A stretch of 64,000 bases of DNA from an uncultured Thermodesulfobacteriota bacterium (GTDB lineage Bacteria > Desulfobacterota > GWC2-55-46 > JADFVP01), in the NCBI GenBank assembly GCA_964472295.1, contig CAYYJQ010000001.1, forward strand, positions 85,313-149,312. Direction: 5' to 3'. Both the position numbers and the translations under genes were made by a program. Positions 1-64,000 of this stretch are shown here, piece after piece (the stretch's first letter is position 1; the number at the start of each line of letters is the position of its first letter). Under the pieces are notes generated by a model. The model saw only the letters and a program-made list of their open reading frames with translations, ran no database searches and was not told where the DNA came from.

Positions 1-438
1 GGTGAAGAGCGATTCACCTGTTGTGGTCTTTAGACGCTCCATCAGCCCCATGCGCGTGCCCTCGCCAAGGCCTCCCGTACCCTTCATGAAGTCCTCTCTC
101 TCTGAGCCCTTCATATAGCCCAGACCTCCCATAAGAACAAAAGAGCGCCCATCCAGAAAGACAGGGAGGGCAAAGGCGTACATGTTGGCGTGGCACTTGA
201 AGATATGGGTGTCACCGTCGCTCAGGGCCCGAAGGGCGGCGCGCCGATAATCACTGATGCATCTTTCCCTAAGGTCGCCGCGCGTATTCATCCACGCGCA
301 GACACCGGATTTGGCGCTTGGAGGGACCAGACACTCCCCCCTTTCATCATTAAGCGAGAGTGATACACCGAGAAGGTTCGAGAGCCCATCCTGGAACTCA
401 CGCCACTTCGAGAGGTCAAAGCCAATCTCCGGCGCCAT
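1..438 (-). CDS. PocR-domain sensor protein, N-terminal part (runs off the left edge; not in the ORF track)
   Basis: Manual translation of an open frame from ATG 438 (alternative ATG 486) to base 1: MAPEIGFDLSKWREFQDGLSNLLGVSLSLNDERG...GVCAWM...ERCISDY...IFKCHANMYAFALPVFLDGRSFVLMGG. It has the three spaced Cys and the CH..-FA.P pattern of PocR domains, and AAGGA lies upstream of ATG 438. Confidence 0.8.
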   Translation of the reverse strand, partial: MAPEIGFDLSKWREFQDGLSNLLGVSLSLNDERGECLVPPSAKSGVCAWMNTRGDLRERCISDYRRAALRALSDGDTHIFKCHANMYAFALPVFLDGRSFVLMGGLGYMKGSEREDFMKGTGGLGEGTRMGLMERLKTTTGESLFT

Positions 439-490
439 GGGGGCATCCTTACCACCTCTGCCTGTAATTACATGCGCTCTATCCATAAGC

Positions 491-525
491 AAAAAAAAAG
501 ACCTCAATACATAAGAGTATTGAGG
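491..525 (-). terminator. Intrinsic terminator in the 5' leader of the PocR gene
   Basis: Minus strand CCTCAATAC-tcttat-GTATTGAGG-TC-T9 (perfect 9-bp stem plus U-tract). Confidence 0.8.
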
Positions 526-639
526 CAACCTTTACCCCGGCTAAAGAGACCCACCATGAGCCCTTTTTTCAACAGTTGAGACATACACTAAGAAGACCTC
601 GAAAAGACATAAGATGGAGCCAAAAAATATGTATTTTTT

Positions 640-668
640 AAAATAGCACAAATTTCTCTTTTATACAA
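640..668 (-). promoter_or_regulatory. Putative sigma70 promoter
   Basis: TTGTAT-17 nt-TATTTT with an extended -10 TG, in an AT-rich intergenic region. Confidence 0.45.
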
Positions 669-867
669 GGGATTTTTAGAACTGGGGGGAGGTGATTCCC
701 CCTCTATTTCACTGGATTAGAAGGCAGGGATTATAAAAAAGGGAGGGGGAATTCTCGAATATATTCAGGCGCGTCCATTACCATCGGAGATAAGTCTTCC
801 AATACGCCCCCCTGACCGGGACCTGTGGCAGGGAAGGGGGCGTGGCGGGCCGGCACGGTGTTCTTCC

Positions 868-1824
868 TCAGGTATTATCAAGGGCCCCCCTCGGACCCCT
901 GCCCCCCTTGGCCCCGCCCTTTGCACCGGCCTTGCCCTTGTTCTTTTCCTTCCAGAAGAGGAGTACAGGGCTCGCTATGAACATGGAGGAATATGTGCCC
1001 ACCATTACGCCGAGGAAGAGGGCAAGGGCAAAGTCATGTATGACCTCTCCGCCAATGAGCATGAGGGCCAGGAGCACGAGAAGGGTTGTAAGGGAGGTGA
1101 CCACGGTACGGCTCAGGACCTCGTTGATGCTCCTGTTCACAAGGGGATAAAAGTCCTCTCTCTTCTTTCTATGAAGGTTCTCTCTTATGCGGTCAAAGAC
1201 AACGACACTATCGGAGAGGGAGTAACCCGCGAGGGTAAGGAGGGCCGTTACGATGAGGAGGGTCATCTCCTTGTGCATGATAAAGAGGAGGCCCAGGACC
1301 ACAAGAACGTCATGAAATGTCGCTATGACAGCGGCCACGCCGAAACGGAACTCAAACCTCCATGCAACGTAAAAGAGTATGCCAAGGAGCGCTATGGAGA
1401 TTGCCTTCAAGGCGTCTGTCTGGAGTTTCTGTCCAACTGTGGGGCCAACCTCGGTGGTGGAATCAATGCTAAAGGGGTTTTCGGGCATATCCTGCCGGAA
1501 GGCATCGGAGAGGGCCTTTCTCGTAGCCGAGAGTTCCTTGCCCGTGGGTTTCAGGCGCACAAGGAGTTTATTTGAGTCGGCCAGTTCCTGAAGGTTGGCG
1601 TCCTCGAAACCCCTATTCGACAAAATATTTCTCACCTTGTCAATGGCCACGTTTTTTTCAAAACGGAACTGAATGGAGACTCCGCCGGCAAAGTCTATGC
1701 CCAGCCTCGCCATGCCCGTTGGTATGGCTATGGCCGCTACTATGCCAAGAAGGCAGAGTATGGCCGAAATTGTAAAGGTAATCTTCCTTACACCGAGAAA
1801 ATCTATCTTTGTATTTCCAAGCAT
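868..1824 (-). CDS. secF: Protein translocase subunit SecF
   Basis: LGIDFAGG, VGPTVG, FHDV, GYSLSDSVVVFDRIREN, GTYSSMFIA motifs; adjacent to secD. Confidence 0.97.
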   Translation of the reverse strand: MLGNTKIDFLGVRKITFTISAILCLLGIVAAIAIPTGMARLGIDFAGGVSIQFRFEKNVAIDKVRNILSNRGFEDANLQELADSNKLLVRLKPTGKELSATRKALSDAFRQDMPENPFSIDSTTEVGPTVGQKLQTDALKAISIALLGILFYVAWRFEFRFGVAAVIATFHDVLVVLGLLFIMHKEMTLLIVTALLTLAGYSLSDSVVVFDRIRENLHRKKREDFYPLVNRSINEVLSRTVVTSLTTLLVLLALMLIGGEVIHDFALALFLGVMVGTYSSMFIASPVLLFWKEKNKGKAGAKGGAKGGRGPRGALDNT

Positions 1825-1858
1825 AATATCCCTTTTCGCGGACCTCCCTGCAGGGGGC

Positions 1859-3445
1859 CTAAATGCTCAGTTTCTTGAGCCTGAGTTTGTCGCTCTGTAT
1901 GTCAAAGGCCACCTTTGTGCCCACAAGAGAGGTAAAGAGGTTTGTAAGTATGCCGAGGCTCAGAGTGACGGCAAAGCCCTTTATTGGTCCCGAGCCGAAC
2001 TGAAAGAGGACAAAGGCCGTAATGAGTGTCGTCACATGAGAGTCAACGATAGTCCACCATGCCCTGTCATAACCCGAGTTAATGGCCGAGCGCGGCGTCT
2101 GCCCGCCCTTGAGTTCCTCTTTTATCCTCTCGAAGATGAGGACATTGGAGTCCACGCCCATACCTATTGTGAGTATCATTCCCGCTATACCCGGGAGCGT
2201 AAGCGTGGCGTTAATCCAGGCCATTGCCCCGAGCAGCATTATCATATTAAGCCCAATGGCAAAGTCGGCCACAAGCCCCGAGGCCTTGTAGTAGACTATC
2301 ATGAAGATGAGGACCAGGACCCCGCCAAGGGCCGCGGCCCTGAGCCCCGCCCTTATGGAGTCGGCACCGAGGCTCGGGCCAACGGTGACGTTCTGTATTA
2401 TCTTTACAGGGGCGGGAAGTGCGCCCGCGCGGAGCACTATGGCAAGGTCAACGGCCTCCTCGCGCGTAAACCCGCCGCTTATCTGGGCCCTGCCGCCCGC
2501 GATGGCCTCTCTTATTACCGGGGCCGAGTGCACGTTGCCGTCAAGGACAATGGCAAGCCTCCTGTCAACGTTTTCGCGCGTAATCCTCTCAAAGGTCCTT
2601 GCCCCGGCGGAGTCAAAGGTAAGGGAGACATAGGGCTCGTTGAACTGCTGGTCAAAGGCCACGCGCGCGTCCGAGAGGGCCCCGCCCGAGAGGAGCACCT
2701 CTTTTTTCACGAGAAAAGGCACCCGGACAGGCGGACCGCCCTCGGGAGATTTCTTCAGTTGATAGAGTATCTCCGAGCCCGGGGGCACGCCCTCGGCGGC
2801 GGCCTTCTGAGGCGGCATGGACTCGTCAATAAGCCTGAACTCAAGGACAGCCGTCTTTCCTATGAGATTTATTGCGCGCCTGGTGTCCTTGAGGCCAGGG
2901 AGCTGAATGACTATCTCGCTCTCGCCCTGCTTGTGTATGAGGGGCTCGGCAACACCGAACTTGTCTATCCTGTTCCTGATGGTCTCAAGGGCCTGCGAGT
3001 GCGCCCAGTCCCTTATCCTCTTCACCTCCTCAGAGTCAAGGGCAAAGGAGATTGCGCGCTCTTTCACGCCATCCTCCTTGAAGACAGAGGCCTCGTCCTT
3101 TACGACCTCAAGGACCTTGCGCCTTGTATTCTCGTCAAAGAAACCAATGGACATATGGGAGATACCCTCTCGACGCACAAACCTGTATGGAATGTTCTTC
3201 GTGCGAAGCACGCCCTCGATAGAGTTAACAAGCCTCTGCGTATAGGTCTCTACGGCCTTGTCCTTGTCAACGTCCAGAACAAGGTGCATGCCGCCCTGAA
3301 GGTCGAGGCCAAGGGTTATCTTCGGTATCTTCTCGCCCCAGAACGACGGGAGCATATGTGATACCGGAGTGGAGGGCAGAAAGAGGGCTATGGCAACAAG
3401 CGTAAAGATACCGAGAAGTATAAGACGTAGCGCTATGCTCTTCAT
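1859..3445 (-). CDS. secD: Protein translocase subunit SecD
   Basis: LGLDLQGG, RIDKFGVAEP, RAGALPAP, VGPSLG, GMGVDSNVLIFERIKEE motifs. Confidence 0.97.
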   Translation of the reverse strand: MKSIALRLILLGIFTLVAIALFLPSTPVSHMLPSFWGEKIPKITLGLDLQGGMHLVLDVDKDKAVETYTQRLVNSIEGVLRTKNIPYRFVRREGISHMSIGFFDENTRRKVLEVVKDEASVFKEDGVKERAISFALDSEEVKRIRDWAHSQALETIRNRIDKFGVAEPLIHKQGESEIVIQLPGLKDTRRAINLIGKTAVLEFRLIDESMPPQKAAAEGVPPGSEILYQLKKSPEGGPPVRVPFLVKKEVLLSGGALSDARVAFDQQFNEPYVSLTFDSAGARTFERITRENVDRRLAIVLDGNVHSAPVIREAIAGGRAQISGGFTREEAVDLAIVLRAGALPAPVKIIQNVTVGPSLGADSIRAGLRAAALGGVLVLIFMIVYYKASGLVADFAIGLNMIMLLGAMAWINATLTLPGIAGMILTIGMGVDSNVLIFERIKEELKGGQTPRSAINSGYDRAWWTIVDSHVTTLITAFVLFQFGSGPIKGFAVTLSLGILTNLFTSLVGTKVAFDIQSDKLRLKKLSI

Positions 3446-3499
3446 AAAAGAAAACCTATCCTTGAATGCCGGGACGCTGGCGATTCAGGCCCCTGCGTT

Positions 3500-3826
3500 T
3501 TATTCTCCCTTGATCTTTCTCTTGCTTATGGCGCCCTTTTCCACCTTCACCCTCACGTTATCGGCGATCTCGATGGTAACGGTATCCTCGGAGACGCCGC
3601 TTACCCTTCCGTGCAACCCCCCTGAGGTAACGACATAATCGCCCTTGGCTGTCTTGGCGAGCATCTCCTTATGGGCCTTTGCGCGTTTTTGCTGAGGGCG
3701 TATCATGAGAAAGTAGAAGATGGCGAAGAGTACGATAATGGGGGCGAAACTAAAGATGCCCCCGGCCCCGCCCGATGGTGTCGAGTCCGCGGCAAATGCC
3801 AGCGCGACCGGTGTTATGCTAATCAA
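3500..3826 (-). CDS. yajC: Preprotein translocase subunit YajC
   Basis: FYFLMIRPQQKR...GDYVVTSGGLHG; tgt-yajC-secD-secF synteny. Confidence 0.96.
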   Translation of the reverse strand: MISITPVALAFAADSTPSGGAGGIFSFAPIIVLFAIFYFLMIRPQQKRAKAHKEMLAKTAKGDYVVTSGGLHGRVSGVSEDTVTIEIADNVRVKVEKGAISKRKIKGE

Positions 3827-3977
3827 CTTGGGTCCTCCTCTTTGGATGCGTTAAGGCCGTTTAGTCTGTCAAGGCCCCCTTGGATTTATTAAAGCCCTGT
3901 AAATGCTTCAAGCGCCCCGGACTGGTCCAGCCCTTGATAAAATTGATAAAATTAAGGGCCCTGATATATTAAGCCCC

Positions 3978-6142
<2,165 letters not shown>

Positions 6143-6225
6143 AAGCGCAAAAAAACTTCAGACAAAGCGCATTATTTTAACATAATACGCCAAGTATACA
6201 AGCCCCAATAGAAGAAGAGACGCAA

Positions 6226-6300
6226 GGAAAGTCTGATTAATTCAGACTTTCCTTCGGCGCATGGAGAGACCGCTATTTTCAAGACTTAGAAGTCATTGAA
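6226..6300 (+). mobile_element. Partial MITE copy 1 (left half)
   Basis: GGAAAGTCTGATTAATTCAGACTTTCC followed by ~45 nt similar to the copies at 8815 and 38992. Confidence 0.7.
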
Positions 6301-6311
6301 GGAGAGGGCCC

Positions 6312-7406
6312 CTAAAAGACCTTTTTAAGCCTTGTGCCGGGGTAGTAATGGCGCAGTATCTCCCTGTATGAATACCCTGCCCCGGCCATGCCGCGCGCTC
6401 CCCATTGGCTCATGCCAACGCCGTGGCCAGAGCCCCTGCCGGTAAATATAAAGAGTCCTTGACTGGCGCGCACCGTAAAGACCGAACTCCTCATGATGGA
6501 GTAGCCTATTATCCTCCTTATATCCTCTCCCCTCAATTCCGCGCTCCTGCCGCGCCGGTCCCTTATCCTTAACTTCCTTATCCTGCCGCCGGGGGTATGG
6601 TCCTCCACCGCCGCCTCCACAGGGTCTCCGATTTCATAACCCTCGGCGCGGAGCACCCTTCCAAGCATTGGGGCCGGCACGGCAAAGTCCCACCTGTAAC
6701 GGGGCGATGCCCTGTCATAGGGGCTCTTGACGGATTTAAGGTATGGGTAACTCTCCCCGCCAGACCATATATCATCGGCGGCGTCGGTGTGTCCGCCTGC
6801 GTTGGAATGAAAGACCGTCAGGGCCGGGTGGCCGTCAAAAAAGAGCGCCTCTCCGCTACAGGCCCTCACGGCCCTTGTCGCGGCCTCGTCCTCGGAGGCG
6901 GCGCCCCGGTAGACCTGTCCTGCTGTCGAGCCCTCTATGTCATAGGGGCCTGGCCCGGCGCGCTCCATCCTGTAAAGGACATAGGTCCTTGCGGCTACTG
7001 CCTGGGCCTTTACAGCCTCTACGGGCCAGGCCGAGGAGATCTCGTAGTTTATTATCCCGGCGAGATACTCCTCCATATCGAGTTCATCGACTACCATGAG
7101 GCCGCCGCCGGGCGATGCGTAAAGACGGAGCACCCCCCTGTAGGGGCGCCTGTCAATATAGATGAATTCCCCACGCGGGGCCCTGAACTCAAGGGGAAGA
7201 CGCCTTGGTCTCTTGTTCACAAGGGCACCGGCGCTTCCATCTGCCCTGCCAATGACAAAGGTCCTGCCAGCCCTCTCAATGGTCAATCCCTTTATGTCCT
7301 TAAAGAGCAGGACCCGCACGCTCCTGCCGGCCATGGCCGTGGAGGGCCAGGCCGCAAGGACGGCAAGGACGAGGATAAAGAGGAAGGGCCAGGTCTTTTT
7401 ATTCAT
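6312..7406 (-). CDS. SpoIID/LytB-domain secreted protein
   Basis: Signal peptide; EEYLAGII..E, AVKAQAVAARTY, GHGVGMSQWGA, ILRHYYPG. Confidence 0.92.
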   Translation of the reverse strand: MNKKTWPFLFILVLAVLAAWPSTAMAGRSVRVLLFKDIKGLTIERAGRTFVIGRADGSAGALVNKRPRRLPLEFRAPRGEFIYIDRRPYRGVLRLYASPGGGLMVVDELDMEEYLAGIINYEISSAWPVEAVKAQAVAARTYVLYRMERAGPGPYDIEGSTAGQVYRGAASEDEAATRAVRACSGEALFFDGHPALTVFHSNAGGHTDAADDIWSGGESYPYLKSVKSPYDRASPRYRWDFAVPAPMLGRVLRAEGYEIGDPVEAAVEDHTPGGRIRKLRIRDRRGRSAELRGEDIRRIIGYSIMRSSVFTVRASQGLFIFTGRGSGHGVGMSQWGARGMAGAGYSYREILRHYYPGTRLKKVF

Positions 7407-7485
7407 GGCCTCTCGAATGGTAAGTTACAACGCGGCCAAGGGGCTGGACAGGGGGGCCGGGGGACTGTCTTGAGATAGGCGGCCC

Positions 7486-7851
7486 CTAACACCCGCAGAG
7501 TTTCCTCAGGTAGTCCTTTAGCGCCCTTATCTCATCTTCAGTGAGCGTCTTTCCAAAGGGGGGCATGAGCGTTGACTTGCTTGTAGCCGAGCCGCCCTCG
7601 CGTATAACGTCAATAATATCAGAATCCGTAAGTTTTTTCATCTCATAGGCGCTCGTGTGGTCACGTGGGTCCACGGGCTGGGACTCCGTGGCATTGGGCC
7701 CGTCGCCCCTGCCCTCAAGGCCGTGGCACTGTGCGCAGTAAAAGACGTAATTTCCACGCGCCGTGGCCGCCCCTGCAAGCGACCATACCGCAAAGGAAAA
7801 AAACAGGGTAATAACAAGGACCAAACTTAATATGACGCCGTGCTTATTCAT
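7486..7851 (-). CDS. Monoheme class I cytochrome c
   Basis: Signal peptide, CAQCH, G.GDGP, distal MPPF Met ligand, C-terminal LCGC. Confidence 0.9.
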   Translation of the reverse strand: MNKHGVILSLVLVITLFFSFAVWSLAGAATARGNYVFYCAQCHGLEGRGDGPNATESQPVDPRDHTSAYEMKKLTDSDIIDVIREGGSATSKSTLMPPFGKTLTEDEIRALKDYLRKLCGC

Positions 7852-7885
7852 GGTAGTATCATCGCCGACATGGTCTTTTTATGGG

Positions 7886-8012
7886 GTAAAATTGCCCCAC
7901 GCGCCGCACCTTGGCCATACATTTATGAGGCAGAGGGCGGATGGTTAAAAAATCGCCCCACGCGCCGCACCTTGGCCGTACATTTGTGATGCACAGGGCG
8001 GTTGGTCAAAAA
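7886..8012. repeat. Two-unit ~61-bp tandem repeat between the cytochrome genes
   Basis: GCCCCACGCGCCGCACCTTGGCCRTACATTTRTGAKGCASAGGGCGGWTGGT at 7894 and 7955. Confidence 0.85.
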
Positions 8013-8070
8013 AACCTCCCGTCCGGCCACGCATCTTCCCTGCTTCTGCCCGCCCCCTTCACTCTCCCCC

Positions 8071-8757
8071 TCACTCAAGGCCCGCAACATAGGCGGCAAG
8101 GGCCTTCATTTCTACTTCACTTGCAAGGCCTTCATATACGGGCATTCTGCCAACTGGCTCAAAGGCGCGTTGCCCAGTAAGAAAGGCGTATATCCACTCC
8201 GGGTTGAGCCTGTCGCGCGCGCCCTCGAGAGACGGCCCCGAGAGCCCCCCCGCCACGGTCCCGCGGACCTTTACGAGGTGGCAGCCATAACAGGCGAATT
8301 TCTTGATGAAGACTATCCTTCCGCGCACGTTCACGCCGGGCCTTATGCCCGCTTGCCGCATGAGCCCCGGGGCCTTAAGGCCCATGAGATAGGCCTCCAC
8401 GGCCCCTGCCTCATCTGCGGGAAGGCGGGGGTGGTCTCCGGGGTTTTTCTCGGTAAGCGAGTTATAGGCAAGGGGCCTTATGTGCCAAGGGGCGCTTAGC
8501 CAGCCCCTGAGCCAGCCCTTCTTGAACTTGTTACCCGCGTACCATAGGTCCGGGCCCTTTTCCCGGAGAAAGTCCGCGCGCGACAGAGGGGCACGGGGCC
8601 TTTTCACCCTGTGGCAGGCCGCGCAGCGGCGCGCCGTAAAAATCTTTTTCCCGGAAAGGCCGTCCCCCCAGACGCCTGAAGGGATGGAAAGGACTACGAC
8701 AAGAATGATTAAGGAGAAAAAGGGCAGGTTTTTATTCATATTAAAAAGGCGTTTCAT
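8071..8757 (-). CDS. Diheme cytochrome c
   Basis: Signal peptide, CAACH and CYGCH, KGPDLWYAG..F, SGPSL, MP. The ORF-track start (8865) lies inside the MITE, so ATG 8757 or 8739 is preferred. Confidence 0.88.
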   Translation of the reverse strand: MKRLFNMNKNLPFFSLIILVVVLSIPSGVWGDGLSGKKIFTARRCAACHRVKRPRAPLSRADFLREKGPDLWYAGNKFKKGWLRGWLSAPWHIRPLAYNSLTEKNPGDHPRLPADEAGAVEAYLMGLKAPGLMRQAGIRPGVNVRGRIVFIKKFACYGCHLVKVRGTVAGGLSGPSLEGARDRLNPEWIYAFLTGQRAFEPVGRMPVYEGLASEVEMKALAAYVAGLE

Positions 8758-8814
8758 GGAACTTTTTCCGGGGCCAGGGGAGAACCGCCGAGACCGCCAT
8801 ATATATTCATATAA

Positions 8815-8963
8815 GGAAAGACTGATTAATTCAGACTTTCCAGCGGCGCATGGACGCGTCGCCATTTTCTATAACTGTAAGTTATTGACAATGAGAAAAA
8901 GAAAAACCGCGCTTTTTCTTTTTCGTCTCTGAATAATTCAGGGATGAATTATTCAGAGGTTCC
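8815..8963 (+). mobile_element. Complete ~150-bp MITE (IS5-like ends), copy 2
   Basis: Imperfect TIRs GGAAAGACTGATTAATTCA / (rc) GGAACCTCTGAATAATTCA; 4-bp target duplication ATAA at 8811-8814 and 8964-8967; no transposase. Confidence 0.85.
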
Positions 8964-9136
8964 ATAAAGATAAACCTTGCTTAATGTCCACCTCTCCGCT
9001 CCAACCCCATGCGCCCCGTCCAATCCCACCCCGGCCTCCCCCTCTCTCCGGTGTACTTAGGGTTTCACGCAGATGGAACAGCAGACTATGTTTTCATTCT
9101 CTCCCGCGCCCTCTCTCCCATGCCCCCTTACCGGGG

Positions 9137-10648
9137 TCAGAGGACCTCGAACCTGTCCTGCTGAAACCTCTCGACAGGGATTATCGTGACCTTTTCCTTG
9201 AACCTCTTCTCAAGGTCCTCAAGGACAGCGGCCCTTTCCTTAAGTCTCTCTGCTATGACGGGGTTACAGTAGAGCGTTGGGGCCTTTTTGCCGTGCAGTT
9301 CGCGCTCAAGGGACCTGTAGATGTCCATCATTACCGTGTGCTCGGACTTGATAAAGCCTACTCCCTCGCAGGTGGGGCAAGGCCGGCATAGAGACTGGAT
9401 GAGGTTATTGCGAAGACGCTTTCGCGTCATCTCGACTATGCCAAGGTCTGAGATGCGGAGTATGTTCGTACGGGCGCGGTCGGCCCTGAGGGCCTCCTTG
9501 AGGGCGTTGAAGACCTTGTCCCTGTCCGAGGCCTTGAGCATGTCTATGAAGTCTATGACAATAATACCACCGATATTACGGAGCCTCAGGTTCTTGACGA
9601 TTACGTCAACGGCCTCGAGGTTGGTCTTTACTATGGTATGCTCGGAGTTCTTCTTGCCTACGTACTTGCCCGTGTTCACGTCAATGGCGGTAAGCGCCTC
9701 CATCTGGTCTATTATGAGAAACCCGCCGGAGCGGAGCCAGACCTTGTTCTCAAGGGCACCGTCTATCTCAATCTCAATGCCATAGCGCTCGAAGATGCCC
9801 TCCTCGCCGGTGTAGACCTCGAGCCTCTCTTCAAGCGCCGGCATTACCTCTCTGGTGAAGTCGCGCACCTTCTCGAACTCGTCCTCCCTGTCAAGGACCA
9901 CCCTCCTGACCTTTGAGGAAAACTTGTCCCTTGCGATACGTAGCGTAAGGTCCAGTTCCTCGTGTAGGAGCGATGGCGTTGGGGCCGAGTCTTTCTTCTC
10001 TTCAATGGACTTCCAGAGCCTTACGAGGTAGTCCATGTCAGTCTTGAGGTCTTCTGCCGTGGCCCCCTCACAGACCGTCCTTATGATGAAGCCATACCCC
10101 GAGGGGCGCATCTCCTGGACTATCTTCTTGAGGCGTCTCCTCTCCCTCTCGCTTGAGATTCTCCTTGAGACCGCAACCCTGTCATATGAGGGCATGAATA
10201 CGAGGTATCTGCCGGCAAGGGAGATGTACGACGAGACGCGGGCGCCCTTGCTGCCCATTGGCTCCTTTGTGACCTGCACGACAACGTCCTGGCCGTCCTT
10301 GAGGAGGTCCTGTATCCTCAGGGCCTTGTACCGGCCCTTTCCACGGCCAGCGCCCCTGCCCTTGTCTCCGCCTGGCCTCTCCTCGGCCTGCTCATCTACG
10401 TCCTCAAGGGTCTCCTGTATATCCGAGACATGGAGAAACGCGGTCCTGTCAAGCCCAACGTTTATAAAGGCCGACTGCATGCCCGGCAATACGCGGGCCA
10501 CGCGGCCCTTGTATATGTTGCCCGTGACCTTCCGCCCTTCTGGACGCTCTATGTAGAGCTCCGCGAGAGAGCCGTCTTCCGTGATGGCAACGCGCGTCTC
10601 AAAGGGGTTTGAGTTGACAAAGATTTCTATTTTTTTTTCTTTCTTCAT
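9137..10648 (-). CDS. rng: Ribonuclease G/E family
   Basis: GNIYKGRV..VLPGMQSAF, KEPMGSKGAR, AIDVNTG, LRNIGGIIVIDFIDM; start at ATG 10648 after an AAGGAAGGA RBS. Confidence 0.93.
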   Translation of the reverse strand: MKKEKKIEIFVNSNPFETRVAITEDGSLAELYIERPEGRKVTGNIYKGRVARVLPGMQSAFINVGLDRTAFLHVSDIQETLEDVDEQAEERPGGDKGRGAGRGKGRYKALRIQDLLKDGQDVVVQVTKEPMGSKGARVSSYISLAGRYLVFMPSYDRVAVSRRISSERERRRLKKIVQEMRPSGYGFIIRTVCEGATAEDLKTDMDYLVRLWKSIEEKKDSAPTPSLLHEELDLTLRIARDKFSSKVRRVVLDREDEFEKVRDFTREVMPALEERLEVYTGEEGIFERYGIEIEIDGALENKVWLRSGGFLIIDQMEALTAIDVNTGKYVGKKNSEHTIVKTNLEAVDVIVKNLRLRNIGGIIVIDFIDMLKASDRDKVFNALKEALRADRARTNILRISDLGIVEMTRKRLRNNLIQSLCRPCPTCEGVGFIKSEHTVMMDIYRSLERELHGKKAPTLYCNPVIAERLKERAAVLEDLEKRFKEKVTIIPVERFQQDRFEVL

Positions 10649-10770
10649 TCCTTCCTTATGGCACGGCAATACCCCTCGTAATGCAAAGACCGTCCACCAT
10701 GGACGCACCCGGAAAAGGGCCGCCAGGCCACGGGACTCAACACTTATGGGGGGCGCACCGCGCCTTTATC

Positions 10771-13359
10771 TTATTGAAAGGACCTTGTCTTGAGGATGGG
10801 TATGAGGGGGGCTTCCGGGGCCGGGATATGAAAGACATGGACGAGCACGTCAACGGGCCTGATGCCCGGCGCGGCTCCATGCAAAAGGACAAACTTCACC
10901 CCTTCACCGTCAAGGCGTCTTATCTCTCCAATCTGTTGCCTCAAGTCTATTGTTCTCGATTTCTCGCCCTTTGTAATTACCGCCGGAAGTGTATCCCTTG
11001 AGACGAAATCCTTTATAAACCCATCGATCCTTTCAGAATCTATATCAAAACCACTGGGGGCATCTTCAAAACTTGCTACATACTCCGTCTTTTTCATCAT
11101 AACAGAGCGCTTGCGGGGTTTCAAGCCCTGATTGCAGAGGGCGGAGAAACTCATGCCTTGAGGGGCCTCTCTATTCAGTCTCGTTATTATCTCGTCTACT
11201 GGAATAGGCGGGCCAAGGAGAGTCAACTCCAGGCGCTCATCAAGGCTCTCCACCCCGAGGGGCGTGGGCTCGGAAAAACTTATCCTGGGCATTGGGTGAA
11301 ACCCCGAGGAGTACTTAAGAGGGAGGCCGGCTCTCCTTACAAGCCTCTTTACCACCTTCATGACCTCAAGATGACCGAGAAACCTCAAAGAACCGGTCTT
11401 TGTAAACCTGAGTCCCACCTTGTAGGATGGAAGATTCTCAGGTCTTCTTCTCTCTCTTGCCGCGGGCTCTGGCACGGGCGCCTCTGTAAGGACGTTTTTT
11501 ACTGTCCTATGGTCGCAGACCCCGCAGACCGAGCAGGCCCCTTCGCGGCAGTCAGGCGTCTGCTCTGCTTTAAGGGACCTTTGCAACTGTTCATAAAGGA
11601 ATCCCCTGTCAACTCCCGGAGATAGATGGTCCCAGGGAAAGACCTCGTCCCTGCCGCGCCTTCTTGCCGTGTAAAACCCGGGATCAATACCCACGGCGCT
11701 AAAGGCTTCCTCCCAGAGCGCGTAATCGAACTTTTCGCCCCAGCCGTCGAACCTGCACCCAAGGCGAAAGGCCCCCTCTATTACGTCTGCAAGGCGGCGG
11801 TCGCCACGGGCGAAGACGCCCTCAAGGAGGCTCATCTGCGGTGCGTGCCACTTGAAATCAATGCCCTGCCCGGTGAGGCGTTTTCTGAGGAGGCCCTGAA
11901 GCCTCTTTAGTTCCTCCGCGCCCACCTGCGGCTCCCACTGAAAGGGCGTAAAGGGCTTTGGTATAAAGGATGAGACGCTTACGCTTATGCGGAGCCCCCC
12001 CCTTCCCCTGCCGCGCCCGCCTCCTGAACCCACGGCAGTGCGGGCCTCTTTTTTTACACGCTCTGCGAGTTCGCATATCCCGAGCACGTCTTCTTCCGTC
12101 TCCGTTGGAAGCCCTATCATGAAGTAGAGTTTCATGGCACGCCAGCCAAGGCCGAATACCTCGCGCACGGCCCGCATGAGGTCTTCCTCTCTAATGCCCT
12201 TGTTTATCACCCTTCTGAGGCGCTCCGTGCCCGCCTCGGGCGCGAGGGTAAAGCCCGTTTTTCTGACCTTTCTTATCTCAGAGGCAAGGGCCGTTCCAAG
12301 CGTTCCCACACGGAGCGAGGGGAGGGAGAGGGCTATACGCTCAGGTTCAAGGACCTTCATGAGCCCCTTCAGAAGGGGCGCTATGGGCCCATAATCCCCG
12401 GCGCTGAGGCTTAGGAGCGATACGTCGTCATAACCTGTCGCGGCAAGGGCCTTTTCTATAATCTCGATAATACCCGCCGGGCTCCTCTCACGGACGGGCC
12501 TGTACAGCATTCCGGCCTGACAGAACCTGCACCCCCGCGTGCAACCCCGGTTTATCTCCACTGTAACGCGGTCGTGTATGGTCTCGGTAAAGGGGACAAT
12601 GGGGCGCGCCGGGAGGTATGCCCCAAGGTCCATTATCAGCCTCTTTTCCACGGCCTCGTACCCCTCGAGGAGGGGCCGCACCTCACTGACCGTATTATCA
12701 TCGTTATAGAAGACCTCGAAGAAAGACGGCACATAGACGCCGCGAACCCCTGCGAGGTTTTTTAGTATCTCCCCTCGTTCAAGCCCCCTCTTTCGGCCCT
12801 CCATGACCACATCGGCCATCTCGAGGGCCGCCTCTTCGCCGTCGCCAAGGAGAAAGGCGTCAAAAAAAGGCGCGACTGGCTCGGGGTTGCACGTAAGCGG
12901 GCCGCCCCCGAAGACAAATGGGTCAGCCCCGGTACGCCCGGCGGCGCGAAGCGGCACGCCGCCAAGGTCGAGCATATTCAGTATATTGGTATAGGAGAGT
13001 TCGTACTGAAGGGAAAAACCTATTATATGGCAGTCACTTAGCGTGAGGCCCGATTCAAGGGTCGAAAGGGGAAGGCCCTTTTCGCGAAGCAGGGTCTCCA
13101 TGTCTGTCCATGGCGCGAAGACGCGCTCGCAGGCAATATCGTCCCTTGAGTTCAGTATCTGGTAGAGTATCTGCATTCCAAGGTGGCTCATGCCCACCTC
13201 ATAACTATCGGGAAAGGCCAGGGCATACTTCAATGCCACGCGCGAGAGGTCTTTTTTAATGGAGTTCACCTCGCCGCCTATGTACCTTGAGGGCCTTCGC
13301 ACAAGGGGGAGGAGTTTTTTAATATCCACCACTTCCTTCTTCCTGTCTCTTAGTCTCAT
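10771..13359 (-). CDS. Radical SAM protein (TIGR03960-like) fused to a C-terminal DUF2344/TIGR03936-like domain
   Basis: PSRYIGGE, FPDSYEVGMSHLG, RGCTRGCRFCQAG; C-terminal KTGSLRFLGHLE...YSSGFHPMP. Start uncertain (13329-13359). Confidence 0.88.
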   Translation of the reverse strand: MRLRDRKKEVVDIKKLLPLVRRPSRYIGGEVNSIKKDLSRVALKYALAFPDSYEVGMSHLGMQILYQILNSRDDIACERVFAPWTDMETLLREKGLPLSTLESGLTLSDCHIIGFSLQYELSYTNILNMLDLGGVPLRAAGRTGADPFVFGGGPLTCNPEPVAPFFDAFLLGDGEEAALEMADVVMEGRKRGLERGEILKNLAGVRGVYVPSFFEVFYNDDNTVSEVRPLLEGYEAVEKRLIMDLGAYLPARPIVPFTETIHDRVTVEINRGCTRGCRFCQAGMLYRPVRERSPAGIIEIIEKALAATGYDDVSLLSLSAGDYGPIAPLLKGLMKVLEPERIALSLPSLRVGTLGTALASEIRKVRKTGFTLAPEAGTERLRRVINKGIREEDLMRAVREVFGLGWRAMKLYFMIGLPTETEEDVLGICELAERVKKEARTAVGSGGGRGRGRGGLRISVSVSSFIPKPFTPFQWEPQVGAEELKRLQGLLRKRLTGQGIDFKWHAPQMSLLEGVFARGDRRLADVIEGAFRLGCRFDGWGEKFDYALWEEAFSAVGIDPGFYTARRRGRDEVFPWDHLSPGVDRGFLYEQLQRSLKAEQTPDCREGACSVCGVCDHRTVKNVLTEAPVPEPAARERRRPENLPSYKVGLRFTKTGSLRFLGHLEVMKVVKRLVRRAGLPLKYSSGFHPMPRISFSEPTPLGVESLDERLELTLLGPPIPVDEIITRLNREAPQGMSFSALCNQGLKPRKRSVMMKKTEYVASFEDAPSGFDIDSERIDGFIKDFVSRDTLPAVITKGEKSRTIDLRQQIGEIRRLDGEGVKFVLLHGAAPGIRPVDVLVHVFHIPAPEAPLIPILKTRSFQ

Positions 13360-13379
13360 ATTCTTTATCACCGAGTTCA

Positions 13380-15179
13380 CTACCCCACGGGCGCACAGAC
13401 GCCGCACCTTGTGCACCCCGGCGCGCAGGACGGAGTAAGCCTTCCTTCAAGGCCGCGCTCACGCTCGCGCCAGAGGTAATCCTTTTTTATGCCGTGGTCT
13501 ATTATCTCCCATGGGAGGACCTCGCCATGGTCCCTCTCCCTCATGGCCCCTTCTTCAATGATGGAGCGTCTCTTTCTCACGGCGCGCCTTGGGCCAAGTT
13601 CAGCGGCCTCCAGAATAACCTCCCCTGCCCTTGCGTCTCCCCGTGCGATGAAGGCCTGAAAAAGGGCTGACCCTGGGGGCATGGCCTTGAGCCTTACGCC
13701 GCCGATACCCTTTATGCCCTTTTTGATTATAGCGAGCCTCCTCTCAAGGACCTCAACGGACTCAAAGGACGACCACTGAAATGGCGTAAAGGGCTTTGGT
13801 ATAAAGGGATTAAGGCTTATGGCAAGAGAGGCATCCCCTGAGGCGCACTTTATCTTCGTCATAATATCCACTATGGCCCCGGCGTCCTCGTCCGTCTCCG
13901 TCGGGAGGCCGTAGAGAAAATAAAACTTCATCCTCTTGAACCCGGCGCCCCGCACCATGGAGACGGCCCTTAAAATATCATCTTCCGTAAGGCCCTTGTT
14001 TATGAGGTCCCGCATCCTGCCGCTTCCGGCCTCAGGGGCAAGGGTTACTGTCCTGTAACCGGCCTTTTTTAAGAGCGCGAGTTTTTTTTCATCCAGGACA
14101 TCGAGGCGCATGGAACTCAGCGTCACCGAGGCCCCGGCGCCAAGGCCCGCCTCCACCACGGCGTTAAGGGCCGAGTAATCCGAGACCGCCGTCCCCACGA
14201 GTCCCACCTTGCCCGTGGCCCCGGCCGCCTCGCGAACCGCTTCCATCACGTCAGCCGCGTCCCGCTCCCTTGGAGGGAGGCAGACAAAGCCCGCGGCGCA
14301 GAACCTGCACCCCCTGCCACAGCCCCGTTCTATCTCCATGAGCGATGTATCACGGAAGACCGCAAGGGGGGTCCTCACAAAGTTACGGGGCATGACAAGG
14401 CCCTTGAGATCCATGTTCTTTCGGGCCCTTACTCTCTTCTTCGCGCCTTGCCTCGCTTTTATTGCGGCTACTTCTCCGCCGGAATACTCAACGTCATAGA
14501 GGGAGGGGATAAAGGTAAAGTCCAGCGAATCAAGGCCCATAAGAAGGGCCTCTTTTGAGTCGGCCTGCCCCCCCGCGAGGTCTGCGTAACGGGCCATGAA
14601 CTCTTCAACAGCGCCCTCTGCCTCGCCTATAATAAAGGCGTCCATAAACTCCGAGACTGGCCAGGGGTTAAGTGAGGCCGCTATGCCCCCGGCAATGACA
14701 AGGGGCGCGCCTTCGGCGCGCTCCTTGCCAAGGTGAGGCAGTCCCGCGAGTCTCAGCAATATGGGGATATTTACGTAATCATCCTCAAAGGAGAGAGAGA
14801 AGGCGATAATATCAAAGTCCCCAAGAGGCCGCCCGGACTCAAGTGTAAAGACCCCGTGCCCGCCTCGCTCCATGAACTCAAGGTCACCACGCTCGGGCAC
14901 AAAGGCGCGCTCGGCCACTACGTGGTCCATGGAGTTGAAGAGATGGTAGAGGGTCTGGAACCCGAGGTTGGACATGGCCGGCGCGTAGTGATTCGGGTAC
15001 AGAAGCGCCACGTTCACCCTGCCGCCGGGGTCCTTGAAGACCGTGCCCTCTTCGAGGGCGAGAAGTTTTTTCGCCTTTTCCCTGATCTTACGATTTATGA
15101 CAGTACGTCTCCCTGCTTTGTCTTCATCCTGAACTGACCATGAGATACCTGGAAATCTCCGGCCTTGTTCATTAATCAT
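13380..15179 (-). CDS. Radical SAM protein (YgiQ/TIGR03960-related paralogue)
   Basis: YPNHY..AMSNLGFQ, RGCGRGCRFCAAG, TLAPEAGS, C-terminal Cys cluster CAPGCTRCGVC. Start uncertain. Confidence 0.88.
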   Translation of the reverse strand: MINEQGRRFPGISWSVQDEDKAGRRTVINRKIREKAKKLLALEEGTVFKDPGGRVNVALLYPNHYAPAMSNLGFQTLYHLFNSMDHVVAERAFVPERGDLEFMERGGHGVFTLESGRPLGDFDIIAFSLSFEDDYVNIPILLRLAGLPHLGKERAEGAPLVIAGGIAASLNPWPVSEFMDAFIIGEAEGAVEEFMARYADLAGGQADSKEALLMGLDSLDFTFIPSLYDVEYSGGEVAAIKARQGAKKRVRARKNMDLKGLVMPRNFVRTPLAVFRDTSLMEIERGCGRGCRFCAAGFVCLPPRERDAADVMEAVREAAGATGKVGLVGTAVSDYSALNAVVEAGLGAGASVTLSSMRLDVLDEKKLALLKKAGYRTVTLAPEAGSGRMRDLINKGLTEDDILRAVSMVRGAGFKRMKFYFLYGLPTETDEDAGAIVDIMTKIKCASGDASLAISLNPFIPKPFTPFQWSSFESVEVLERRLAIIKKGIKGIGGVRLKAMPPGSALFQAFIARGDARAGEVILEAAELGPRRAVRKRRSIIEEGAMRERDHGEVLPWEIIDHGIKKDYLWRERERGLEGRLTPSCAPGCTRCGVCAPVG

Positions 15180-15609
15180 TATCCCACGTCAGGGCTCCTC
15201 TTACAAGGCAGCCCCCCCCCGGGGTCTTCAAGGAAAAACAAAAAGACCAGGTTTTTAACCTGAAAGGAAGATATTTGGTGCGGCGGGCCGCCACGGGCCT
15301 CAGAGGAGGCCTGCGGGGGATTTACGGGAAGGAGGCACATCGCCTCCGGGGGGGATGGAACCTGCCCTGAAAATTGGCAAGTTTTTTTTAATGTTTCACG
15401 CGTGGCCTCTAAACTCTTCACATCAATCTGAGTGGAAGGCGCCAATGCGGCAAAAAGCATCAAAAAAACCTGCCAAGCCTGTATATCCTTTGTACTCCTT
15501 TCGTAATTACCTTAACCTGCGGTACCTATATCCGTGGCCTGTTGCAAAGTTCCGCAAGAGTGGTACGGCGGCGCGGACAAGAGGGACCGCGCCTGATACG
15601 GTCCTGGCC

Positions 15610-16800
15610 TTAATCGGCCTGTCTCCTAAGGAACGTCGGTGTATCGTAAAGGTCCTCGTCATCGGCCTTGAGGCCCCCATACTGGCCAAGGCGTTTAATC
15701 TCTCCCGCATTGAAACCAAGGGACTTTACCTTCTCGTGCCTTATGACCGTTGGCACGTCAAGGTCTTCTATGATTCGGGCCGCGGGAAGGGCCTCGCTTG
15801 GCAGGGCCTCTTCCCCGGCGGCCCCGAACCCGGTGGCAATAACCGTGACACGCACCTCGTCTCCCATGCGGTCGTCTATCACGGCGCCGAATATGATATG
15901 GGCGTCCTCATGGGCCTCTTCGTGTATGAGGCTCGATGCCTCGTTTACGTCGTGTATGGTGAGGTCCGATGAACCCGTGATATTGAGGAGAACGCCCCGT
16001 GCCCCGCTTATGGATATGTCCTCAAGAAGGGGCGAGGATATGGCCTTTCTCGCCGCGTCCTGTGCCCTCTGCTCGCCGGCGCCGGTGCCGCTTCCCATGA
16101 GGGCCTGACCCATCTCGCTCATGATGGTCTTTACGTCGGCAAAGTCCACATTCACAAGGCCCGGCACGGTGATTACGTCGGATATTCCCTTAACGGCCTG
16201 AAGGAGCACCTCGTCAGCCTTCTTGAAGGCAGAGGCAAGCGTGGTGTTCTTGCACGAGACGGATAGGAGCCTCTGGTTGGGTATGGTTATGACCGTGTCC
16301 ACCACGGATTTCAGGCGCTCCAGGCCCTCTTCGGCCTGGCGCATCTTCTTTGTGCCCTCAAAGGAAAAGGGCTTTGTCACGACGGCCACGGTAAGGGCCC
16401 CTGTCTCGCGGGCCACCTCGGCTATGACGGGGCTTGCCCCTGTGCCTGTTCCGCCACCCATGCCAGCGGTGATAAATACCATGTCCGCGCCGGCAAGGCT
16501 CTCGAAGAGCACGTCCTTACTCTCAATGGCCGCGTTCCTGCCAACCTCGGGGTTGGCCCCCGCGCCAAGGCCCTTGGTAAGGGTGGAGCCTATCTGTATC
16601 TTTATCCCTGCCGCGGATTTTTCAAGGGCCTGCGCGTCCGTGTTGGCCGCGAGGAACTCAACACCCTGCAGGCCGAAGTCTATCATGGTGTTCACGGCAT
16701 TGCCTCCGCACCCGCCAACACCGATTACCTTGAGCCTTGCCCCGGCGTTGAAGCCGTCGTCAAAACATATATTCATATCCCCCTCCTTTGTAAAATCCAT
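15610..16800 (-). CDS. ftsZ: Cell division protein FtsZ
   Basis: [26 protein letters not shown]-terminal [11 protein letters not shown]. Confidence 0.99.
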
Positions 16801-16855
16801 TATCTCCTCCTCATCATGATGGAATAAATGCGTCTATTAACTCCTCAACCCGCCC

Positions 16856-18082
16856 CTAAAAAAATTCCTTTACCCAGCCACGCATCCTGGAGCTGAGCTT
16901 ATTGAATATGTTTCCGCCTTTCTGCGGGAAATGCGTTCCCCCCACCTTTCGGGCCCCAAAGAGCACGAGGCCCACGCCTGTTGCGTACATGGGGTTCTTG
17001 ACAATGTCAACAAGGCCCGTAACCCCCCGGGGGACTCCCTTTCTGACGGGCATGTTAAAGACCTGCTCGGCAAGCTCCACGGCCCCCTCCATGGCCGAGG
17101 TACCGCCCGTGAGGACTATGCCCGAGGATATGAGGGCGTCGTACCCGGACTTTACAATCTCGCGGTTCACGAGTTCAAAGAGTTCCTCCATCCTCGGCTC
17201 CAGTATCTCGCAGAGCATGAACCTTGAGACCTTCTTGGAGCGCTGGCCGCCCACAGTGGGCACATCTATGGTCTCGTCCTTGGCGACCATGGCCGTCATG
17301 GCGCAACCGTATTCCTTCTTTATCCTCTCGGCGACACTTGCCGGCGTGCGAAGCCCAACGGAGATGTCGCCTGTCGCCTGGTTGCCGCCAAGGGATATGA
17401 CGGTGGTGTACTTTATGGTGCTGTTGTGGTAGAGGGCTATGTCTGTCGTGCCGCCGCCTATGTCCACAAGGACCACGCCTATTTCCTTCTCGTCGGGAAT
17501 GAGAACGGACTCGCTGCTCGCGAGTTGCTGAAGCACTATGTCGTCAACATCAAGTCCCGCCCTGTTTGCGCACTTTATTATGTTCTGTGCGGAGGTGACG
17601 GCGGCGGTGACTATATGGACCTTTACCTCGAGCCTTATCCCTATCATGCCAAGGGGGTCTTCTATGCCCGCCTGGTCGTCTACAATGTACTCCTGCGGTA
17701 TAACGTGAATTACCTCCCTGTCAGGGGGTATGACCACGGCCTGGGCCGCCTCAATGGCCCGGTCTATATCGGCGCGCGTAACCTCCTTGCTCTTAACGGC
17801 TATTACTCCGTGGCTGTTAAAGGCCCTGATATGGCCGCCGGCTATGCCGCAGAAGACCTTATTTATCTCGCAGCCGGCCATGAGCTCCGTCTCCTTGATG
17901 GTCTCCCTTATAGACTCGACGGTGCTCTCGATATTGACTACAACGCCCTTTCTGAGCCCCTTTGAGGGCCTCGTGCCAATGCCGATTATCTCCACACCAT
18001 CAACGGTCTTTACCCCCGCGATGGCGCATATCTTTGTAGTCCCGATGTCAAGGCCTACGATAATATCTTCTTTTCTCGACAT
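16856..18082 (-). CDS. ftsA: Cell division protein FtsA
   Basis: GLDIGTTKI, VDIGGGTTD, VLTGG, C-terminal amphipathic WVKEFF. Confidence 0.98.
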   Translation of the reverse strand: MSRKEDIIVGLDIGTTKICAIAGVKTVDGVEIIGIGTRPSKGLRKGVVVNIESTVESIRETIKETELMAGCEINKVFCGIAGGHIRAFNSHGVIAVKSKEVTRADIDRAIEAAQAVVIPPDREVIHVIPQEYIVDDQAGIEDPLGMIGIRLEVKVHIVTAAVTSAQNIIKCANRAGLDVDDIVLQQLASSESVLIPDEKEIGVVLVDIGGGTTDIALYHNSTIKYTTVISLGGNQATGDISVGLRTPASVAERIKKEYGCAMTAMVAKDETIDVPTVGGQRSKKVSRFMLCEILEPRMEELFELVNREIVKSGYDALISSGIVLTGGTSAMEGAVELAEQVFNMPVRKGVPRGVTGLVDIVKNPMYATGVGLVLFGARKVGGTHFPQKGGNIFNKLSSRMRGWVKEFF

Positions 18083-18915
18083 TACGCTCTTCCACCCCCC
18101 TTTGAGACAACATCATGATCATATGTCACCACGGCCTCCCCGGCCTTTCTCACATCCACGGCCACCGCCCCTCTAAGGGCCCCCCTGTTCATGGCCCTGA
18201 ACCTCTCGAAGAGTCCAAGCCCTCTCTCAAAGCCCTCTGCCCCCAGCTCCACCCTCAGGCCCGAGTCAAGTGTGTAGAGGGTAAAACCATATACAGGGTC
18301 GCAGTGTATCTCCGAAATACTCTCAAGGTTAAGTCCCCTTCCACTCTCAAGACTTGAGAATAACCTCATGAAGGATTCCATATAAGTCCCGCCGGCATCT
18401 ATCATCTTTCTCTCAAGGCCGGTGACAAGGGGCAGATCCAGCCTGTCCTCTGGCGCGAGTTTCTTGAAAATCACTCCCTTACTGTCCATGACAAAGAGGT
18501 CCTTTATCTTCACAATGGCCATGGGCCGCCTCTCCACAACCTCTATCCTCACCGTATCAGGGAGTTTCCTCCTTACAACGGCGCTTACGACCCAGGGATT
18601 CTTTTTCACCCTTCCCGCCACCTCGCCAGATGAGAAGGAAAAGATATTCTCACCCTCTTCTATTCCCGCGAGTTTTATTATCTCCCTTGGTTGCGCCCTC
18701 AGGGCGCCCCTTACAAAGATGTGCTCTACACCAAGGCGCGGCGTTGTAAGTATTTCCTCATATAGGCGCCACCCGCCATAACCAAGACCGGCCACTATTG
18801 CGAGCGCCAGGCATATCCTGAGCGCCGCGGCCACGCGGCGTGCGACCCGTCTCGCGAGAGGCTCTTTACGCCTCCTGTTCCTCTTCTTTTTTCTACTTGC
18901 AACCTTCTTTATCAT
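18082..18915 (-). CDS. ftsQ: Cell division protein FtsQ/DivIB
   Basis: Basic N-terminus, single TM, POTRA (PWV..A.VRRKLPD...I.V.ER); position in the dcw cluster. Confidence 0.9.
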   Translation of the reverse strand: MIKKVASRKKKRNRRRKEPLARRVARRVAAALRICLALAIVAGLGYGGWRLYEEILTTPRLGVEHIFVRGALRAQPREIIKLAGIEEGENIFSFSSGEVAGRVKKNPWVVSAVVRRKLPDTVRIEVVERRPMAIVKIKDLFVMDSKGVIFKKLAPEDRLDLPLVTGLERKMIDAGGTYMESFMRLFSSLESGRGLNLESISEIHCDPVYGFTLYTLDSGLRVELGAEGFERGLGLFERFRAMNRGALRGAVAVDVRKAGEAVVTYDHDVVSKGGGRA

Positions 18916-19861
18916 GCCCGTGCTCCAGCGATGCGCCTTCGAGCATCCGCGCCACAAGTTCCCTGTAGGAGAGGCCCGCCTCCTGCGCGGCCATGGGCAG
19001 GAGGCTCCTCTCCGTAAGCCCGGGAGAGGTATTCACCTCAAGGACAAAGGGCCTGTTCTCATTATCCAGAATAATATCCACCCTTGCCGCCCCCCTGCAC
19101 CCGAGGGCCTCATAGGCCTTTTTCGCGATAGACGAGACCTCTTTATTGAGGGTCTCGGGAAGGTCAGCGGGTACGGAAAACCTCGCTCCCCCTTTTGAGT
19201 ACTTGGCCTCATAATCATATAGCGGCCCATCAATGAGTATCTCCACTACGGGAAAGACACTGCCATCGAAGATGGAGACGCTCACTTCCCTGCCCTCGAT
19301 ATACTCCTCTACGAGCACCTGGCCGCCAAAACCACGGGCAAAGTCCACGGCGCTCCTGAACTCACCGGGTCCGCCAACAAGGCTGAGCCCCAGGGTCGAG
19401 CCCCCTTCAGAAGGTTTCACCACAAGGGGAAACCTCATGCCCGCAACGTCCTCTACCGAACACGATGTACTGAAGGCCGGAGTTGGTATGGAGTTCATAA
19501 GGAGCACCCTCTTTGTAATAATCTTGTCCATGGCAATGGCGCTCGCGAGCACCCCTGAGCCTGTATAGGGTATACCCATTACCTCGAGCCCGCCCTGCAA
19601 CGAGCCGTCCTCACCCCAGCCGCCGTGCAGGGCTATGAAGGCCAGCTCAACGCCCTCTTCCCTCAGCCTCGTAAAGAGGTCGGTTCCAGCGTCTATTGAG
19701 ACGGCGTCATAACCCTCGTCAGAGAGGGCCCTCAGCACCGAGGCCCCTGTGCGAAGTGAAATCTCCCTCTCGCTTGATACCCCTCCCATGAGCACACCCA
19801 CCTTCTTATCCATAAAGGCCCGTCCGATGCGCTTTCCTGCCTGAACACGCGCCTCAGTCAT
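18893..19861 (-). CDS. ddl: D-alanine--D-alanine ligase
   Basis: GGVSSEREISL, LHGGWGEDG, GIPYTGS, YDYEAKY, LEVNTSPG. Confidence 0.97.
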   Translation of the reverse strand: MTEARVQAGKRIGRAFMDKKVGVLMGGVSSEREISLRTGASVLRALSDEGYDAVSIDAGTDLFTRLREEGVELAFIALHGGWGEDGSLQGGLEVMGIPYTGSGVLASAIAMDKIITKRVLLMNSIPTPAFSTSCSVEDVAGMRFPLVVKPSEGGSTLGLSLVGGPGEFRSAVDFARGFGGQVLVEEYIEGREVSVSIFDGSVFPVVEILIDGPLYDYEAKYSKGGARFSVPADLPETLNKEVSSIAKKAYEALGCRGAARVDIILDNENRPFVLEVNTSPGLTERSLLPMAAQEAGLSYRELVARMLEGASLEHGHDKEGCK

Positions 19862-20783
19862 CTTCGCCAACTACCTCTACCTCGGGTTCAAGGAGCACTC
19901 CGAACCTGCTATAGACGCTATCGCGGACAGCGGCCATGAGAGTAAGCACATCCACTGCCCTTGCCCCATTGCTATTGACAATGTAGTTGGCGTGCACGGT
20001 TGATACGGCGGCCCCTCCCTCTGTCATGCCCTTGAGCCCCGCCTCCTCGATGAGCCTTCCGGCAAAATCGCCCTCAGGGTTCTTGAATATGGAGCCAGCG
20101 TTGGCAGGGAGGCCAGGGGCCGTGGCCTTTCTCTTCTCAACAAAGCCTTTTATCCTCTCCCTTATCCTCTCGGGGCTGTCCTTGTGAAGGCGTACATGCA
20201 CCCTTGTAACCACCACGTCCCGGCCAATCTTCGAGGACCTGTAAGAGAGACCCATATCACCTGCGGGGATAAACCGCTTCGCCCCTTTTCTGCTCATCAC
20301 CTCCACGCCGTCCATGACTGAACTCATATCACTGCCATAGGCCCCGGCGTTCATGACCGCGGCCCCGCCCATGGAGCCTGGAATGGAACATGCGAACTCC
20401 ATGCCCGCGAAACCCTTCTCAGCGGCCTCGGCGACAAAGGCGGCGATATTGACTCCAGAACCAACAACAGAGGTTGCCTTCTCTTCATTCCAGATAGTGT
20501 CCTTGAGGCCCTCTCTCATGTTTATCACTATGCCTCGAACCCCTCCGTCACGGACAAGAAGGTTTGTGCCCATGGCCATGATGAAAAAGGGGAACTTTCT
20601 TGATATGGCGAAGTGCAGTATCTCCTTCAAGTCCGCCTCGTCCAGCGGAAAGGCCATTACGTCGGCAGGACCGCCTATGCCAAAGGAGGTATACTCACTC
20701 ATTGGGACATTGAAGAGTATCTTCCCCTTGAAACGCTCCACAAAGATGAGCGGATACTGATGTGAGAGGTTCTGTTTCTTCAT
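19854..20783 (-). CDS. murB: UDP-N-acetylenolpyruvoylglucosamine reductase
   Basis: TSFGIGGPA, IPGSMGGA..MNAGAYG, AGSIFKNP, HANYIVN, LEPEV. Confidence 0.97.
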   Translation of the reverse strand: MKKQNLSHQYPLIFVERFKGKILFNVPMSEYTSFGIGGPADVMAFPLDEADLKEILHFAISRKFPFFIMAMGTNLLVRDGGVRGIVINMREGLKDTIWNEEKATSVVGSGVNIAAFVAEAAEKGFAGMEFACSIPGSMGGAAVMNAGAYGSDMSSVMDGVEVMSRKGAKRFIPAGDMGLSYRSSKIGRDVVVTRVHVRLHKDSPERIRERIKGFVEKRKATAPGLPANAGSIFKNPEGDFAGRLIEEAGLKGMTEGGAAVSTVHANYIVNSNGARAVDVLTLMAAVRDSVYSRFGVLLEPEVEVVGEDD

Positions 20784-22187
20784 TCAGAGCGCCTTGAGAT
20801 TTTTTGTGCCTTCTTCCTTCTTGAGGAGTTCAAGGAGCGCCACACCCGCCTTCCAGACGTCTCCCGCCCCCAGTGTTATGACAAGGTCTCCGCCACGGAC
20901 AAGGCCCTTAAGGTGGGCGGGCACGTCCTCTATATTCTTTATATAGGTCACGTCCTTGTGGCCGTGTTCCTTTATGGCGCCGCAGAGCGCCATGCCGTCA
21001 ACTCCCTCAATGGGTTCTTCACACGCGGCGTAGATGTCCGTGACAATCAGGGTATCCACGTCATTGAAGGCCGAGAGAAAGTCGTTGAAGAGGTCTGCTG
21101 TCCTCGAAAACCTGTGGGGCTGGAATACGGCTACTATCCTCTTCTTGAAACTCTGCTTCGCCCCGGCGAGCACGGCCTTTATCTCCTCGGGGTGGTGTCC
21201 GTAGTCGTCTATTACAGTGACGCCGCCCGCCGAGCCCCGCACATGGAATCTTCTTTCCACGCCGGCAAAGGACTCAAGCCCTTTTTTTACGCCCTCAAAG
21301 CCTGTTCCAAGCTCAAGGGCCACCGCGGCCGCGGCAAGGGCGTTCTGCACATTGTGCCTGCCAGGGAGCCTCATGGTGATACTGCCCATCATGGCGCCAG
21401 AGACATAGAGGTCAAAGGTGGTCTCCATGCCCTTGTAGACAATATTGGCCCCATGCACATCGGCCTGCGCCGCGAGCCCGTAGGTAAGAAAACGCCTTGT
21501 AACGTGGGGCAGAAGCCCCTGTATGGCCGGGTGGTCAAGACAGAGTATGGCGCAACCATAAAAAGGGACCTTGTTCATGAAACCAAGATATGCCTCGAAG
21601 ACCTCGTCCATGGAGGCGTAATGGTTCATGTGCTCGCGGTCTATGTTTGTCACAACAGCGATGGTGGGCGAGAGTTTGAGGAAACTCCCATCAGACTCGT
21701 CGGCCTCGGCCACAAGGATGTCTCCCTTTCCAAGACGGGCATTCGCGCCAAGGCTGTTGAGCTTTCCGCCTGTCACCACCGTGGGGTCAAGGCCCGAGGC
21801 GGCCAGTATGGAGGCCACAAGGGACGTTGTCGTGGTCTTGCCGTGCGTGCCCGCGATGGCTATGCCATACTTCATGCGCATGAGTTCGGCGAGCATCTCG
21901 GCCCTCGGTATAATGGGTATCTTGGCCGTTGCCGCCGCCGTGAGCTCGATATTATCGGGCCTCACAGCCGAGGAATAGACCACGCACTGGGCCCCGCGTA
22001 TGTTCTCTTCACCGTGCCCTATATGTATGGAGGCCCCGAGTCCCTCGAGCCTCTTTATGGTGGCCGAGCGCGCGATGTCCGAGCCCGATACCTCGTAACC
22101 AAGGTTCAGAAGGACCTCTGCTATGCCGTTCATGCCAGACCCGCCTATGCCCACGAAATGAATCCTCTTTATCCTTCCCCTGTACAT
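20784..22187 (-). CDS. murC: UDP-N-acetylmuramate--L-alanine ligase
   Basis: HFVGIGGSGM, GTHGKTTTT, EADESDGSF, DDYGHHP, FQPHR; start at ATG 22187. Confidence 0.98.
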   Translation of the reverse strand: MYRGRIKRIHFVGIGGSGMNGIAEVLLNLGYEVSGSDIARSATIKRLEGLGASIHIGHGEENIRGAQCVVYSSAVRPDNIELTAAATAKIPIIPRAEMLAELMRMKYGIAIAGTHGKTTTTSLVASILAASGLDPTVVTGGKLNSLGANARLGKGDILVAEADESDGSFLKLSPTIAVVTNIDREHMNHYASMDEVFEAYLGFMNKVPFYGCAILCLDHPAIQGLLPHVTRRFLTYGLAAQADVHGANIVYKGMETTFDLYVSGAMMGSITMRLPGRHNVQNALAAAAVALELGTGFEGVKKGLESFAGVERRFHVRGSAGGVTVIDDYGHHPEEIKAVLAGAKQSFKKRIVAVFQPHRFSRTADLFNDFLSAFNDVDTLIVTDIYAACEEPIEGVDGMALCGAIKEHGHKDVTYIKNIEDVPAHLKGLVRGGDLVITLGAGDVWKAGVALLELLKKEEGTKNLKAL

Positions 22188-22244
22188 GCTCTTCGCCTCT
22201 TTTAGATTGGGGAACCCCTGAAAAATCAAGAAGTTCCTTAAGGG

Positions 22245-23384
22245 TTACGTTGCCGCGGTGACCTGAACCTCGCCCTTCATTTTCAGAAGGTTCATGAAGT
22301 CATCGACTATTACCGCCGCCGCCTCGGGCCTCCCGAGGGCGCGCGCCTTCTTTCTCGTCTTCTCGAGCCTCCCGGGGTCTTCATAGAACTGCCTGATGCT
22401 CTCGGCGAGAGACCTGCCCGTGAGTTTTTCCTGCGGTATCATCACCGCGGCCCCGCCGTCCACCATGCACCTCGCGTTCACCTCCTGGTGGTTGTCCGAG
22501 GCGAATGGATAGGGCACGAGTATTGAGACAAGGCCAAATGCCGCTATCTCGGCCATGGACGTTGCCCCTGCCCTGCATATGACAAGGTCCGCCGAGGCAT
22601 AGGCGTCGGCCATGAAGTCTATGAATTTGTAGAGCCGCACCTTGAGTTTCTTTCTCTCGTAGGACTCCTTTACAAAGCCATATCCCTGCTCTCCAGTCTG
22701 GTGTATGACATCAAGGTCCTTCCATATATCCGTAAGATACTCCGTGGCGTCGAGAAAGGCCGCGTTTATTGCTGTTGCGCCCTGGCTCCCGCCAAAGACG
22801 AGTATGGTAAAGGGCCTCTTTCCCCTCGCCTTCCCTGTCCCGTGGTCCATGGCGGCGGCCTTCTTGATTATCTCCCGCCTCATTGGGTTGCCGGCAAGGA
22901 GTACCTTTCCGGGAGGGAAAAACCTCCCTGCCTCGGGAAAGGCCGTGTAGACCCTCCCGACCACGCGGCCAAGGAGCCTGTTGGTAAGCCCGGCAAGTGC
23001 GTTCTGCTCCATGATGGCCGTCTTTATTCCAAGGAGCCTTGCCGCAAGGACCACGGGCGCCGAGGAATAGGCCCCTGAGCCTATTACGCCGTCAGGCCGT
23101 ATTTTCCGAAGCATCTTCAGGGCCCTTACAGTGGCTGTCACCACCTTTATTACTGCCCTCACCCTCTTTATGCCATGGCCGCCCTTCAGGCCCTCCACAT
23201 CAAGGAGTGTAAGGTGATAGCCATATCCCGGCACTATCTTCTCCTCGAGCCCGCCCCTTACGCCCACGAACTCCACCTCCACAGAGGAATCGCGTCTCCT
23301 GAATTCCTCGGCAAGGGCTATGGCGGGGAAAAGATGCCCGCCCGTGCCTCCTCCTGCCATTACAAACTTCAATACAGCCCCCAT
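22245..23384 (-). CDS. murG: Undecaprenyl-PP-MurNAc-pentapeptide GlcNAc transferase
   Basis: GGGTGGHLFP, EQN, GNP.R, GGSQGA, CRAGA, HQ..NA. Confidence 0.98.
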   Translation of the reverse strand: MGAVLKFVMAGGGTGGHLFPAIALAEEFRRRDSSVEVEFVGVRGGLEEKIVPGYGYHLTLLDVEGLKGGHGIKRVRAVIKVVTATVRALKMLRKIRPDGVIGSGAYSSAPVVLAARLLGIKTAIMEQNALAGLTNRLLGRVVGRVYTAFPEAGRFFPPGKVLLAGNPMRREIIKKAAAMDHGTGKARGKRPFTILVFGGSQGATAINAAFLDATEYLTDIWKDLDVIHQTGEQGYGFVKESYERKKLKVRLYKFIDFMADAYASADLVICRAGATSMAEIAAFGLVSILVPYPFASDNHQEVNARCMVDGGAAVMIPQEKLTGRSLAESIRQFYEDPGRLEKTRKKARALGRPEAAAVIVDDFMNLLKMKGEVQVTAAT

Positions 23385-23397
23385 GCAAGCGTATAGG

Positions 23398-24510
23398 TCA
23401 TGAAGAAGCCTCGTTCTGAAGTATGTAGATATTCAAGAGTATTCCCACTGCTATCATATTTATTACAAGGGAAGTGCCGCCGTAACTTATAAATGGAAGG
23501 GTCAGGCCCTTTGGCGGCAGAAGCCCCATGACAACGGCCATGTTCACCGCGGCCTGCATGGCCACCATAATCGTAAGCCCCAGCGCGAGGTAGGCACCGA
23601 AGAGGTCCTTTGCCTTGAGCGCTATCTTTACGCCGGAGATAAGAAAGACAACGTAAAATAAAATTACGAGCCCCACGCCCACAAGGCCCAGTTCCTCTCC
23701 TATGACGGAGAGTATGAAGTCTGTATGGGCCTCGGGAAGATAGAAGAGTTTCTGCATGCCCTCTCCAAGCCCCACGCCCGTAACCCCTCCGGAGCCAAAG
23801 GCGATAAAGGACTGCACCATCTGAAAACCCGCTCCCCGGGCGTCCTTCCATGGATCAAGAAAGACCATTATCCTCCTACCCATGTAGGCGTACCTCGTTA
23901 TTACGATGTACACAAGGGGCAGGACTGGAATAAAGAGTCCCAGGAGGTATCGCAGTCTTACCCCCCCGATGAAGCACATGGTAAAGACCAGGGCCGAGAG
24001 GGTAAGAGAGGTCCCAAGGTCAGGCTCCATAAGCACGAGGAGGATAATAAGGCCGGGGATAATGATATTCGGGAGAAAGCCAAAGTAAAAATCCTTTATC
24101 TTCTCTACCCTCTTCGATAAGGAGTAGGCAAGAAAAACGACAACGGCAAGCTTGGCGGGCTCTGATGGCTGGAAGGCAAGGGGCCCGAGATGCACCCACC
24201 GCCTCGCGCCGCCCGCGCGAAAGCCTATGCCCGGCACATATATAAGGACAAGGAGGGCCGCCGCGATGATGAGAAGCGGGTACACGAGTTTGCCATAGAG
24301 CGTATAGGGTATGCGCGAGGCCGCAAGAAAGAGCACGAGCCCTGTGAAGGCGTAGACAAGGTGCTTCTTCATGAAGAAAAACTCATCTCCAAAGCGGTTC
24401 ATGGCCACGATGTAACTCGTGGAATAGACCATGACCACGCCCATTACGAGGAGCGCAAGGGCCGAGAGTATGAGAAACCTGTCTGTGTCCGTTCTTCTTA
24501 GTATGGCCAT
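23398..24510 (-). CDS. ftsW: Peptidoglycan polymerase FtsW
   Basis: GARRW, FQPSE, EPDLG, LPEAHTDFI, GEELG, LPFISYGG; start at ATG 24510. Confidence 0.97.
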   Translation of the reverse strand: MAILRRTDTDRFLILSALALLVMGVVMVYSTSYIVAMNRFGDEFFFMKKHLVYAFTGLVLFLAASRIPYTLYGKLVYPLLIIAAALLVLIYVPGIGFRAGGARRWVHLGPLAFQPSEPAKLAVVVFLAYSLSKRVEKIKDFYFGFLPNIIIPGLIILLVLMEPDLGTSLTLSALVFTMCFIGGVRLRYLLGLFIPVLPLVYIVITRYAYMGRRIMVFLDPWKDARGAGFQMVQSFIAFGSGGVTGVGLGEGMQKLFYLPEAHTDFILSVIGEELGLVGVGLVILFYVVFLISGVKIALKAKDLFGAYLALGLTIMVAMQAAVNMAVVMGLLPPKGLTLPFISYGGTSLVINMIAVGILLNIYILQNEASS

Positions 24511-24542
24511 AATATTCTTTTCCGGCTCAGCACCTTTTATGT

Positions 24543-25955
24543 TTATAAGGCCCGCACAAGGTCGCTGAAGCACTCGCCCCGCTCCTTGAAGTCGCGGAAC
24601 ATGTCAAAACTCGAGCACGCAGGCGACAAGAGCACCGTATCCCCTGCCTCGGCCTCGCTGGCCGCCATGCGCACCGCCTCTTCCATGGAAGAGGCCCTCT
24701 TCACTTCCACTATCCCTTTAAAGGCCTCTTCAAGCCTCTCTCCCGCCTCGCCAAGGGCGATAAGGAGCCTTAGTTTCCTGGCCGCCTCGGGGTAGAGCAC
24801 TGCATAATCACCGCCCTTGTCCCTGCCCCCTGCTATGAGGATTACAGGCGCCGGAGTGCCTTCAAGGGCTTTTTGAAGGGCCCCTGTGTTCGTGCCCTTG
24901 GAGTCGTTGACATAGCGCACGCCCCGTACTTCCCGCACAAGTTCCATCCTGTACCTGAGGCCCCTGAAGGCCTTGAAGCCGGAGATGACATCGTCTTTTC
25001 TTACGCCAGAGAGCCTGAGCGCCCCTATGGCGGCCATGGCGTTCTCCATATTGTGCCCGCCGCGAAGCCCGGGCCAGTCCATGGCGTATGACTCCACAAC
25101 GCCGTTATGGGCAAAGAATATCTCCCCTCCCTCATGCCATAGACCGGTGCGTACCGCCCCCTCGCAGGCAAATGGCACCCGCTCGCCCCCGCCCCTGCCC
25201 ACGCCCCGGAGCATCTCTTCTCTTATGAGGGGGTCTGCGGCGTTTACCACGGCATAGTCACCCTCTACCTGATTATCAAAGAGCCTGAGCTTCACAGAGG
25301 CGTACTCCTCGAAACCGCTGTATCTATCGAGGTGGTCGTCGGTAATGTTAAGGAGCAGTGCAATATGGGGGCTGAATTCCTCTATTGTCTCAAGTTGAAA
25401 ACTGCTCACCTCAAGTACGCAGAGCTTCGCCGGGTCCTCGTCCAGAAAATAATCAAGGGCAGGGGTCCCGATGTTGCCCCCTACAAAGACGCTCATGCCG
25501 GCCCTTTTCATGACCTCACCTATAAGAGTAGTAACAGTGCTCTTGCCGTTTGTCCCGGCAACGGCTATTATGGGCACACTTATAAAGCGGGCGGCAAGCT
25601 CAAGGGCGCCTATTACCTCTATGCCCTCTCTCCTTGCCTCCTCAAGAAAGGGCGCCCTTGCGGGCACGCCCGGGCTTATTACAACAAGGTCGGCCCTGGT
25701 GACATCTTCAACTCCAGTGGTCCCGGCCTTTATGACGGCCCCCTCTGCCCTTAGTTCGTCCATGTCCCCAAGGTCAGCCTCGCCGCGCGTGTCAGTGGCC
25801 GTCACGGTAGCGCCGCTTTGAAGAAGAAACCTTGCCGCCGAACGCCCCGTAACACCGAGCCCCACTACAAGTACGCGCCTTCTTGAAAGGGCTTCGCGCG
25901 GGTCCGCGCCCCCTTGCCGCGCTCTTTTCTCTTCCATCTCAACGGCCATGTTCAT
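24543..25955 (-). CDS. murD: UDP-MurNAc-L-Ala--D-glutamate ligase
   Basis: GLGVTG, SPGVP, GTNGKST, GGNIG, EVSSFQL, NDSKGTN, SPACSSFD. Confidence 0.98.
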   Translation of the reverse strand: MNMAVEMEEKRARQGGADPREALSRRRVLVVGLGVTGRSAARFLLQSGATVTATDTRGEADLGDMDELRAEGAVIKAGTTGVEDVTRADLVVISPGVPARAPFLEEARREGIEVIGALELAARFISVPIIAVAGTNGKSTVTTLIGEVMKRAGMSVFVGGNIGTPALDYFLDEDPAKLCVLEVSSFQLETIEEFSPHIALLLNITDDHLDRYSGFEEYASVKLRLFDNQVEGDYAVVNAADPLIREEMLRGVGRGGGERVPFACEGAVRTGLWHEGGEIFFAHNGVVESYAMDWPGLRGGHNMENAMAAIGALRLSGVRKDDVISGFKAFRGLRYRMELVREVRGVRYVNDSKGTNTGALQKALEGTPAPVILIAGGRDKGGDYAVLYPEAARKLRLLIALGEAGERLEEAFKGIVEVKRASSMEEAVRMAASEAEAGDTVLLSPACSSFDMFRDFKERGECFSDLVRAL

Positions 25956-25968
25956 TGCTCCTGCGCCC

Positions 25969-27042
25969 CTACCTTATCTTCAGAGTACTTACAGCTATAA
26001 GCGCCAGTATTATTGAAATAATCCAGAACCTTACGATTATCTTCGGCTCTGCCCAGCCCTTGAGTTCATAATGGTGATGAATGGGGGCCATGGCAAAGAC
26101 GCGCTTTCCCGTTAATTTAAAGGAGCCCACCTGAAACATCACGGAGAGGGCCTCGACCACGAATATCCCGCCGACGATAAGGAGGAGTGCCTCCTGCTTG
26201 GTCATGACGGCTATGGTCCCAAGGGCCCCGCCAAGGGAGAGCGAGCCCACGTCCCCCATGAAGACCTGCGCCGGGTATGTATTGAACCAGAGGAAACCAA
26301 GACTTGCCCCAACCACGGCCCCGGCAAAGACCGTTACCTCCGCCGCGTTGGCTACGTGGAGGATATGAAGGTATGAGGCTATCTTCACATGGCCCGTCAC
26401 ATAGGCAAGGAGCATGTAAGTGCCCATGGAAATTATCATGGGGCCTATGGCGAGCCCGTCAAGGCCGTCCGTAAGGTTAACGGCGTTCGAGGAGCCCACA
26501 ATCACGAGCATTACAAAGGGCACGTAGAGGAACTTAAGGTCAAAGGCCACGTCCTTGAAGAAGGGTATGGTCACCACTGTGTCAAAACCCGCGCCATAGA
26601 GGAAGAGGGCCGCCACAAGGGCCACCACCATCTGAAGGCCAAGTTTCGAGGCCGCGCTTAGCCCCTTCTTGTCCCTCTTTCTTACCTTCTTCACGTCATC
26701 CACAAGGCCGATGATACCCATGCCCATTGTGACGAAGAGGAGGAGCCAGACAAAGGAATCAGAGAAGTTCCCCCAGAGGGCCACGGAAAAGAAGACCACT
26801 GTGAGGATTATGGCGCCGCCCATTGTGGGCGTCCCCTCCTTCACGGCATGTGTCGGCGGGCCGTCGCTCCTTACCACCTCCTGTGCCTTCAGCATCTTGA
26901 GTTTCCTTATAAGGTATGGCCCCATCACAAAGCTCAGGACCAGCGATGTAACCGCCGCGTATATGGTCCTGAACGTAATGTACTGAAAGACGTTGAAGAT
27001 CGTATGGTACTTTGCGAGGGGAAATAAAAAGTAATAGAACAT
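25969..27042 (-). CDS. mraY: Phospho-MurNAc-pentapeptide transferase
   Basis: GTPTMGG, NAVNLTDGLDGL, FMGDVGSL, APIHHHYE. Confidence 0.98.
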   Translation of the reverse strand: MFYYFLFPLAKYHTIFNVFQYITFRTIYAAVTSLVLSFVMGPYLIRKLKMLKAQEVVRSDGPPTHAVKEGTPTMGGAIILTVVFFSVALWGNFSDSFVWLLLFVTMGMGIIGLVDDVKKVRKRDKKGLSAASKLGLQMVVALVAALFLYGAGFDTVVTIPFFKDVAFDLKFLYVPFVMLVIVGSSNAVNLTDGLDGLAIGPMIISMGTYMLLAYVTGHVKIASYLHILHVANAAEVTVFAGAVVGASLGFLWFNTYPAQVFMGDVGSLSLGGALGTIAVMTKQEALLLIVGGIFVVEALSVMFQVGSFKLTGKRVFAMAPIHHHYELKGWAEPKIIVRFWIISIILALIAVSTLKIR

Positions 27043-27048
27043 CTTCTC

Positions 27049-28467
27049 TTAACCACATGCCTCGCGAGAGGCACCCCCTCTGCTCTTAAGTCCTTCAGTA
27101 ATTAACTCAAGCCCCGCAGCCCTCGAAGCCTTTACAAGGACCACGTCACCATCCTGTAATATCTCGCCGGAGAGCGCACCGAGGGCCGCTGTTTTATCCT
27201 CGAATACAAATACCCGCCCCTCGGGAGCGCCGCCTTCCACCGCCCCGCTGGCTACCTCGGCGGCCATGGCGCCCACGGCCACTATAATATCCACGCCAAG
27301 GGACGCGGCGCGTCTTCCCGCCTCGACATGGGCCTCCTTTGCGCCCCTGCCAAGTTCATGCATATCACCTATGACGGCGACCTTTCTTCCCTCTGTATCC
27401 TTCAAGGTCTCAAGGGCCGCAAGGAGAGAATCAGGGTTGGCGTTGTAAGTATCGTCAAGGAGGGTTATCCAGCCAAGCCTTGTGACCTCCATCCTCCGGC
27501 CAAGCCCCCTGTAGGCCCCAAGTCCCTCGCGTATGTCATCAAGATACACACCAAGGGGGAGCACGGCGGCTATGGCGGCAAGGGCGTTCTCTACATTGAA
27601 GAGCCCCGGAACCCCGAGTTCGACATCGAATATCTGGCCCCTTACATCAAGGGTCATGCAGACGCCGCCAAGCCTTCCGAGGCTTCTACTGTCAACGAGG
27701 CGGACATCGGCCATCCTGCCGGTGCTGAAGGTCACGCACCTCGCCGCCTGAGTGGTCTCGGCCCCAAGCCCCGCGGCCTTCACCGCAAGGGGATCGTCAA
27801 GGTTGACCGCCTTTACGCACCCTGGGCCTGCCTCTGTATAAAGGAGACCTTTTTCATGGGCGATTTCATTAATATCCTTAAAATTCTCGAGGTGCGCCCT
27901 CCTGATATTGGTAAGGAGGGCCACGTCCGGGGCGGCTATTTCCACAAGGCGCTCCATCTCTCCCGGCTCGCTTATGCCGAGCTCTACCACGGCGGCGCTG
28001 TGCCAGCCCCTTAGCCCCGTAAGGGTAAGGGGAAGACCTATGAGGTTATTCCTGTTGCCCTCTGTCTTGAGTGTGGAACGGTCCCGCGATAGTATGGCGG
28101 CTATCATCTCCTTGGTCGTGGTTTTTCCAGTGCTGCCCCCAACGGCTACAAGGGGTGTCCTGTAGCGTCTTCTCATAAAGGCGCCGAGGGCGCCGAGGGC
28201 ACGGACCGTATCCTCGACCTCGATGACGCAGGCGCCGCCCTCATACCCTGCCGCCGCGCCCCTTGAGGCTACGACTCCAACGGCCCCTTTCTTGATGGCC
28301 TCTCCTATGAACTCATTACCATCGAAACGCGGCCCCTTGATGGCGAAGAAGACCTCACCCTCTTTTATGGTGCGCGTGTCAATGGAGACACCGCTTGCCT
28401 CGATATTTCCGCACGCCACAGGCCCCTTCCCCGAGGCGGCCTCTACTATATCGCTGAGTTTAATCAA
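27049..28467 (-). CDS. murF: UDP-MurNAc-tripeptide--D-Ala-D-Ala ligase
   Basis: IDTR, GSTGKTTTKE, NNLIGLP, DDTYNANP, GDMHELG, VKASR. Confidence 0.97.
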   Translation of the reverse strand: MIKLSDIVEAASGKGPVACGNIEASGVSIDTRTIKEGEVFFAIKGPRFDGNEFIGEAIKKGAVGVVASRGAAAGYEGGACVIEVEDTVRALGALGAFMRRRYRTPLVAVGGSTGKTTTKEMIAAILSRDRSTLKTEGNRNNLIGLPLTLTGLRGWHSAAVVELGISEPGEMERLVEIAAPDVALLTNIRRAHLENFKDINEIAHEKGLLYTEAGPGCVKAVNLDDPLAVKAAGLGAETTQAARCVTFSTGRMADVRLVDSRSLGRLGGVCMTLDVRGQIFDVELGVPGLFNVENALAAIAAVLPLGVYLDDIREGLGAYRGLGRRMEVTRLGWITLLDDTYNANPDSLLAALETLKDTEGRKVAVIGDMHELGRGAKEAHVEAGRRAASLGVDIIVAVGAMAAEVASGAVEGGAPEGRVFVFEDKTAALGALSGEILQDGDVVLVKASRAAGLELITEGLKSRGGASREACG

Positions 28468-30008
28468 CTGAGTTCCCTCATTGCCCTTGATATTTCAACG
28501 GAATCCTTAAAAGGCGTCCTCTTGCCCTTTACTATCTGGTAATCCTCGTGTCCCTTTCCGGCCACAAGTATAATATCGCCTTCACGGGCCGACCTTACGG
28601 CCGCTCTTATGGCCTCGCCACGCTCCGGCAGGACGGCATAGACCTTCTCGCCCATGGGGATATTCTTTAAAGAGCCCTCTTTTACGCTCACCTTTTTTAT
28701 CCCTCCAAGGCCCGCCTCAATATCCTCTATTATCTCCAGAGGGTCCTCGTCCCTGGGGTTATCAGAGGTAACTATAATAATATCAGCGTATCTTGCCCCG
28801 GCCTCCGCCATCTCGGGCCTCTTTGTCCTGTCTCTATTCCCTCCGCACCCGAAGACAAGTATTACGCGCCCGCTCCGGCCCGCCTCCTGATTCATCTCCC
28901 TTACGGTCTCGAGGAGACGAAGAAGGGCGTCCGGCGTATGGGCGTAATCCACATAGGCCCTGAACGGGAGATCCTGGCCGACTGGTCTTATCTCCTCGAA
29001 TCTTCCCGGCGCTCCCGTAAATTCTCTTATGCCCTTTTCTACGAGAGCCCTCTCAATACCGAGCCCAGAGGCCGCGCCTATGACCGAGAGGATGTTCTCG
29101 AGGTTGAACCTTCCCGTAACCCTTGTTGAGACCGAGACCTGTCCCCTTGGCGTTGATACGAGGGCCTCTATGCCGTCGGGCGTAATGGCATGGCCCAGCG
29201 GGCGCACATCGGCGTCTTCCGAGAAACCCGTTGTAATGGGCCGGGGCGCCTTTTCGGCAAGCCTTCTGCCAGAGGGGTCGTCAATGTTTATGACCGAGAA
29301 GCCCCTGTCTTTAAGGAGACTGAAGAGACGGGACTTTGCCTGAAAGTACTCTTCTTCAGTCTCATGATAATCCATGTGCTCGTGCGTAAGGTTCGTAAAG
29401 ACAGCGGCGTCAAAGGCGCACCCGTCTACCCTTTTCTGGTCAAGGCCATGAGACGACACCTCCATGGCGCAGTGCGTCACCCCGGCCCCTCTCATATCCC
29501 GAAGAAGCCTCTGCAGGCGCGGGGCCCCCGGCGTGGTGTTCGGCGCGGGAAGGGTCTTGCCGCCAAATCTGTAATTCACGGTGCCCACAACCCCGGGTGA
29601 GAACCCCGAGGCCCTGAAAATCGCCTCAAGAAGATAGGTTACAGTGGTCTTTCCGTTTGTTCCCGTAACCCCAACGAGGGTAAGCGCCTTGGATGGCTCG
29701 CCGTATATCGCCGAAGAGGCCCGTCCAATGGCCTCCCGCACGCTGGGGACCAGGATCTCCACTTCTGCCCTGTCTTTATAATCATCTCCAAGGGGCCTCT
29801 CGGTAAGGACGCACCGCGCGCCCCTATCGAGTGCCTCGCCAATGAAGTCGTATCCGTCAAGGCGTTGCCCCGGCACGGCGGCAAAGAGGCATCTGCCGCC
29901 TTCGAGAAGAGGGGACCTCGAGTCAGAGGTAATGTCCATTACTTCCATATCCTCGGGACCGGTTATCACGCAACCCTCCACCAGGTCTCTCAGTTCTCTT
30001 GCCTTCAT
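28464..30008 (-). CDS. murE: UDP-MurNAc-dipeptide--meso-DAP ligase
   Basis: GTNGKTT, MEVSSH, VDYAHTPD, FGCGG, DNPR (mDAP-type), AGKGHE. Confidence 0.98.
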   Translation of the reverse strand: MKARELRDLVEGCVITGPEDMEVMDITSDSRSPLLEGGRCLFAAVPGQRLDGYDFIGEALDRGARCVLTERPLGDDYKDRAEVEILVPSVREAIGRASSAIYGEPSKALTLVGVTGTNGKTTVTYLLEAIFRASGFSPGVVGTVNYRFGGKTLPAPNTTPGAPRLQRLLRDMRGAGVTHCAMEVSSHGLDQKRVDGCAFDAAVFTNLTHEHMDYHETEEEYFQAKSRLFSLLKDRGFSVINIDDPSGRRLAEKAPRPITTGFSEDADVRPLGHAITPDGIEALVSTPRGQVSVSTRVTGRFNLENILSVIGAASGLGIERALVEKGIREFTGAPGRFEEIRPVGQDLPFRAYVDYAHTPDALLRLLETVREMNQEAGRSGRVILVFGCGGNRDRTKRPEMAEAGARYADIIIVTSDNPRDEDPLEIIEDIEAGLGGIKKVSVKEGSLKNIPMGEKVYAVLPERGEAIRAAVRSAREGDIILVAGKGHEDYQIVKGKRTPFKDSVEISRAMRELS

Positions 30009-30041
30009 CCACTGTCTCTGGCCATGACCGGGCCTCGCGCC

Positions 30042-32015
30042 TTACTGGAACCAGACCCTCACCACCTTTTCGCCCTTCAGCGGCCTGCCGGGCCTTGGGC
30101 TCTGGCGAACGGCCACGCCGCCGCCTATCATCTCTATCTTAATGGAATCCTCCATGGATACCCTGAGGGCCTTTCTAACGGTAAGGCCCCTGAAGTCAGG
30201 GACATAGCCCTCGCGCACCTTCCTTGTGACGTTCCTTGCCAAGGCCTTTTTAGCGCCCCTTGAGGCATGACGCGCGGACCTGGCCATCAATGGCCTCACC
30301 CCGGCGGAACCTGATGGCGTTACGCCAAGGTAGGAGAGGCTCTTGGAGGCTATCTCCCTAAAGGCCGGAGCCGCAACGTCTCCTCCATAATATCCCTTTT
30401 GAGGCTCGTCAAGGGTGACGGTAATCACAAGTTCCGGGTCCTTTGCCGGGAGGAATCCGAAGAAACTCGATACATAGGCGCCCCTCTTGTAGCCGCCCTT
30501 CTTGAAGTCGGGTTTCTGTGCGGTGCCTGTCTTTCCGGCCACCTCGAAACCAGCGAGCGCCGCCTTCGTGCCCGTGCCTCCGGGCTCCGTGACCCTCACC
30601 ATTAGACGCCTTATGGTCTTTGCTGTCTCTGCTGATATGGCCCTCCTTATGATGGCAGGGTTATTGGACTTCACCACGGACCCGCCACTATCGCGCACCT
30701 CTCTAACTATATAGGGCCTCATGAGAAAACCGCCGTTGGCTATGGCCCCAAGGGCCGAGGCGAGCTGAATGGAAGATACGGAGAGACCCTGTCCAAAGGC
30801 AAGGGTATGGAGCGTGACACCCGACCATTTGTCAGGCGCGGGGAGTACGCCCGGCGTATCACCGGGCAGGTCTATGCCGGTCCTCCTCCCAAAGCCAAAG
30901 CCCCTGAGCGTCCTGTATACCCTCTCCCTGCCCATCTTATCGGCTATCTTAAGGGCCCCGATGTTACTCGAAAACTTGATTATATTTGCTACAGAGAGCC
31001 AGCCGTTCTTCTCGGCGTCATGAAAGACCCTGTCGGCTACCCTGAACTTTCCGTTCTCGCAGTAGAAGATGTCACCAGTCGTGACCACGTTCTCCTCAAG
31101 GGCCCCGGCCACGAGAAAGACCTTAATGAGAGAGCCCGGCTCAAAGGTGTCCGTTACCGCGCGGTTACGCCAGAGGGCCGGTGAGGCGCGGCCAAAGTCA
31201 TTGGGGTCAAAGCCCGGCTGGTTGGCCATGGCAAGGACCTCGCCAGTTGCAGGAGACATTACCACCGCAATGCCGCCCTTTGCCCCGGACTTATCTATGG
31301 CCCTCTTGAGCGCGCTCTCGGTGACATACTGAATGGTCTTGTCAATGGTAAGTTCCACGCTCATGCCCTCAATCGGCACAACGTTGTCCGTGTCACCGTA
31401 GAGAATGAGCCTGCCGCGGGCATCCCTTCCGCCGCTTATCCGGCGGGCCGTGCCCACGAGGAACCTGTTGTACGAGTGCTCTATGCCCTCAAGGCCGTTG
31501 GAGTCCACGCCCGTAAAGCCTATGAGATTGGAGGCAAGGGTGCGGTTGGGGTAATAACGCCTGCTCTCCTTGATTATGCCCACACCCTTGATGGCGGCTA
31601 TCTTCTCGCGGGCCGCTTCGTCAAGGTCTATCTGGCGTTTCAACCAGACAAAACCCCTGCCCCGCCGAATCTTCCTCTCAATGGCCGAGGCGCTCATGGA
31701 CGTAATGGGCGCAAGGGCCCTTGCCACGGCCCTTGGAGACCTTATCTTCGTTGGCTGGGCGTATATGGAATCCACGTCAATGCTTATGGCAAGGGCCTTG
31801 AGGTTCCTGTCGTATATGGCCCCGCGCTTTGACTTAAGGCTCACGGTGCGCACGTGCTGGCGCGACGCCATCTTCCTCAGCGCGTCTCCCTCTATGACCT
31901 GGAGCTGGAACGCGCGCATGAATATCAGGGAAAAGGCGAGGAGAAAGAAGCCGAGCACCACAAAGACCCTTGGCCTTATCCTGTTTTTCTTCTCTTTTTT
32001 TCTCTTCTTTCTCAC
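30042..32015 (-). CDS. ftsI: Penicillin-binding protein FtsI with C-terminal PASTA-like domain
   Basis: RG.IYDRN, EPGSLIK (SxxK), SSN, KTGT; C-terminal VPDFRG...QSP.PG. Confidence 0.96.
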   Translation of the reverse strand: MRKKRKKEKKNRIRPRVFVVLGFFLLAFSLIFMRAFQLQVIEGDALRKMASRQHVRTVSLKSKRGAIYDRNLKALAISIDVDSIYAQPTKIRSPRAVARALAPITSMSASAIERKIRRGRGFVWLKRQIDLDEAAREKIAAIKGVGIIKESRRYYPNRTLASNLIGFTGVDSNGLEGIEHSYNRFLVGTARRISGGRDARGRLILYGDTDNVVPIEGMSVELTIDKTIQYVTESALKRAIDKSGAKGGIAVVMSPATGEVLAMANQPGFDPNDFGRASPALWRNRAVTDTFEPGSLIKVFLVAGALEENVVTTGDIFYCENGKFRVADRVFHDAEKNGWLSVANIIKFSSNIGALKIADKMGRERVYRTLRGFGFGRRTGIDLPGDTPGVLPAPDKWSGVTLHTLAFGQGLSVSSIQLASALGAIANGGFLMRPYIVREVRDSGGSVVKSNNPAIIRRAISAETAKTIRRLMVRVTEPGGTGTKAALAGFEVAGKTGTAQKPDFKKGGYKRGAYVSSFFGFLPAKDPELVITVTLDEPQKGYYGGDVAAPAFREIASKSLSYLGVTPSGSAGVRPLMARSARHASRGAKKALARNVTRKVREGYVPDFRGLTVRKALRVSMEDSIKIEMIGGGVAVRQSPRPGRPLKGEKVVRVWFQ

Positions 32016-32383
32016 CTTGATACCTTTATTATCTGCCCCTCCGAGGGGTGCACAAGGCCCAGTTCAGTCATTGCTATGCGCTCGATTCGCTCAGGGGACT
32101 TGAGCCTCATGAACTCTATCTTGAGACGCCTGTTCTGCTCCATGAGCGTGCTTCTCTCCATGTTGGCCCTTGAGATGTCATATCCCATGCTAACCACCGT
32201 TAGCCTGCACCATATGTAGAGAAAGAGCACGCCTATAACCGCAAGCGAGGCAAGGACCGCCATGGAGACAAACCTTATGTCACGGGGGTTGCGCCTTGCG
32301 CCGGCCCTCGAACGCGCGCCGCGCGCGGCCCCTGACTTTGAGACCGCGCCCCTGCCGATTCTCCTCGTAGTCGCGTGAGACAT
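32012..32383 (-). CDS. ftsL: Cell division protein FtsL
   Basis: TM plus coiled coil, LKSPERIERIA...LGL; between rsmH and ftsI. Confidence 0.9.
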   Translation of the reverse strand: MSHATTRRIGRGAVSKSGAARGARSRAGARRNPRDIRFVSMAVLASLAVIGVLFLYIWCRLTVVSMGYDISRANMERSTLMEQNRRLKIEFMRLKSPERIERIAMTELGLVHPSEGQIIKVSR

Positions 32384-32394
32384 CTCTAAAAAAC

Positions 32395-32512
32395 TCCCTA
32401 TTACTCTCTCTGCCGCGGAGGGCGATTAAAAATTTTTATTCCCCCCTATGTTACGGAGTTGCGATTAAAAATCCTTATTCCCTCCAATGCCACGGAACTG
32501 CGATTAAAAAAT
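32395..32512. repeat. 39-bp degenerate tandem repeat between rsmH and ftsL
   Basis: GCGATTAAAAAT at 32422, 32461 and 32500 with similar intervening sequence; the last copy contains the rsmH stop codon. Confidence 0.85.
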
Positions 32513-33439
32513 CTCAACGGCCCTTAGTCTCGCGCTCCTTGCCCTGGGGTTTTCCTCGACCTCGCCGGAGCCCGGTCTCACCACACGGCGCGTAATGACC
32601 TTTGCCCGGGGTGTCTTTCCACAGACGCAGCGAGGCAGGTCAGGCGGGCACTGGCAGGGAAAGGCCCACTCCCTGAAGGTCTTCTTCACTATCCTGTCTT
32701 CCAGCGAGTGGTAGGATATGACCACCATGCGCCCACCACTTCCAAGAATCTCCAAACCGCCCTGAAGACCCTTCTCAAGGGCATCGAGTTCACTGTTTAC
32801 AAAGATTCTCAGGGCCTGAAAGGTCCTTGTGGCCGGGTGGAGCCTCGCCGAGTGGTACCTCTTGGGGACGGCACCGAAGATTATCCCGGCAAGCTGGCCC
32901 GTGGTCTCTATGGGCCCTTGCTCCCTCGCCCTAACTATGGCCCTCGCTATCCTCATGGAGAACCTCTCCTCTCCAAAACGCCTGATTATCTCCGCGAGTT
33001 CCCCTGCCTCCATGTTATTTACAATGTCTCTTGCCGATACCTTGCCGCGCCTGTCCATCCTCATGTCAAGGGGCGCGTCAAGCCTGAAACTAAAACCCCG
33101 CGAGGCCTCATCGAGCTGATGGGAAGATACGCCAAGGTCAAGAAGCAGACCATCCACCTTACTGTAACCCGCCTCCCTTACGGCGTCCTTTATCCCTGAA
33201 AAATCAGCCCTTACCGTAAAAACCCTGTCTCTGTACCGGGAAAGCGCCCTCCTAGCCTCAGAGATTGCCGCCCCGTCGCGGTCAATCCCGATGAGCACCC
33301 CGTCTGGCCCAGAGGCCTCGAGTATGGCCCCCGCGTGCCCCCCGCCCCCCAATGTGCCATCCACATACACGCCGCCCCGGCGGCACTCAAGGTACTTGAT
33401 AACCTCGCGCACCATGACGGGCCTATGCTCGTAAACCAT
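32504..33439 (-). CDS. rsmH: 16S rRNA m4C1402 methyltransferase
   Basis: H.PV, DGTLGGGGH, DLGVSS.QLD, RGFSF, HPATRTFQALRI, SYHSLEDRIVK, NPRARSA. Confidence 0.98.
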   Translation of the reverse strand: MVYEHRPVMVREVIKYLECRRGGVYVDGTLGGGGHAGAILEASGPDGVLIGIDRDGAAISEARRALSRYRDRVFTVRADFSGIKDAVREAGYSKVDGLLLDLGVSSHQLDEASRGFSFRLDAPLDMRMDRRGKVSARDIVNNMEAGELAEIIRRFGEERFSMRIARAIVRAREQGPIETTGQLAGIIFGAVPKRYHSARLHPATRTFQALRIFVNSELDALEKGLQGGLEILGSGGRMVVISYHSLEDRIVKKTFREWAFPCQCPPDLPRCVCGKTPRAKVITRRVVRPGSGEVEENPRARSARLRAVEIF

Positions 33440-33441
33440 GG

Positions 33442-33876
33442 TCAGAGCCCGAGACGTTCGAGGGTGTTGCCGATCTCTTCCGTGGACACGGCGCCCTCAG
33501 CCCTGTCCCAGGCCTCCTTGGCCCATATCTCTATCTGCCTGTAGGCGCCTATGAGGACAATGTCCTTCTCAAAACCCGCGTAGTCGCGAAGGGCCTGAGG
33601 TATGAGTATGCGGCCAAGCCTGTCTATGACACAGTCCGCGGCGCTTGAATAAAAAAAGCGGAGAAATGCCCGCGTATCCTTCTTGAACTCGGGCAACTCC
33701 GCTATCCTGGCCTCCAGCTTCTCCCACTCCTTGAGAGGATAGGCCACGAGGCAACCGTCATATGTAGTTACAACAAGTTTCGAGTCATAGCGCTCGTTCA
33801 GGGTCTCACGAAGACGCGCAGGTATGCTGAGCCTGCCCTTGGCGTCAATGGTATGCTCGAACCTGCCCCTGAACAT
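33442..33876 (-). CDS. mraZ: Transcriptional regulator MraZ
   Basis: MFRG, DAKGRLSIP, DRLGRILIP, IEIW. Confidence 0.98.
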   Translation of the reverse strand: MFRGRFEHTIDAKGRLSIPARLRETLNERYDSKLVVTTYDGCLVAYPLKEWEKLEARIAELPEFKKDTRAFLRFFYSSAADCVIDRLGRILIPQALRDYAGFEKDIVLIGAYRQIEIWAKEAWDRAEGAVSTEEIGNTLERLGL

Positions 33877-33969
33877 GGCCGTGTCTCCCGCCTCTACTTG
33901 ATAACGAGCCCTCCCTCAGGACATCTCCACTGTCCCAGGGGAGAGGCACCACTGAAAGAGACTTTTATA

Positions 33970-33993
33970 CCACTCTATACCACTTCATCCCAC
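33970..33993 (-). promoter_or_regulatory. MraZ operator (three GTGG boxes at 10-bp pitch)
   Basis: CCAC at 33970, 33980 and 33990 just downstream of the dcw promoter; matches the known MraZ direct-repeat architecture. Confidence 0.85.
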
Positions 33994-34004
33994 TCTACGC
34001 CTCA

Positions 34005-34033
34005 ACTATATTCTTCCCGCATTTTTTTGTCAA
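34005..34033 (-). promoter_or_regulatory. sigma70 promoter of the dcw cluster
   Basis: TTGACA-17 nt-TATAGT. Confidence 0.85.
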
Positions 34034-34282
34034 GAGGTATTTGAGGCCAGAACATGAAAAACAGGGGAGGGACAGGAGAAAGAGAAAAAAATCCCACTTT
34101 CTTTTGGAAAAAAGAAAGTTTTTTAATCAAGGCGCCTTATTTACCGCGACTCCGGGGGCAGGGGGCATGAGACGGCCAATCCGTTGCCAGGGAAACTATG
34201 CCAAAGAAAACCAATAAAAAAACCCTGGCCCAATTCAGGGGCAGGGGGGGTCATGGGTCTGCATCCAAAACCCGCGAGGCAA

Positions 34283-35194
34283 TCACTTCTTCTTTTTGCT
34301 CTCCTTCCGATGACCGTCTTTTACGTCCTGGTCCTTCTTTATCTTCTTTACCTTCTTCTCTATGGCCTCGGCCCTCTTTTTGTAGTCCGCGGCCTCGGTG
34401 TTACCAGGGTCCATGGCCAGGACTTTCGTCCACTCCTTTACGGCCTTGTCGAGTTCTTCTTTCTGAAAGAAGGTAACACCGTTCTTAAGATGGAAGTCAA
34501 TATAGTGTTGTCTCTCTATGCGGGCCATCTCCAGGAGAACGTCGGCGTCCTTGTAGTAGGGCATTACCCTGAGGGCCACCTTGAACTGCCTCATGGCCCT
34601 GTTGTACTTGCCGGAGAGGAGATAGAGTTTGCCCTTTACATAATGACGCTCAGCCTTTTCCTCGGGCACGACCTCGTTCTTCTTGGCCTTCTGTATCTTC
34701 TTCTTGACCTCCTCGATGTCCGGGATGGGCTCGCCGGGCTTCTCGCCCGTGGAGATCCCGCCGAGGAGCGCGAGTTTCTTGCTGGCCCATTTATTTGAAG
34801 GGTTGTACCTGAGGGCAAGGGTGTACTCGTGCATGGCCTTATTTAGTATACCGGCCTTCTCATATGCCTCGGCCATCTCCATGTGCTCTCTTGAGAGCTT
34901 CAAGGCGAGGGCGTTTATGTCCTTGAGGAGTTTCTTGGCCTTATTGTACTCAGGGTCATCCCTTGGGATTGCCTTTACCCTCTCCCTTGCCTGCGGGATA
35001 AAGCCCTGCTCAAAGAGTATCTCGGCCTGCCGGTAATCAGAAGCCACTATGTAATCAGGGCCAATACCAACGCACCCGGAAAGACCGAGCGCCCCGACAA
35101 GCAGACTAAGGCAGAAAGCCCTCTTCGCCCATGACCCTGATAGTGTTCTCCACGACTTTATCAACCTCAGCCCTCCATTGGTCCTTGAGCTCAA
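34283..35194 (-). CDS. TPR-repeat lipoprotein
   Basis: Lipobox LSGC, TPR helices (ALRYNPSN, VLAMDPGN), Lys-rich tail. Start uncertain; overlaps the cyclase 3' end. Confidence 0.82.
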   Translation of the reverse strand: MSSRTNGGLRLIKSWRTLSGSWAKRAFCLSLLVGALGLSGCVGIGPDYIVASDYRQAEILFEQGFIPQARERVKAIPRDDPEYNKAKKLLKDINALALKLSREHMEMAEAYEKAGILNKAMHEYTLALRYNPSNKWASKKLALLGGISTGEKPGEPIPDIEEVKKKIQKAKKNEVVPEEKAERHYVKGKLYLLSGKYNRAMRQFKVALRVMPYYKDADVLLEMARIERQHYIDFHLKNGVTFFQKEELDKAVKEWTKVLAMDPGNTEAADYKKRAEAIEKKVKKIKKDQDVKDGHRKESKKKK

Positions 35195-36530
35195 CTATAC
35201 TATAAAGTCCAAGAGGCTTGTCAATACCTTTTATAATCCCCGGTTCTACCTCCCGGCACCTCGCGAAATCCTTGATAGATGGATAGAGCCCCTCCCTGAT
35301 GAGTATCTCCCCGCCATCGGCAATATCCGAGAGCCGCGAGGCCATGTTCACGGCCTCGCCAACAGCCGTATACTCCATCCTCATCATGGAGCCCATGTTG
35401 CCGACTATCACCGGGCCGGAATCAAGGCCAAAGCCCATGCAAAAGGGTAGCGCCCCGCGCTCCTCGCGCATGGCGTTAACCCTCTCAAGGACATCCCTTA
35501 TGGCAACAGTCGTCTTTACGGCCTGCTCAAGATGCTGGGGGGTGAATATGGGAGAGCCGAAGACACACATTACGGCGTCGCCTATGAACTTGTCTATCGT
35601 GCCGCCAAAGGCGAAGACCACCTCGGTGATGAGGCTGAAGTACCTGTTAAGGAGTTCCACGGTCTGCTCTGGGCTCATGTCCTGCACATGGCGGGTAAAA
35701 TCCCTTATATCGGCGAAAAATACAGTAAGCCTCCTGCTCTTGCCGCCAAGGTCAAGGCTCTCAGGGGTCTTCAGTATCTCGTCGGCCACCTCGGGGCTGA
35801 CGTAAAGGTTGAAGACCTCCTTCATGACCTCCTTTTTCTTCAGTTCCGAGGCCATATGGTTAAATGACCTTATGAGCTCGCCCACCTCGTCCCCGCGGCC
35901 CTCTGGTATCTTATAACTGAAGTTGCCGCGGACTATCTCCTGCGTGCCCTTGAGGAGCATGAAAATGGGCCGGAGGAGCCCGGAGGCAAGGGGGATGGAG
36001 AGGAGGGAGACAAAGATTATGGCTATTAAGGTGATTATTACAAGGCTTGTCACCACGGCCCTCACCCTCTCGCTGATAAAGGCCTTTGAGAAAGAGACCA
36101 CAGTGTAGCCCACGCGGGTATCCTTGAATACAACAGGGGTGGCATAGGTAATGGATGCGTCGTCCTCGGCGACTACCCAGGGAAAATCACCGCTTGCCTT
36201 CTCGATGCGGTCAGCAAAGGCAACCCTGCCGCCAATGCTATCCATATTCCTGTAGGCCTTGACCATTAACTTTTCGTCAAGTATGTAAGCGTCTGATATG
36301 GTGGGGTTCTTGAGGATATTCTCGATGAGCTGGCTCATTGCCAGGCTGTCGTTCTCAAGGAGGGGAAACTTGCTGTTACGCGAGAAGCCGTCAGTCACGG
36401 CCCCGGCCATGGACCTTATCTGCGACTCCATGGAGTGTTTCTGGCTCACCACCATGAAGGCGCCCATAACCGAGGTAATGGCGCAGAGGAGTATGGAGAG
36501 GATTATGGCGTACTTGAGTTTTATACCCAT
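35106..36530 (-). CDS. Membrane class III adenylate cyclase (2TM-sensor-HAMP-cyclase)
   Basis: Two TMs, HAMP (DEVGEL..SFN.M), FADIRDFT, DKFIGDAVM, EYTAVGEAVNMASRL (Lys/Thr, ATP-specifying). Confidence 0.92.
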   Translation of the reverse strand: MGIKLKYAIILSILLCAITSVMGAFMVVSQKHSMESQIRSMAGAVTDGFSRNSKFPLLENDSLAMSQLIENILKNPTISDAYILDEKLMVKAYRNMDSIGGRVAFADRIEKASGDFPWVVAEDDASITYATPVVFKDTRVGYTVVSFSKAFISERVRAVVTSLVIITLIAIIFVSLLSIPLASGLLRPIFMLLKGTQEIVRGNFSYKIPEGRGDEVGELIRSFNHMASELKKKEVMKEVFNLYVSPEVADEILKTPESLDLGGKSRRLTVFFADIRDFTRHVQDMSPEQTVELLNRYFSLITEVVFAFGGTIDKFIGDAVMCVFGSPIFTPQHLEQAVKTTVAIRDVLERVNAMREERGALPFCMGFGLDSGPVIVGNMGSMMRMEYTAVGEAVNMASRLSDIADGGEILIREGLYPSIKDFARCREVEPGIIKGIDKPLGLYSIVELKDQWRAEVDKVVENTIRVMGEEGFLP

Positions 36531-36736
36531 CTGTCTTTTCTTGCCCGGCCCGCGGCCTTAATGGGAAGGTGTAAGATAGAGATGCCTTTGATGGCCGCTG
36601 CATTGGAAAGCGGCAGATGCTTTCTTAAGCAGGGGTTACTCAGAAGAAAAAATTATTGCCCGCAGGAGATGTTCCGCATGGCCCTTAAAGCCCCTGCCGG
36701 ACTATCGAGCGGAAAGGCCGCCATGTCTCTCTAAAA

Positions 36737-37134
36737 GGACGCCGGAGGGTACTCTGTAAGCCGGATTCTGTAATCCCCCAGAGGGGACGGCGGCCATTCA
36801 TCTGGGACCACTGTTGCCAGTGGCCTCATGCAACCTACCCGTTCCGCCCGTTCCCCGGAGGGAGGCGAAGGGCGGGCCGCCCTTGAAGCGGAACCTATTC
36901 GGTCTTGCACCGGGAGGGGGTTGCCAAGCCCTGCCAGTCGCCCGGCAGGCTGGTGGGCTCTTACCCCGCCTTTTCACCCTTACCCCTTCACTGGGAAGGG
37001 GCGGTATCTTTTCTGTGGCCCTGTCCCTGGAGTTGCCTCCGGTCGCTGTTAGCGACCTCCCTGCCCTATGGTGTCCGGACTTTCCTCCACCGGGGCTTAA
37101 CCGGTAGCGGCCGCCCCGTTACCCTCCGGCGTCC
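36737..37134 (-). ncRNA. rnpB: RNase P RNA (type A)
   Basis: GAGGAAAGTCCGGACAC near the 5' end and ACAGAATCCGGCTTA near the 3' end; AGGGTGAAAAGGCGGGGTAAGAGCCCACC; terminal P1 inverted repeat. Confidence 0.97.
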
Positions 37135-37244
37135 TTTTGGTAAGGCCCGAGCCTTACACCAATTTTTTATGATACGCTGATAGGTATTGAAAATCAAGAA
37201 GAAGTGAGAATAACAGAGGAAGACAGAGGGCGCGGCCAGCCGGC

Positions 37245-37913
37245 CTATGCCCCATGGTCCATGGCCTCGTTTGCAAGGCCGTCGGCCTCGCTGTTCTTTT
37301 CGCGTGGGATGTGGCTTATGCGGTAGTCCTTGAAGGCGGCGAGGAGGGCCATGACCTTCCTGTAGAGGGGCTGAAGTGCCGGGCTCTTCACCCTGTAACG
37401 GCCCGTGACCTGACGGACCATGAGCTGTGAGTCCGCGAATATGCGCACCTTTTCCGCGCCAAGGCCCCTTGCGGCCTCAAGGGCCATTATGAGGGCCATG
37501 TACTCGGCCCTGTTGTTCGTGCCAAGGCCAAGGCGCTTCTTGAGTCTCTTGACGACCTTGCCCGAGGGGTCTTTTATGACAGCGCCGCCGCCCGAGGGGC
37601 CAGGGTTGCCGCGAGAGCCTCCGTCAACAAAGAGGTCATAGAAAGCGCCTGCGGAAGAAGGCCTCTTGGAGGCAGGCACGGCGCCCGGCGCGTTTAAAGC
37701 GGCCTTTTTCGCCCGGTGTTCCTTTACTCGCGCGGCTGAAGGCCCTTGAGCAAGGGTCTCCGCAAGGTAAAGGAGTATCTGCCTTGCTTCCTCCTTCGAG
37801 ATATGGAGTTCTTTAATGGATTTTTCGAGGTCAAGGGTGCCGGCGAGCGACTTAAGGAGCCGTTCACCTGCAAGGACATTGGGAGGAAACTTGGGGACAG
37901 ACTTCCCGGTCAT
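37245..37913 (-). CDS. rnhA: Ribonuclease HI family protein with N-terminal extension
   Basis: VDGGSRGNPG, TNNRAEY, DSQLMVRQ, HIPREKNSEADGLAN (DEDD). Confidence 0.9.
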   Translation of the reverse strand: MTGKSVPKFPPNVLAGERLLKSLAGTLDLEKSIKELHISKEEARQILLYLAETLAQGPSAARVKEHRAKKAALNAPGAVPASKRPSSAGAFYDLFVDGGSRGNPGPSGGGAVIKDPSGKVVKRLKKRLGLGTNNRAEYMALIMALEAARGLGAEKVRIFADSQLMVRQVTGRYRVKSPALQPLYRKVMALLAAFKDYRISHIPREKNSEADGLANEAMDHGA

Positions 37914-37915
37914 CT

Positions 37916-38644
37916 TCAGGAGGCCTCTGTAGGGCCCGCGTGCTCAACGTATAGTATGCGGTCGCAATGGGGACACCTTATGATGTCCTCATCACCCCTC
38001 TTAAGCCTGACAAAGGTCTGGGGAGGCACGTGCATGTAACAGCCCTGACAGGCCTCTCCCTTGAGGGGCACAAGGGCCCTGCCGCCCCTTTTCAGTCTTA
38101 TGTTCTCGTAAATACGGTACATCGAGTCAGGGAGCTGGGCGGCAAGTGCCTGGCGTTCGGCCTTCCTGCCATCGGCCTGGGCCTGCCAGGCCTCTCTTTT
38201 CTCTGAGAGTTCCTTCTCAAGGGCCTCCATCTCGGCCCGAACCCTCTCCATCTCTATCTCGCGGGCCTCTCTGAGAAGCCCCTGTTCGGTAAGCCTGCCC
38301 CTGAGTTCAGAGGCGTCTTTTTCGGCCTGGCGAATCACCTTTCCCGCGGTGTTAATCTCTTTATTAAGGGCCTTGAGCTCCCTGTTGCCGCTTACAGAGC
38401 GTATCTTACCCTCGTTCTTGCTTATCCTGTCATTGGCCTGGCTTACGCGGAGCTCTGCCTCGCCAAGGGCGTCCTTCAGGCCCTCGGCTTCCTTTTCAAT
38501 GCCCTCGATGCTCACTTCCATGCTTTCCAGCTCTGCCTTGAGGGCGGCTATCTTCTCTTGGTAATCCCTCTCCTCGTCCTCAATGCCTTTGATGACAAGG
38601 TCTATCCTCTGCATGCCTTCAAGTGTATCTATGGGTCTTGGCAA
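37916..38644 (-). CDS. Coiled-coil protein with C4 zinc ribbon (DUF164-like)
   Basis: Long coiled coil followed by CQGC...CPHCDRIL; typical neighbour of rnhA and rnpB. Confidence 0.92.
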   Translation of the reverse strand: MPRPIDTLEGMQRIDLVIKGIEDEERDYQEKIAALKAELESMEVSIEGIEKEAEGLKDALGEAELRVSQANDRISKNEGKIRSVSGNRELKALNKEINTAGKVIRQAEKDASELRGRLTEQGLLREAREIEMERVRAEMEALEKELSEKREAWQAQADGRKAERQALAAQLPDSMYRIYENIRLKRGGRALVPLKGEACQGCYMHVPPQTFVRLKRGDEDIIRCPHCDRILYVEHAGPTEAS

Positions 38645-38666
38645 GAAAACTCTCCTCGTGAAAAAT

Positions 38667-38742
38667 TGGTGGGCCCACCAGGACTCGAACCTGGGACCGA
38701 CCGGTTATGAGCCGGTGGCTCTTCCAACTGAGCTATGGGCCC
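38667..38742 (-). tRNA. tRNA with CAT anticodon, probably tRNA-Ile2 (lysidine)
   Basis: GGGCCCATAGCTCAGTTGGAAGAGCCACCGGCTCATAACCGGTCGGTCCCAGGTTCGAGTCCTGGTGGGCCCACCA; cloverleaf with encoded CCA. Ile2 versus Met is inferred from sequence style and context. Confidence 0.93.
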
Positions 38743-38844
38743 TGCTACGATGAGGACAAAGACAAAAAAAACACGCGAGCACGGGGTTTAACTCCCGTAC
38801 TTGAGATAGGGACGAAAAAACAATATATTGCCACTAAAAATAGT

Positions 38845-38874
38845 ATTCTATTCAAATAACATCCAACTTGTCAA
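38845..38874 (-). promoter_or_regulatory. sigma70 promoter upstream of the tRNA(CAT) operon
   Basis: TTGACA-18 nt-TAGAAT. Confidence 0.75.
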
Positions 38875-38991
38875 GGGATTTGAAAAAAGGAATGGTACAA
38901 GTGAGAAAATAGGGGCGCCGGACCTCCGTGGGGCGCCAATGGCTTAAAGTAAATAGGCCTCAAGTAAAAAAAACACATAAAGCCCCTCCAA

Positions 38992-39142
38992 GGAACGTCT
39001 GATTAATTCAGACGTTCCAGCAACACATGGACGTGTTGCCATTTTCGACAACTGTAAATTGCCTGAAATGTAAGAGAAAGAAAAACCACGCTTTTTCTTT
39101 ACCGTCTCTTCTTAATTCAGGGAAGAATTATTCAGAGGTTTC
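38992..39142 (+). mobile_element. Complete MITE copy 3
   Basis: Colinear with 8815-8963; 4-bp target duplication CCAA at 38988-38991 and 39143-39146. Confidence 0.85.
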
Positions 39143-39177
39143 CCAAGATATTTTCAGGCCCCTGTCCGCTCCTCGCA

Positions 39178-41811
39178 TCATGTATTTACCGCCTCGACGC
39201 GCTTCCGTCTCTTGAGATAGCGCCTTACAAAAGAAACCTCCTCCTCCCTGCTTGTTATCTTGCCGTCAAGACGCCTTGCGAGCAGGTTAGCGAGGACGCG
39301 GCCTATCTCTGGACCCTGCTTCAGCCCCATGGCCTTGAGGTCCGCGCCCCCAAGGTCCGTCGAGAGGCCGCGAAGGCGCGTAATATAGGTAGAGAGCCCC
39401 TTTCGCACCTCCTCCTCCCCTGTTCTTGACATGATGTAGAGTATCCCCTCAATGGGAAGGGGGTGCAACATGCGGTAGAGGTCGCTATTTTTCAAGGGGC
39501 ATCTCCTGGAGAGCCCCTTGAGGGTCTTTAGAAAAAGCCCCCTTGAGTTGATTGTCTCAACGGTCTTTCTTCCTGTTATGGAGAGCCTCTTCACTACTTC
39601 GTGGAGTTCGGCCTCGCCGAGGCAATCCGTTAAGACAAGAAAGAGTATGAGCCAGCCCTCGGCCCCTTCTCCTGTGTAGAGGAGGCGGTGCCAGCCTATG
39701 GCCTCCCTTGCCCTCTCAAAAAAGGCCTCGCGCGCGGAATCAAGGGTAATACCGGGATGAATGAGCGGGAGAAGGTTAAGGGCCTTAAGCCCCTTTATGG
39801 CCTTGAGTGCCGTATCCTCCTCAAGAATACTCCTGAGTTCCTCGAGTATCCGCGGCCCTGAAAGATGACTGAACACACCGAGGCTTACGGCCTTCTTTAT
39901 GAGATTGCGCGTATGAGGCTCTATGGTGAAGCCGAACTTCACGGAAAAACGTACGGCCCTGAAGGCCCGCGTGGGGTCCTCGATGAAACTCAGGTTGTGA
40001 AGGACGCGTATCTTTTTTTCCTTTATATCCCTCTGGCCGCCGAAAAAATCTATGAGCGTGCCAAAGCCCCCGGGATTTAGCCCGACGGCAAGGGTGTTTA
40101 TTATGAAGTCGCGCCTGTATATGTCGAGTTTGAGAGAAGATTGTTCCACAGTGGGAAGCGCCCCGGGGCTCTCGTAGTACTCAAGGCGCGCCGTGGCGAC
40201 GTCTATCTTGAAGCCATCTGGAAAGATAAGGACCGCTGTCCTGAACCTCTTGTGTGAGCGCACCTTGAGTTTCTTCTTGCGGGCATAGGCGCGGGCAAAG
40301 TCTATGCCGTCGCCGCCCTCGATAACGACATCCACATCAAGGTTCTCCCTTCCTAGGATAAGGTCGCGCACAAAGCCCCCAACGACATAGGCCCTGCACC
40401 CGAGACCGGCGGCAACCTCTCCAAGAGAGGCGAGTTTTTCAACAAGCCACCCAGGGAGCCTCTCACGCATGAGTTTTGTTATGACCTTGACCCTGGGCCT
40501 GTCCCCGCGTATATCCTCCTGAAGGAGCCTCAGTATGTCTGTCCTCGTTATAACCCCCCTTACCTCCTTATGGCTCACCACGGGTATGAGCCTCTGGCCG
40601 TGCCTGATGAACATCTCGCGTATATCGTCCACAGGGGTATCTGGCTCCACGCACTCGACATCAATGGTCATAAAGTCGCTGACAGGCGAGCCCCCGAGTC
40701 CATGGTACATGGCCTTGTCTATGGTCTGCCTCGTAATGACGCCCCTTAAGAGGCCGCGCTCCAGGACAGGGATGGCGTTAATGTTGTACCTGCCAAGTAT
40801 GGCGGCCACGTTGGTCATGGGAGAGGCGCTCTCAACTGTAATGGCCGGAAAACTCATTATCTCCGAGGCCCTCTTAATGGAGGCTATGCCCTTTTTCATG
40901 GCATCGAGGAGAAGGTCCCTTGCCTCTGTAAGGGTAAGGTCCTTGAGCGTTGCCGATGCCGCATGGGCATGACCGCCCCCGCCGATTTCCTTCAATACGC
41001 GCCCCACATCCACGCCCCTGCCCCTGCTTCTTGCGACTACATGAATCCGCTCGCCCGAGTCCACGAGCATGAAGAGTGTATCCATGCTCCCTATGTCCAT
41101 CATCTTGTGCGCGAGAATGGATATATCCCCCGTGTGCCGGGTAAAGACGCCCTGGGCCATGACCAGGTCATGGCCCCCATAAGTGAGGGTGGTGGAACTC
41201 TTCAGGAGTTCATTGAGGAAGGAGACCTCCTCGGGCGTAAGTTCCCTCTTGAGCATATCAGAGACAAGGGAGAGGTCCGCCCCCTTTGAGAGAAGAAAGG
41301 CCGCGGCCTCCAAATCGGCAACAGTGGTGGAGGGATACAGGAGGTTACCTGTGTCCTCGTATATGCCGGCCATGAAGAGGGTGGCCTCCTTGGCGCTAAT
41401 GGCGAGCCCCTTTTCACGCAGGACCTCAACGAGGACCGTTGTTGTGGCGCCATATGGCCTTAACATCTCAAGGCTGCCACGAAGCCCGCCCTTTGATTCA
41501 GGGTGGTGGTCATAGATGTGAATATCAACGCCCGTACGCCCCGTAAAAGGGCCAAGGGCGCCTATCCGCGACGGGCTCCTTACATCCACGAGCACGATGC
41601 GGGTAATGAGTGCGGTATCAATGTCTTTAATCTTCTGAAATGTATAGGAAGGGTCCAGGGAGAGGACTCCAGCCTTTGAGAGGGCGAGACGGGCCGTCTT
41701 CTCAAGGGATCCTGGAAGCACGAGCGCGGCCCCTGGATAGAGTTTTTTCGCGGCCACCATTGAGGCGAGGGCATCAAAATCAGTGTTGCTATGGGCGGTA
41801 ATAACTTCCAT
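39178..41811 (-). CDS. DHH-DHHA1-CBS-fused tRNA nucleotidyltransferase (probably A-adding)
   Basis: H.N.DFDA, YDHH, GGGGH..AAS, two CBS domains, VGGFVRD..DVDVV, RRDF..N, EDPTR. Confidence 0.92.
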   Translation of the reverse strand: MEVITAHSNTDFDALASMVAAKKLYPGAALVLPGSLEKTARLALSKAGVLSLDPSYTFQKIKDIDTALITRIVLVDVRSPSRIGALGPFTGRTGVDIHIYDHHPESKGGLRGSLEMLRPYGATTTVLVEVLREKGLAISAKEATLFMAGIYEDTGNLLYPSTTVADLEAAAFLLSKGADLSLVSDMLKRELTPEEVSFLNELLKSSTTLTYGGHDLVMAQGVFTRHTGDISILAHKMMDIGSMDTLFMLVDSGERIHVVARSRGRGVDVGRVLKEIGGGGHAHAASATLKDLTLTEARDLLLDAMKKGIASIKRASEIMSFPAITVESASPMTNVAAILGRYNINAIPVLERGLLRGVITRQTIDKAMYHGLGGSPVSDFMTIDVECVEPDTPVDDIREMFIRHGQRLIPVVSHKEVRGVITRTDILRLLQEDIRGDRPRVKVITKLMRERLPGWLVEKLASLGEVAAGLGCRAYVVGGFVRDLILGRENLDVDVVIEGGDGIDFARAYARKKKLKVRSHKRFRTAVLIFPDGFKIDVATARLEYYESPGALPTVEQSSLKLDIYRRDFIINTLAVGLNPGGFGTLIDFFGGQRDIKEKKIRVLHNLSFIEDPTRAFRAVRFSVKFGFTIEPHTRNLIKKAVSLGVFSHLSGPRILEELRSILEEDTALKAIKGLKALNLLPLIHPGITLDSAREAFFERAREAIGWHRLLYTGEGAEGWLILFLVLTDCLGEAELHEVVKRLSITGRKTVETINSRGLFLKTLKGLSRRCPLKNSDLYRMLHPLPIEGILYIMSRTGEEEVRKGLSTYITRLRGLSTDLGGADLKAMGLKQGPEIGRVLANLLARRLDGKITSREEEVSFVRRYLKRRKRVEAVNT

Positions 41812-42185
41812 GAACCTATATTAGCACACTTGGCCCCATGGTTACAGGGGACCTGGTGGACGCGGGCCATATAGCGGAAAATTAAGATGATAGATATGAA
41901 AGAGCGGGACAAGAGGCCTCGGACCTGATGATTCCTGACCACTTGCCCATGGAGGAGGTAAAGATGAAAACAACGAGTATGAAGCGCCCCTTGCCAGCCA
42001 CCCGCGGGAGGAGGCCCCTTTCAGATGCTCCGGGGCAAGGCCCCTAAAGGGCGGGACAAATCAAGTGGAGTACAATCGCAACAGAAATACTCAGACTTCA
42101 ACTGGCCAGGCTCCTCTGACTCTACGTTGCGACGCGGCACGCTGCTTGCCATTGTCGTATTAGTAAGGCCCATTCCATGGCCGGA

Positions 42186-43106
42186 TTAAAAGAGGAACTT
42201 TCTCTTTTTCTTCTTCTTATTCTTCTCTTTTTTCTTCTTTTCTTCTTCCAGTTTTTTCAGCCGCTCTTTTTCGGCCTTTTCCTTCTTCACATCCTCACCG
42301 GTAATCCAGTCCGGTACTTTTACCTCCTGTGAGTGGCAACGATAGCAATCCTCAAGGGGGAAGGCCACCTTTCCGTGGCAGGCCCCGCAGTACTCCCCTT
42401 TTATTATCTTCATCATATCCATGCCCAGGTTGCCGCCCTTTTTGGGCTTAAAGCGTCCGGGGTGGCAGGACTTGCAGTCAAGGACCTCGGTATGGGACTT
42501 ATGGGGGAAGAGCACATCTGGCGGGCCCGGTGCAAAGCGCGAGGATGGTATGACAATGTCTTTATCAAGGGCCTTGAGTTTACCTGTACCGTCAACGGAT
42601 GCCACTGGTTTTATCTTTTTATCATGGAGCGCCCTGACCCAGTTTATTTTGTTCCCAAAATCATCTGGGGGCATATCCTTCATTGCGAACTCGAACCTGG
42701 AGTTCTCAGGGACTTCCTTGCCGTAGGAATGACAGCGCAGGCACTTGTCGGCGCCAAAGACGTCCTCGCCGTTGTGACAGGCCCCGCACTTCTTCCCGGT
42801 CTCTATGTCGGCCTGTGTGACAGTGGTCTGGCCGGCCTTCCAGGCAAAGCCAAGGTCTGTGTGGCAGACATTGCATGTATAATACCTTCTGTGCGTCCAG
42901 TGCGTAAAGACCACCGGTGCGACCCCGGCGTCCGCGGCCGTATTGTTCTTCATTACAATGGAGCCGTACCATGAAGGCGGGGCCACCTTGTGATACCCCT
43001 TGCCCGGGGGTGTCCTTACTCCCTGGGCTACCGCAGGCCTCTTCGGCATTACTGCGAAGAAGGCAAAAACAAGGACCAATATGATAAACAAACGCAGGGA
43101 CTTCAC
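42186..43106 (-). CDS. Hexaheme cytochrome with two c7-type triheme domains
   Basis: Signal peptide; F.H..H + CNVCH/CGACH/CLRCH and F.H..H + CKSCH/CGACH/CYRCH; Lys-rich tail. Confidence 0.9.
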   Translation of the reverse strand: MKSLRLFIILVLVFAFFAVMPKRPAVAQGVRTPPGKGYHKVAPPSWYGSIVMKNNTAADAGVAPVVFTHWTHRRYYTCNVCHTDLGFAWKAGQTTVTQADIETGKKCGACHNGEDVFGADKCLRCHSYGKEVPENSRFEFAMKDMPPDDFGNKINWVRALHDKKIKPVASVDGTGKLKALDKDIVIPSSRFAPGPPDVLFPHKSHTEVLDCKSCHPGRFKPKKGGNLGMDMMKIIKGEYCGACHGKVAFPLEDCYRCHSQEVKVPDWITGEDVKKEKAEKERLKKLEEEKKKKEKNKKKKKRKFLF

Positions 43107-43137
43107 TCTGAAAAGACCTCCAGTAGAGATGATTTTA

Positions 43138-43551
43138 TCAGTACCCCCTGTGACATGCCGAGCAGAGTTTCAGATAATCCGTCCTCAACATGTTGGGGTA
43201 GCCTGAGCGGTTATGATTGTCATGACAGGTATAACACACCATCTTGCCGTCAAGGCTTAATGGCATGAGCCTTGTTATGTTTATCCCCGGACGCTTGCCT
43301 ATGGGGTGCTTTGCCACGGGGTGATTGCCAAGGTAACCCTCATGACACCTTGTGCATATTGTAACAGTATCGAACTTGAGGTCAGGCACGGCGCTTTTGT
43401 GACAGGATGCGCAGGCCTCCTTGTCTGAATAATCATGGGGGTTTTTCCCTCCTTTGGCCCAGGCCCTTCCCGAGACAAAGGGTCCTGCCGAAAGAGTAAA
43501 GGCAAGGACCATAATAAACGCGACGCCGTATGAGTTTAGCCTCATGAACAT
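43138..43551 (-). CDS. Small tetraheme cytochrome c
   Basis: Signal peptide, NPH, CASCH, CTRCH, CYTCH..H, CSACH; start moved to ATG 43551 (RBS present). Confidence 0.9.
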   Translation of the reverse strand: MFMRLNSYGVAFIMVLAFTLSAGPFVSGRAWAKGGKNPHDYSDKEACASCHKSAVPDLKFDTVTICTRCHEGYLGNHPVAKHPIGKRPGINITRLMPLSLDGKMVCYTCHDNHNRSGYPNMLRTDYLKLCSACHRGY

Positions 43552-43661
43552 GGAAAAGCCCCCCTTAGCCGACGCCACGCCCGGCCCCCTTAAGCGGTCA
43601 AGCGTCGCGGTCCTAACGCAAGTCCTATTCAAGGTAGTATGAAAAATCAGCCCATCTTTGA

Positions 43662-45896
43662 TTAATTGGAGCAGTCGGCAACGGTGTTGCAACTATATGT
43701 TGCCGTGACACCGCTCAATATATTGGTAAAGTTATGCTTGCAGACCCTGTCTGTAAGCGTATTTACTGTCCTGAAGTAGAGCTGCGCCCCTGTAGTCGTT
43801 GTCGCGGGCACATAGGACTCGATACAGGCCCCGTTCATGAGCCTGAACCCAAGGGGGCTCGAACCAGGCACAGAGCCCGCCGGTGCGTCGCTACCGTGAA
43901 TCCCCTTCATCATATTGTTGACCGTATCGTAGCTTCCGCCATGGCAGGTAAGGCAGAGGTTGCCAAATCGGTTGCTGTCATTACCAAGACCGACTCCAGT
44001 CTGATAAAAAGGCGAGTTAACGCCAAGACCATCCACGGGGTGCGGGACCCTTGAGAAGTTGGCGTTGGGGCCCACGTAGCCCTCGTCACCGTAGACATCG
44101 CGCCTGTGGCAATTATAGCAGAAGTTCTGGATAGAGCCCACGCCCCGCTCGTTGTTCCTGAGGACCCACTTGTTGTTGGAGGCATGAGGCCCCTGAGGGT
44201 CAGAGGCCGAGTCCGGGCCGTGACAATCCGTACAGGTCATGGTGGACTCATGGGTTACGTTGAAAAACCCTGTCCTGGTTCCTACTCCGGAAAAGTCTAT
44301 GTAGGTGAAGGTATTTGTCAGCCCCAGTCCATTGGCCGGCCAGTTGGGGTTGGCCGTTGGCAGGGGCCTGTTCTTTCCCAAGCCGAATACAGGGTGAAAG
44401 CCCTCGTTATTGATATTAAAGTCTTCCGTGGGGTCTGACTCGCGCACAATACTTCCGTCGGCATTGCCCGATGGAACGTCTGGAGGCATGATACCATAGG
44501 CGTAATAGGAATGACACTTAAGGCAGAGATAGCCCTCGAGATTATCACCGCCCGGCGTGGTAGAGGTAAAATCAACTACCTGGTAGATGAGGGCCGGACC
44601 GGATAGCGGCCACGTTGTTGGCTTAACTCCCCATGAACCAAGGAGATTGGGGGCTATGATATTGCCGTTAAGGCCTCCTATGGTGTGGTTGCCGGCCTCG
44701 GCCCCATGAGGGTTGTGGCAATCCACGCACTCGGCGTGTCTGTTGGTTCCGAGGTTTGTCGCGGTCTCGCGTACAGGATCGCCAGAGAAGCCCCTTGAAG
44801 GTATATGGGCCCCGCTTACACCCTTTACATCATGCTTTGAGAGCCTTATGAACATGGAGTCAATATCTTTTGAGGCTACGTTACCGTTGTGGCAGTTAAG
44901 ACACGTCCATTCCTCGTCCTCAATGAGGCCGCTAAGGGGGTTCGTGCCCTTCAAGAGGCTTTTTCCGGCCATGCCTCCGTGGCCGCGGTGACAGGCAAGA
45001 CAGCTCTGTATCTGTGGCGTGTCATCTGTAAAGCCCGCGCTGCCCATGTCAAGGTGATAGGGGTTCTCGCCGGACTGGTTCCATGTGGCCACGGAATCCC
45101 TGTGAACAGAGGGGTTGGTGTTCCAGTACCTCTTGTCATGACAGGCCTCGCAGAGGACGCCGTTCTCAAGGCTCGTCACCATGAAGGACGGGTATATGGT
45201 ACCGTGCGGGTCGTGACAGCTCGTGCACTGGACCATGTTGTTCTTGTCGAGTTTTACCTCGGCGGGAAGCGACGTTGATGGTTTAATCTCCACGTTTGCC
45301 GGATAGGAGAGGGCGTAGTCAAAAGAAAGGGGGTGGTCATCCCGGAGGTCCGTGCCTATGAAGGCCGTAGATGCGGAGGTAAGCTTTCCGGCTGTCACGC
45401 CAGGGCCCGTAACAGGCAACGTGGTAGGCCCTGTTACTCCTGTCAGGTTCAGAATAGAGCCTATGGCAATGGTTCCGTCATGACAGGAAAGACAGAGCTT
45501 CGACGACCCCGTGGGCTGTCCCATGGTGGCCACCACTGTATCGCTCTGATATATGTTGTATGTCGCCCCGGAGTCGGCCCTGTTCCATAGTGGCCCGGAG
45601 GGGTTGGCGTTATGAGGCGCGTGACAGAAGACACAGATCTTTGTCGTGGTTACGGTCTTCACGGCAGCAGATGAGAATACGCTGAAGTTGTGTTTTGTCG
45701 CGGCCACAGTGGCAAGGGCTCTTGGCGCCCCAAGGCCCAATAATGAGAGAGCGAAGACCAGGAGAACCGCAGACCTGACCATAACACGCGCCCTTGAACG
45801 CGCCCCCTTGAATCCCAAAGCAGGCAACACGCAGAGAAGGGGTGCCACTTTTGCCCGGCTTTTCATGAAATCGCTCACTCTCAAGTCAACCTCCAA
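43662..45896 (-). CDS. Secreted 11-heme cytochrome c with an OmcE-like N-terminal tetraheme module
   Basis: 11 CxxCH motifs; signal peptide ending in ALA (true start may be ATG 45866 or 45782); T/S/N/G-rich. Confidence 0.9.
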   Translation of the reverse strand: MEVDLRVSDFMKSRAKVAPLLCVLPALGFKGARSRARVMVRSAVLLVFALSLLGLGAPRALATVAATKHNFSVFSSAAVKTVTTTKICVFCHAPHNANPSGPLWNRADSGATYNIYQSDTVVATMGQPTGSSKLCLSCHDGTIAIGSILNLTGVTGPTTLPVTGPGVTAGKLTSASTAFIGTDLRDDHPLSFDYALSYPANVEIKPSTSLPAEVKLDKNNMVQCTSCHDPHGTIYPSFMVTSLENGVLCEACHDKRYWNTNPSVHRDSVATWNQSGENPYHLDMGSAGFTDDTPQIQSCLACHRGHGGMAGKSLLKGTNPLSGLIEDEEWTCLNCHNGNVASKDIDSMFIRLSKHDVKGVSGAHIPSRGFSGDPVRETATNLGTNRHAECVDCHNPHGAEAGNHTIGGLNGNIIAPNLLGSWGVKPTTWPLSGPALIYQVVDFTSTTPGGDNLEGYLCLKCHSYYAYGIMPPDVPSGNADGSIVRESDPTEDFNINNEGFHPVFGLGKNRPLPTANPNWPANGLGLTNTFTYIDFSGVGTRTGFFNVTHESTMTCTDCHGPDSASDPQGPHASNNKWVLRNNERGVGSIQNFCYNCHRRDVYGDEGYVGPNANFSRVPHPVDGLGVNSPFYQTGVGLGNDSNRFGNLCLTCHGGSYDTVNNMMKGIHGSDAPAGSVPGSSPLGFRLMNGACIESYVPATTTTGAQLYFRTVNTLTDRVCKHNFTNILSGVTATYSCNTVADCSN

Positions 45897-45975
45897 TCAA
45901 GGACCGCCTGCCGCCTGCCTGATAAAAAGGCCGGGGCCCTTTACAAGCCTCCTGCCCACTGCCTGGCTAAAGGTT

Positions 45976-46132
45976 CCGGGGCTGTTTCATGCCCACCGCA
46001 CCCTGCTTTCATAATAGTACCGGGGCAACTTCATGCCCCCTGCACCCTGCTTTCACAATGGTGCCGGGGCTGTTTCATACCCACCGCGCCCTGCTTTCAC
46101 AATGGTGCCGGGACAACTTCATGCCCCCTGCC
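45976..46132. repeat. 44-bp tandem repeat, 3.6 units in ABAB order
   Basis: CCGGG starts at 45976, 46020, 46064 and 46108; units alternate GCTGTTTCAT and RCAACTTCAT. Confidence 0.9.
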
Positions 46133-46144
46133 ACTTACGAGGGT

Positions 46145-47281
46145 CTAACCATGCTGACGGGCATCACCTGTGCCGCCGCCAAGATACTCGAAGACCTCTA
46201 TCCTCCTGTTATAGGGGTCGGCCACGTAAATATTGTCAGCCCTGTCTATGAAGACTCCGCCGGGCATCCAGAACATTCCTGGCCCAGCGCCGAGTTTGCC
46301 GAAGTTAAGGAGGAAGGCGCCCTTTCTCGAAAAAATCTGAACAGTATCGAATATTGCGTCGGCCACATATATATTGCCCTCAGAGTCCACTGCCACACCC
46401 TTTGGCCTTCCGAAGTCTCCGCTTCCGTCACCGTGCTGGCCGAAACTCGTCTCATATCTGCCGTTCATGTCAAATATCTGCACCCTGTAGTTCATGGAGT
46501 CAGTGACGTATATATCTCCCCTTCCGTCCACGAAGATGTCTGTCGGGTAGTTGAACTGCCCGGGGTTAGAGCCTATGCCCCCGAAGGTCTTTATGAGCTC
46601 ACCGTCAAGGTTGAATATCATCACCTTGTGCTCGCCTGTATCAACGACATAAAGCCGTTTTCTCGGAACATCAAGGGCGATGCCCGTGGGCCGGGCGCCG
46701 CCATCAAGGGAACGTATCAACCGGCCCTTGGGATTGAAAATATAGATCTTCCTCGCCGTGGAATCGCTTACGTATATATTATTCTTACTATCCGTGGCCA
46801 CGCCTATGGGAGAAGAGAGGGAGTCCTTGCCCGCCCGGTCTATATAGGTGTACTTCTTTTTCTTCCTGTCGTAGATGTGAACCCGCTTGTAAGCGGTGTC
46901 GGCCACGATAATCCTGCCCATGGTGTCGACAGTTATGCCGTAGGGCTTTACCATGGACCTCTTGTCCCCGCCAAGGAGGACATCCACGAGCTTTTTGAAG
47001 AGACCTTTTTTTATTCCAACATCTTCGGGCCTTGCCAGCGAGAGGTCATAGGACACACGCGCCGGGGCAGGTGGTGATGGCCAGATAAGCGGCTTGTGCT
47101 TAAAGTCCTTAGACTGCTGGGAGGTGACATCAGGTGAGCCGCAGCCAAGGGCCGCGAAGAGGAAGACAAAGAGGAGGAGACCAAGGCAAAAGATGCCCCT
47201 TGCCCTGCCCTGCTCCTTACCAGGCAGGCGGCCATGTACTTCACAAGTGTCCCTGGTCATTATCTTGAAGGTCATAGCCAC
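46145..47281 (-). CDS. NHL-repeat beta-propeller lipoprotein
   Basis: Lipobox ALGC, WPSPP..AR, repeated P.G/D-I.VD..G.IYV.D..N.R.Q.F. Confidence 0.92.
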   Translation of the reverse strand: MAMTFKIMTRDTCEVHGRLPGKEQGRARGIFCLGLLLFVFLFAALGCGSPDVTSQQSKDFKHKPLIWPSPPAPARVSYDLSLARPEDVGIKKGLFKKLVDVLLGGDKRSMVKPYGITVDTMGRIIVADTAYKRVHIYDRKKKKYTYIDRAGKDSLSSPIGVATDSKNNIYVSDSTARKIYIFNPKGRLIRSLDGGARPTGIALDVPRKRLYVVDTGEHKVMIFNLDGELIKTFGGIGSNPGQFNYPTDIFVDGRGDIYVTDSMNYRVQIFDMNGRYETSFGQHGDGSGDFGRPKGVAVDSEGNIYVADAIFDTVQIFSRKGAFLLNFGKLGAGPGMFWMPGGVFIDRADNIYVADPYNRRIEVFEYLGGGTGDARQHG

Positions 47282-47300
47282 ACCATATCAATATCCGGGT

Positions 47301-47936
47301 CTATTTTCTGTGACAATACTGACAAATATCGAGCCCCTCGCTCCTCAAGAGGACCTCCTGGTCCGCCCCCCAGTTCGCCCTGCCATAGAGGAGCCCCCTC
47401 TCGTGGGGGTTGTGGCACGTCGCGCAAAAAATTTTCTTGGTCGCCGGGTCAAGCGGTATGAGGACAGGGACCTCTTTTTTCTCGAGCCTCATGTTAAGAT
47501 AAAGCCTTCTGGAGAGTGTGGTCAGGTGGCTTGGGGCCACAAAACCGCTCATCCGCGGCCCTACTCCCTCGACGCCAGGGTGTTTCTTTACCACATGGCA
47601 TATGTAGCAATTCTTGTTTATGTCTTTTTTGAAGCGGAGTTCCCAGTTCACGGGTGATTTGAGATTCTCTGTATCAGGCATCTTCTTGTGGCAGATAAGG
47701 CACTTTGACCAGAGTATCTCGCCCTCGTCGTTAATCTGCTCATGGGGATTCATGATGGATTTGCGCACGGCAAACCTGTCATAGGAGAGTTTTGGAGGGG
47801 CCTTTTTTTCCTTGGCATGAAGCGGTACGGCGCCCGCGAAAAAAAATAGAGAGAGGACGGCGAGACCCTTTAGCAACGCAAAGCGCGATTCTCGTATCAT
47901 AATGACTCTATCCTTGATCATGGACGCGGTCATCAA
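47301..47936 (-). CDS. Tetraheme cytochrome c
   Basis: Signal peptide, NPH, CLICH, CYICH, CATCHNPH, CQYCH. Confidence 0.9.
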   Translation of the reverse strand: MMTASMIKDRVIMIRESRFALLKGLAVLSLFFFAGAVPLHAKEKKAPPKLSYDRFAVRKSIMNPHEQINDEGEILWSKCLICHKKMPDTENLKSPVNWELRFKKDINKNCYICHVVKKHPGVEGVGPRMSGFVAPSHLTTLSRRLYLNMRLEKKEVPVLIPLDPATKKIFCATCHNPHERGLLYGRANWGADQEVLLRSEGLDICQYCHRK

Positions 47937-47993
47937 TGGACCGTTGCCCGTAATAAATCTTTACACAAGATGAGGTTAAGAGACGATTAGAGG

Positions 47994-49145
47994 TCAGCGC
48001 CCAAAGGCGTAGACATAACCGTCCTTTGAGCCCACAAAGAGCCTGCCTCCTGATATGGCCGGCGACGAGTGTATGCCCCCGCCGGTGGCATAACTCCAGC
48101 TTACCTCGCCAAGGATAATATCTATGGCGTAGAGGCGTCCATCCTCAGAGCCCACGAAGAGAAAGCCATTGGATGTTACGGCAGGGGTTGAATTAAGAGG
48201 CGCGGGGAGTTTGTAATCAGCCAGTTCCCTTCCACGCTGCATGCCATAGGCCTTTATATGGCCGTCCGTGAATGCCACGTAGATCTTCTTGCCCGCCACC
48301 ACGGGAGAGGCATAGGCAAGGGCCGCACCCGTCTTTTTCCTGAGGACGATCTTTCCGCTCTTTACATCAAAGCCCTGAAGCATCCTGCTTCCAAGGACAA
48401 TATAAACCCTGCCGTCTTTTATAGTAGGACTCGAGTATATTGCCGAAAATGAGATAAATCCCCAGTTCCTGCCTCCGCTCTTTCCTGCCTGCGAGTAGAC
48501 AAGACCATTCTTCCCGGCAAAAATTACGTTGCCGTCATAATAGACTGGAGAAGAGTATATGCCGCTGTACCTGTCATTGGCGAACATCTTCATTCGCCAC
48601 TCCCTCTTGCCAGTACTGGCGTTAAGGGCGTAGATGTGAAGGTCCGAGGAGCCGAAGAAGACCCTGCCGTCGCCGACTACGGGAGACGTCAGGATGGGCC
48701 CTTCTGTGGTAAAACTCCAGAGGAGTTTACCGTCAGAGGCCTTGAGGCAGTAGAACTTTCCGTCCTTTGAGCCAAAGTATACCCTGCCGTCGGCAACGGC
48801 CGGGATAGAGAGTATCTCGCCGCCAGTGGCAAAGCTCCAGAGTTTCTTTCCACTGGCCTCGTCAAGGGCGTAGAGTTTCTTGTCATAAGAGGCGACGAAG
48901 ACCACACCTCCCGATACCACGGGTGAGGAGTAGACCGGGCCATTGGTCTTGAACCTCCAGAGGACCTTTAGCGGCGGCCTCGGGGCCCTGGCGGCAAAGG
49001 AGGTATGCGAGCGGTCCTTCATGAACATGGGCCAATCGGCAAGAACCCCTGCCGGGAAAAGGGCGAGGAGAAATGAGCAGGCGATAAGGGATGAAAGGAA
49101 CTTGGTTATATAAGCGACGCGGACTCTCGTTGATCTCTGTCTCAT
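47994..49145 (-). CDS. PQQ-like (BamB-type) beta-propeller secreted protein
   Basis: Signal peptide, DWPMF, repeated W.F.T.G.I.SSP.V..G.V..GS.D..LYAL. Confidence 0.9.
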   Translation of the reverse strand: MRQRSTRVRVAYITKFLSSLIACSFLLALFPAGVLADWPMFMKDRSHTSFAARAPRPPLKVLWRFKTNGPVYSSPVVSGGVVFVASYDKKLYALDEASGKKLWSFATGGEILSIPAVADGRVYFGSKDGKFYCLKASDGKLLWSFTTEGPILTSPVVGDGRVFFGSSDLHIYALNASTGKREWRMKMFANDRYSGIYSSPVYYDGNVIFAGKNGLVYSQAGKSGGRNWGFISFSAIYSSPTIKDGRVYIVLGSRMLQGFDVKSGKIVLRKKTGAALAYASPVVAGKKIYVAFTDGHIKAYGMQRGRELADYKLPAPLNSTPAVTSNGFLFVGSEDGRLYAIDIILGEVSWSYATGGGIHSSPAISGGRLFVGSKDGYVYAFGR

Positions 49146-49151
49146 AAAGTA

Positions 49152-49757
49152 TTATACCCTGAATTTTGATAACTCATCTATGGCTTCATCGCTTGCGATG
49201 GCCATCACCGTAAGCCTCTGCCTGAGGGTATCCACCTTCAATGCGCTTCCAGGGGCCTCCATGGAACGGCTTATCTCCCCCATGCTTTGCTCAATGCCTC
49301 GGGAGAGGTCTTTTATGACGGCGAATCTAGCGCCGAAGACTGCCATTGCCATGTTAAAGGACTCCCGCACATCAGAGAGGCCCCTTGCGCCGGACTCAAC
49401 ACGCGCGGTGAAGTCGCCGTCCCCGGCCTTTTTCATGGCGCTCAGGTAAGGCGCGAGACCTGCCTCGAGACGCCTTACGAGAAAAAACGCCAGGACAAGG
49501 CCTCCAAGGGCGATAAAGAAGGCGCTCGCTATGGAGAGCTTCCATATTACAGGCCAGATTATATCCAAGGTGGAATTGGCCTGCAAGTGAATTTTATATA
49601 GCCTCGCATCGAGCGTCCTGTCAATGAGAAAATAGGATGCCGTAAAGTCCAGGAGGAGTCCCAGCCCGACTATTACTGCAAGGCCTATAACAAAACCTCC
49701 CTGAAGCCCTCTGGAGATAAAATACCTTCTCCTTCTCATTCCCGGGAATAGACCCAT
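49152..49757 (-). CDS. Small 2TM-HAMP membrane protein
   Basis: RRRRYFI N-terminus, two TMs, HAMP-like GDFT.RV...FN.AM, short coiled coil, no output domain. Confidence 0.75.
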   Translation of the reverse strand: MGLFPGMRRRRYFISRGLQGGFVIGLAVIVGLGLLLDFTASYFLIDRTLDARLYKIHLQANSTLDIIWPVIWKLSIASAFFIALGGLVLAFFLVRRLEAGLAPYLSAMKKAGDGDFTARVESGARGLSDVRESFNMAMAVFGARFAVIKDLSRGIEQSMGEISRSMEAPGSALKVDTLRQRLTVMAIASDEAIDELSKFRV

Positions 49758-49818
49758 TTCGCACCTCGCATATTATCATAAGGTAAGATTCATTTCAACT
49801 ACGTCCATAGGTCTGCGC

Positions 49819-50886
49819 TTACTTGACATGACAGGCAAGGCAGAGGTTGCTCCCGTAATTATTCATGACCAGTTCCGCGTGCCCCCTCGCGTAGGGGCTG
49901 TGACAGGTACCGCAACCTACGCGCCCGCCAAAGAGCTTTATCTGAGGAGGAAGGTCCTTAAGGGGCCTGTAGGCCCCATGATACTTTCTCCTTGCCTCAA
50001 AATAGGATACGCCCACAGGGTGAGTGAGGCCCGTGGTGTTGCTGTGCTGGCTCCTGAAGAGATCAAAGTTCGAGACCGTGGACTCGGAGCCAAAGGTAGC
50101 GTCATGGCAACTCATGCACTTTATGCTCACCTCGTCAAGGCGCACCGCACCTCTGTTTCCCCGGCCATAGGCGATCTTTACCACGCTGCCCATATGGGCG
50201 CTCACTCCCGATACGCTGTGCATGTTCTCATCAAGGCCGCTGTGGCAGAGCACGCAGAACCCCTGTCCTCTGGCCCTTGTCCGCAGATGAGCGGAACCAA
50301 ACCCTGTCTTATGCGCACGGTGGCAGGTTACGCAGGTTACCATGCCGCGCCAGTCAAGGGGGAGATACCCAGGTATGTCCCTCGTGGGCCTTACATCAAC
50401 GGGGTGCGTGAGGCCGTCCTCCTGGTTATGACACTTGCCGCAGAGCACAGTAACGTCTTTACGGAGCGTTGGTCTTCTCTCCCCTGGCGACGGAATCTTT
50501 ATGTGGCAGCCAAGGCACTTGCCCCTGAAGTCATGGTAACTCCCCCCCCTGCCGCCCCCCCGGGGTATCGAGGCCCGCCTGACCTGCCCAAGGGGCTCCA
50601 CGTACATATCCAGGGGCGCGTCGCCGCCCCGCCCCTCCCGCCCCCCGCGCGCCCCATCAGCACCTTCCGGCCCCTGCGCCCACTGCGTCTCTTCGGCTTC
50701 CTCGCCTGTAATCACCCACCTGCCCCATTGACGAAGCCTCTCCCACCGCCCCCCGGAGGCAAAAGAAGAGGAAGAGGCGATAATGACGATAATAAGGAAA
50801 GAGAGGAGGAGGCATATCTTCTTCACCTGTTTCTTTTCACTCCAGGTCAAGGATAAGCGCAGGGCCCGGCCAGGTCCTTCACTCAC
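49819..50886 (-). CDS. Heptaheme cytochrome c
   Basis: Signal/TM segment, Gly/Arg-rich linker, CLGCH, CGKCH, CVTCH, CVLCH, CMSCH, CGTCH, CLACH. Confidence 0.9.
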   Translation of the reverse strand: MSEGPGRALRLSLTWSEKKQVKKICLLLSFLIIVIIASSSSFASGGRWERLRQWGRWVITGEEAEETQWAQGPEGADGARGGREGRGGDAPLDMYVEPLGQVRRASIPRGGGRGGSYHDFRGKCLGCHIKIPSPGERRPTLRKDVTVLCGKCHNQEDGLTHPVDVRPTRDIPGYLPLDWRGMVTCVTCHRAHKTGFGSAHLRTRARGQGFCVLCHSGLDENMHSVSGVSAHMGSVVKIAYGRGNRGAVRLDEVSIKCMSCHDATFGSESTVSNFDLFRSQHSNTTGLTHPVGVSYFEARRKYHGAYRPLKDLPPQIKLFGGRVGCGTCHSPYARGHAELVMNNYGSNLCLACHVK

Positions 50887-51490
50887 CCGTGGTCTTAAGG
50901 TCCCGCACCCGTGTCCTGATACGCTCGGCGCGCCTCTTGAGTTCCTTCAGCCTTGCCCTTATCTCCTCTTCGTTGGCCCCGGCACTGCCCATGGCCGAGA
51001 CCTTTTGCGAGAGCTCACTGCAGGTCTCTCTCAGAAAGGCGAAGTCCCTCGCCGAGTCCGAGACAAGCCCGGCGAGCCTGCCGGCCATATTGTTCTTCTC
51101 CGTGGCCAGCATGGCGAACTGGTCCTTCTCCCTGAAAAATGTCTTGCCCGTGATGTCACCCGAGGCAAGACGCTCGAGGTCGCGGGCGAGCCTGAAAAGA
51201 GGACCCGCTATCTTGTGAGAGAAGAAAATGGAGACAAGGGCCGTAAAGACCACGGTGAGGACAAGTATGACCACGGAATATACCGAGGCCAGCATGAGGG
51301 AGAGGATATTTACCTTGAGGTTGTAGATGGTGTAGATGGCCTCGCCGTAGGAACGCCCAAGATCCCGGCCTGCGGCAAGATAAAGAAAGAGGGCAAAGGC
51401 CGCAAATCCGGCCAGTGTGAGGAGGCAGTACTTTAGACCAAACCACATCTCGTAACCACGCTCAAGGAGCGCTTCTCTCTTCATGGGCAT
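50879..51490 (-). CDS. Small 2TM-HAMP membrane protein (paralogue of 49152-49757)
   Basis: Two TMs, SHKIAGPLFRL...GDIT...FREKDQ, coiled coil. Confidence 0.8.
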   Translation of the reverse strand: MPMKREALLERGYEMWFGLKYCLLTLAGFAAFALFLYLAAGRDLGRSYGEAIYTIYNLKVNILSLMLASVYSVVILVLTVVFTALVSIFFSHKIAGPLFRLARDLERLASGDITGKTFFREKDQFAMLATEKNNMAGRLAGLVSDSARDFAFLRETCSELSQKVSAMGSAGANEEEIRARLKELKRRAERIRTRVRDLKTTGE

Positions 51491-51570
51491 CCCTCCAACT
51501 CACGGTCAAGGACCGCATCCTTCTTCATTGCGCCCCCACTCTCACTCTCAAGAAGCGCCTCCCTCGTCAT
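51481..51570 (-). CDS. Putative 29-aa leader ORF built from duplicated copies of the downstream N-terminus
   Basis: MTREALLESESGGAMKKDAVLDRELEGCP*; its TGA overlaps ATG 51484 (ATGA). Confidence 0.3.
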   Translation of the reverse strand: MTREALLESESGGAMKKDAVLDRELEGCP

Positions 51571-51763
51571 CGGCGCCCCTTGCGCGCCTTGTCCGGGTAT
51601 CAATGATGGAAAAGACAATAGGAGAGGTCCTCAAGGACCGGGCGGCTACTTAAGGTATCGGCTGGAAAGGCGGAAAGTTTAGGGCTTGAACAAGAGGCAG
51701 GCCCAGGAGGCCCCGGGCAATGAAAAAAGGCGCGAAGCGCGGGTATATTCACGCCAGACGCTG

Positions 51764-51793
51764 TTGACTCAGGGCCGCTTACTGTGTTATAAG
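51764..51793 (+). promoter_or_regulatory. Promoter of tRNA-Cys
   Basis: TTGACT-18 nt-TATAAG with an extended -10 TG. Confidence 0.6.
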
Positions 51794-51843
51794 GCATGGG
51801 TTCCGTGACCTTCAGGTCCGGTCCGGCCAGCAGAAACAATATT

Positions 51844-51919
51844 GGCGGCGTACCCAAGTGGCTAAGGGAGCAGTCTGCAAAACTGCCATCCAGCGGTTCG
51901 AATCCGCTCGCCGCCTCCA
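51844..51919 (+). tRNA. tRNA-Cys (GCA)
   Basis: GGCGGCG...GCAGT-CTGCAAA-ACTGC...GGTTCGAATCC...CGCCGCC-T-CCA; U73 discriminator. Confidence 0.97.
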
Positions 51920-51975
51920 GTTTTCGAGGAACGAAAGTAAAAAAAGGGGGTATGGATTTCCCTACTTTCTTTCAA

Positions 51976-52012
51976 GGAAAGTCTGATTAGTTCAGACTTT
52001 CCCGCAACACAG
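51976..52012 (+). mobile_element. MITE left-end fragment, copy 4
   Basis: GGAAAGTCTGATTAGTTCAGACTTTCCCGCAACACA. Confidence 0.7.
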
Positions 52013-52057
52013 GGATGGGTAAAGCCCGCCAAAACCCCCAAAACAACATAAAGTCTC

Positions 52058-52077
52058 GTAGGGTGGGCATTGCCCCC
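52058..52077 (+). repeat. GTAG-family REP element
   Basis: GTAGGGTGGGCATTGCCCCC (GTAG plus imperfect palindrome). Confidence 0.7.
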
Positions 52078-52118
52078 AAAAAAACAAGAGGGGCCCCGAA
52101 AAACGGGGCCCCTCTTGT
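52078..52118 (-). terminator. Intrinsic terminator of the ligase-GGT-M20 operon
   Basis: Perfect 15-bp stem ACAAGAGGGGCCCCG/CGGGGCCCCTCTTGT followed by a T-run on the minus strand. Confidence 0.9.
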
Positions 52119-52152
52119 CGTTTAATAAGACAACTTTAAATTTGGGATTCCC

Positions 52153-53394
52153 TCAGGGACAGGGCACAACCTCTGGCAGTCCCTTGAGGAGATAGCATGC
52201 CGATAACCATGAGAGGGTCTTTACGCCCACAAGGAGCGCCTCCTCATCAATATCAAAGTCCGGCGTATGGAGCTTTGCTGTAATGCCCTTTTTTTTATTT
52301 GAAGTGCCGAGGCGAAAGAGCGCGCCAGGTATCTTCTCTGTAAAATAGGCAAAGTCCTCGGCCCCCATCTTTGGCTGAGGCATGGTCACGACATTATCCT
52401 CGCCAAGCACATGCATGGCGCACCTTCTTATGAGCCCGTCAACGCCAGGGTCGTTCACCACGGCGGGAGTGCCGAACTCATAGTCCAGTTCATAGCCCCC
52501 GCCCATGCCCTCGGTTACTCCCTTTATGGTCTCTTCCACGAGGTCCCGCACCTTGAGCCTCTCGGCCCTGCTGAGTGTGCGCACCGTGCCCTCCATTTCC
52601 ACCCTGTCGGCTATAACGTTAATAGCCGTGCCGCCGTGAATGGTGCCTATGGAGATGACGGCATGGTGCAATGGGTCGGTGCGCCTGCTTACTATATGCT
52701 GCATTGCGTTAATAACAAGGGCGGCAAGGAGCACGGCGTCCACGCACTGGTGCGGCCTTGAGGCGTGGCCGCTCTTGCCCTTTACCACCACCCTGAACTT
52801 GTCCGCCGCGGCTGTCATTATGCCCGGCTTGTGGGCTATGGTCCCGGCCTCCATCTCAGGGAAACAATGGAGGGCCACAATGGCCCCGGGCACCGGGTCC
52901 TCGAGGGCCCCGTCTCTTATCATGGCATGGGCCCCGGCGATGCTCTTCTCCTCAGAGGGCTGAAAAATAAGTTTGACGTTCCCCCGGAGCCTCTCTCTCA
53001 GAGAAGAAAGGACCATGGCCGTGCCGAGGAGAACGGAGGTATGCACGTCATGACCACAGGCGTGCATGACGCCGGGAACGTCAGAGGCGTAATCCACTTT
53101 CTTGCAGTCCTGTATTGGAAGGGCGTCCATGTCGGCCCGAAGGGCCATTGTGCGCCCCTCGCCTGCCCCTCCCCTCACAATCCCAATGACCCCGTGGCCG
53201 CCTACGTTCCTTCTTACCTCCAGCCCGAGGCCCACAAGTACCTCTGCCACAAGGGCCGCTGTATTCTCTTCCTCTCCCGAGAGCTCGGGCGACTGATGGA
53301 GTACACGCCTCACATCGCGCACCCTCTCCATTACCGCCCCGGCCTCTTTTATTACTACATCGAAGAGTTGCGCCTCTTCCCTACTCTTGTCCAT
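52153..53394 (-). CDS. M20D family amidohydrolase
   Basis: LHQSPELS, RADMDALP, MHACGHD.H, FQPSEE, GHASRPH, AEDFA, LHTPDF. Confidence 0.93.
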   Translation of the reverse strand: MDKSREEAQLFDVVIKEAGAVMERVRDVRRVLHQSPELSGEEENTAALVAEVLVGLGLEVRRNVGGHGVIGIVRGGAGEGRTMALRADMDALPIQDCKKVDYASDVPGVMHACGHDVHTSVLLGTAMVLSSLRERLRGNVKLIFQPSEEKSIAGAHAMIRDGALEDPVPGAIVALHCFPEMEAGTIAHKPGIMTAAADKFRVVVKGKSGHASRPHQCVDAVLLAALVINAMQHIVSRRTDPLHHAVISIGTIHGGTAINVIADRVEMEGTVRTLSRAERLKVRDLVEETIKGVTEGMGGGYELDYEFGTPAVVNDPGVDGLIRRCAMHVLGEDNVVTMPQPKMGAEDFAYFTEKIPGALFRLGTSNKKKGITAKLHTPDFDIDEEALLVGVKTLSWLSACYLLKGLPEVVPCP

Positions 53395-53465
53395 GCCGGC
53401 AATACTCCTTTCAAAATATCTTCATAACGCAAGGGGCCCTTTGTGCAAGGCCCGGACGCGCTGTA

Positions 53466-55085
53466 TTAAAGACAGCTACCCTCATCATCTCCGCCGCCGT
53501 GCTCCACCACGGCTCCGCCCCGGCGCCCGTCCCCTGAGGCCGTAAAACCGCCCTCTCGGCAGAGTATGGTATGGACGCCGCCAAAGTACATATCCTTCCT
53601 GGTCCAGCGCTTGACACGCACGCCCATGTCCTCGATGGTATCCATCTCCCCGACGGCCACACCGGCCTCAACGTCAAGGACGCCGCCCTCAAAGTGCACC
53701 CGCGGCGCGTTCACGGCCTCAAAGACGGGGAGACCAAAGTCAACTATATTGAGTATGGTCTGGAGTATGGCGCTCCGAATCCTCTTCGACCCCCCTGTGC
53801 CGAGAATAATCTCCCCCTTTCCCTCTCGCGTTACTATGGTTGGGGCCATCATGGAACTGAGCCTTACCCCCGGCGCAAACCTGTGAAACCCCTGGGGGTT
53901 GAGGTCGTGCTCGCCGAGCATATTGTTCATCATTATGCCTGTTCCTGGTATCATGAAACCAGAACCCATGCCCACAGACGTTGTAAGGGAGACCATGTTG
54001 CCCTCTTCATCGGCCACGCTTATATGGGTGGTGTCGCCGAGGGGACGTGCCGCGGCCCTGCCCGCGAGGTCCTCCCTGAAGGGCCCCATGTGCTCATTGG
54101 ATAGAAACCACTCCGAGAGCCCATCCTCAAAGAGGCGGGCATCAAAGGAATCTCGCCGGGCCCTGTCCGTCACCTCCATTACATGGGCAAGTCGCGCCAT
54201 GTAATGGGCGGAATTATGCCCAGACCCCGCGACGTCCATGTCCTCGAGGAGTTTAAGGGAGAAGGCTATGAGCGTACCCCCCGATGATGGCGGGGGGTTG
54301 GTGTATATGGTCCTCCTGCGGTACTTGAACTCAAGGGGCTTTCTTACGATGGGCCTGTACCGATCGAGGTCTTCCGCCGTGATAAGCCCGCCCATTGCGG
54401 GCCCGAACTCCTTTACAAGTCCCTCCGCGAGATGCCCCCTGTAAAAACTCCTGAGCCCGTCTCTTACGAGAGACTCGAAGGCGCGCGCCATGTTCTCGTG
54501 CACGATTACGCCTCCCTCTGGTATGGAAGCGCCCCCTGGCAGATATACTGTTGAGGACTCCTCCGAGGAGCGGAGCATGGGCTCAAGAAGGGTGTTGAAG
54601 TAGGCCTGCGCGGCATTTACAGGGACCCCGCCGCGGGCCATGGTTATGGCGGGCTCAAGGAGAACATCCACTGGCAGTCGGCAATGCCTCCTGTGCACCA
54701 TCTCGAGGCCCGCGATTACGCCGGGCACCCCTGATGACGCCCTGCCTATATACACTTCCTGGAGCGCGTCGGCAAAATCAATATGGAGGGGGAAAAAATC
54801 AAGGTCCTTGCCACCCCCCTTGTTCCCCTTGCCACAGTTGCCCCCCTTCTCAAACTCAGGGCCGAGCCCTGGCATGGCCGTAAAGAAATCATAGAGGATA
54901 TTGGCGCCTTCTGCCGTACGCGCGTTCATGAAACCGCCGCCTCCGGCGCTCGTAAGGGCGCTCTCAGCCACAAATGAAGCAAAGGACGCGGCAACCGCCG
55001 CGTCAAAGGCATTACCGCCTCTCTCGAACATCTCTGCCCCGGCCCTGGCCGTAAGTTCGTGCCCGGCGGCGATTATTCCCCTCAA
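53466..55085 (-). CDS. ggt: Gamma-glutamyltransferase
   Basis: GGNAFDAAVA, GGGGF, GVPG, PPPSSGG, autocleavage GD|TTHISV, SSMMAP, GTGGS; TTG start 55085 overlaps the upstream stop. Confidence 0.92.
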   Translation of the reverse strand: MRGIIAAGHELTARAGAEMFERGGNAFDAAVAASFASFVAESALTSAGGGGFMNARTAEGANILYDFFTAMPGLGPEFEKGGNCGKGNKGGGKDLDFFPLHIDFADALQEVYIGRASSGVPGVIAGLEMVHRRHCRLPVDVLLEPAITMARGGVPVNAAQAYFNTLLEPMLRSSEESSTVYLPGGASIPEGGVIVHENMARAFESLVRDGLRSFYRGHLAEGLVKEFGPAMGGLITAEDLDRYRPIVRKPLEFKYRRRTIYTNPPPSSGGTLIAFSLKLLEDMDVAGSGHNSAHYMARLAHVMEVTDRARRDSFDARLFEDGLSEWFLSNEHMGPFREDLAGRAAARPLGDTTHISVADEEGNMVSLTTSVGMGSGFMIPGTGIMMNNMLGEHDLNPQGFHRFAPGVRLSSMMAPTIVTREGKGEIILGTGGSKRIRSAILQTILNIVDFGLPVFEAVNAPRVHFEGGVLDVEAGVAVGEMDTIEDMGVRVKRWTRKDMYFGGVHTILCREGGFTASGDGRRGGAVVEHGGGDDEGSCL

Positions 55086-56233
55086 GGCTCCAGGACCTCC
55101 TCTTCTCCCGCAGGCAGTATATCCCCGGCGAAGATACGCGCGAGCTCTCCTGCAAGGGCCTTGAGCCCTCCCATTTTCTCGCATATCTCAATCTGCCTCT
55201 GGGCGCCGGTACGGCCACCTGAGATAGTCGTTCTCAAACCCCCAAGATACCTGTCAATGCCCAGCATGGAACTCCCCTCGCCGCACCAGTCAAGAAGACC
55301 GGTGAGAGCCTCTATGGCTCCCGATGTACCGGTGCCATCCTCGGTGATGAACTTCGCCTCCAGGCCGAACCTGCAGGCACGCCACTTGTTCTCTCTTATT
55401 ATGGCCGAGTGGGGCCTCACAAAGCATACGCCGCGGTCAAAGTCCTCGCCGAACTTCTTCACAAGGGCCTGTACAAAGGCGGCTATTTCCATTACCTCGC
55501 TGAGCGTGGAGGGTATGTCGCAGATCCTTATCTCAATGGTGCCAAAATCAGGATGGGGACGCACATCCCACCAGAGCTCGCGTATGGTCTTTATGGTGCC
55601 TGTCGCGAGGTAACTGTTTACAAGCCGTGCGTAGTCCGAGAAGTTATGAAAATAAAAGGGCATGCCGCCTATGGGAAGGTTCTCAAAGACCTTTGTCCTG
55701 TAGGACCTGAGCCCCGTGTTCTCTCCCTCCCAGAAGGGCGAGTTGGCGGAAAGGGCAAGGAGATGGGGGAGGTAATAGAGTATCCTGTTCATAATATAGA
55801 TACACCTCTCGGCGCCGCGCACCCCAACGTGTACGTGAAGGCCGAAGATATTGAACCTTCGGGCCACCATCTGGAGGTTCTCGACGAGTTCGAGGTAACG
55901 GGTGTCAGGTGTGACGGTCTGGGCCTTCCAGCGCGAGAAGGGATGGGTGCTTGCCGCGGCTATGAGCACGCCCTGACGCCGGGCCTCTTCTATGACAGGG
56001 ACGAGTTTTTCACGAAGGTCTGCCTCTGCCTCAGCTATGCTGTAGCATTTTTTCGAGACAACCTCGAGGTTGGAACGCATGAGTTCATGCTTCACCGCTC
56101 CGCCAAGCCCGTCAAGGGAATCGATGATACGCGAGGCACGGGGTGCAAGTTCACAGGTCTTCGCGTCAATGAGTTGAAGTTCCAGTTCCACGCCAACGGT
56201 GTGGTCTTCAGTGCCATTATAGATTATTTCCAT
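55082..56233 (-). CDS. YbdK/GCS2-family carboxylate-amine (glutamate--cysteine) ligase
   Basis: TVGVELELQL, HELMRS.LE, STHPFS, FGLHVHVG, SANSPFW, WWDVRP.P.FGTIEIRICD, ENKWRA.R.G. Confidence 0.93.
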   Translation of the reverse strand: MEIIYNGTEDHTVGVELELQLIDAKTCELAPRASRIIDSLDGLGGAVKHELMRSNLEVVSKKCYSIAEAEADLREKLVPVIEEARRQGVLIAAASTHPFSRWKAQTVTPDTRYLELVENLQMVARRFNIFGLHVHVGVRGAERCIYIMNRILYYLPHLLALSANSPFWEGENTGLRSYRTKVFENLPIGGMPFYFHNFSDYARLVNSYLATGTIKTIRELWWDVRPHPDFGTIEIRICDIPSTLSEVMEIAAFVQALVKKFGEDFDRGVCFVRPHSAIIRENKWRACRFGLEAKFITEDGTGTSGAIEALTGLLDWCGEGSSMLGIDRYLGGLRTTISGGRTGAQRQIEICEKMGGLKALAGELARIFAGDILPAGEEEVLEP

Positions 56234-56273
56234 ATGCCCTTATTCCCTTTACAAAGCATGTTGGATAATTTTT

Positions 56274-56294
56274 GGTGGGCAGTGCCCACCCTAC
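56274..56294 (-). repeat. GTAG-family REP element
   Basis: Reverse complement GTAGGGTGGGCACTGCCCACC (GTAG plus perfect palindrome). Confidence 0.8.
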
Positions 56295-56518
56295 CCCTAT
56301 TGGTTTTCTTTGACGCGGTTTCTTCCTTGCAAAGTGTGCCTGCTATACATCACGACCCAAAAATTTAGAGGGACATGGCCACCCAATCTAAAAACTTTCT
56401 TTTTTCTAAAAGAAAGCAAGTCTTTCAATATGCGGGCGAAGCCCGCTCCACTTCTATATTCTTTCTTCTTTTTATTGGCAAGCGGCCCGCCCTGTCCATC
56501 TCTATCTTTTTCCTCTCT

Positions 56519-56971
56519 TCAGAGGTCCACGAGGATATTTCCGTCCTCTACCTTCACCTTGAAGGTCTTAAGGTTACAGGTCGTTATATGGGCCATGAGA
56601 CCTGCCATGCGTTTTAAAAGAAACGACTTCATATTACTACATCTTGTCAAGTCTGCCATGAGCCCGCCCATCCGCCGCGAAAAAGATGAAAGGCCCTCAG
56701 GCAGTTTATAGTTTTCCGCGTAGCCATGGAGCATTGGGCCGCTAAGGAGCCTTCCGCTCTTTACATCGAACTGCGAGTAATGCATGGGGCAGGTAATGAT
56801 ATACCCAACAAGTGTGCCCTTATCAATGGGCGCGTTCATATGGCCGCACCTTCTTGAGACTGCATAGTATCTGCCGCCGTCATTACAGACGGTTATCTCG
56901 CTCCCCCGGACCTCATAGCCCTTCATCCCGCCTGGCGCTATATCGTCTTTATGCGCGACTCTTACGAACAT
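56519..56971 (-). CDS. Rieske-type ferredoxin with internal 21-aa duplication
   Basis: RCGH...TCPMH.S.FD..SG Rieske motif. Confidence 0.88.
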   Translation of the reverse strand: MFVRVAHKDDIAPGGMKGYEVRGSEITVCNDGGRYYAVSRRCGHMNAPIDKGTLVGYIITCPMHYSQFDVKSGRLLSGPMLHGYAENYKLPEGLSSFSRRMGGLMADLTRCSNMKSFLLKRMAGLMAHITTCNLKTFKVKVEDGNILVDL

Positions 56972-56989
56972 CTTTCCTGAACTCAGTCC

Positions 56990-57340
56990 TCACCGTGGAG
57001 GGGGAATAATCTCCAGCGCGTCGGGGTCGGTTACGTCCTTATGCACAAAGAGTCCGCACCAGCACCGGCGCATGGCGTCGAAGTGTTTCCTGTGAAAGGG
57101 TATGCAGGGGCAGACTATGCGCATGTTCTGCTCATGGTCTTTTGTAAGTCCCTGGCAGGGGCAGAAAGGCATCCCCTCGCGGGCCTCTATGAGGACTTCC
57201 TGCTCAAGGAGGAAGTCCACAATCTCTTCATCAGGGCTGAACTTGTACCCGAGGAGGTCAACGACGTACTCGAAGAGAAACTTGAGGGCCTTCTTTCGCG
57301 GCTCAAGCGAGGCATTCTCTTCCTCTCTTACCTTTCCCAT
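56990..57340 (-). CDS. Ferredoxin:thioredoxin reductase catalytic-subunit-like protein
   Basis: G..FCPC...CPC...CWCGLFV motif triad. Confidence 0.9.
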   Translation of the reverse strand: MGKVREEENASLEPRKKALKFLFEYVVDLLGYKFSPDEEIVDFLLEQEVLIEAREGMPFCPCQGLTKDHEQNMRIVCPCIPFHRKHFDAMRRCWCGLFVHKDVTDPDALEIIPPPR

Positions 57341-57603
57341 GGTTTCTTTTTCATCTTCATCCCAAGGAGCTGCGCGTATCTCTCCGGGCTATACCCAACT
57401 ACCACATCATCGCCTATCTTTACCCATGGAAAGGCCGGCGAGTCCGAGGTGTCCATCTCTTGCTGAATCCTTGCCCTCGCATCATCGTCGGAGTTATCGT
57501 ACTCCCTATACTCAAAGTCCACGTTATTATCCTCGAAAAACTTCTTTGTCTTTCTGCACCCGGGGCAGGAGCTGAGGGCGTAAAACAGGACCTTTTTCAT
57601 CAT
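57328..57603 (-). CDS. Glutaredoxin/NrdH-like redoxin
   Basis: YALSSCPGC.KTK.F, AFP, VVGY; start moved to ATG 57603, overlapping the upstream TGA. Confidence 0.9.
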   Translation of the reverse strand: MMKKVLFYALSSCPGCRKTKKFFEDNNVDFEYREYDNSDDDARARIQQEMDTSDSPAFPWVKIGDDVVVGYSPERYAQLLGMKMKKKPWER

Positions 57604-57920
57604 CAGACCTCGATTCTTATGAATACCCTGCCATCGATAATCCGCCATTGGTAAAGCCTGAGGGAGATTTCCGCGGCATCGAGAAAGGTCCCTGTTCTTA
57701 CATCGTATCTCCAGTAGTGACAGGGGCACTGCAGGATATGGCCCGTGAGCGTGCCACCGTCCAGGGGGCAACCCATGTGCGAGCACTTGTTGGAGAGGGC
57801 GTAGACATGGCCTTCTTTTCTTATGAGGAGGACGGGCACGCCGCGCGGGTAAACCACCCTTGGCGTTGATTCAACGAGGTCCACCTCGTCAAGCACATAA
57901 ACCCATGGGTCTGCAGGCAT
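57603..57920 (-). CDS. Rieske-type ferredoxin
   Basis: NKCSHMGCPL..G...QCPCH.W.YD..TG. Confidence 0.92.
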   Translation of the reverse strand: MPADPWVYVLDEVDLVESTPRVVYPRGVPVLLIRKEGHVYALSNKCSHMGCPLDGGTLTGHILQCPCHYWRYDVRTGTFLDAAEISLRLYQWRIIDGRVFIRIEV

Positions 57921-57970
57921 TAAACCCCTTTCCTCAAACGGACAATCCTCTAACTCGCGGCTTTATCTCT

Positions 57971-57998
57971 ATTATACACCAGTAGAAGAGTATTGCAA
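57971..57998 (-). promoter_or_regulatory. Putative promoter of the Rieske-Grx-FTR operon
   Basis: TTGCAA-16 nt-TATAAT. Confidence 0.6.
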
Positions 57999-58092
57999 GA
58001 AGGGGGGAAATGGGGCGAAGGGGGCACTCAAGGGGTTAAAAACAGGGGTATATAAAGGGCTTCGGGATACCGGCAGAGGGAGGCACAGGGGG

Positions 58093-59340
58093 TCAGTCCC
58101 CCTTCTTGCCGTCATCGATGGTTACGGGTTCAGGGTAACGGATTCGCCCCAGGAAACGTTTGCTCACCCCGGCTACAAGGTCCAGTTCCACTGTATGAGA
58201 GCCCTTGGGGACATCCACGTCCACCCTGTCGCGGTCCCCGACCACGGCCCCGGCAAAAGAGACCTTCTTGTCGGGCGTTGCCTTGAAGACGCTCCAGGCA
58301 AAGGGCTTTTCATCAAGGGAGACCTGCACCACGTATCTGCCGGGCTTGGTCGTTCCCGGCGGCAGGAGAAGCCTTACATAGGCCCTTGCCCGGAGGGGCC
58401 CCTCGAGCCTCACCTTCAGGGCCTTTCCACTGGTGGAGAGCCACCACTTCTGGTATCCCTTGGGGACCTTGAGGTAGGCCTTTCGCCCATTGACAGGGGT
58501 CTCGCTGGTCCAGTCCACCTTATCGGGGCTGGAATAATGGCTGAGCTCAAAACCAGAGAAGATAAGGACCGCGGCGACAAGGGCCATGACCACGTACCTG
58601 GTCTTTTTCCAGTGTATGGTCCTCTTCCACCTGCTCTTCATAATGGCGGGCCAGACCTCTTTCTCGGCGCGCACGAGGTCGTTTGGAAAATCCACCTCCA
58701 CCCAGGGCATTCCCGCGATGTTATAGGCCTTCATCTCAACGGAGGTACAGATGCCGCGAATGGCCTCTATGCTCCAGCAGTTCTCGGCGCCGTTCCTTAC
58801 AAGGGCGTCGGCACGCGCCATGAGGGCCTCGGCCCCCCTTTCATCGTAACAGGTAAGCCCTATGCTCTCGCCCCGCGAGGCCTCTGGCGGAAGATCCTTT
58901 CCGAGGTCAAGGACCTTGCCCTCCTGCACCGCAACCTTTGTCTGCTCACGCCCGTTGGTGGAAGATGAATCAAAGGCAAGGCCGTTTCCGCCCCTTGCAA
59001 GGAGGCGGTCGAGTATCTGGGGGTGATAGAGAAGGTCGCAGTTCATGAGCACAAAGGGGCCCTCTATCCAGTCGCGGGCAAGCCAGAGAGAATAGAGGCT
59101 GTTGGTCTCGTCATAACGGGTGTTCTCTATGTACTCGACGCGGTCGCCGAGCTCGCGGCGCACCTCATTTGCCTTGTAGCCGACGATTACAAGGACCTTG
59201 CCTATTCCCGCGTCGTTAAGGGCCTCTATCTGGTGTTCTATGATGGGACGTCCGCCCACGTGAAGGAGGCACTTGGGCCGTCCCTTCGAGACCCGCTCAA
59301 GCCTGCTTCCGTATCCCGCGGCAAGTATCACTGCCTGCAT
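58093..59340 (-). CDS. LicC/phosphocholine-type cytidylyltransferase fused to a TM and a C-terminal extracytoplasmic domain
   Basis: AVILAAG.GSRL, PKCLL, N..Y..TNSLYSL, NCDLL, GESIG, W.EVDFP.DL, then TM YVVMALVAAVLIFSG. Confidence 0.85.
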   Translation of the reverse strand: MQAVILAAGYGSRLERVSKGRPKCLLHVGGRPIIEHQIEALNDAGIGKVLVIVGYKANEVRRELGDRVEYIENTRYDETNSLYSLWLARDWIEGPFVLMNCDLLYHPQILDRLLARGGNGLAFDSSSTNGREQTKVAVQEGKVLDLGKDLPPEASRGESIGLTCYDERGAEALMARADALVRNGAENCWSIEAIRGICTSVEMKAYNIAGMPWVEVDFPNDLVRAEKEVWPAIMKSRWKRTIHWKKTRYVVMALVAAVLIFSGFELSHYSSPDKVDWTSETPVNGRKAYLKVPKGYQKWWLSTSGKALKVRLEGPLRARAYVRLLLPPGTTKPGRYVVQVSLDEKPFAWSVFKATPDKKVSFAGAVVGDRDRVDVDVPKGSHTVELDLVAGVSKRFLGRIRYPEPVTIDDGKKGD

Positions 59341-59457
59341 AACGCCAAACCTTTTTAGTTAAAAACCTCTATATAATTAACTTCTCTCTCTACCTTCAGG
59401 GCGCCTACACCGCCGTAGACTCGCGGCCCATGGGAACGGCGGCAAAAAGACCGAAGG

Positions 59458-61245
59458 TCATGCCTGTTTTTTCGCCTCGGCCTTCTCGACCCTCCACCGG
59501 GCAAGGTCTTCGGGCCTGCCGTCGAACTTTATCCTGCCCCTGTGCAGATATAGGAGCCTCTCAAAACCCGTGGTATGATGCTGGTCAGGGAGCGCCACTA
59601 CAAGAAGACGGTCCCCGGCGCGACGAATAATTTCCTTAAGGCACTGACCGGCCCTCTTACCGCTAAGCCCCGAAAGCGGGTTGTCAAGTACCCATATGCC
59701 TGACCTGTCGCTTATAAGTATACCACCAAGTCTTAAGAGCCGCGCCTCGTTCCGGGAAATGACGTTAGAGCCAACCTTCTGGTCAAGCCCCTTCTTGAAA
59801 CTCTCTATAACCTTCCATGCGCCGATCTTACGAAGCGTCTTCTCGTCCTCGGGCGTGAGGGCCTCTGGCCCAGATAGCCCGAGGTGCTTCCAGACCTTTG
59901 CCGGCGGAAAGACCGGGGACTGGGAAAGATAGGCCACCCTTGAAGAGAGGCCGCCCTCTTTTTTCAGCATCTTCTCGTCGTCCCAGAAGACCCGTCCCTT
60001 ATCAGGGACCTCGGCACCGGCGAGTATGTTAAGAAGGCTCGTCTTCCCGGAACCCACGTTACCGACAACAACCACCCTGCTTCCAGCCTCGAGAAAGAGG
60101 TCCGTGCGGCGTAGCCGCGGCTTACCCTCTCTGCCGCGTCCAACGTCAAGACGGGCACGCTCAAGGCGAAGTCCTCTTGCAAGGAGCACTGGCTCGGCGG
60201 CCTCGCCTCCGTTCTCCTCTACCTCTGCTCCTCCGGGCTTTGCGTGCCGGGCATAAGCCTCTATCCGCTCGGCGCAGGCAAGGACCTTGCCGGAACGCGC
60301 TATCTGCCTGCCCACCTGCACCATGCGGCGGTGCAGAGTCAGGGCGTAGGCGATAAAGATGAATAGGTCCCCTGGCGCTATGGTCCCGGCCCTTACCCCC
60401 CTCGCCCCCACGACAAGGGCCAGAGAGACAGACGCCCCGAGCACAAGGTGGACATAGACCGAGGAGCGCGAGATCATCTTTGTAAGGGTCACGCTCTTTC
60501 TGGCATTACCCCAGTTTATATCGTCCATCTTGAGGTCCATGGCCCCGCCCTCAAGGCCTTCCTGAAGGGCAGTGGCATAGTCCCCCTCTTTGCGCCTGAG
60601 CCTGCTTGCCGTATCCGCAACGGGTGTGGCTGTGCGAACTCCAATGTATATGGCGATAAGGCCGGAGACAAAGAATATTACCCCAAAGCCCACGGAGACC
60701 CAGGTAATGACAACGCAGGCCGCGAGAAAGAGCATGCCGTTCTTGAGGCCATGGACCATTATGCCCGAGAGGCCGGCCTTTATGCGCGCGCTGTCCCCTA
60801 TGATGCGTGCCACGATGTCTCCCGTGGCAGTGCGCTTGTGAGGCGGCATGACCCGTGCGCCCTCTACTGCCGCGGCGCGCATCTCGTGTGCGGTAAGTGC
60901 GGCGAACCTCTTGATGTGCACGCGCTGGAACATATCGGCGATACCGTGTCCCAAGGCAAAAAGCAGGTATGCCATGGCCAGCATGATTACCGGGTCTCCC
61001 CAGTGGGGAAGATACCCTACGACCATGGCGCCCTTGTGAGAGCCATGCCCGAATACTATGTCTATGACCCCGCGGAGCGGCCAGGGCATGAGGAGGCGGA
61101 AAAAGACCACGCCTATTGTGGCCACCCCGCCCTTTACAAGCCACGACCTGTGGTGCCCGCCATAGTTAAAGAGCACCCCAAAGGCCCTGTTCTTTTTCTT
61201 ATCTGTCCACTTCATAAGCCTCGGAGGCCGGGGCCATCTCTGCAC
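59458..61245 (-). CDS. ABC exporter half-transporter (TMD+NBD) with degenerate NBD
   Basis: PWPL..VID, TGD...RI.GD TMD; Walker A GNVGSGKT; signature and Walker B diverged. Confidence 0.85.
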   Translation of the reverse strand: MQRWPRPPRLMKWTDKKKNRAFGVLFNYGGHHRSWLVKGGVATIGVVFFRLLMPWPLRGVIDIVFGHGSHKGAMVVGYLPHWGDPVIMLAMAYLLFALGHGIADMFQRVHIKRFAALTAHEMRAAAVEGARVMPPHKRTATGDIVARIIGDSARIKAGLSGIMVHGLKNGMLFLAACVVITWVSVGFGVIFFVSGLIAIYIGVRTATPVADTASRLRRKEGDYATALQEGLEGGAMDLKMDDINWGNARKSVTLTKMISRSSVYVHLVLGASVSLALVVGARGVRAGTIAPGDLFIFIAYALTLHRRMVQVGRQIARSGKVLACAERIEAYARHAKPGGAEVEENGGEAAEPVLLARGLRLERARLDVGRGREGKPRLRRTDLFLEAGSRVVVVGNVGSGKTSLLNILAGAEVPDKGRVFWDDEKMLKKEGGLSSRVAYLSQSPVFPPAKVWKHLGLSGPEALTPEDEKTLRKIGAWKVIESFKKGLDQKVGSNVISRNEARLLRLGGILISDRSGIWVLDNPLSGLSGKRAGQCLKEIIRRAGDRLLVVALPDQHHTTGFERLLYLHRGRIKFDGRPEDLARWRVEKAEAKKQA

Positions 61246-61296
61246 TCAAAAATAAGGCGCCCCGCGCGGACCATCGCCCCTCTGGGACAAAGCGGG

Positions 61297-62421
61297 TCAC
61301 TCTCCGGCCTTAAGGGGAAGAACGCCCGGGGGAAGTTCCTGTTTGAGACCCGCGGCGTAAGAGACCACGCCGGCAACGTTCGCGGCGGCATGGCCGGGGT
61401 CGTGAAAGAGATGGCGGGCCATGCGCCTTCTCAGCTCAGACTCCCTCGCAGGGTTGGCAAGTGAGGCTTTTATGGCGGCCTCAAGGTCACCTGGGCCGGA
61501 GACCACCCGCCCTGTCTTCCTGCCATATGTTTCGAGGTCAAGCGAGGGGGCCCGTTTCATAATCCTCTTCATGAGGCCCGGAACGTCCATGAATATAATG
61601 GGCCGGTCCAGAAGAGTGTACTCCACGGCCACGCTGGACATGTCCGTAATAAGTAAGTCTGAGGCCGCGAGATAGGGCGAAATGTCACGGTCTCTTATAA
61701 GGCGCACCGAGTCGCCCTCAAAGGGGGCAAGTTCAGTGAACCAGTCAATGTCCTTCTTGGGGTGGTCATGGGGTTTAACGAGGAGGTTCCAGAGCCCCGC
61801 GCCAGTGACGGCACGTACTATATCCACGCCCATTACGTCAAGGGCGTTGTTTTTCTCGCCCGTTGGGGCAAAGAGTATGGTAGGACGCGCCGGGTCAAGG
61901 CCCATATCTCTTAAGAGGGCGTCTCTCTCAAACTCGTGGTTCGCAAGGGGGTCGGTCTTTGGGAAACCCGTAATAAGGCACTTGGAGCCGTCCTCTCTTA
62001 TGAGGCCTTTCTCCCTGTACCGCTCGGCATGATAGCGCCCGGGAAGGCATAATATGTCATAACGCAGGGCCTTTTCGCGTATGGCGAGGTTCTTTACAGA
62101 GACGCCGTGAAAGATCTGCACCTTGCAACCCACGGACTTTGGAAAGAGGGTATCAGAGAGGTGGGCCGAGACAAGCACGTCGTAGGACTCGCTCCGCACC
62201 CTCTCAAGGGGAATAATGTGGTCCCTATTCACAGGAAAGGGGTCGTAAAAACCCGTGAGGTCATAAGATACCTCGGCGCCGTCCTTGCGCTTGAACCCGC
62301 CGGAGAGAAAGACCTCTATATCCGGGTCTTCGGCAAGGAGGCGGTACACGGGCAAAAAGCAGACAAAGTGTACCTGCGCGTATCCAGTAAATAGAACTCT
62401 TTTCTTCTTTTTATATCCCAT
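61297..62421 (-). CDS. CDP-glycerol glycerophosphotransferase (TagB/TagF-like) family protein
   Basis: QIFHG, TGFPKTD, ILFAPT, KPH, SDLLITD.SSV..EY.LLDRPI. Confidence 0.85.
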   Translation of the reverse strand: MGYKKKKRVLFTGYAQVHFVCFLPVYRLLAEDPDIEVFLSGGFKRKDGAEVSYDLTGFYDPFPVNRDHIIPLERVRSESYDVLVSAHLSDTLFPKSVGCKVQIFHGVSVKNLAIREKALRYDILCLPGRYHAERYREKGLIREDGSKCLITGFPKTDPLANHEFERDALLRDMGLDPARPTILFAPTGEKNNALDVMGVDIVRAVTGAGLWNLLVKPHDHPKKDIDWFTELAPFEGDSVRLIRDRDISPYLAASDLLITDMSSVAVEYTLLDRPIIFMDVPGLMKRIMKRAPSLDLETYGRKTGRVVSGPGDLEAAIKASLANPARESELRRRMARHLFHDPGHAAANVAGVVSYAAGLKQELPPGVLPLKAGE

Positions 62422-62433
62422 TCAGCTGGTTCC

Positions 62434-63669
62434 TCAGAAGAGATATGAGACAACTACAGAGAAAACATTCTTGTCATATGATTTCCCCTCGGCCTTATCA
62501 ACGAGGGCAAGGCCGTCTCTTGCCGCCGCGTTATGCGTAAGGGTCCAGTCAATGGCCATGGTCCACTTTGGGGCTATCTCTCCCTTGACGCCTGCGCCGA
62601 ACTTCTGCCGCGTATCATTGCGGTCAATACGCGTGACATCAAAGGGCTCCTGAGATTTATAAGAGGTAAACCTCGCCTCGTACTTAATATGGCCTGTCCA
62701 GCCCTTCTGGAGCCTTGTAGTTATCCTTGCCCCAACCGTGTTCTGCTTCCGTGAGCGGTCCACGTTCTGAAGCGTTGCCACGTTGAGATTTTCCAGGACA
62801 AAGTCATTGTCAAAATCAATGCCAAAATCCAACTCGTTACGCACCAGGACCTCTGGTTTTACGGGAGTAGAGATGTTCTTAAATAAATAACTCAGCGTAA
62901 GCGTGGTATGACGGTGCAGGTCAAGGCCAAGGTCAAGGCCCGCCAGCACGCTGTCCTCAGAGCGGTTGGTAAAGGGGTCGTCAAAGTTCCTGTTCTCATA
63001 TCCGACGTAGACTTTGGCGGATACGGCATCAGGAGAGAGAGGCGCCTTATCATTGCCGGCGCCCTTCCAGAGCCGGCGCGTGAGATACAGAGTTACGTCT
63101 GTCTTGTCATAGTGCGCGGCAGTGAAGACCTTCTCGCTTCCTGAGATACCGTGCGCCGGGTCGCCGCGGGGTTCTTTGTCCACTGCGTCGGAGAGATAGT
63201 CCTTCTTGAATATATTTGGAGCGTATCCAAAGTCAACGCCTACGCTCGAATGGGCGTCCACGGCCTGCCTGGCGCCGAGGCCGAACTCGAAGAAACTCTT
63301 TTCCTGGTCCTGAACATATTTATTGTATGTAATGGAGGGCTTTAAAGAGAAGGCCCTGCCGCCGAGCCCGGGGCGCCTGAACGAGGCCTTGATACGCGGA
63401 GAGAAAATGAAGTCATCTATGGAGTCCATGTCCTTGAAGCGTCCGCTCTTCTGGTCAGAACTCCTGTTCTGGTCAAAGCGGTCGCTCTGGGTGGAGGAGA
63501 GTTTGAATACATTTGTGTCATATGAAAAACCCATGCCCGCCTCGGCCTTCCACTTCCACCCGCCTATCCTATCGGCCCCGGAGGCACGGGGGACGTAGAC
63601 GCCCAAAACCCCAAGAGACAACAAGAGAAGGGCGATAAAATTAAGCCACGGTTTTTTCATTTTCACCAT
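62434..63669 (-). CDS. Outer-membrane beta-barrel protein
   Basis: Signal peptide, YD.NVF near the N-terminus, alternating amphipathic strands, C-terminal SYLF BAM signal; start at ATG 63669 after GGAGG. Confidence 0.8.
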   Translation of the reverse strand: MVKMKKPWLNFIALLLLSLGVLGVYVPRASGADRIGGWKWKAEAGMGFSYDTNVFKLSSTQSDRFDQNRSSDQKSGRFKDMDSIDDFIFSPRIKASFRRPGLGGRAFSLKPSITYNKYVQDQEKSFFEFGLGARQAVDAHSSVGVDFGYAPNIFKKDYLSDAVDKEPRGDPAHGISGSEKVFTAAHYDKTDVTLYLTRRLWKGAGNDKAPLSPDAVSAKVYVGYENRNFDDPFTNRSEDSVLAGLDLGLDLHRHTTLTLSYLFKNISTPVKPEVLVRNELDFGIDFDNDFVLENLNVATLQNVDRSRKQNTVGARITTRLQKGWTGHIKYEARFTSYKSQEPFDVTRIDRNDTRQKFGAGVKGEIAPKWTMAIDWTLTHNAAARDGLALVDKAEGKSYDKNVFSVVVSYLF

Positions 63670-64000
63670 ATCTTCCTCCCATATCTCTACGAACTCTGAT
63701 TCACTAATTTTAAACAAACCTCATCGATTGTCAGGACAAAATTTTCTTATAGCGTAGAGACTATTAGAAGAGGATTAAAGTAAATCCTGAGGCGAACCTC
63801 TGTTTACGTGAGGGCACCCGCAAGCCTCGGTCATTAAAGCCCGCCCGAAAGCCCGCCCGGCTTTAAATAAAAAAAATACTACCCTTGCCGACCCCTTGTA
63901 AAGCACATATGTCACAAAGGCATAACTAATACCCAAAAAAATAGTATAAACAAGGAGGAATGGCCGGAAGGAAGGGGGCCAACTTTTCCAGTGGTCGATG

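Follow-up and report, generated by a model that had tools for sequence, protein, structure and literature searches.

The minimal omcE cluster, as set out in the passages of PMC13712944 considered here, consists of two multiheme cytochromes and two propeller lipoproteins together with OmcE and a large barrel. The gene set uetABCDEFGHIJ is described in the cited part of bioRxiv 10.1101/2022.05.06.490989 as encoding a tetraheme, a PPIase, a barrel, c7 trihemes, a cupredoxin, two NHL proteins and an undecaheme. The DFE clusters of Desulfovibrio ferrophilus were proposed to form an outer-membrane cytochrome complex that is widespread among sediment bacteria (selected passages of PMC5815863 and PMC9769857). 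The cytochromes of these NHL clusters were mostly predicted to be periplasmic, and their deletion left Fe(III) oxide reduction unimpaired (same passages of PMC9769857). The clusters matching the published omcE description in our phylum sample were L041, L042, L045 and L046.

We analysed a window, i.e., a whole stretch of DNA of 64,000 nucleotides, from an uncultured Thermodesulfobacteriota bacterium. Positions 42186-51490 of the window are tiled by nine co-oriented ORFs on the minus strand, as are all the window features given below. The cytochrome genes carry, in the order of transcription, 7+4+11+4+6 = 32 CxxCH motifs, and the ORF list and the motif count thus bore out the gene number, orientation and heme total of the preliminary description. 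No CX3CH, CX4CH or CxxCK motifs were counted in the nine operon proteins. An N-terminal hydrophobic stretch, read by eye, is present in all five cytochromes, in agreement with the export signals attributed to them earlier. The operon is flanked by a CCA/poly(A)-polymerase-type gene on one side and, upstream, by an M20 peptidase gene. The latter has a terminator-like hairpin (52083-52119) that marks the 5' boundary of the operon; its 16-bp stem contains 11 G-C pairs and has a T run behind it. Domain searches and inspection of the flanks revealed no porin among the genes of 42186-51490, and neither a PPIase nor a short OmcE-like gene lies inside the operon.

The centrepiece of the cluster is c11 (43662-45896), an undecaheme cytochrome of 744 aa with 11 CxxCH motifs by motif count, all of which are invariant among 38 homologues. 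At least 4910 database proteins match it with E<=0.001 among the 8000 candidates scored, and homologues at 30-40% identity span many phyla. The phmmer, profile and hhalign comparisons revealed an OmcE-like tetraheme domain within residues of about 45-255 (mapped as residues ~63-255 at 45132-45710). The single sequence matched the OmcE structures 7TFS and 9YUQ with E-values of 1.1e-20 and 1.9e-20, respectively (phmmer), and the c11 profile matched them with 4e-38 and 3e-34, covering OmcE residues 7-232 of 232. The domain was aligned with the short OmcE-like tetrahemes at Prob 100 and E 1.7e-67 (hhalign). Its four CxxCH motifs as well as H69, H95, H188 and H231 are invariant; H69, a conserved non-motif His, lies seven residues from the predicted mature N-terminus. 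The homology to OmcE claimed earlier for the cluster is therefore strong, but it resides in the N-terminal third of c11 and not in a tetraheme gene. The domain is followed by a heptaheme extension (residues ~256-654; 43935-45131) with seven CxxCH motifs, whose similarity to OmcS is weak and scattered (E 3.7e-5), and by a Cys-rich C-terminal tail of ~90 aa (43665-43934) specific to the window's own order. Residues C691, C719, C736 and C742 of this tail are conserved in 21 own-order sequences, and the tail cysteines are present in at most 8% of a wide alignment of 66 sequences. The same multi-phylum alignment contains 13 conserved non-motif His for the 11 hemes. The AF2 model of c11 was unusable (pLDDT 49.8 overall), with the Cys-rich tail reaching ~80.

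Loci L048 and L044, from two further genomes, have two genes in the c11 slot: the first encodes an OmcE-like tetraheme and the second a heptaheme bearing a signal peptide of its own, in the order NHL / OmcE-like tetraheme / heptaheme. The split tetrahemes are 222 and 253 aa long, respectively, and end no more than 10 residues past the fourth motif. A c4b-like gene follows the split pair in L044, an order that parallels NHL / c11 / c4b of the window. As the slot is filled by two genes in these loci, c11 represents a 4+7 fusion or its fission counterpart; by homology and motifs, it combines a complete tetraheme domain of the OmcE type with a heptaheme module.

The NHL gene (46145-47281) encodes a six-bladed beta-propeller lipoprotein of 378 aa without CxxCH motifs (NHL E 3.4e-34). 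Cys47 of its lipobox 'LGC' is conserved in an alignment of 21 sequences (at least 85%), and the protein is 32-38% identical to those encoded by NHL genes in canonical omcE-type clusters. Such clusters, described in PMC13712944, were recovered with NHL as the hallmark partner of OmcE-type genes, so the likeness of this neighbour to that of omcE, pointed out earlier, stands. The second propeller (47994-49145) is a secreted PQQ/BamB-like protein of 383 aa, again without CxxCH motifs (PQQ_2 E 9e-52). It reached 169 bits against BamB TIGR03300, whose cut-off is 285, and a better BamB candidate was found elsewhere in the genome by a six-frame search (C26, 125 bits). As its Cys23 is variable, this propeller, in which 'ADWPMF' is conserved, is probably not a lipoprotein. 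It was seen in 4 of the 78 wide loci, all from the window's own order, in keeping with its earlier designation as an addition to the Geobacter-type locus.

The small tetraheme cytochrome c4a (47301-47936; 211 aa, 4 CxxCH by motif count) adjoins the NHL gene but is not supported as the OmcE homologue: its best match by sequence among solved structures had an E-value of 0.16 and no OmcE chain was matched, and its profile resembles OmcE-like proteins over the last ~45 columns only, i.e., the paired CxxCH motif. It is homologous to c4b (hhalign 99%, E 3.6e-18) and BLAST-similar to part of the 8-heme cytochromes from canonical omcE-type clusters. The very small tetraheme c4b (43138-43692; 184 aa, 4 CxxCH) probably starts at the Met at residue 48 and has a mature form of ~105 aa. 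Its match to 9YUQ is weak (E 0.049), and it was aligned with short OmcE-like proteins over 104 columns (hhalign 98.3%, E 1.2e-14). The hexaheme c6 (42186-43106; 306 aa, 6 CxxCH) consists of two c7-type triheme domains and a poorly conserved Lys-rich C-terminal tail. It matched TIGR04257 in two stretches (E 1.6e-37; 127.5 bits, cut-off 40), as expected from its earlier assignment to the c7 type, and Cytochrome_C7 with E 6.6e-25.

The first three genes of the operon encode two HAMP proteins with a heptaheme between them. HAMP1 (50879-51490; 203 aa, no CxxCH) has two TM segments, a HAMP region and a C-terminal coiled coil and is devoid of an output domain. Its match to Pfam HAMP is under the cut-off (E 0.0018); it also matches the HAMP regions of histidine kinases (NCBIfam), and its neighbours in the atlas are HAMP clusters. 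The short periplasmic loop and the 'HKIAGP' motif are kept across 25 homologues. HAMP2 (49152-49757; 201 aa, no CxxCH), likewise with two TM segments, matched no Pfam or NCBIfam family and has a 'YFLIDR..LYKIHL' loop conserved in 18 homologues. The BLAST search with HAMP1 against HAMP2 orthologues gave E-values of 5e-8 to 1e-5, and by this similarity HAMP2 is a distant paralogue of HAMP1. The heptaheme c7h (49819-50886; 355 aa, 7 CxxCH; Paired_CXXCH_1 E 7.5e-15) shows sub-threshold similarity to the GSU2203/DmsE decaheme families. Its conserved core comprises residues ~116-355, and the alignments of relatives span ~0.68 of the protein; the N-terminal ~115 aa, a hydrophobic segment and a Gly/Arg-rich linker, are variable in the conservation map. 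The HAMP pair had been taken for an addition to the Geobacter omcE cluster. It is one, but not a private one, as the trio recurs beside homologous 11-heme genes in a gammaproteobacterium (L064), a member of Nitrospiraceae (L084), a deltaproteobacterial MAG (L086) and L050.

The gene order was compared across 20 loci of relatives that belong to the window's order. All nine genes were kept in order in 15 of them, three were collinear but interrupted by contig ends, and two, from another family, had six genes only, from the propeller through the c7 hexaheme. Full-length c11 matches were found in 24 of the 40 relatives' genomes (G000 among them), and matches with E<=1e-10 in 29. The NHL propeller gene is located directly upstream on the same strand in 56 of 75 homologous 11-heme genes, and the c11-type gene is genetically coupled to this upstream lipoprotein gene in many phyla; the synteny proposed for the cluster is thus conserved both within the order and, as NHL-11-heme coupling, across phyla. 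Limisphaerales and other Verrucomicrobiota are among the carriers of homologous loci, as are the cultured Desulforhopalus sp. IMCC35007 and Planctomycetales bacterium ZRK34. The homologous 11-heme genes often have genes for a short OmcE-like tetraheme and for a barrel of ~660 aa nearby: 50 of 78 loci have a member of the barrel family no more than 10 kb away, and 34 have all three components.

The absence of a porin noted in the preliminary description holds for the cluster but not for the genome. A second locus, 59 kb upstream on the same contig and outside the window, encodes a predicted outer-membrane barrel and two OmcE-like tetrahemes (329 and 344 aa, with long low-complexity N-terminal regions). 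It also contains genes for a SurA-like PPIase and for two lipoproteins, a further NHL protein and a c7 triheme. The barrel (C1:58076-60109) is a weak match to a 35-sequence HMM of the ~660-aa family (E 4.8e-16, 57 bits). Its AF2 model (pLDDT 89.2) has 32 strands and a signal helix, and the C-terminal residue is aromatic in most orthologues. The best Foldseek match of the barrel was MtrB (6R2Q chain B, E 5e-9) with a low TM-score of 0.32, TonB receptors and LptD scoring nearly as high. A 6-sequence HMM of the canonical Desulfuromonadia OmcE-cluster barrel (~750-800 aa) found no match in the genome at E<=100. Among the 40 relatives, 22 have both the barrel and c11 and 15 have neither; c11 occurs without the barrel in two (66% and 98% complete) and the barrel without c11 in one (81% complete), although these counts overstate independence because the relatives are kin. 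In the MAG locus L057, an NHL gene and a c7 triheme gene of the second-cluster type (48% identity each) adjoin the propeller-to-c6 operon in divergent orientation.

These data make it rather probable, in our judgement, that the operon encodes the outer, undecaheme-containing half of a system for extracellular electron transfer of the OmcE/Uet type, with the membrane pore specified at another place in the genome. Electron transport across the periplasm would fall to c6, c4a and c4b. The distant barrel would let either a cytochrome or the heme chain cross the outer membrane. On the outer face, c11, held or assembled by the NHL lipoprotein, may form a rod of ~11 hemes, its partners in electron exchange being minerals, partner cells or OmcE-like tetrahemes. 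HAMP1, c7h and HAMP2 would be located in the inner membrane, where they could sense the redox state of the chain or serve as its docking point on the membrane side. An inner-membrane quinol oxidoreductase was not identified.

The same components may be arranged differently. In one proposal, c11 is the terminal subunit of a filament whose repeating units are short OmcE-like tetrahemes, represented in this genome by the 329- and 344-aa proteins: its OmcE-like domain would dock on the filament end like a subunit and present the seven extra hemes, and growth would stop because the fused heptaheme takes up the far end. In OmcE, neighbouring subunits are linked through a His of one that ligates a heme of the other (passages of PMC9473688), and the cited part of PMC13712944 regards an OmcE-like protein with a spare His as the ideal anchor and raises the question whether some tip protein exposes more hemes, for which no omcE-cluster candidate is known. 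The His surplus of c11, H69 included, would suit such a role, as would the joint encoding of the short tetraheme, barrel and undecaheme and the split forms, in which the heptaheme is separable and placed after the OmcE-like unit. However, this surplus is suggestive only, since some His may not be ligands, the short OmcE-like genes with their low-complexity regions lie 59 kb off, and none of the carriers of the undecaheme family is known to form a filament; we consider a terminal role unlikely. The nanowire reading of the preliminary description, in which copies of c11 would assemble head-to-tail into a filament as OmcE does, with side branches or a longer repeat, seems to us very improbable. 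It draws on the completeness of the domain, in which none of the eight heme ligands is missing, the N-terminal His included, on the adjoining NHL lipoprotein gene and on the five-heme OmcE-like proteins proposed as a further nanowire family (same part of PMC13712944). Meanwhile, OmcE terminates at the fourth motif and the c11 chain runs 490 residues further, its conserved His suffice for all 11 hemes in cis, so that no heme need await a neighbour, and UetJ was modelled as a single bar-shaped protein (cited part of bioRxiv 10.1101/2022.05.06.490989).

There is also little chance, in our view, that the operon is a periplasmic or inner-membrane module for electron storage or respiration of soluble substrates which never reaches the surface, the distant barrel being unrelated. 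The operon indeed has no porin of its own, its proteins of the c7 and small tetraheme types are well known as carriers in the periplasm, and the D. ferrophilus cytochromes mentioned above are a precedent in their predicted location and deletion phenotype (PMC9769857, in part). Yet the barrel and c11 are both present or both absent in 37 of the 40 relatives, the barrel is often found within 10 kb, the nearest solved homologue of c11 is an extracellular filament protein, and the NHL partner is a lipoprotein.

The OmcE cluster of Geobacter sulfurreducens and Desulfuromonas soudanensis (7TFS, 9YUQ; PMC13712944) resembles the window operon in the N-terminal domain of c11, homologous to full-length OmcE including its four motifs and four distal His, in the adjacent NHL propeller lipoprotein gene and in the further multiheme cytochromes. 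However, OmcE is a stand-alone tetraheme of ~220-230 aa, whereas in the window its counterpart is fused to seven more hemes. The window operon lacks the barrel and the glycosylation genes, and it adds HAMP1, c7h, HAMP2 and the PQQ-like propeller. The conserved porin-scaffold-cytochrome clusters 'EET1-4', reported for Acidobacteriota and Verrucomicrobiota from peat (bioRxiv 10.64898/2026.05.27.727921) and compared by description, combine porins with 'OmcE-like' cytochromes of 8-13 hemes, and the section of that account on the clusters describes neither the 4+7 fusion nor split forms. The D. ferrophilus clusters DFE_0448-0451 and DFE_0461-0465, also compared by description, group multiheme cytochromes with NHL genes; the cited passages of PMC5815863 and PMC9769857 report them without a porin and without an Fe(III) oxide phenotype upon deletion. 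MtrCAB of Shewanella (6R2Q) shares the proposed principle of a heme chain threaded through a large barrel, but the barrel predicted here, with its 32 strands, is only distantly similar to MtrB, and no operon protein contains an MtrA or MtrC homologue over the cut-off, the DmsE/GSU2203 matches being far under it.

The uet system of Ca. Tenderia electrophaga and some Gallionella (PMC10734462, in part) is likened to the window system by gene content alone: an undecaheme without another named domain, an NHL gene directly upstream, c7-type trihemes, a tetraheme, a PPIase and a beta-barrel porin. The searched passages of the Uet papers (bioRxiv 10.1101/2022.05.06.490989; PMC10734462) contain no mention of OmcE. 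Putative relatives of c11 occur in these predicted electron-uptake clusters; electron flow could run either way. The uet host is an aerobic electroautotroph, whereas the window belongs to an uncultured Thermodesulfobacteriota lineage. The cupredoxin was not seen in either of the two loci here, and the HAMP trio, the PQQ-like propeller and the Cys-rich tail of c11 are extra in the window. The tetraheme, PPIase and barrel of the uet type are supplied in this genome by the second cluster, so that the parts of the system are split over two loci 59 kb apart.

The interval 42186-51490 is tiled by nine open reading frames (ORFs), all on the minus strand. In the order of transcription, they encode a two-transmembrane HAMP protein (HAMP1, 203 aa), a seven-heme cytochrome (c7h, 355 aa), a second two-transmembrane HAMP protein (HAMP2, 201 aa), a PQQ-like propeller (383 aa), a tetraheme cytochrome (c4a, 211 aa), an NHL propeller (378 aa, 46145-47281), an 11-heme cytochrome (c11, 744 aa), a second tetraheme cytochrome (c4b, 184 aa) and a six-heme cytochrome (c6, 306 aa). 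The count of CxxCH motifs per ORF gave the 32 motifs noted in the preliminary description (7 + 4 + 11 + 4 + 6), with none in the HAMP proteins and the propellers. The domains of the operon proteins were assigned using Pfam and NCBIfam, and the signal peptides were judged by eye. The HAMP match of HAMP1 stayed below the cut-off. The proposed c7-type character of c6 was upheld by two TIGR04257 triheme domains (127.5 bits, NCBIfam). The same protein ends in a strongly basic, Lys/Glu-rich tail of ~35 residues (KKEKAEKERLKK...KKKKKRKFLF; 42186-42290, minus strand), the sequence of which is poorly conserved among relatives. The NHL protein contains NHL repeats (Pfam) and a lipobox with a conserved Cys47. 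The PQQ-like propeller is PQQ_2/BamB-like and has a candidate lipobox cysteine that is not conserved. Its identification as the housekeeping BamB was rejected, as it scored 169 bits against a cut-off of 285 for the full protein; the best BamB match in a six-frame search of the genome was another BamB-like locus on contig C26. Each of the HAMP proteins has two transmembrane segments and a short conserved periplasmic loop but no output domain, and our guess is that the HAMP1-c7h-HAMP2 trio serves either for redox sensing or for docking at the membrane.

The operon is flanked by housekeeping genes, namely a DHH-CBS-poly(A) polymerase/CCA-type gene (39178-41811) and an M20 peptidase gene (52153-53394), the latter followed by a strong terminator-like hairpin. 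An 85-aa ORF at 51600-51857 was taken as spurious; in the loci of 20 relatives, nothing matched it over 40% or more of its length. The M20 peptidase gene is part of a row on the minus strand (52153-56233) that also holds a gamma-glutamyltranspeptidase and a GCS2 glutamate-cysteine ligase, which suggests a glutathione-type thiol metabolism; the peptidase and the transpeptidase stay beside the operon in several relatives. On the other side, an ordinary-looking dcw cluster (18893-33876, minus strand; three genes scanned) opens with mraZ, rsmH (MraW) and a PBP transpeptidase. Between it and the cytochrome operon lie a HAMP-adenylate/guanylate cyclase (35106-36530) and an RNase H/RVT_3-domain protein (37245-37913), both on the minus strand.

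The genome assembly (2.2 Mb, 91 contigs, rated 100% complete) contains only two large multiheme clusters, this operon and one on contig C8. For this reason, the undecaheme system is probably central to the energy metabolism of the organism. In the C8 cluster (C8:34921-38937), three reading frames lie side by side and have 21, 15 and 4 CxxCH motifs.

An OmcE-like cytochrome had been placed at the centre of the cluster. This stood for the N-terminus of c11, which is homologous to OmcE, and did not stand for a separate OmcE-type tetraheme: c4a, the tetraheme encoded beside the NHL gene, was rejected as an OmcE homologue, as it had no useful match among the solved structures. The alignment to Geobacter sulfurreducens OmcE that had been proposed was obtained with c11 residues 41-255, which matched the structure 7TFS with E 1.1e-20 in a search of all solved structures, and the OmcE bundle subunit of D. 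soudanensis (9YUQ) with E 1.9e-20. A c11 profile built from 38 homologues matched them with E 4e-38 and 3e-34, respectively, and covered OmcE residues 7-232 of 232. The CxxCH motifs of c11 at C88, C135, C224 and C249 were all aligned to heme motifs of OmcE, while H69, H95, H188 and H231 were the partners of its four further ligand histidines, which the accessible text of PMC13712944 names as conserved heme ligands. None of these four motifs and four histidines varies in the set of 38 homologues or in that of 66. The OmcE chain stops two residues past the fourth motif, where c11 runs on with seven more CxxCH motifs. This heptaheme extension showed weak, scattered similarity to OmcS (E 3.7e-5), and the whole protein matched generic multiheme Pfam families only. 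The last ~90 aa of c11 (43665-43934, minus strand) form a tail with four cysteines (C691, C719, C736 and C742) that are conserved in the order to which the organism belongs; the tail is missing in homologues from other phyla, and its role may be that of a small domain, held by disulfide bonds, for binding or anchoring.

The two small tetrahemes were also compared with OmcE. In the sequence search of the solved structures, c4b matched 9YUQ with an E of 0.049 only. Profile-profile comparison, the scores of which are inflated by heme-motif-rich profiles, linked the short OmcE-like tetrahemes to the N-terminal domain of c11 (probability 100%, E 1.7e-67) and c4b to the short OmcE-like tetrahemes (98.3% over 104 columns); the likeness of c4a to the OmcE-like profiles was confined to the terminal paired motif. 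Because of this inflation, we claim no more than that c4a and c4b possibly belong to the same superfamily as OmcE, c4b being a possible miniature relative. The AlphaFold2 (AF2) model of c11 from a 38-row alignment had a mean pLDDT of 49.8 (~25-35 in the OmcE-like domain) and was left out of the fold searches. For the NHL propeller (residues 48-378) combined with four hemes and the OmcE-like domain (63-275), complex prediction gave no answer (score 0.00), which counts neither for nor against an interaction.

In two genomes of the phylum sample, the c11 slot is held by two genes. At one of these loci (L048), an NHL lipoprotein gene is followed by genes for a 222-aa OmcE-like tetraheme, which terminates right behind its fourth motif, and a heptaheme of 379 aa that carries a hydrophobic signal sequence of its own. 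At the other (L044), located in a one-contig genome of 3.58 Mb, the genes after that of the NHL lipoprotein encode an OmcE-like tetraheme of 253 aa, a signal-bearing heptaheme of 412 aa and a c4b-like cytochrome of 146 aa, which is exactly the gene order NHL, c11, c4b of the window. The separate heptahemes align to c11 residues 291-607 and 343-607; the alignment of their mature N-terminal histidine to a specific histidine of c11 is ambiguous. The signal peptides of both heptahemes show that the genes are genuinely separate and not the product of frameshifts, which makes the fused and split forms equivalent. As judged from sequence, c11 joins a complete OmcE nanowire subunit and a heptaheme in one chain, a pair that also occurs as two genes. 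The two arrangements imply that the heptaheme module would work in physical continuity with the OmcE-like unit.

Full-length c11 has thousands of database relatives among the 8000 candidates scored, none of them functionally named, and OmcE-like domains also turned up at many other protein lengths and in many other phyla. The homologue scan was limited to one genome per species and yielded 80 named loci. Four of these are close relatives, all from uncultured 'Deltaproteobacteria' MAGs, and the remaining ones are 30-40% identical over c11 residues ~40-607. The carriers include Sulfurimicrobium, Sulfuricella, Gammaproteobacteria, Nitrospirota, Planctomycetota, Verrucomicrobiota, Bacteroidota, Calditrichota, relatives of Ignavibacteria, Acidobacteriota, a Geobacteraceae MAG and three isolates. 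The nearest named relatives, 38-40% identical over residues 42-606, come from MAGs of Sulfurimicrobium and Sulfuricella.

For the survey of gene neighbourhoods, we called ORFs in 78 named loci and labelled them by BLAST. The preliminary description had pointed to an NHL lipoprotein gene beside the OmcE-type gene and had proposed such a survey. This neighbour was upheld: the NHL gene lies directly upstream of c11 in the window, and a same-strand NHL gene was found directly upstream of 56 of the 75 11-heme-type genes. Two of the others lie at the edge of a locus and 17 have no NHL gene in that position, some of these 17 misses being possibly artefacts of the longest-ORF rule used to call the ORFs. 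A member of a non-heme family of ~660 aa was present in 50 of the 78 loci, and in 34 of the 78 it occurred together with the undecaheme and a short OmcE-like tetraheme. Most often, the genes are arranged as short tetraheme, NHL, (5-heme), ~660-aa protein, NHL and undecaheme. The HAMP pair and the PQQ-like propeller had been described as additions relative to the Geobacter locus. The HAMP pair is not peculiar to this cluster, as the HAMP/7-heme/HAMP trio accompanies the undecaheme in four other loci (L064, L084, L086 and L050). The PQQ-like propeller, among the loci surveyed, occurred only in the organism's own order. Four loci of the phylum sample (L041, L042, L045 and L046) have clusters that fit the minimal omcE cluster as given in the accessible text of PMC13712944, with 8- to 23-heme cytochromes, NHL genes, an OmcE-like protein of ~220-300 aa and a non-heme protein of 750-800 aa. 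At another locus (L054, G124:C170), a 2393-aa frame with 46 CxxCH motifs (10387-17568) is immediately preceded by genes for an OmcE-like tetraheme of 251 aa and an NHL-containing protein of 1061 aa.

The earlier observation that the cluster lacks a porin gene was correct for 42186-51490 and incomplete for the genome, which encodes a predicted 32-strand barrel upstream of the operon and outside the window, at a distance of 59 kb from the nearest operon gene. Neither an HMM of the canonical Desulfuromonadia barrel (6 sequences) nor that of a 4-sequence barrel set had a match in the genome. The only HMM to find the barrel was that of 35 members of the ~660-aa family, which matched one frame (C1:58076-60109, E 4.8e-16). 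The AF2 model made with an alignment of orthologues showed a signal helix and 32 beta-strands (pLDDT 89.2), and most orthologues have an aromatic C-terminal residue. In Foldseek, MtrB was the best match (E 5e-9, TM 0.32), with TonB-dependent receptors and LptD close behind, all with low TM scores.

The barrel belongs to a second cluster (positions 5273-17696 of the stretch C1:52001-72000, outside the window). Its neighbours are a TPR protein, a monoheme cytochrome c, a SurA-like PPIase, two OmcE-like tetrahemes (329 and 344 aa), each with a long low-complexity N-terminal region, an NHL lipoprotein sharing 45% identity with the NHL protein of the window and a c7 triheme lipoprotein (14998-15633 of the same stretch). 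The cluster also encodes two FGE-sulfatase-domain proteins, one of which has two CxxCH motifs. Of 40 relatives, 22 have full-length c11 as well as the barrel and 15 have neither, counts that overstate independence, as the relatives are kin. The three discordant genomes are 66%, 81% and 98% complete, and in the last one the undecaheme is split over two contigs. In one family, the two genomes that lack c11 also lack the barrel. In one MAG (L057), the NHL and c7 genes of the second cluster are divergent from, and adjoin, the propeller-to-c6 operon.

The homology, the equivalence of the fused and split forms, the coupling of the genes and the predicted barrel fold are shown by the analysis; the roles of the parts are inferred, and we consider the following arrangement moderately likely. 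The small cytochromes would relay electrons in the periplasm, the barrel would carry the chain across the outer membrane, and c11 with its NHL lipoprotein would form the outer end. In the genome, sampled for metabolic context, DsrA had no match over the cut-off, and one gene of the COX1 (heme-copper oxidase) family and a match to a fragment of NiFe-hydrogenase were found. The lack of DsrA over the cut-off and the oxidase gene are compatible with electron flow in either direction.

It is also conceivable, though rather improbable, that the undecaheme is the terminal subunit, a tip or an anchor, of filaments made of the short OmcE-like tetrahemes. The OmcE-like domain of c11 would then add to the filament like any subunit, and the heptaheme, fused or separately encoded, would fill the site of the next subunit, so that growth would end and extra hemes would be presented. 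Ligation of hemes by histidines between subunits is known for OmcE (accessible text of PMC9473688), c11 has 13 conserved non-motif histidines for its 11 hemes, and a protein of this sort is explicitly called for in the part of PMC13712944 available to us. We give less credence to self-polymerisation of the undecaheme, and just as little to a purely periplasmic role of the operon. Compared with these, the arrangement with c11 at the outer end of a chain that passes through the barrel is the one we prefer. How OmcE-type heme chains end or connect is a question raised by the 2026 D. soudanensis paper (PMC13712944, accessible text), for which c11 is a concrete, widely distributed candidate. If the undecaheme were indeed a terminal subunit, the 'Uet' conduits and the 'OmcE nanowire' clusters, found in over ten phyla, would be one system in which each OmcE-like unit has a dedicated NHL propeller. 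Cultured carriers exist in which the terminal-subunit idea can be probed, among them Desulforhopalus sp. IMCC35007, Planctomycetales bacterium ZRK34 and Desulfobacterota bacterium M19.

Cytochrome nanowires and porin-cytochrome conduits are usually regarded as separate solutions for the export or import of electrons. The operon resembles the OmcE clusters in that c11 has a domain with full-length homology to OmcE, including four CxxCH motifs and four further conserved ligand histidines, and adjoins a gene for a beta-propeller lipoprotein. It differs from them in lacking a gene for a large outer-membrane barrel in 42186-51490, and c11, unlike the stand-alone OmcE of ~200-230 aa that ends at the fourth motif, continues for ~490 residues. 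As for the MtrCAB system, MtrB is the best fold match of the barrel at the low TM given, and the DmsE and GSU2203 families scored 18-52 bits against cut-offs of 192-325. The name 'OmcE-like' has been used on structural grounds for 8-13-heme cytochromes of peat Acidobacteriota and Verrucomicrobiota clusters (bioRxiv 10.64898/2026.05.27.727921, accessible text), and D. ferrophilus likewise has cytochrome/NHL clusters according to the available parts of PMC5815863 and PMC9769857.

The undecaheme electron transfer (uet) cluster of Ca. Tenderia electrophaga, as set out in the accessible text of bioRxiv 10.1101/2022.05.06.490989, encodes the tetraheme UetA, the PPIase UetB, the barrel UetC, the c7 trihemes UetD/E/G, the cupredoxin UetF, the NHL proteins UetH/I and the undecaheme UetJ; the same cluster is reported in some Gallionella (PMC10734462, available part). 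Our system shares with it an undecaheme that has 11 CxxCH motifs and lacks any further named domain, an NHL gene directly upstream of c11 with a second NHL lipoprotein in the distant cluster, and c7-type triheme domains (two in c6 and one triheme lipoprotein in the distant cluster). In contrast to uet, the tetraheme, PPIase and barrel of the UetA/B/C types are absent from the operon and lie together at ~57-70 kb of contig C1. No cupredoxin of the UetF type was among the Pfam matches of either cluster, and the two jointly hold every other Uet part. The name OmcE has no occurrence in the accessible portions of these two uet texts, and our literature search found no paper stating that UetJ-type undecahemes start with an OmcE domain. 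By gene content, c11 is a protein of the UetJ type described from electrode-oxidising bacteria, and its sequence reads as an OmcE subunit followed by a heptaheme; the operon suggests a direct link between nanowires and porin-cytochrome conduits.

Follow-up and report, generated by a model that had tools for sequence, protein, structure and literature searches.

An OmcE-homologous tetraheme module joined to seven further hemes in a predicted UetJ-family cytochrome of an uncultured Thermodesulfobacteriota bacterium

Introduction

OmcE-family nanowire cytochromes are defined by four CxxCH motifs and four further heme-ligating histidines at conserved positions (Petersen et al. 2026), and OmcE takes one heme ligand from the adjacent subunit (Petersen et al. 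2026 and other papers). Petersen et al. (2026) also discuss five-heme OmcE-like proteins, for which a nanowire family of their own has been put forward as new. According to that work, OmcE operons come without a tip candidate, and the sole anchor candidate lies outside the omcE cluster. It is still debated how such a nanowire starts, how it ends and how the cell is connected to it, and the protein described here may bear on this.

The uetABCDEFGHIJ cluster of 'Ca. Tenderia electrophaga' includes a gene for an undecaheme cytochrome, UetJ, which is highly expressed on biocathodes and was proposed to be an extracellular heme wire or a transmembrane conduit, with polymers mentioned as a possibility (Eddie et al. 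2022 preprint). Uet genes are also present in Gallionella (Hoover et al. 2023). Our literature search found no paper stating homology between Uet proteins and OmcE, and the portions of the Uet papers covered by it do not mention OmcE. A figure legend in a 2026 preprint on peat lists "OmcE-like" multiheme cytochromes with 8–13 hemes, which may bear on such a link.

Here we describe an undecaheme cytochrome gene, referred to as LONG, in a 64,000-nucleotide stretch of DNA (the window, analysed as a whole) from an uncultured Thermodesulfobacteriota bacterium, and compare it and its surroundings with these systems.

Results

Gene and predicted protein

In the ORF listing of the window, a minus-strand open frame spans 43662..45896. 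The LONG coding sequence within it occupies 43662..45782, with the ATG at 45782 as its likely start, and encodes 706 amino acids. The ATG is followed by a Sec-type signal peptide, MVRSAVLLVFALSLLGLGAPRALA, and the predicted mature N terminus is TVAATKHNFS. Base 45710, near which the initial annotation had placed the mature N terminus, is the first of codon 25 and coincides with this predicted start.

43662..45782, minus strand: LONG, undecaheme c-type cytochrome assigned to the UetJ family (stop codon 43662-43664; 11 CxxCH motifs invariant in 77/77 homologues)
45711..45782, minus strand: signal peptide of LONG, residues 1-24 (ALA cleavage read by eye from the sequence; homologue alignments start at residues 3-25)
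45132..45710, minus strand: OmcE-homologous tetraheme module, residues 25-217, hemes 1-4 with His31, His57, His150 and His193 (alignment to 7tfs_A, profile and VIA fold match)
43665..45131, minus strand: heptaheme extension, residues 218-706, hemes 5-11 with 10 invariant non-motif His (model pLDDT 85.7; best fold match MtrA at Z 7.5, a value common for unrelated models)
43665..43865, minus strand: C-terminal tail, residues 640-706, two covarying Cys pairs and a degenerate CX3CH remnant at C681 (homologue alignments)

The eleven heme-binding motifs are CVFCH, CLSCH, CTSCH, CEACH, CLACH, CLNCH, CVDCH, CLKCH, CTDCH, CYNCH and CLTCH. Exactly eleven are found in each of 77 LONG homologues, and the alignment of these 77 members contains 14 invariant non-motif histidines for the eleven hemes. 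Four cysteines lie outside the motifs (C653, C681, C698 and C704), with K-H directly after C681; the seven CxxCH motifs beyond the first four and the four additional C-terminal cysteines, CKH included, are present as first described. Homologues number in the thousands, and the gene is no one-off. Pfam and NCBIfam searches returned generic CxxCH families only, with the DmsE and GSU2203 decaheme models far under their cut-offs, and a protein Atlas search with LONG gave generic multiheme clusters only. Judged from its sequence, LONG is a multiheme cytochrome built of two modules and belongs to the UetJ (undecaheme) family; that it is secreted is read from the signal peptide.

The N-terminal module is homologous to the whole OmcE subunit

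The initial annotation had likened the N-terminal tetraheme module to OmcE, motif by motif. This likeness is confirmed: LONG residues 3-217 align with residues 2-232 of the OmcE chain 7tfs_A (E 9.6e-21), which is the whole filament subunit, and LONG matches 9yuq_N, the D. soudanensis OmcE, with E 1.8e-20. A profile built from the 77 homologues scores 2.9e-37 against 7tfs_A and 2.5e-32 against 9yuq_N, and the next PDB chain follows at 0.011. The match is far beyond chance. The OmcE motifs named in the initial annotation do occur in the solved chain 7tfs_A, in which ntkhdlss, icvfchtphna, plwnr, cmschdg, lgtdlsndhp, cgschkvhd and lclgchkk face the corresponding motifs of LONG. All four CxxCH motifs and the four non-motif histidines of the module (H31, H57, H150 and H193) align with OmcE and are invariant in 77/77 homologues.

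At the level of structure, VIA gave Z 5.7 to 7tfs_A over residues 130-215 of the LONG model, and a Foldseek search with the full model returned 7TFS only. AF2 without hemes failed to fold module 1 (pLDDT 31-57). Module 1 is 40-49% identical to stand-alone homologues of about 220 aa from other phyla, compared with 34-38% to the short paralogues of its own genome. We take module 1, on this alignment evidence, to be a genuine OmcE homologue comprising a full tetraheme unit.

The heptaheme extension and the C-terminal tail

In an hhalign comparison, hemes 1-3 of LONG match hemes 5-7, trailing His included, with a probability of 95-96%; the extension thus starts like a next subunit. The model of the C-terminal module superimposes on MtrA with Z 7.5 and an rmsd of 3.8 A over 181 aligned residues, 28% of which are identical, and the full LONG model with Z 7.2 and 4.5 A over 221 residues, both Z values lying in the range (7-7.5) that the fold-comparison tool calls common for unrelated models. 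Foldseek with the C-terminal module alone gave no match at E <= 0.001. Every protein that the extension matched by fold is an electron-transfer multiheme cytochrome.

The heptaheme module is also autonomous, being found in other proteins that have no OmcE module. In some of these it forms the C terminus of a protein whose N-terminal part has few or no heme motifs, and several carry Pro/Thr-rich stretches which, read by eye, resembled the linkers of surface proteins. Stand-alone and split C-terminal modules keep the histidine corresponding to His227, which weakens an earlier candidate assignment of this residue as a "ninth histidine" completing module 1; His227 may instead serve a heme of module 2.

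In the C-terminal tail, C653 and C681 are both present in 75/77 homologues, and C698 and C704 covary in 77/77, with both present in 61, both absent in 16 and neither ever found singly. The four cysteines are therefore likely to form two disulfides, as the initial annotation had offered as one option, and the conservation pattern supports this. Such covarying pairs are neutral as to whether LONG stays in the periplasm. The other option, a twelfth heme at CKH, is unsupported. Position H683 is variable (N 27, K 12, Y 11 and F 5 of 77), and although C681 lines up with the Cys that opens a CX3CH motif at the C terminus of a sister subfamily, the second Cys and the His of this motif are missing in LONG. 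That twelfth motif lies a few residues from the chain end in 11/13 sequences of the sister subfamily; a CX3CH in the last 120 residues occurs in 0/77 members of the LONG subfamily.

The operon around LONG

The following features surround the gene.

42186..43106, minus strand: hexaheme cytochrome with two c7-type triheme domains and a Lys-rich tail (TIGR04257 nanowire_3heme, 127.5 bits, cut-off 40)
43138..43554, minus strand: small tetraheme cytochrome, 138 aa, just downstream of LONG (ORF and motif reading, related loci)
45972..46126, no strand: 44-nt tandem repeat, 3.5 copies, inside the 363 nt that separate the NHL gene from LONG (sequence)
46145..47281, minus strand: NHL-repeat six-bladed beta-propeller, directly upstream of LONG (NHL 3.4e-34; LGC lipobox read by eye)
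47301..47936, minus strand: tetraheme cytochrome, 211 aa (ORF and motif reading, related loci)
47994..49145, minus strand: PQQ/BamB-like beta-propeller, 383 aa (PF13570 1.9e-65; conserved in 6/6 related loci)
49152..49757, minus strand: 201-aa protein with a membrane-bound look and no family match (profile searches, related loci)
49819..50886, minus strand: heptaheme cytochrome ending in CLACHVK (weak OmcE match only, E 0.0087)
50879..51490, minus strand: 203-aa membrane protein with a weak HAMP-like stretch, opening the conserved operon (profile searches, related loci)

The adjacency of the NHL gene and LONG recurs at 19/20 loci. The LONG operon of this genome contains no barrel, porin or secretion gene. 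An OmcE-like assignment of the upstream heptaheme cytochrome (49819..50886) had E 0.0087 as its only basis and was dropped.

Short OmcE-like genes in this genome and its relatives

Besides the one LONG gene, this genome encodes three short OmcE-like cytochromes, all of which stop two residues past the last heme motif. The short-form cluster lies about 60 kb from the LONG operon, as a separate cluster (at about 57-67 kb of G000:C1), and holds a tetraheme OmcE-like gene, a PPIase gene, a barrel-like ORF (668 aa) and another NHL gene; a five-heme OmcE-like paralogue of 377 aa is found on contig C35. A search of the genome found no DsrA above cut-off, no RuBisCO and one heme-copper oxidase gene.

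More generally, short forms stop two residues (three in one case) past the fourth heme motif, where LONG has 486 more. The chain end CH-x-K is shared by 50/50 short-form homologues and is also that of OmcE and the D. soudanensis OmcE. LONG occurs at one locus each in 24/40 related genomes and 23 of those 24 also hold one to five short forms, a co-occurrence counted among relatives and hence not independent evidence. Of 13 loci retrieved from other families in the phylum, 12 hold a short form together with LONG, 12 have an NHL gene immediately upstream of LONG, and 11 contain a mutually similar ORF of 644-794 aa, this last being barrel-like as read from composition and an aromatic C terminus only. 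Simple ORF picking missed small or high-GC genes at loci L022, L026, L030 and L032; L030, L032 and L034 were rechecked by tblastn. By BLAST (1e-3) and HMM, neither the 668-aa ORF of this genome nor the 748-aa ORF of a Geobacteraceae-like omcE cluster showed similarity to the barrel-like family of the other clusters.

Two Geobacteraceae-like genomes carry LONG in a split 4+7 form, with a tetraheme OmcE-like gene followed by a seven-CxxCH gene. The product of the latter has its own signal peptide, a C-terminal CX3CH motif and a His that precedes its first CxxCH by 10-11 residues.

Model of a complex between a short subunit and LONG

We modelled residues 24-329 of a short paralogue together with LONG residues 25-240 and 4 hemes, in one orientation. 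The ipSAE values were 0.74, 0.73 and 0.72, with 0.00 for the best of 3 controls; the pass mark that was applied is reached by 116/157 solved complexes and 2/215 mismatched pairs. The runs agreed in at least 83% of contacts, and partner pLDDT was at least 78. In the predicted interface, residues 317-329, 200-203 and 231-243 of the short subunit meet LONG residues 25-38 and 45-61, which brings the N-terminal arm and heme-1 face of LONG onto the short subunit at its C-terminal, heme-4 end. This pass may echo memory of the solved OmcE filaments, and speaks for likeness rather than binding.

Gene order links LONG to UetJ

A gammaproteobacterial homologue of LONG (E 2e-55), encoded in a metagenome-assembled genome, keeps all 11 CxxCH motifs. 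Of the 14 invariant His it retains 13, with Met in place of the other. The order of its cluster is tetraheme OmcE-like, PPIase, 666-aa barrel-like, c7, c7, small ORF, c7, NHL, NHL, undecaheme and CcsA-like. By gene type, 9/10 positions match the published uetABCDEFGHIJ order, with the LONG homologue in the place of UetJ; at the UetF position there is a 139-aa ORF without a cupredoxin match. LONG thus appears to be a member of an already named, little-studied family, that of UetJ, its link to the Tenderia protein running through the gene order of the gammaproteobacterial cluster.

Discussion

What LONG may do

Our leading reading, held tentatively, is that LONG is a subunit of an OmcE/UetA-type wire that does not repeat but serves as its terminus or as an adaptor. 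The short OmcE/UetA-type tetraheme subunits, whose genes lie elsewhere in the genome, would have LONG as their one specialised partner. The N-terminal arm of LONG, around His31, and its heme-1 face would dock on a short subunit at the latter's C-terminal, heme-4 end, in the way OmcE subunits bind one another, and the heme-4 end of LONG itself would be permanently taken by the fused seven-heme module. LONG would then terminate or anchor the wire and relay electrons between the wire and a further partner, candidates for which are the surface of a mineral or an electrode, a conduit in the outer membrane and the c7-type periplasmic cytochromes of the operon. The data show the OmcE homology of module 1, the family membership, the gene contexts and the conservation of the motifs; the docking, the filament-end position, the extracellular location and the direction of electron flow are all steps that we infer. 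A role as cap, anchor or terminal subunit is plausible because one LONG stands beside one to five short forms in 23/24 genomes with LONG, because in other lineages the LONG cluster also includes a short form, a barrel-like gene and NHL propellers, because split 4+7 forms exist, and because the docking model places the N-terminal face of LONG on the C-terminal end of the short subunit. The homology to the entire OmcE subunit, the UetJ family membership, the CH-x-K chain end past which LONG continues, and the likeness of hemes 1-3 to hemes 5-7 also speak for this reading. Against it stand the barrel-less LONG operon of this genome, its distance of about 60 kb from the short-form cluster, and the closer likeness of module 1 to stand-alone homologues from other phyla than to the short paralogues.

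It is also possible, if rather unlikely, that LONG is a stand-alone, non-polymerizing wire of eleven hemes that exchanges electrons by collision or in a stable complex. It might act outside the cell as a terminal reductase or oxidase, or be threaded through an outer-membrane barrel in the manner of MtrA. Such a function comes close to what was proposed for UetJ (Eddie et al. 2022 preprint) and agrees with an operon that in this order is self-contained and includes c7-type periplasmic cytochromes. The heptaheme module occurs without an OmcE module and so works without one. The extension's fold matches electron-transfer multiheme cytochromes solely, and MtrA best, but at Z values common for unrelated models, and the extension, with about 64 residues per heme and beta-rich decorations, looks bulkier than MtrA. 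A wire acting alone also leaves unexplained why the OmcE unit, N-terminal His included, is complete and invariant, and why LONG has an NHL propeller of its own as the short forms do.

The initial annotation had considered an extended filament subunit, and in that form LONG would repeat head to tail in a thick nanowire with 11 hemes per subunit. We regard this as improbable. The complete and invariant OmcE unit with His31 would fit such a polymer, polymers were named as a possibility by Eddie et al. (2022 preprint), and the C-terminal CX3CH of the sister subfamily (11/13) could supply an acceptor heme for a neighbour's His. In LONG, however, this site is degenerate (CX3CH in 0/77) and a disulfide-bearing tail stands in its place; the 14 invariant non-motif His for 11 hemes would make a ligand in trans unnecessary; and short forms end just past the fourth motif where LONG carries 486 more residues. 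The single copy of LONG beside several short forms and the existence of the split 4+7 arrangement likewise argue against a repeating subunit. A soluble electron-storage or relay cytochrome that never leaves the periplasm is slightly less probable still, as the lack of a barrel or secretion gene in the operon here and the neighbouring c7-type TIGR04257 domains are offset by the clustering of the gene with a barrel-like gene in other lineages and by heptaheme modules on proteins resembling surface proteins.

The reading of LONG as a terminal or adaptor subunit can be carried further, in a form that is speculative and, taken as a whole, unlikely. The Uet systems of the electroautotrophic Tenderiales, the iron-oxidising Gallionella and these Thermodesulfobacteriota might be OmcE-type nanowire machines built like chaperone-usher pili. 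The UetA-like protein would polymerize, and UetJ/LONG would be the one-per-filament end subunit, with its OmcE module in the filament and its seven-heme module on a conduit or mineral; each NHL propeller would chaperone one OmcE-type module, and the large barrel would be the usher. If true, this would answer what starts, ends or anchors an OmcE wire, a question left by Petersen et al. (2026). A full OmcE unit with seven additional hemes is in any case a common protein, often clustered with short OmcE-like and barrel-like genes, and a link between Uet and OmcE would extend OmcE-type wires to electron-uptake and iron-oxidising bacteria.

Comparison with known systems

With OmcE (7TFS, Geobacter sulfurreducens; 9YUQ, Desulfuromonas soudanensis), LONG shares homology over the whole subunit, the N-terminal TKH, an adjacent beta-propeller gene and, in the model with the short paralogue, a predicted head-to-tail interface. 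OmcE stops two residues past the fourth heme motif, whereas LONG adds 486 residues and seven hemes; and whereas OmcE borrows a ligand from its neighbour, LONG has a surplus of three invariant His. The canonical omcE cluster, as present in a Geobacteraceae-like genome, comprises ccsB, 10-heme and 8-heme cytochrome genes, the OmcE orthologue, a 748-aa barrel-like ORF and glycosyltransferases, and has no BLAST-detectable accessory genes in common with the LONG operon except short cytochrome stretches. The five-heme family resembles LONG in having an OmcE-like core and extra CxxCH, but its members keep the length and C-terminal end of OmcE and carry the extra heme inside the chain, whereas LONG appends its module after that terminus.

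The fold closest to that of the LONG extension belongs to MtrA (PDB 6R2Q chain A), a decaheme wire housed in the MtrB porin, and this middling match suggests a linear heme wire. By contrast with MtrA, LONG has about twice the residues per heme, extra beta-rich parts and no significant sequence match, and there is no porin gene in the LONG operon here.

Like UetJ, LONG has eleven CxxCH motifs, a signal peptide and no specific domain family, and in both loci the cytochrome gene directly follows an NHL-repeat gene, with c7-type triheme cytochromes nearby. The tetraheme cytochrome, PPIase and large barrel-like protein of the Uet system are also encoded in this genome, but elsewhere, so that the Uet-type genes form two clusters about 60 kb apart, unlike those of Tenderia. 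The LONG operon has one NHL and one PQQ-type propeller in place of the two NHL genes of Uet, and has no cupredoxin that we could see. Beyond the Uet set it encodes one 7-heme and two 4-heme cytochromes as well as two small membrane proteins. The hosts differ as well, an uncultured Thermodesulfobacteriota bacterium here and a gammaproteobacterial electroautotroph in the case of Tenderia.

Results

LONG joins an OmcE-homologous module to a heptaheme extension

Within the open minus-strand frame at 43662..45896, an ATG at 45782 starts a coding sequence for 706 aa; the protein, here called LONG, begins with a Sec-type signal peptide. Its predicted mature N terminus, TVAATKHNFS, begins at 45710, the position assigned in the initial annotation. 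LONG has 11 CxxCH motifs and four additional C-terminal Cys (C653, C681 in a CKH, C698, and C704). In a phmmer search of all PDB chains it matched OmcE of Geobacter sulfurreducens (7tfs_A, E 9.6e-21, query 3-217 on chain 2-232) and of Desulfuromonas soudanensis (9yuq_N, E 1.8e-20), and a 77-homologue profile gave 2.9e-37 and 2.5e-32, respectively, with the next PDB chain at 0.011. The motif-by-motif likeness of the N-terminal module to OmcE proposed in the initial annotation is borne out: every motif it named is visible in the printed 7tfs_A alignment. Residues 220-706 had no sequence match among PDB chains, and searches of LONG against Pfam and NCBIfam returned generic multiheme families only.

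A word-indexed search with LONG found 5526 proteins at E ≤ 0.001 (8000 candidates scored), and an exhaustive search covering 1.84 billion representatives returned 4799 at E ≤ 1e-3, of which 2962 reached ≤ 1e-10 and 310 reached ≤ 1e-30. About 100 full-length relatives from the word-indexed search, 45-87% identical, are from metagenome-assembled genomes (MAGs) of uncultured Thermodesulfobacteriota or "Deltaproteobacteria". Across 77 aligned full-length members the 11 CxxCH motifs are invariant, with none more or fewer per protein, as are 14 non-motif His (31, 57, 150, 193, 227, 268, 317, 326, 349, 359, 463, 533, 581, and 629).

For the additional Cys, either a twelfth heme site or disulfides had been proposed. 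Of 13 long forms from other families, 11 carry a C-terminal CX3CH, with whose first Cys C681 of LONG aligns. Because LONG lacks the motif's second Cys and its His, and 0/77 close relatives have CX3CH in their last 120 residues, CKH is, judged by sequence, a remnant position and a non-working heme site. Nor does H683 support a twelfth heme, as this position varies among the 77 members (N 27, K 12, Y 11, F 5). The disulfide option fared better: since C653 and C681 are present together in 75/77 members, and C698 and C704 occur as a pair in 61, are both missing in 16, and are never single, the four Cys look like two disulfides by covariation.

Starting near residue 250, the remainder of LONG also recurs as the C terminus of P0146, P0211, P0223, P0234, P0170, and P0132, proteins whose N-terminal parts have few or zero heme motifs. 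The heptaheme module stands by itself in these proteins, several of which contain Pro/Thr-rich stretches, by eye resembling surface-protein linkers, or repeated domains, features reminiscent of surface proteins of other phyla. In hhalign, hemes 1-3 of the N-terminal module aligned with hemes 5-7 of the extension (probability 95-96%, E 1e-8 to 2.5e-9) including the trailing His (57~268, 150~317, 193~359), and a second, weaker alignment placed hemes 1-4 on hemes 7-10. As CxxCH motifs raise such scores artificially, we consider these alignments suggestive of an internal repeat.

AlphaFold2 modeled LONG with a mean pLDDT of 73.5 (31-57 across residues 20-150, 80-94 across 370-700) and the extension alone with pLDDT 85.7 and pTM 0.87. 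For the full protein, Foldseek matched 7TFS only (E 1.4e-4), and VIA, over about 48,000 chains, gave MtrA (Z 7.2, rmsd 4.5, 221 aligned), 7tfs_A (Z 5.7), and OcwA (Z 2.7). For the extension, Foldseek gave zero matches at E ≤ 0.001, and the sole four chains at Z ≥ 2 in the same VIA set were MtrA (Z 7.5, rmsd 3.8, 181 aligned), OmcS (4.4), OmhA (3.0), and OmcE (3.0). The extension thus appears, according to its model, to be a multiheme module of the wire type, with no close relative among the solved structures searched.

Genomic context of LONG and its short paralogues

LONG lies within a minus-strand run of nine genes.

Features of the window (genes 1-9 in transcription order)
7486-8865: two small c-type cytochromes with cbb3-subunit-III-type domains
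10771-15179: two neighbouring large radical-SAM proteins, both Radical_SAM_N2, one also DUF2344; adjoins an RNase E/G gene
15610-33876, minus: complete dcw cluster (mraZ, mraW, mur genes, ftsW, ftsQ, ftsA, ftsZ)
Gene 1, minus: small membrane protein, weak HAMP-like stretch
Gene 2, 49819-50886, minus: 7-heme cytochrome
Gene 3, minus: second small membrane protein
Gene 4, minus: PQQ/BamB-like propeller
Gene 5, minus: 4-heme cytochrome
Gene 6, minus: NHL propeller
45972-46126: 44-nt unit x3.5 (80% matches), within the 363 nt that separate genes 6 and 7
Gene 7, 43662-45782, minus: LONG
Gene 8, minus: 4-heme cytochrome
Gene 9, 42186-43106, minus: hexaheme protein, two c7-type triheme domains (TIGR04257)

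Genes 4 (PQQ propeller) through 9 (c7 protein) form a core that was found in 6/6 loci from related genomes, the ORF picker having missed one small cytochrome in each of two; the three genes upstream were kept in 4/6. No barrel gene is present in this operon. With its ...CLACHVK terminus the 7-heme cytochrome resembles the OmcE-type short forms, a likeness shared by its homologues from other clusters; the cytochrome itself matches OmcE at E 0.0087 only. The hexaheme protein has a very Lys-rich C-terminal tail (KKEKAEKERLKKLEEEKKKKEKNKKKKKRKFLF). The 44-nt repeat is a possible regulatory or REP-like element.

The genome (2.2 Mb, 91 contigs, marker completeness 100%) encodes three short OmcE-like proteins of 329 aa (4 hemes), 344 aa (4 hemes), and 377 aa (5 hemes), all terminating in CH-x-K, as do 50/50 aligned short-form homologues. 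The 329-aa protein matches 7tfs_A at E 2e-16. Its gene is flanked by NHL propeller and SurA-like PPIase genes; downstream are genes for a monoheme cytochrome and for a pair of FGE-sulfatase-domain proteins (2 CxxCH in one of them), a 668-aa ORF without a Pfam match, barrel-like by eye and ending in ...FVRIF, and a TPR gene. Together these genes make up a second cluster outside the window (contig C1, about 57000-70000), with the 344-aa gene close by. Elsewhere the genome encodes a single heme-copper oxidase (subunit I, contig C28); DsrA did not score above its cut-off, and RuBisCO was not found. Public runs that contain this DNA carry the labels microbial mat and hydrothermal vent metagenome and come from two studies, of which one may be the source of the DNA; none of the runs listed is an RNA run.

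LONG occurs in 24/40 related genomes, at a single locus each (fragmented at contig ends in two), and 23 of the 24 also carry 1-5 short forms; one related genome, 81% complete, has short forms without LONG. Among 401 genomes spread evenly over the phylum, 45 have the module (E ≤ 1e-12), 32 with a long form (open frame ≥ 431 aa) and 13 with short forms only. At 13 long-form loci from other families, the fetched locus includes a short form in 12 and a mutually similar 644-794-aa barrel-like ORF in 11, and an NHL gene is immediately 5' of LONG in 12. This adjacency holds at 19/20 loci when six order-level loci and the window are included, these locus and genome counts coming from kin genomes and so overstating independence. 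The typical order is short form, NHL, 5-heme cytochrome, barrel-like ORF, sometimes a HAMP/7-heme/membrane trio, NHL, and LONG.

In each of two Geobacteraceae-like genomes examined, LONG is two genes, placed after an NHL gene. The first protein (253-277 aa) is tetraheme and OmcE-like; the second (369-412 aa) has its own signal peptide, seven CxxCH, a His 10-11 residues ahead of the first, and a C-terminal CYLTCH or CYLSCH. One of these genomes also encodes an evident OmcE orthologue (E 6.1e-62 to 7tfs_A), whose canonical cluster comprises ccsB, 10-heme, 8-heme, OmcE, a 748-aa barrel-like ORF, and glycosyltransferases. At the two split loci (L040 and L042), Lon protease and glycosyltransferase genes lie upstream, with a SurA-like gene in L040 too, and a 3-heme cytochrome follows, with T2SS-F, T2SS-E ATPase, and PilM-like genes after it.

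Discussion

At the OmcE interface, one heme depends on a His supplied by the adjoining subunit, and how the wire is anchored or tipped has been raised as a question (Petersen et al. 2026, section 12). LONG retains the N-terminal His31 arm, and its fused module sits where every short form stops. We modeled one complex, made up of LONG (25-240), the short paralogue (24-329), and four hemes. The ipSAE was 0.74, 0.73, and 0.72, with the best of three controls at 0.00, runs sharing ≥ 83% of contacts, and partner pLDDT ≥ 78; the ipSAE mark is reached in 116/157 solved complexes and 2/215 mismatched pairs, counts that are approximate here given the custom alignments and riding ligand. Contacts involve the C-terminal heme-4 region of the short protein (317-329, 200-203, 231-243) and the arm (25-38) and heme-1 motif (45-61) of LONG. 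The modeled geometry resembles the head-to-tail packing of OmcE, with LONG downstream, the orientation that would leave its extension free. Since OmcE filaments are already solved, this result may reflect memory of them.

We therefore tentatively favor, at a little under even chances, LONG as a terminal or adaptor subunit, whose His31 arm and heme-1 face would dock on the heme-4 end of a short subunit. That LONG is instead a stand-alone wire or conduit appears less likely, although it deserves consideration. A homopolymer is improbable, and a periplasmic relay slightly more so.

The uetABCDEFGHIJ genes were named in 'Ca. Tenderia electrophaga', where the preprint describes UetA as a tetraheme cytochrome, UetB as a PPIase, UetC as a 28-strand barrel, UetD, UetE, and UetG as c7 triheme cytochromes, UetF as a cupredoxin, UetH and UetI as NHL proteins, and UetJ as an undecaheme cytochrome, followed by ccsAB (Eddie et al. 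2022). Uet genes are also reported in six Gallionella genomes (Hoover et al. 2023). The term "OmcE" does not occur in the Uet preprint, and "Uet", "Tenderia", and "undecaheme" are all absent from Petersen et al. 2026; we found no Uet-OmcE link in the literature searched. A figure legend of a 2026 peat preprint mentions 8-13-heme "OmcE-like" cytochromes.

A gammaproteobacterial MAG (G428) has a LONG homologue (E 2e-55) in a cluster of tetraheme, PPIase, 666-aa barrel-like ORF, c7, c7, 139-aa ORF, c7, NHL, NHL, undecaheme, and CcsA-like genes. No cupredoxin match was found for the 139-aa ORF in the UetF position. The 787-aa undecaheme protein keeps 11/11 motifs and 13/14 invariant His; its H317 to Met replacement is consistent with one heme having exchanged an axial His ligand for Met. 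The tetraheme protein matches 7tfs_A at E 2.2e-20. This gene order is that published for uetA-J, and because the G428 homologues occupy it, LONG belongs, by homology and gene order, to the UetJ family, and proteins of the UetA type are homologous to OmcE. An interaction or polymerization of UetA and UetJ was itself suggested as possible in the Uet preprint (Eddie et al. 2022).
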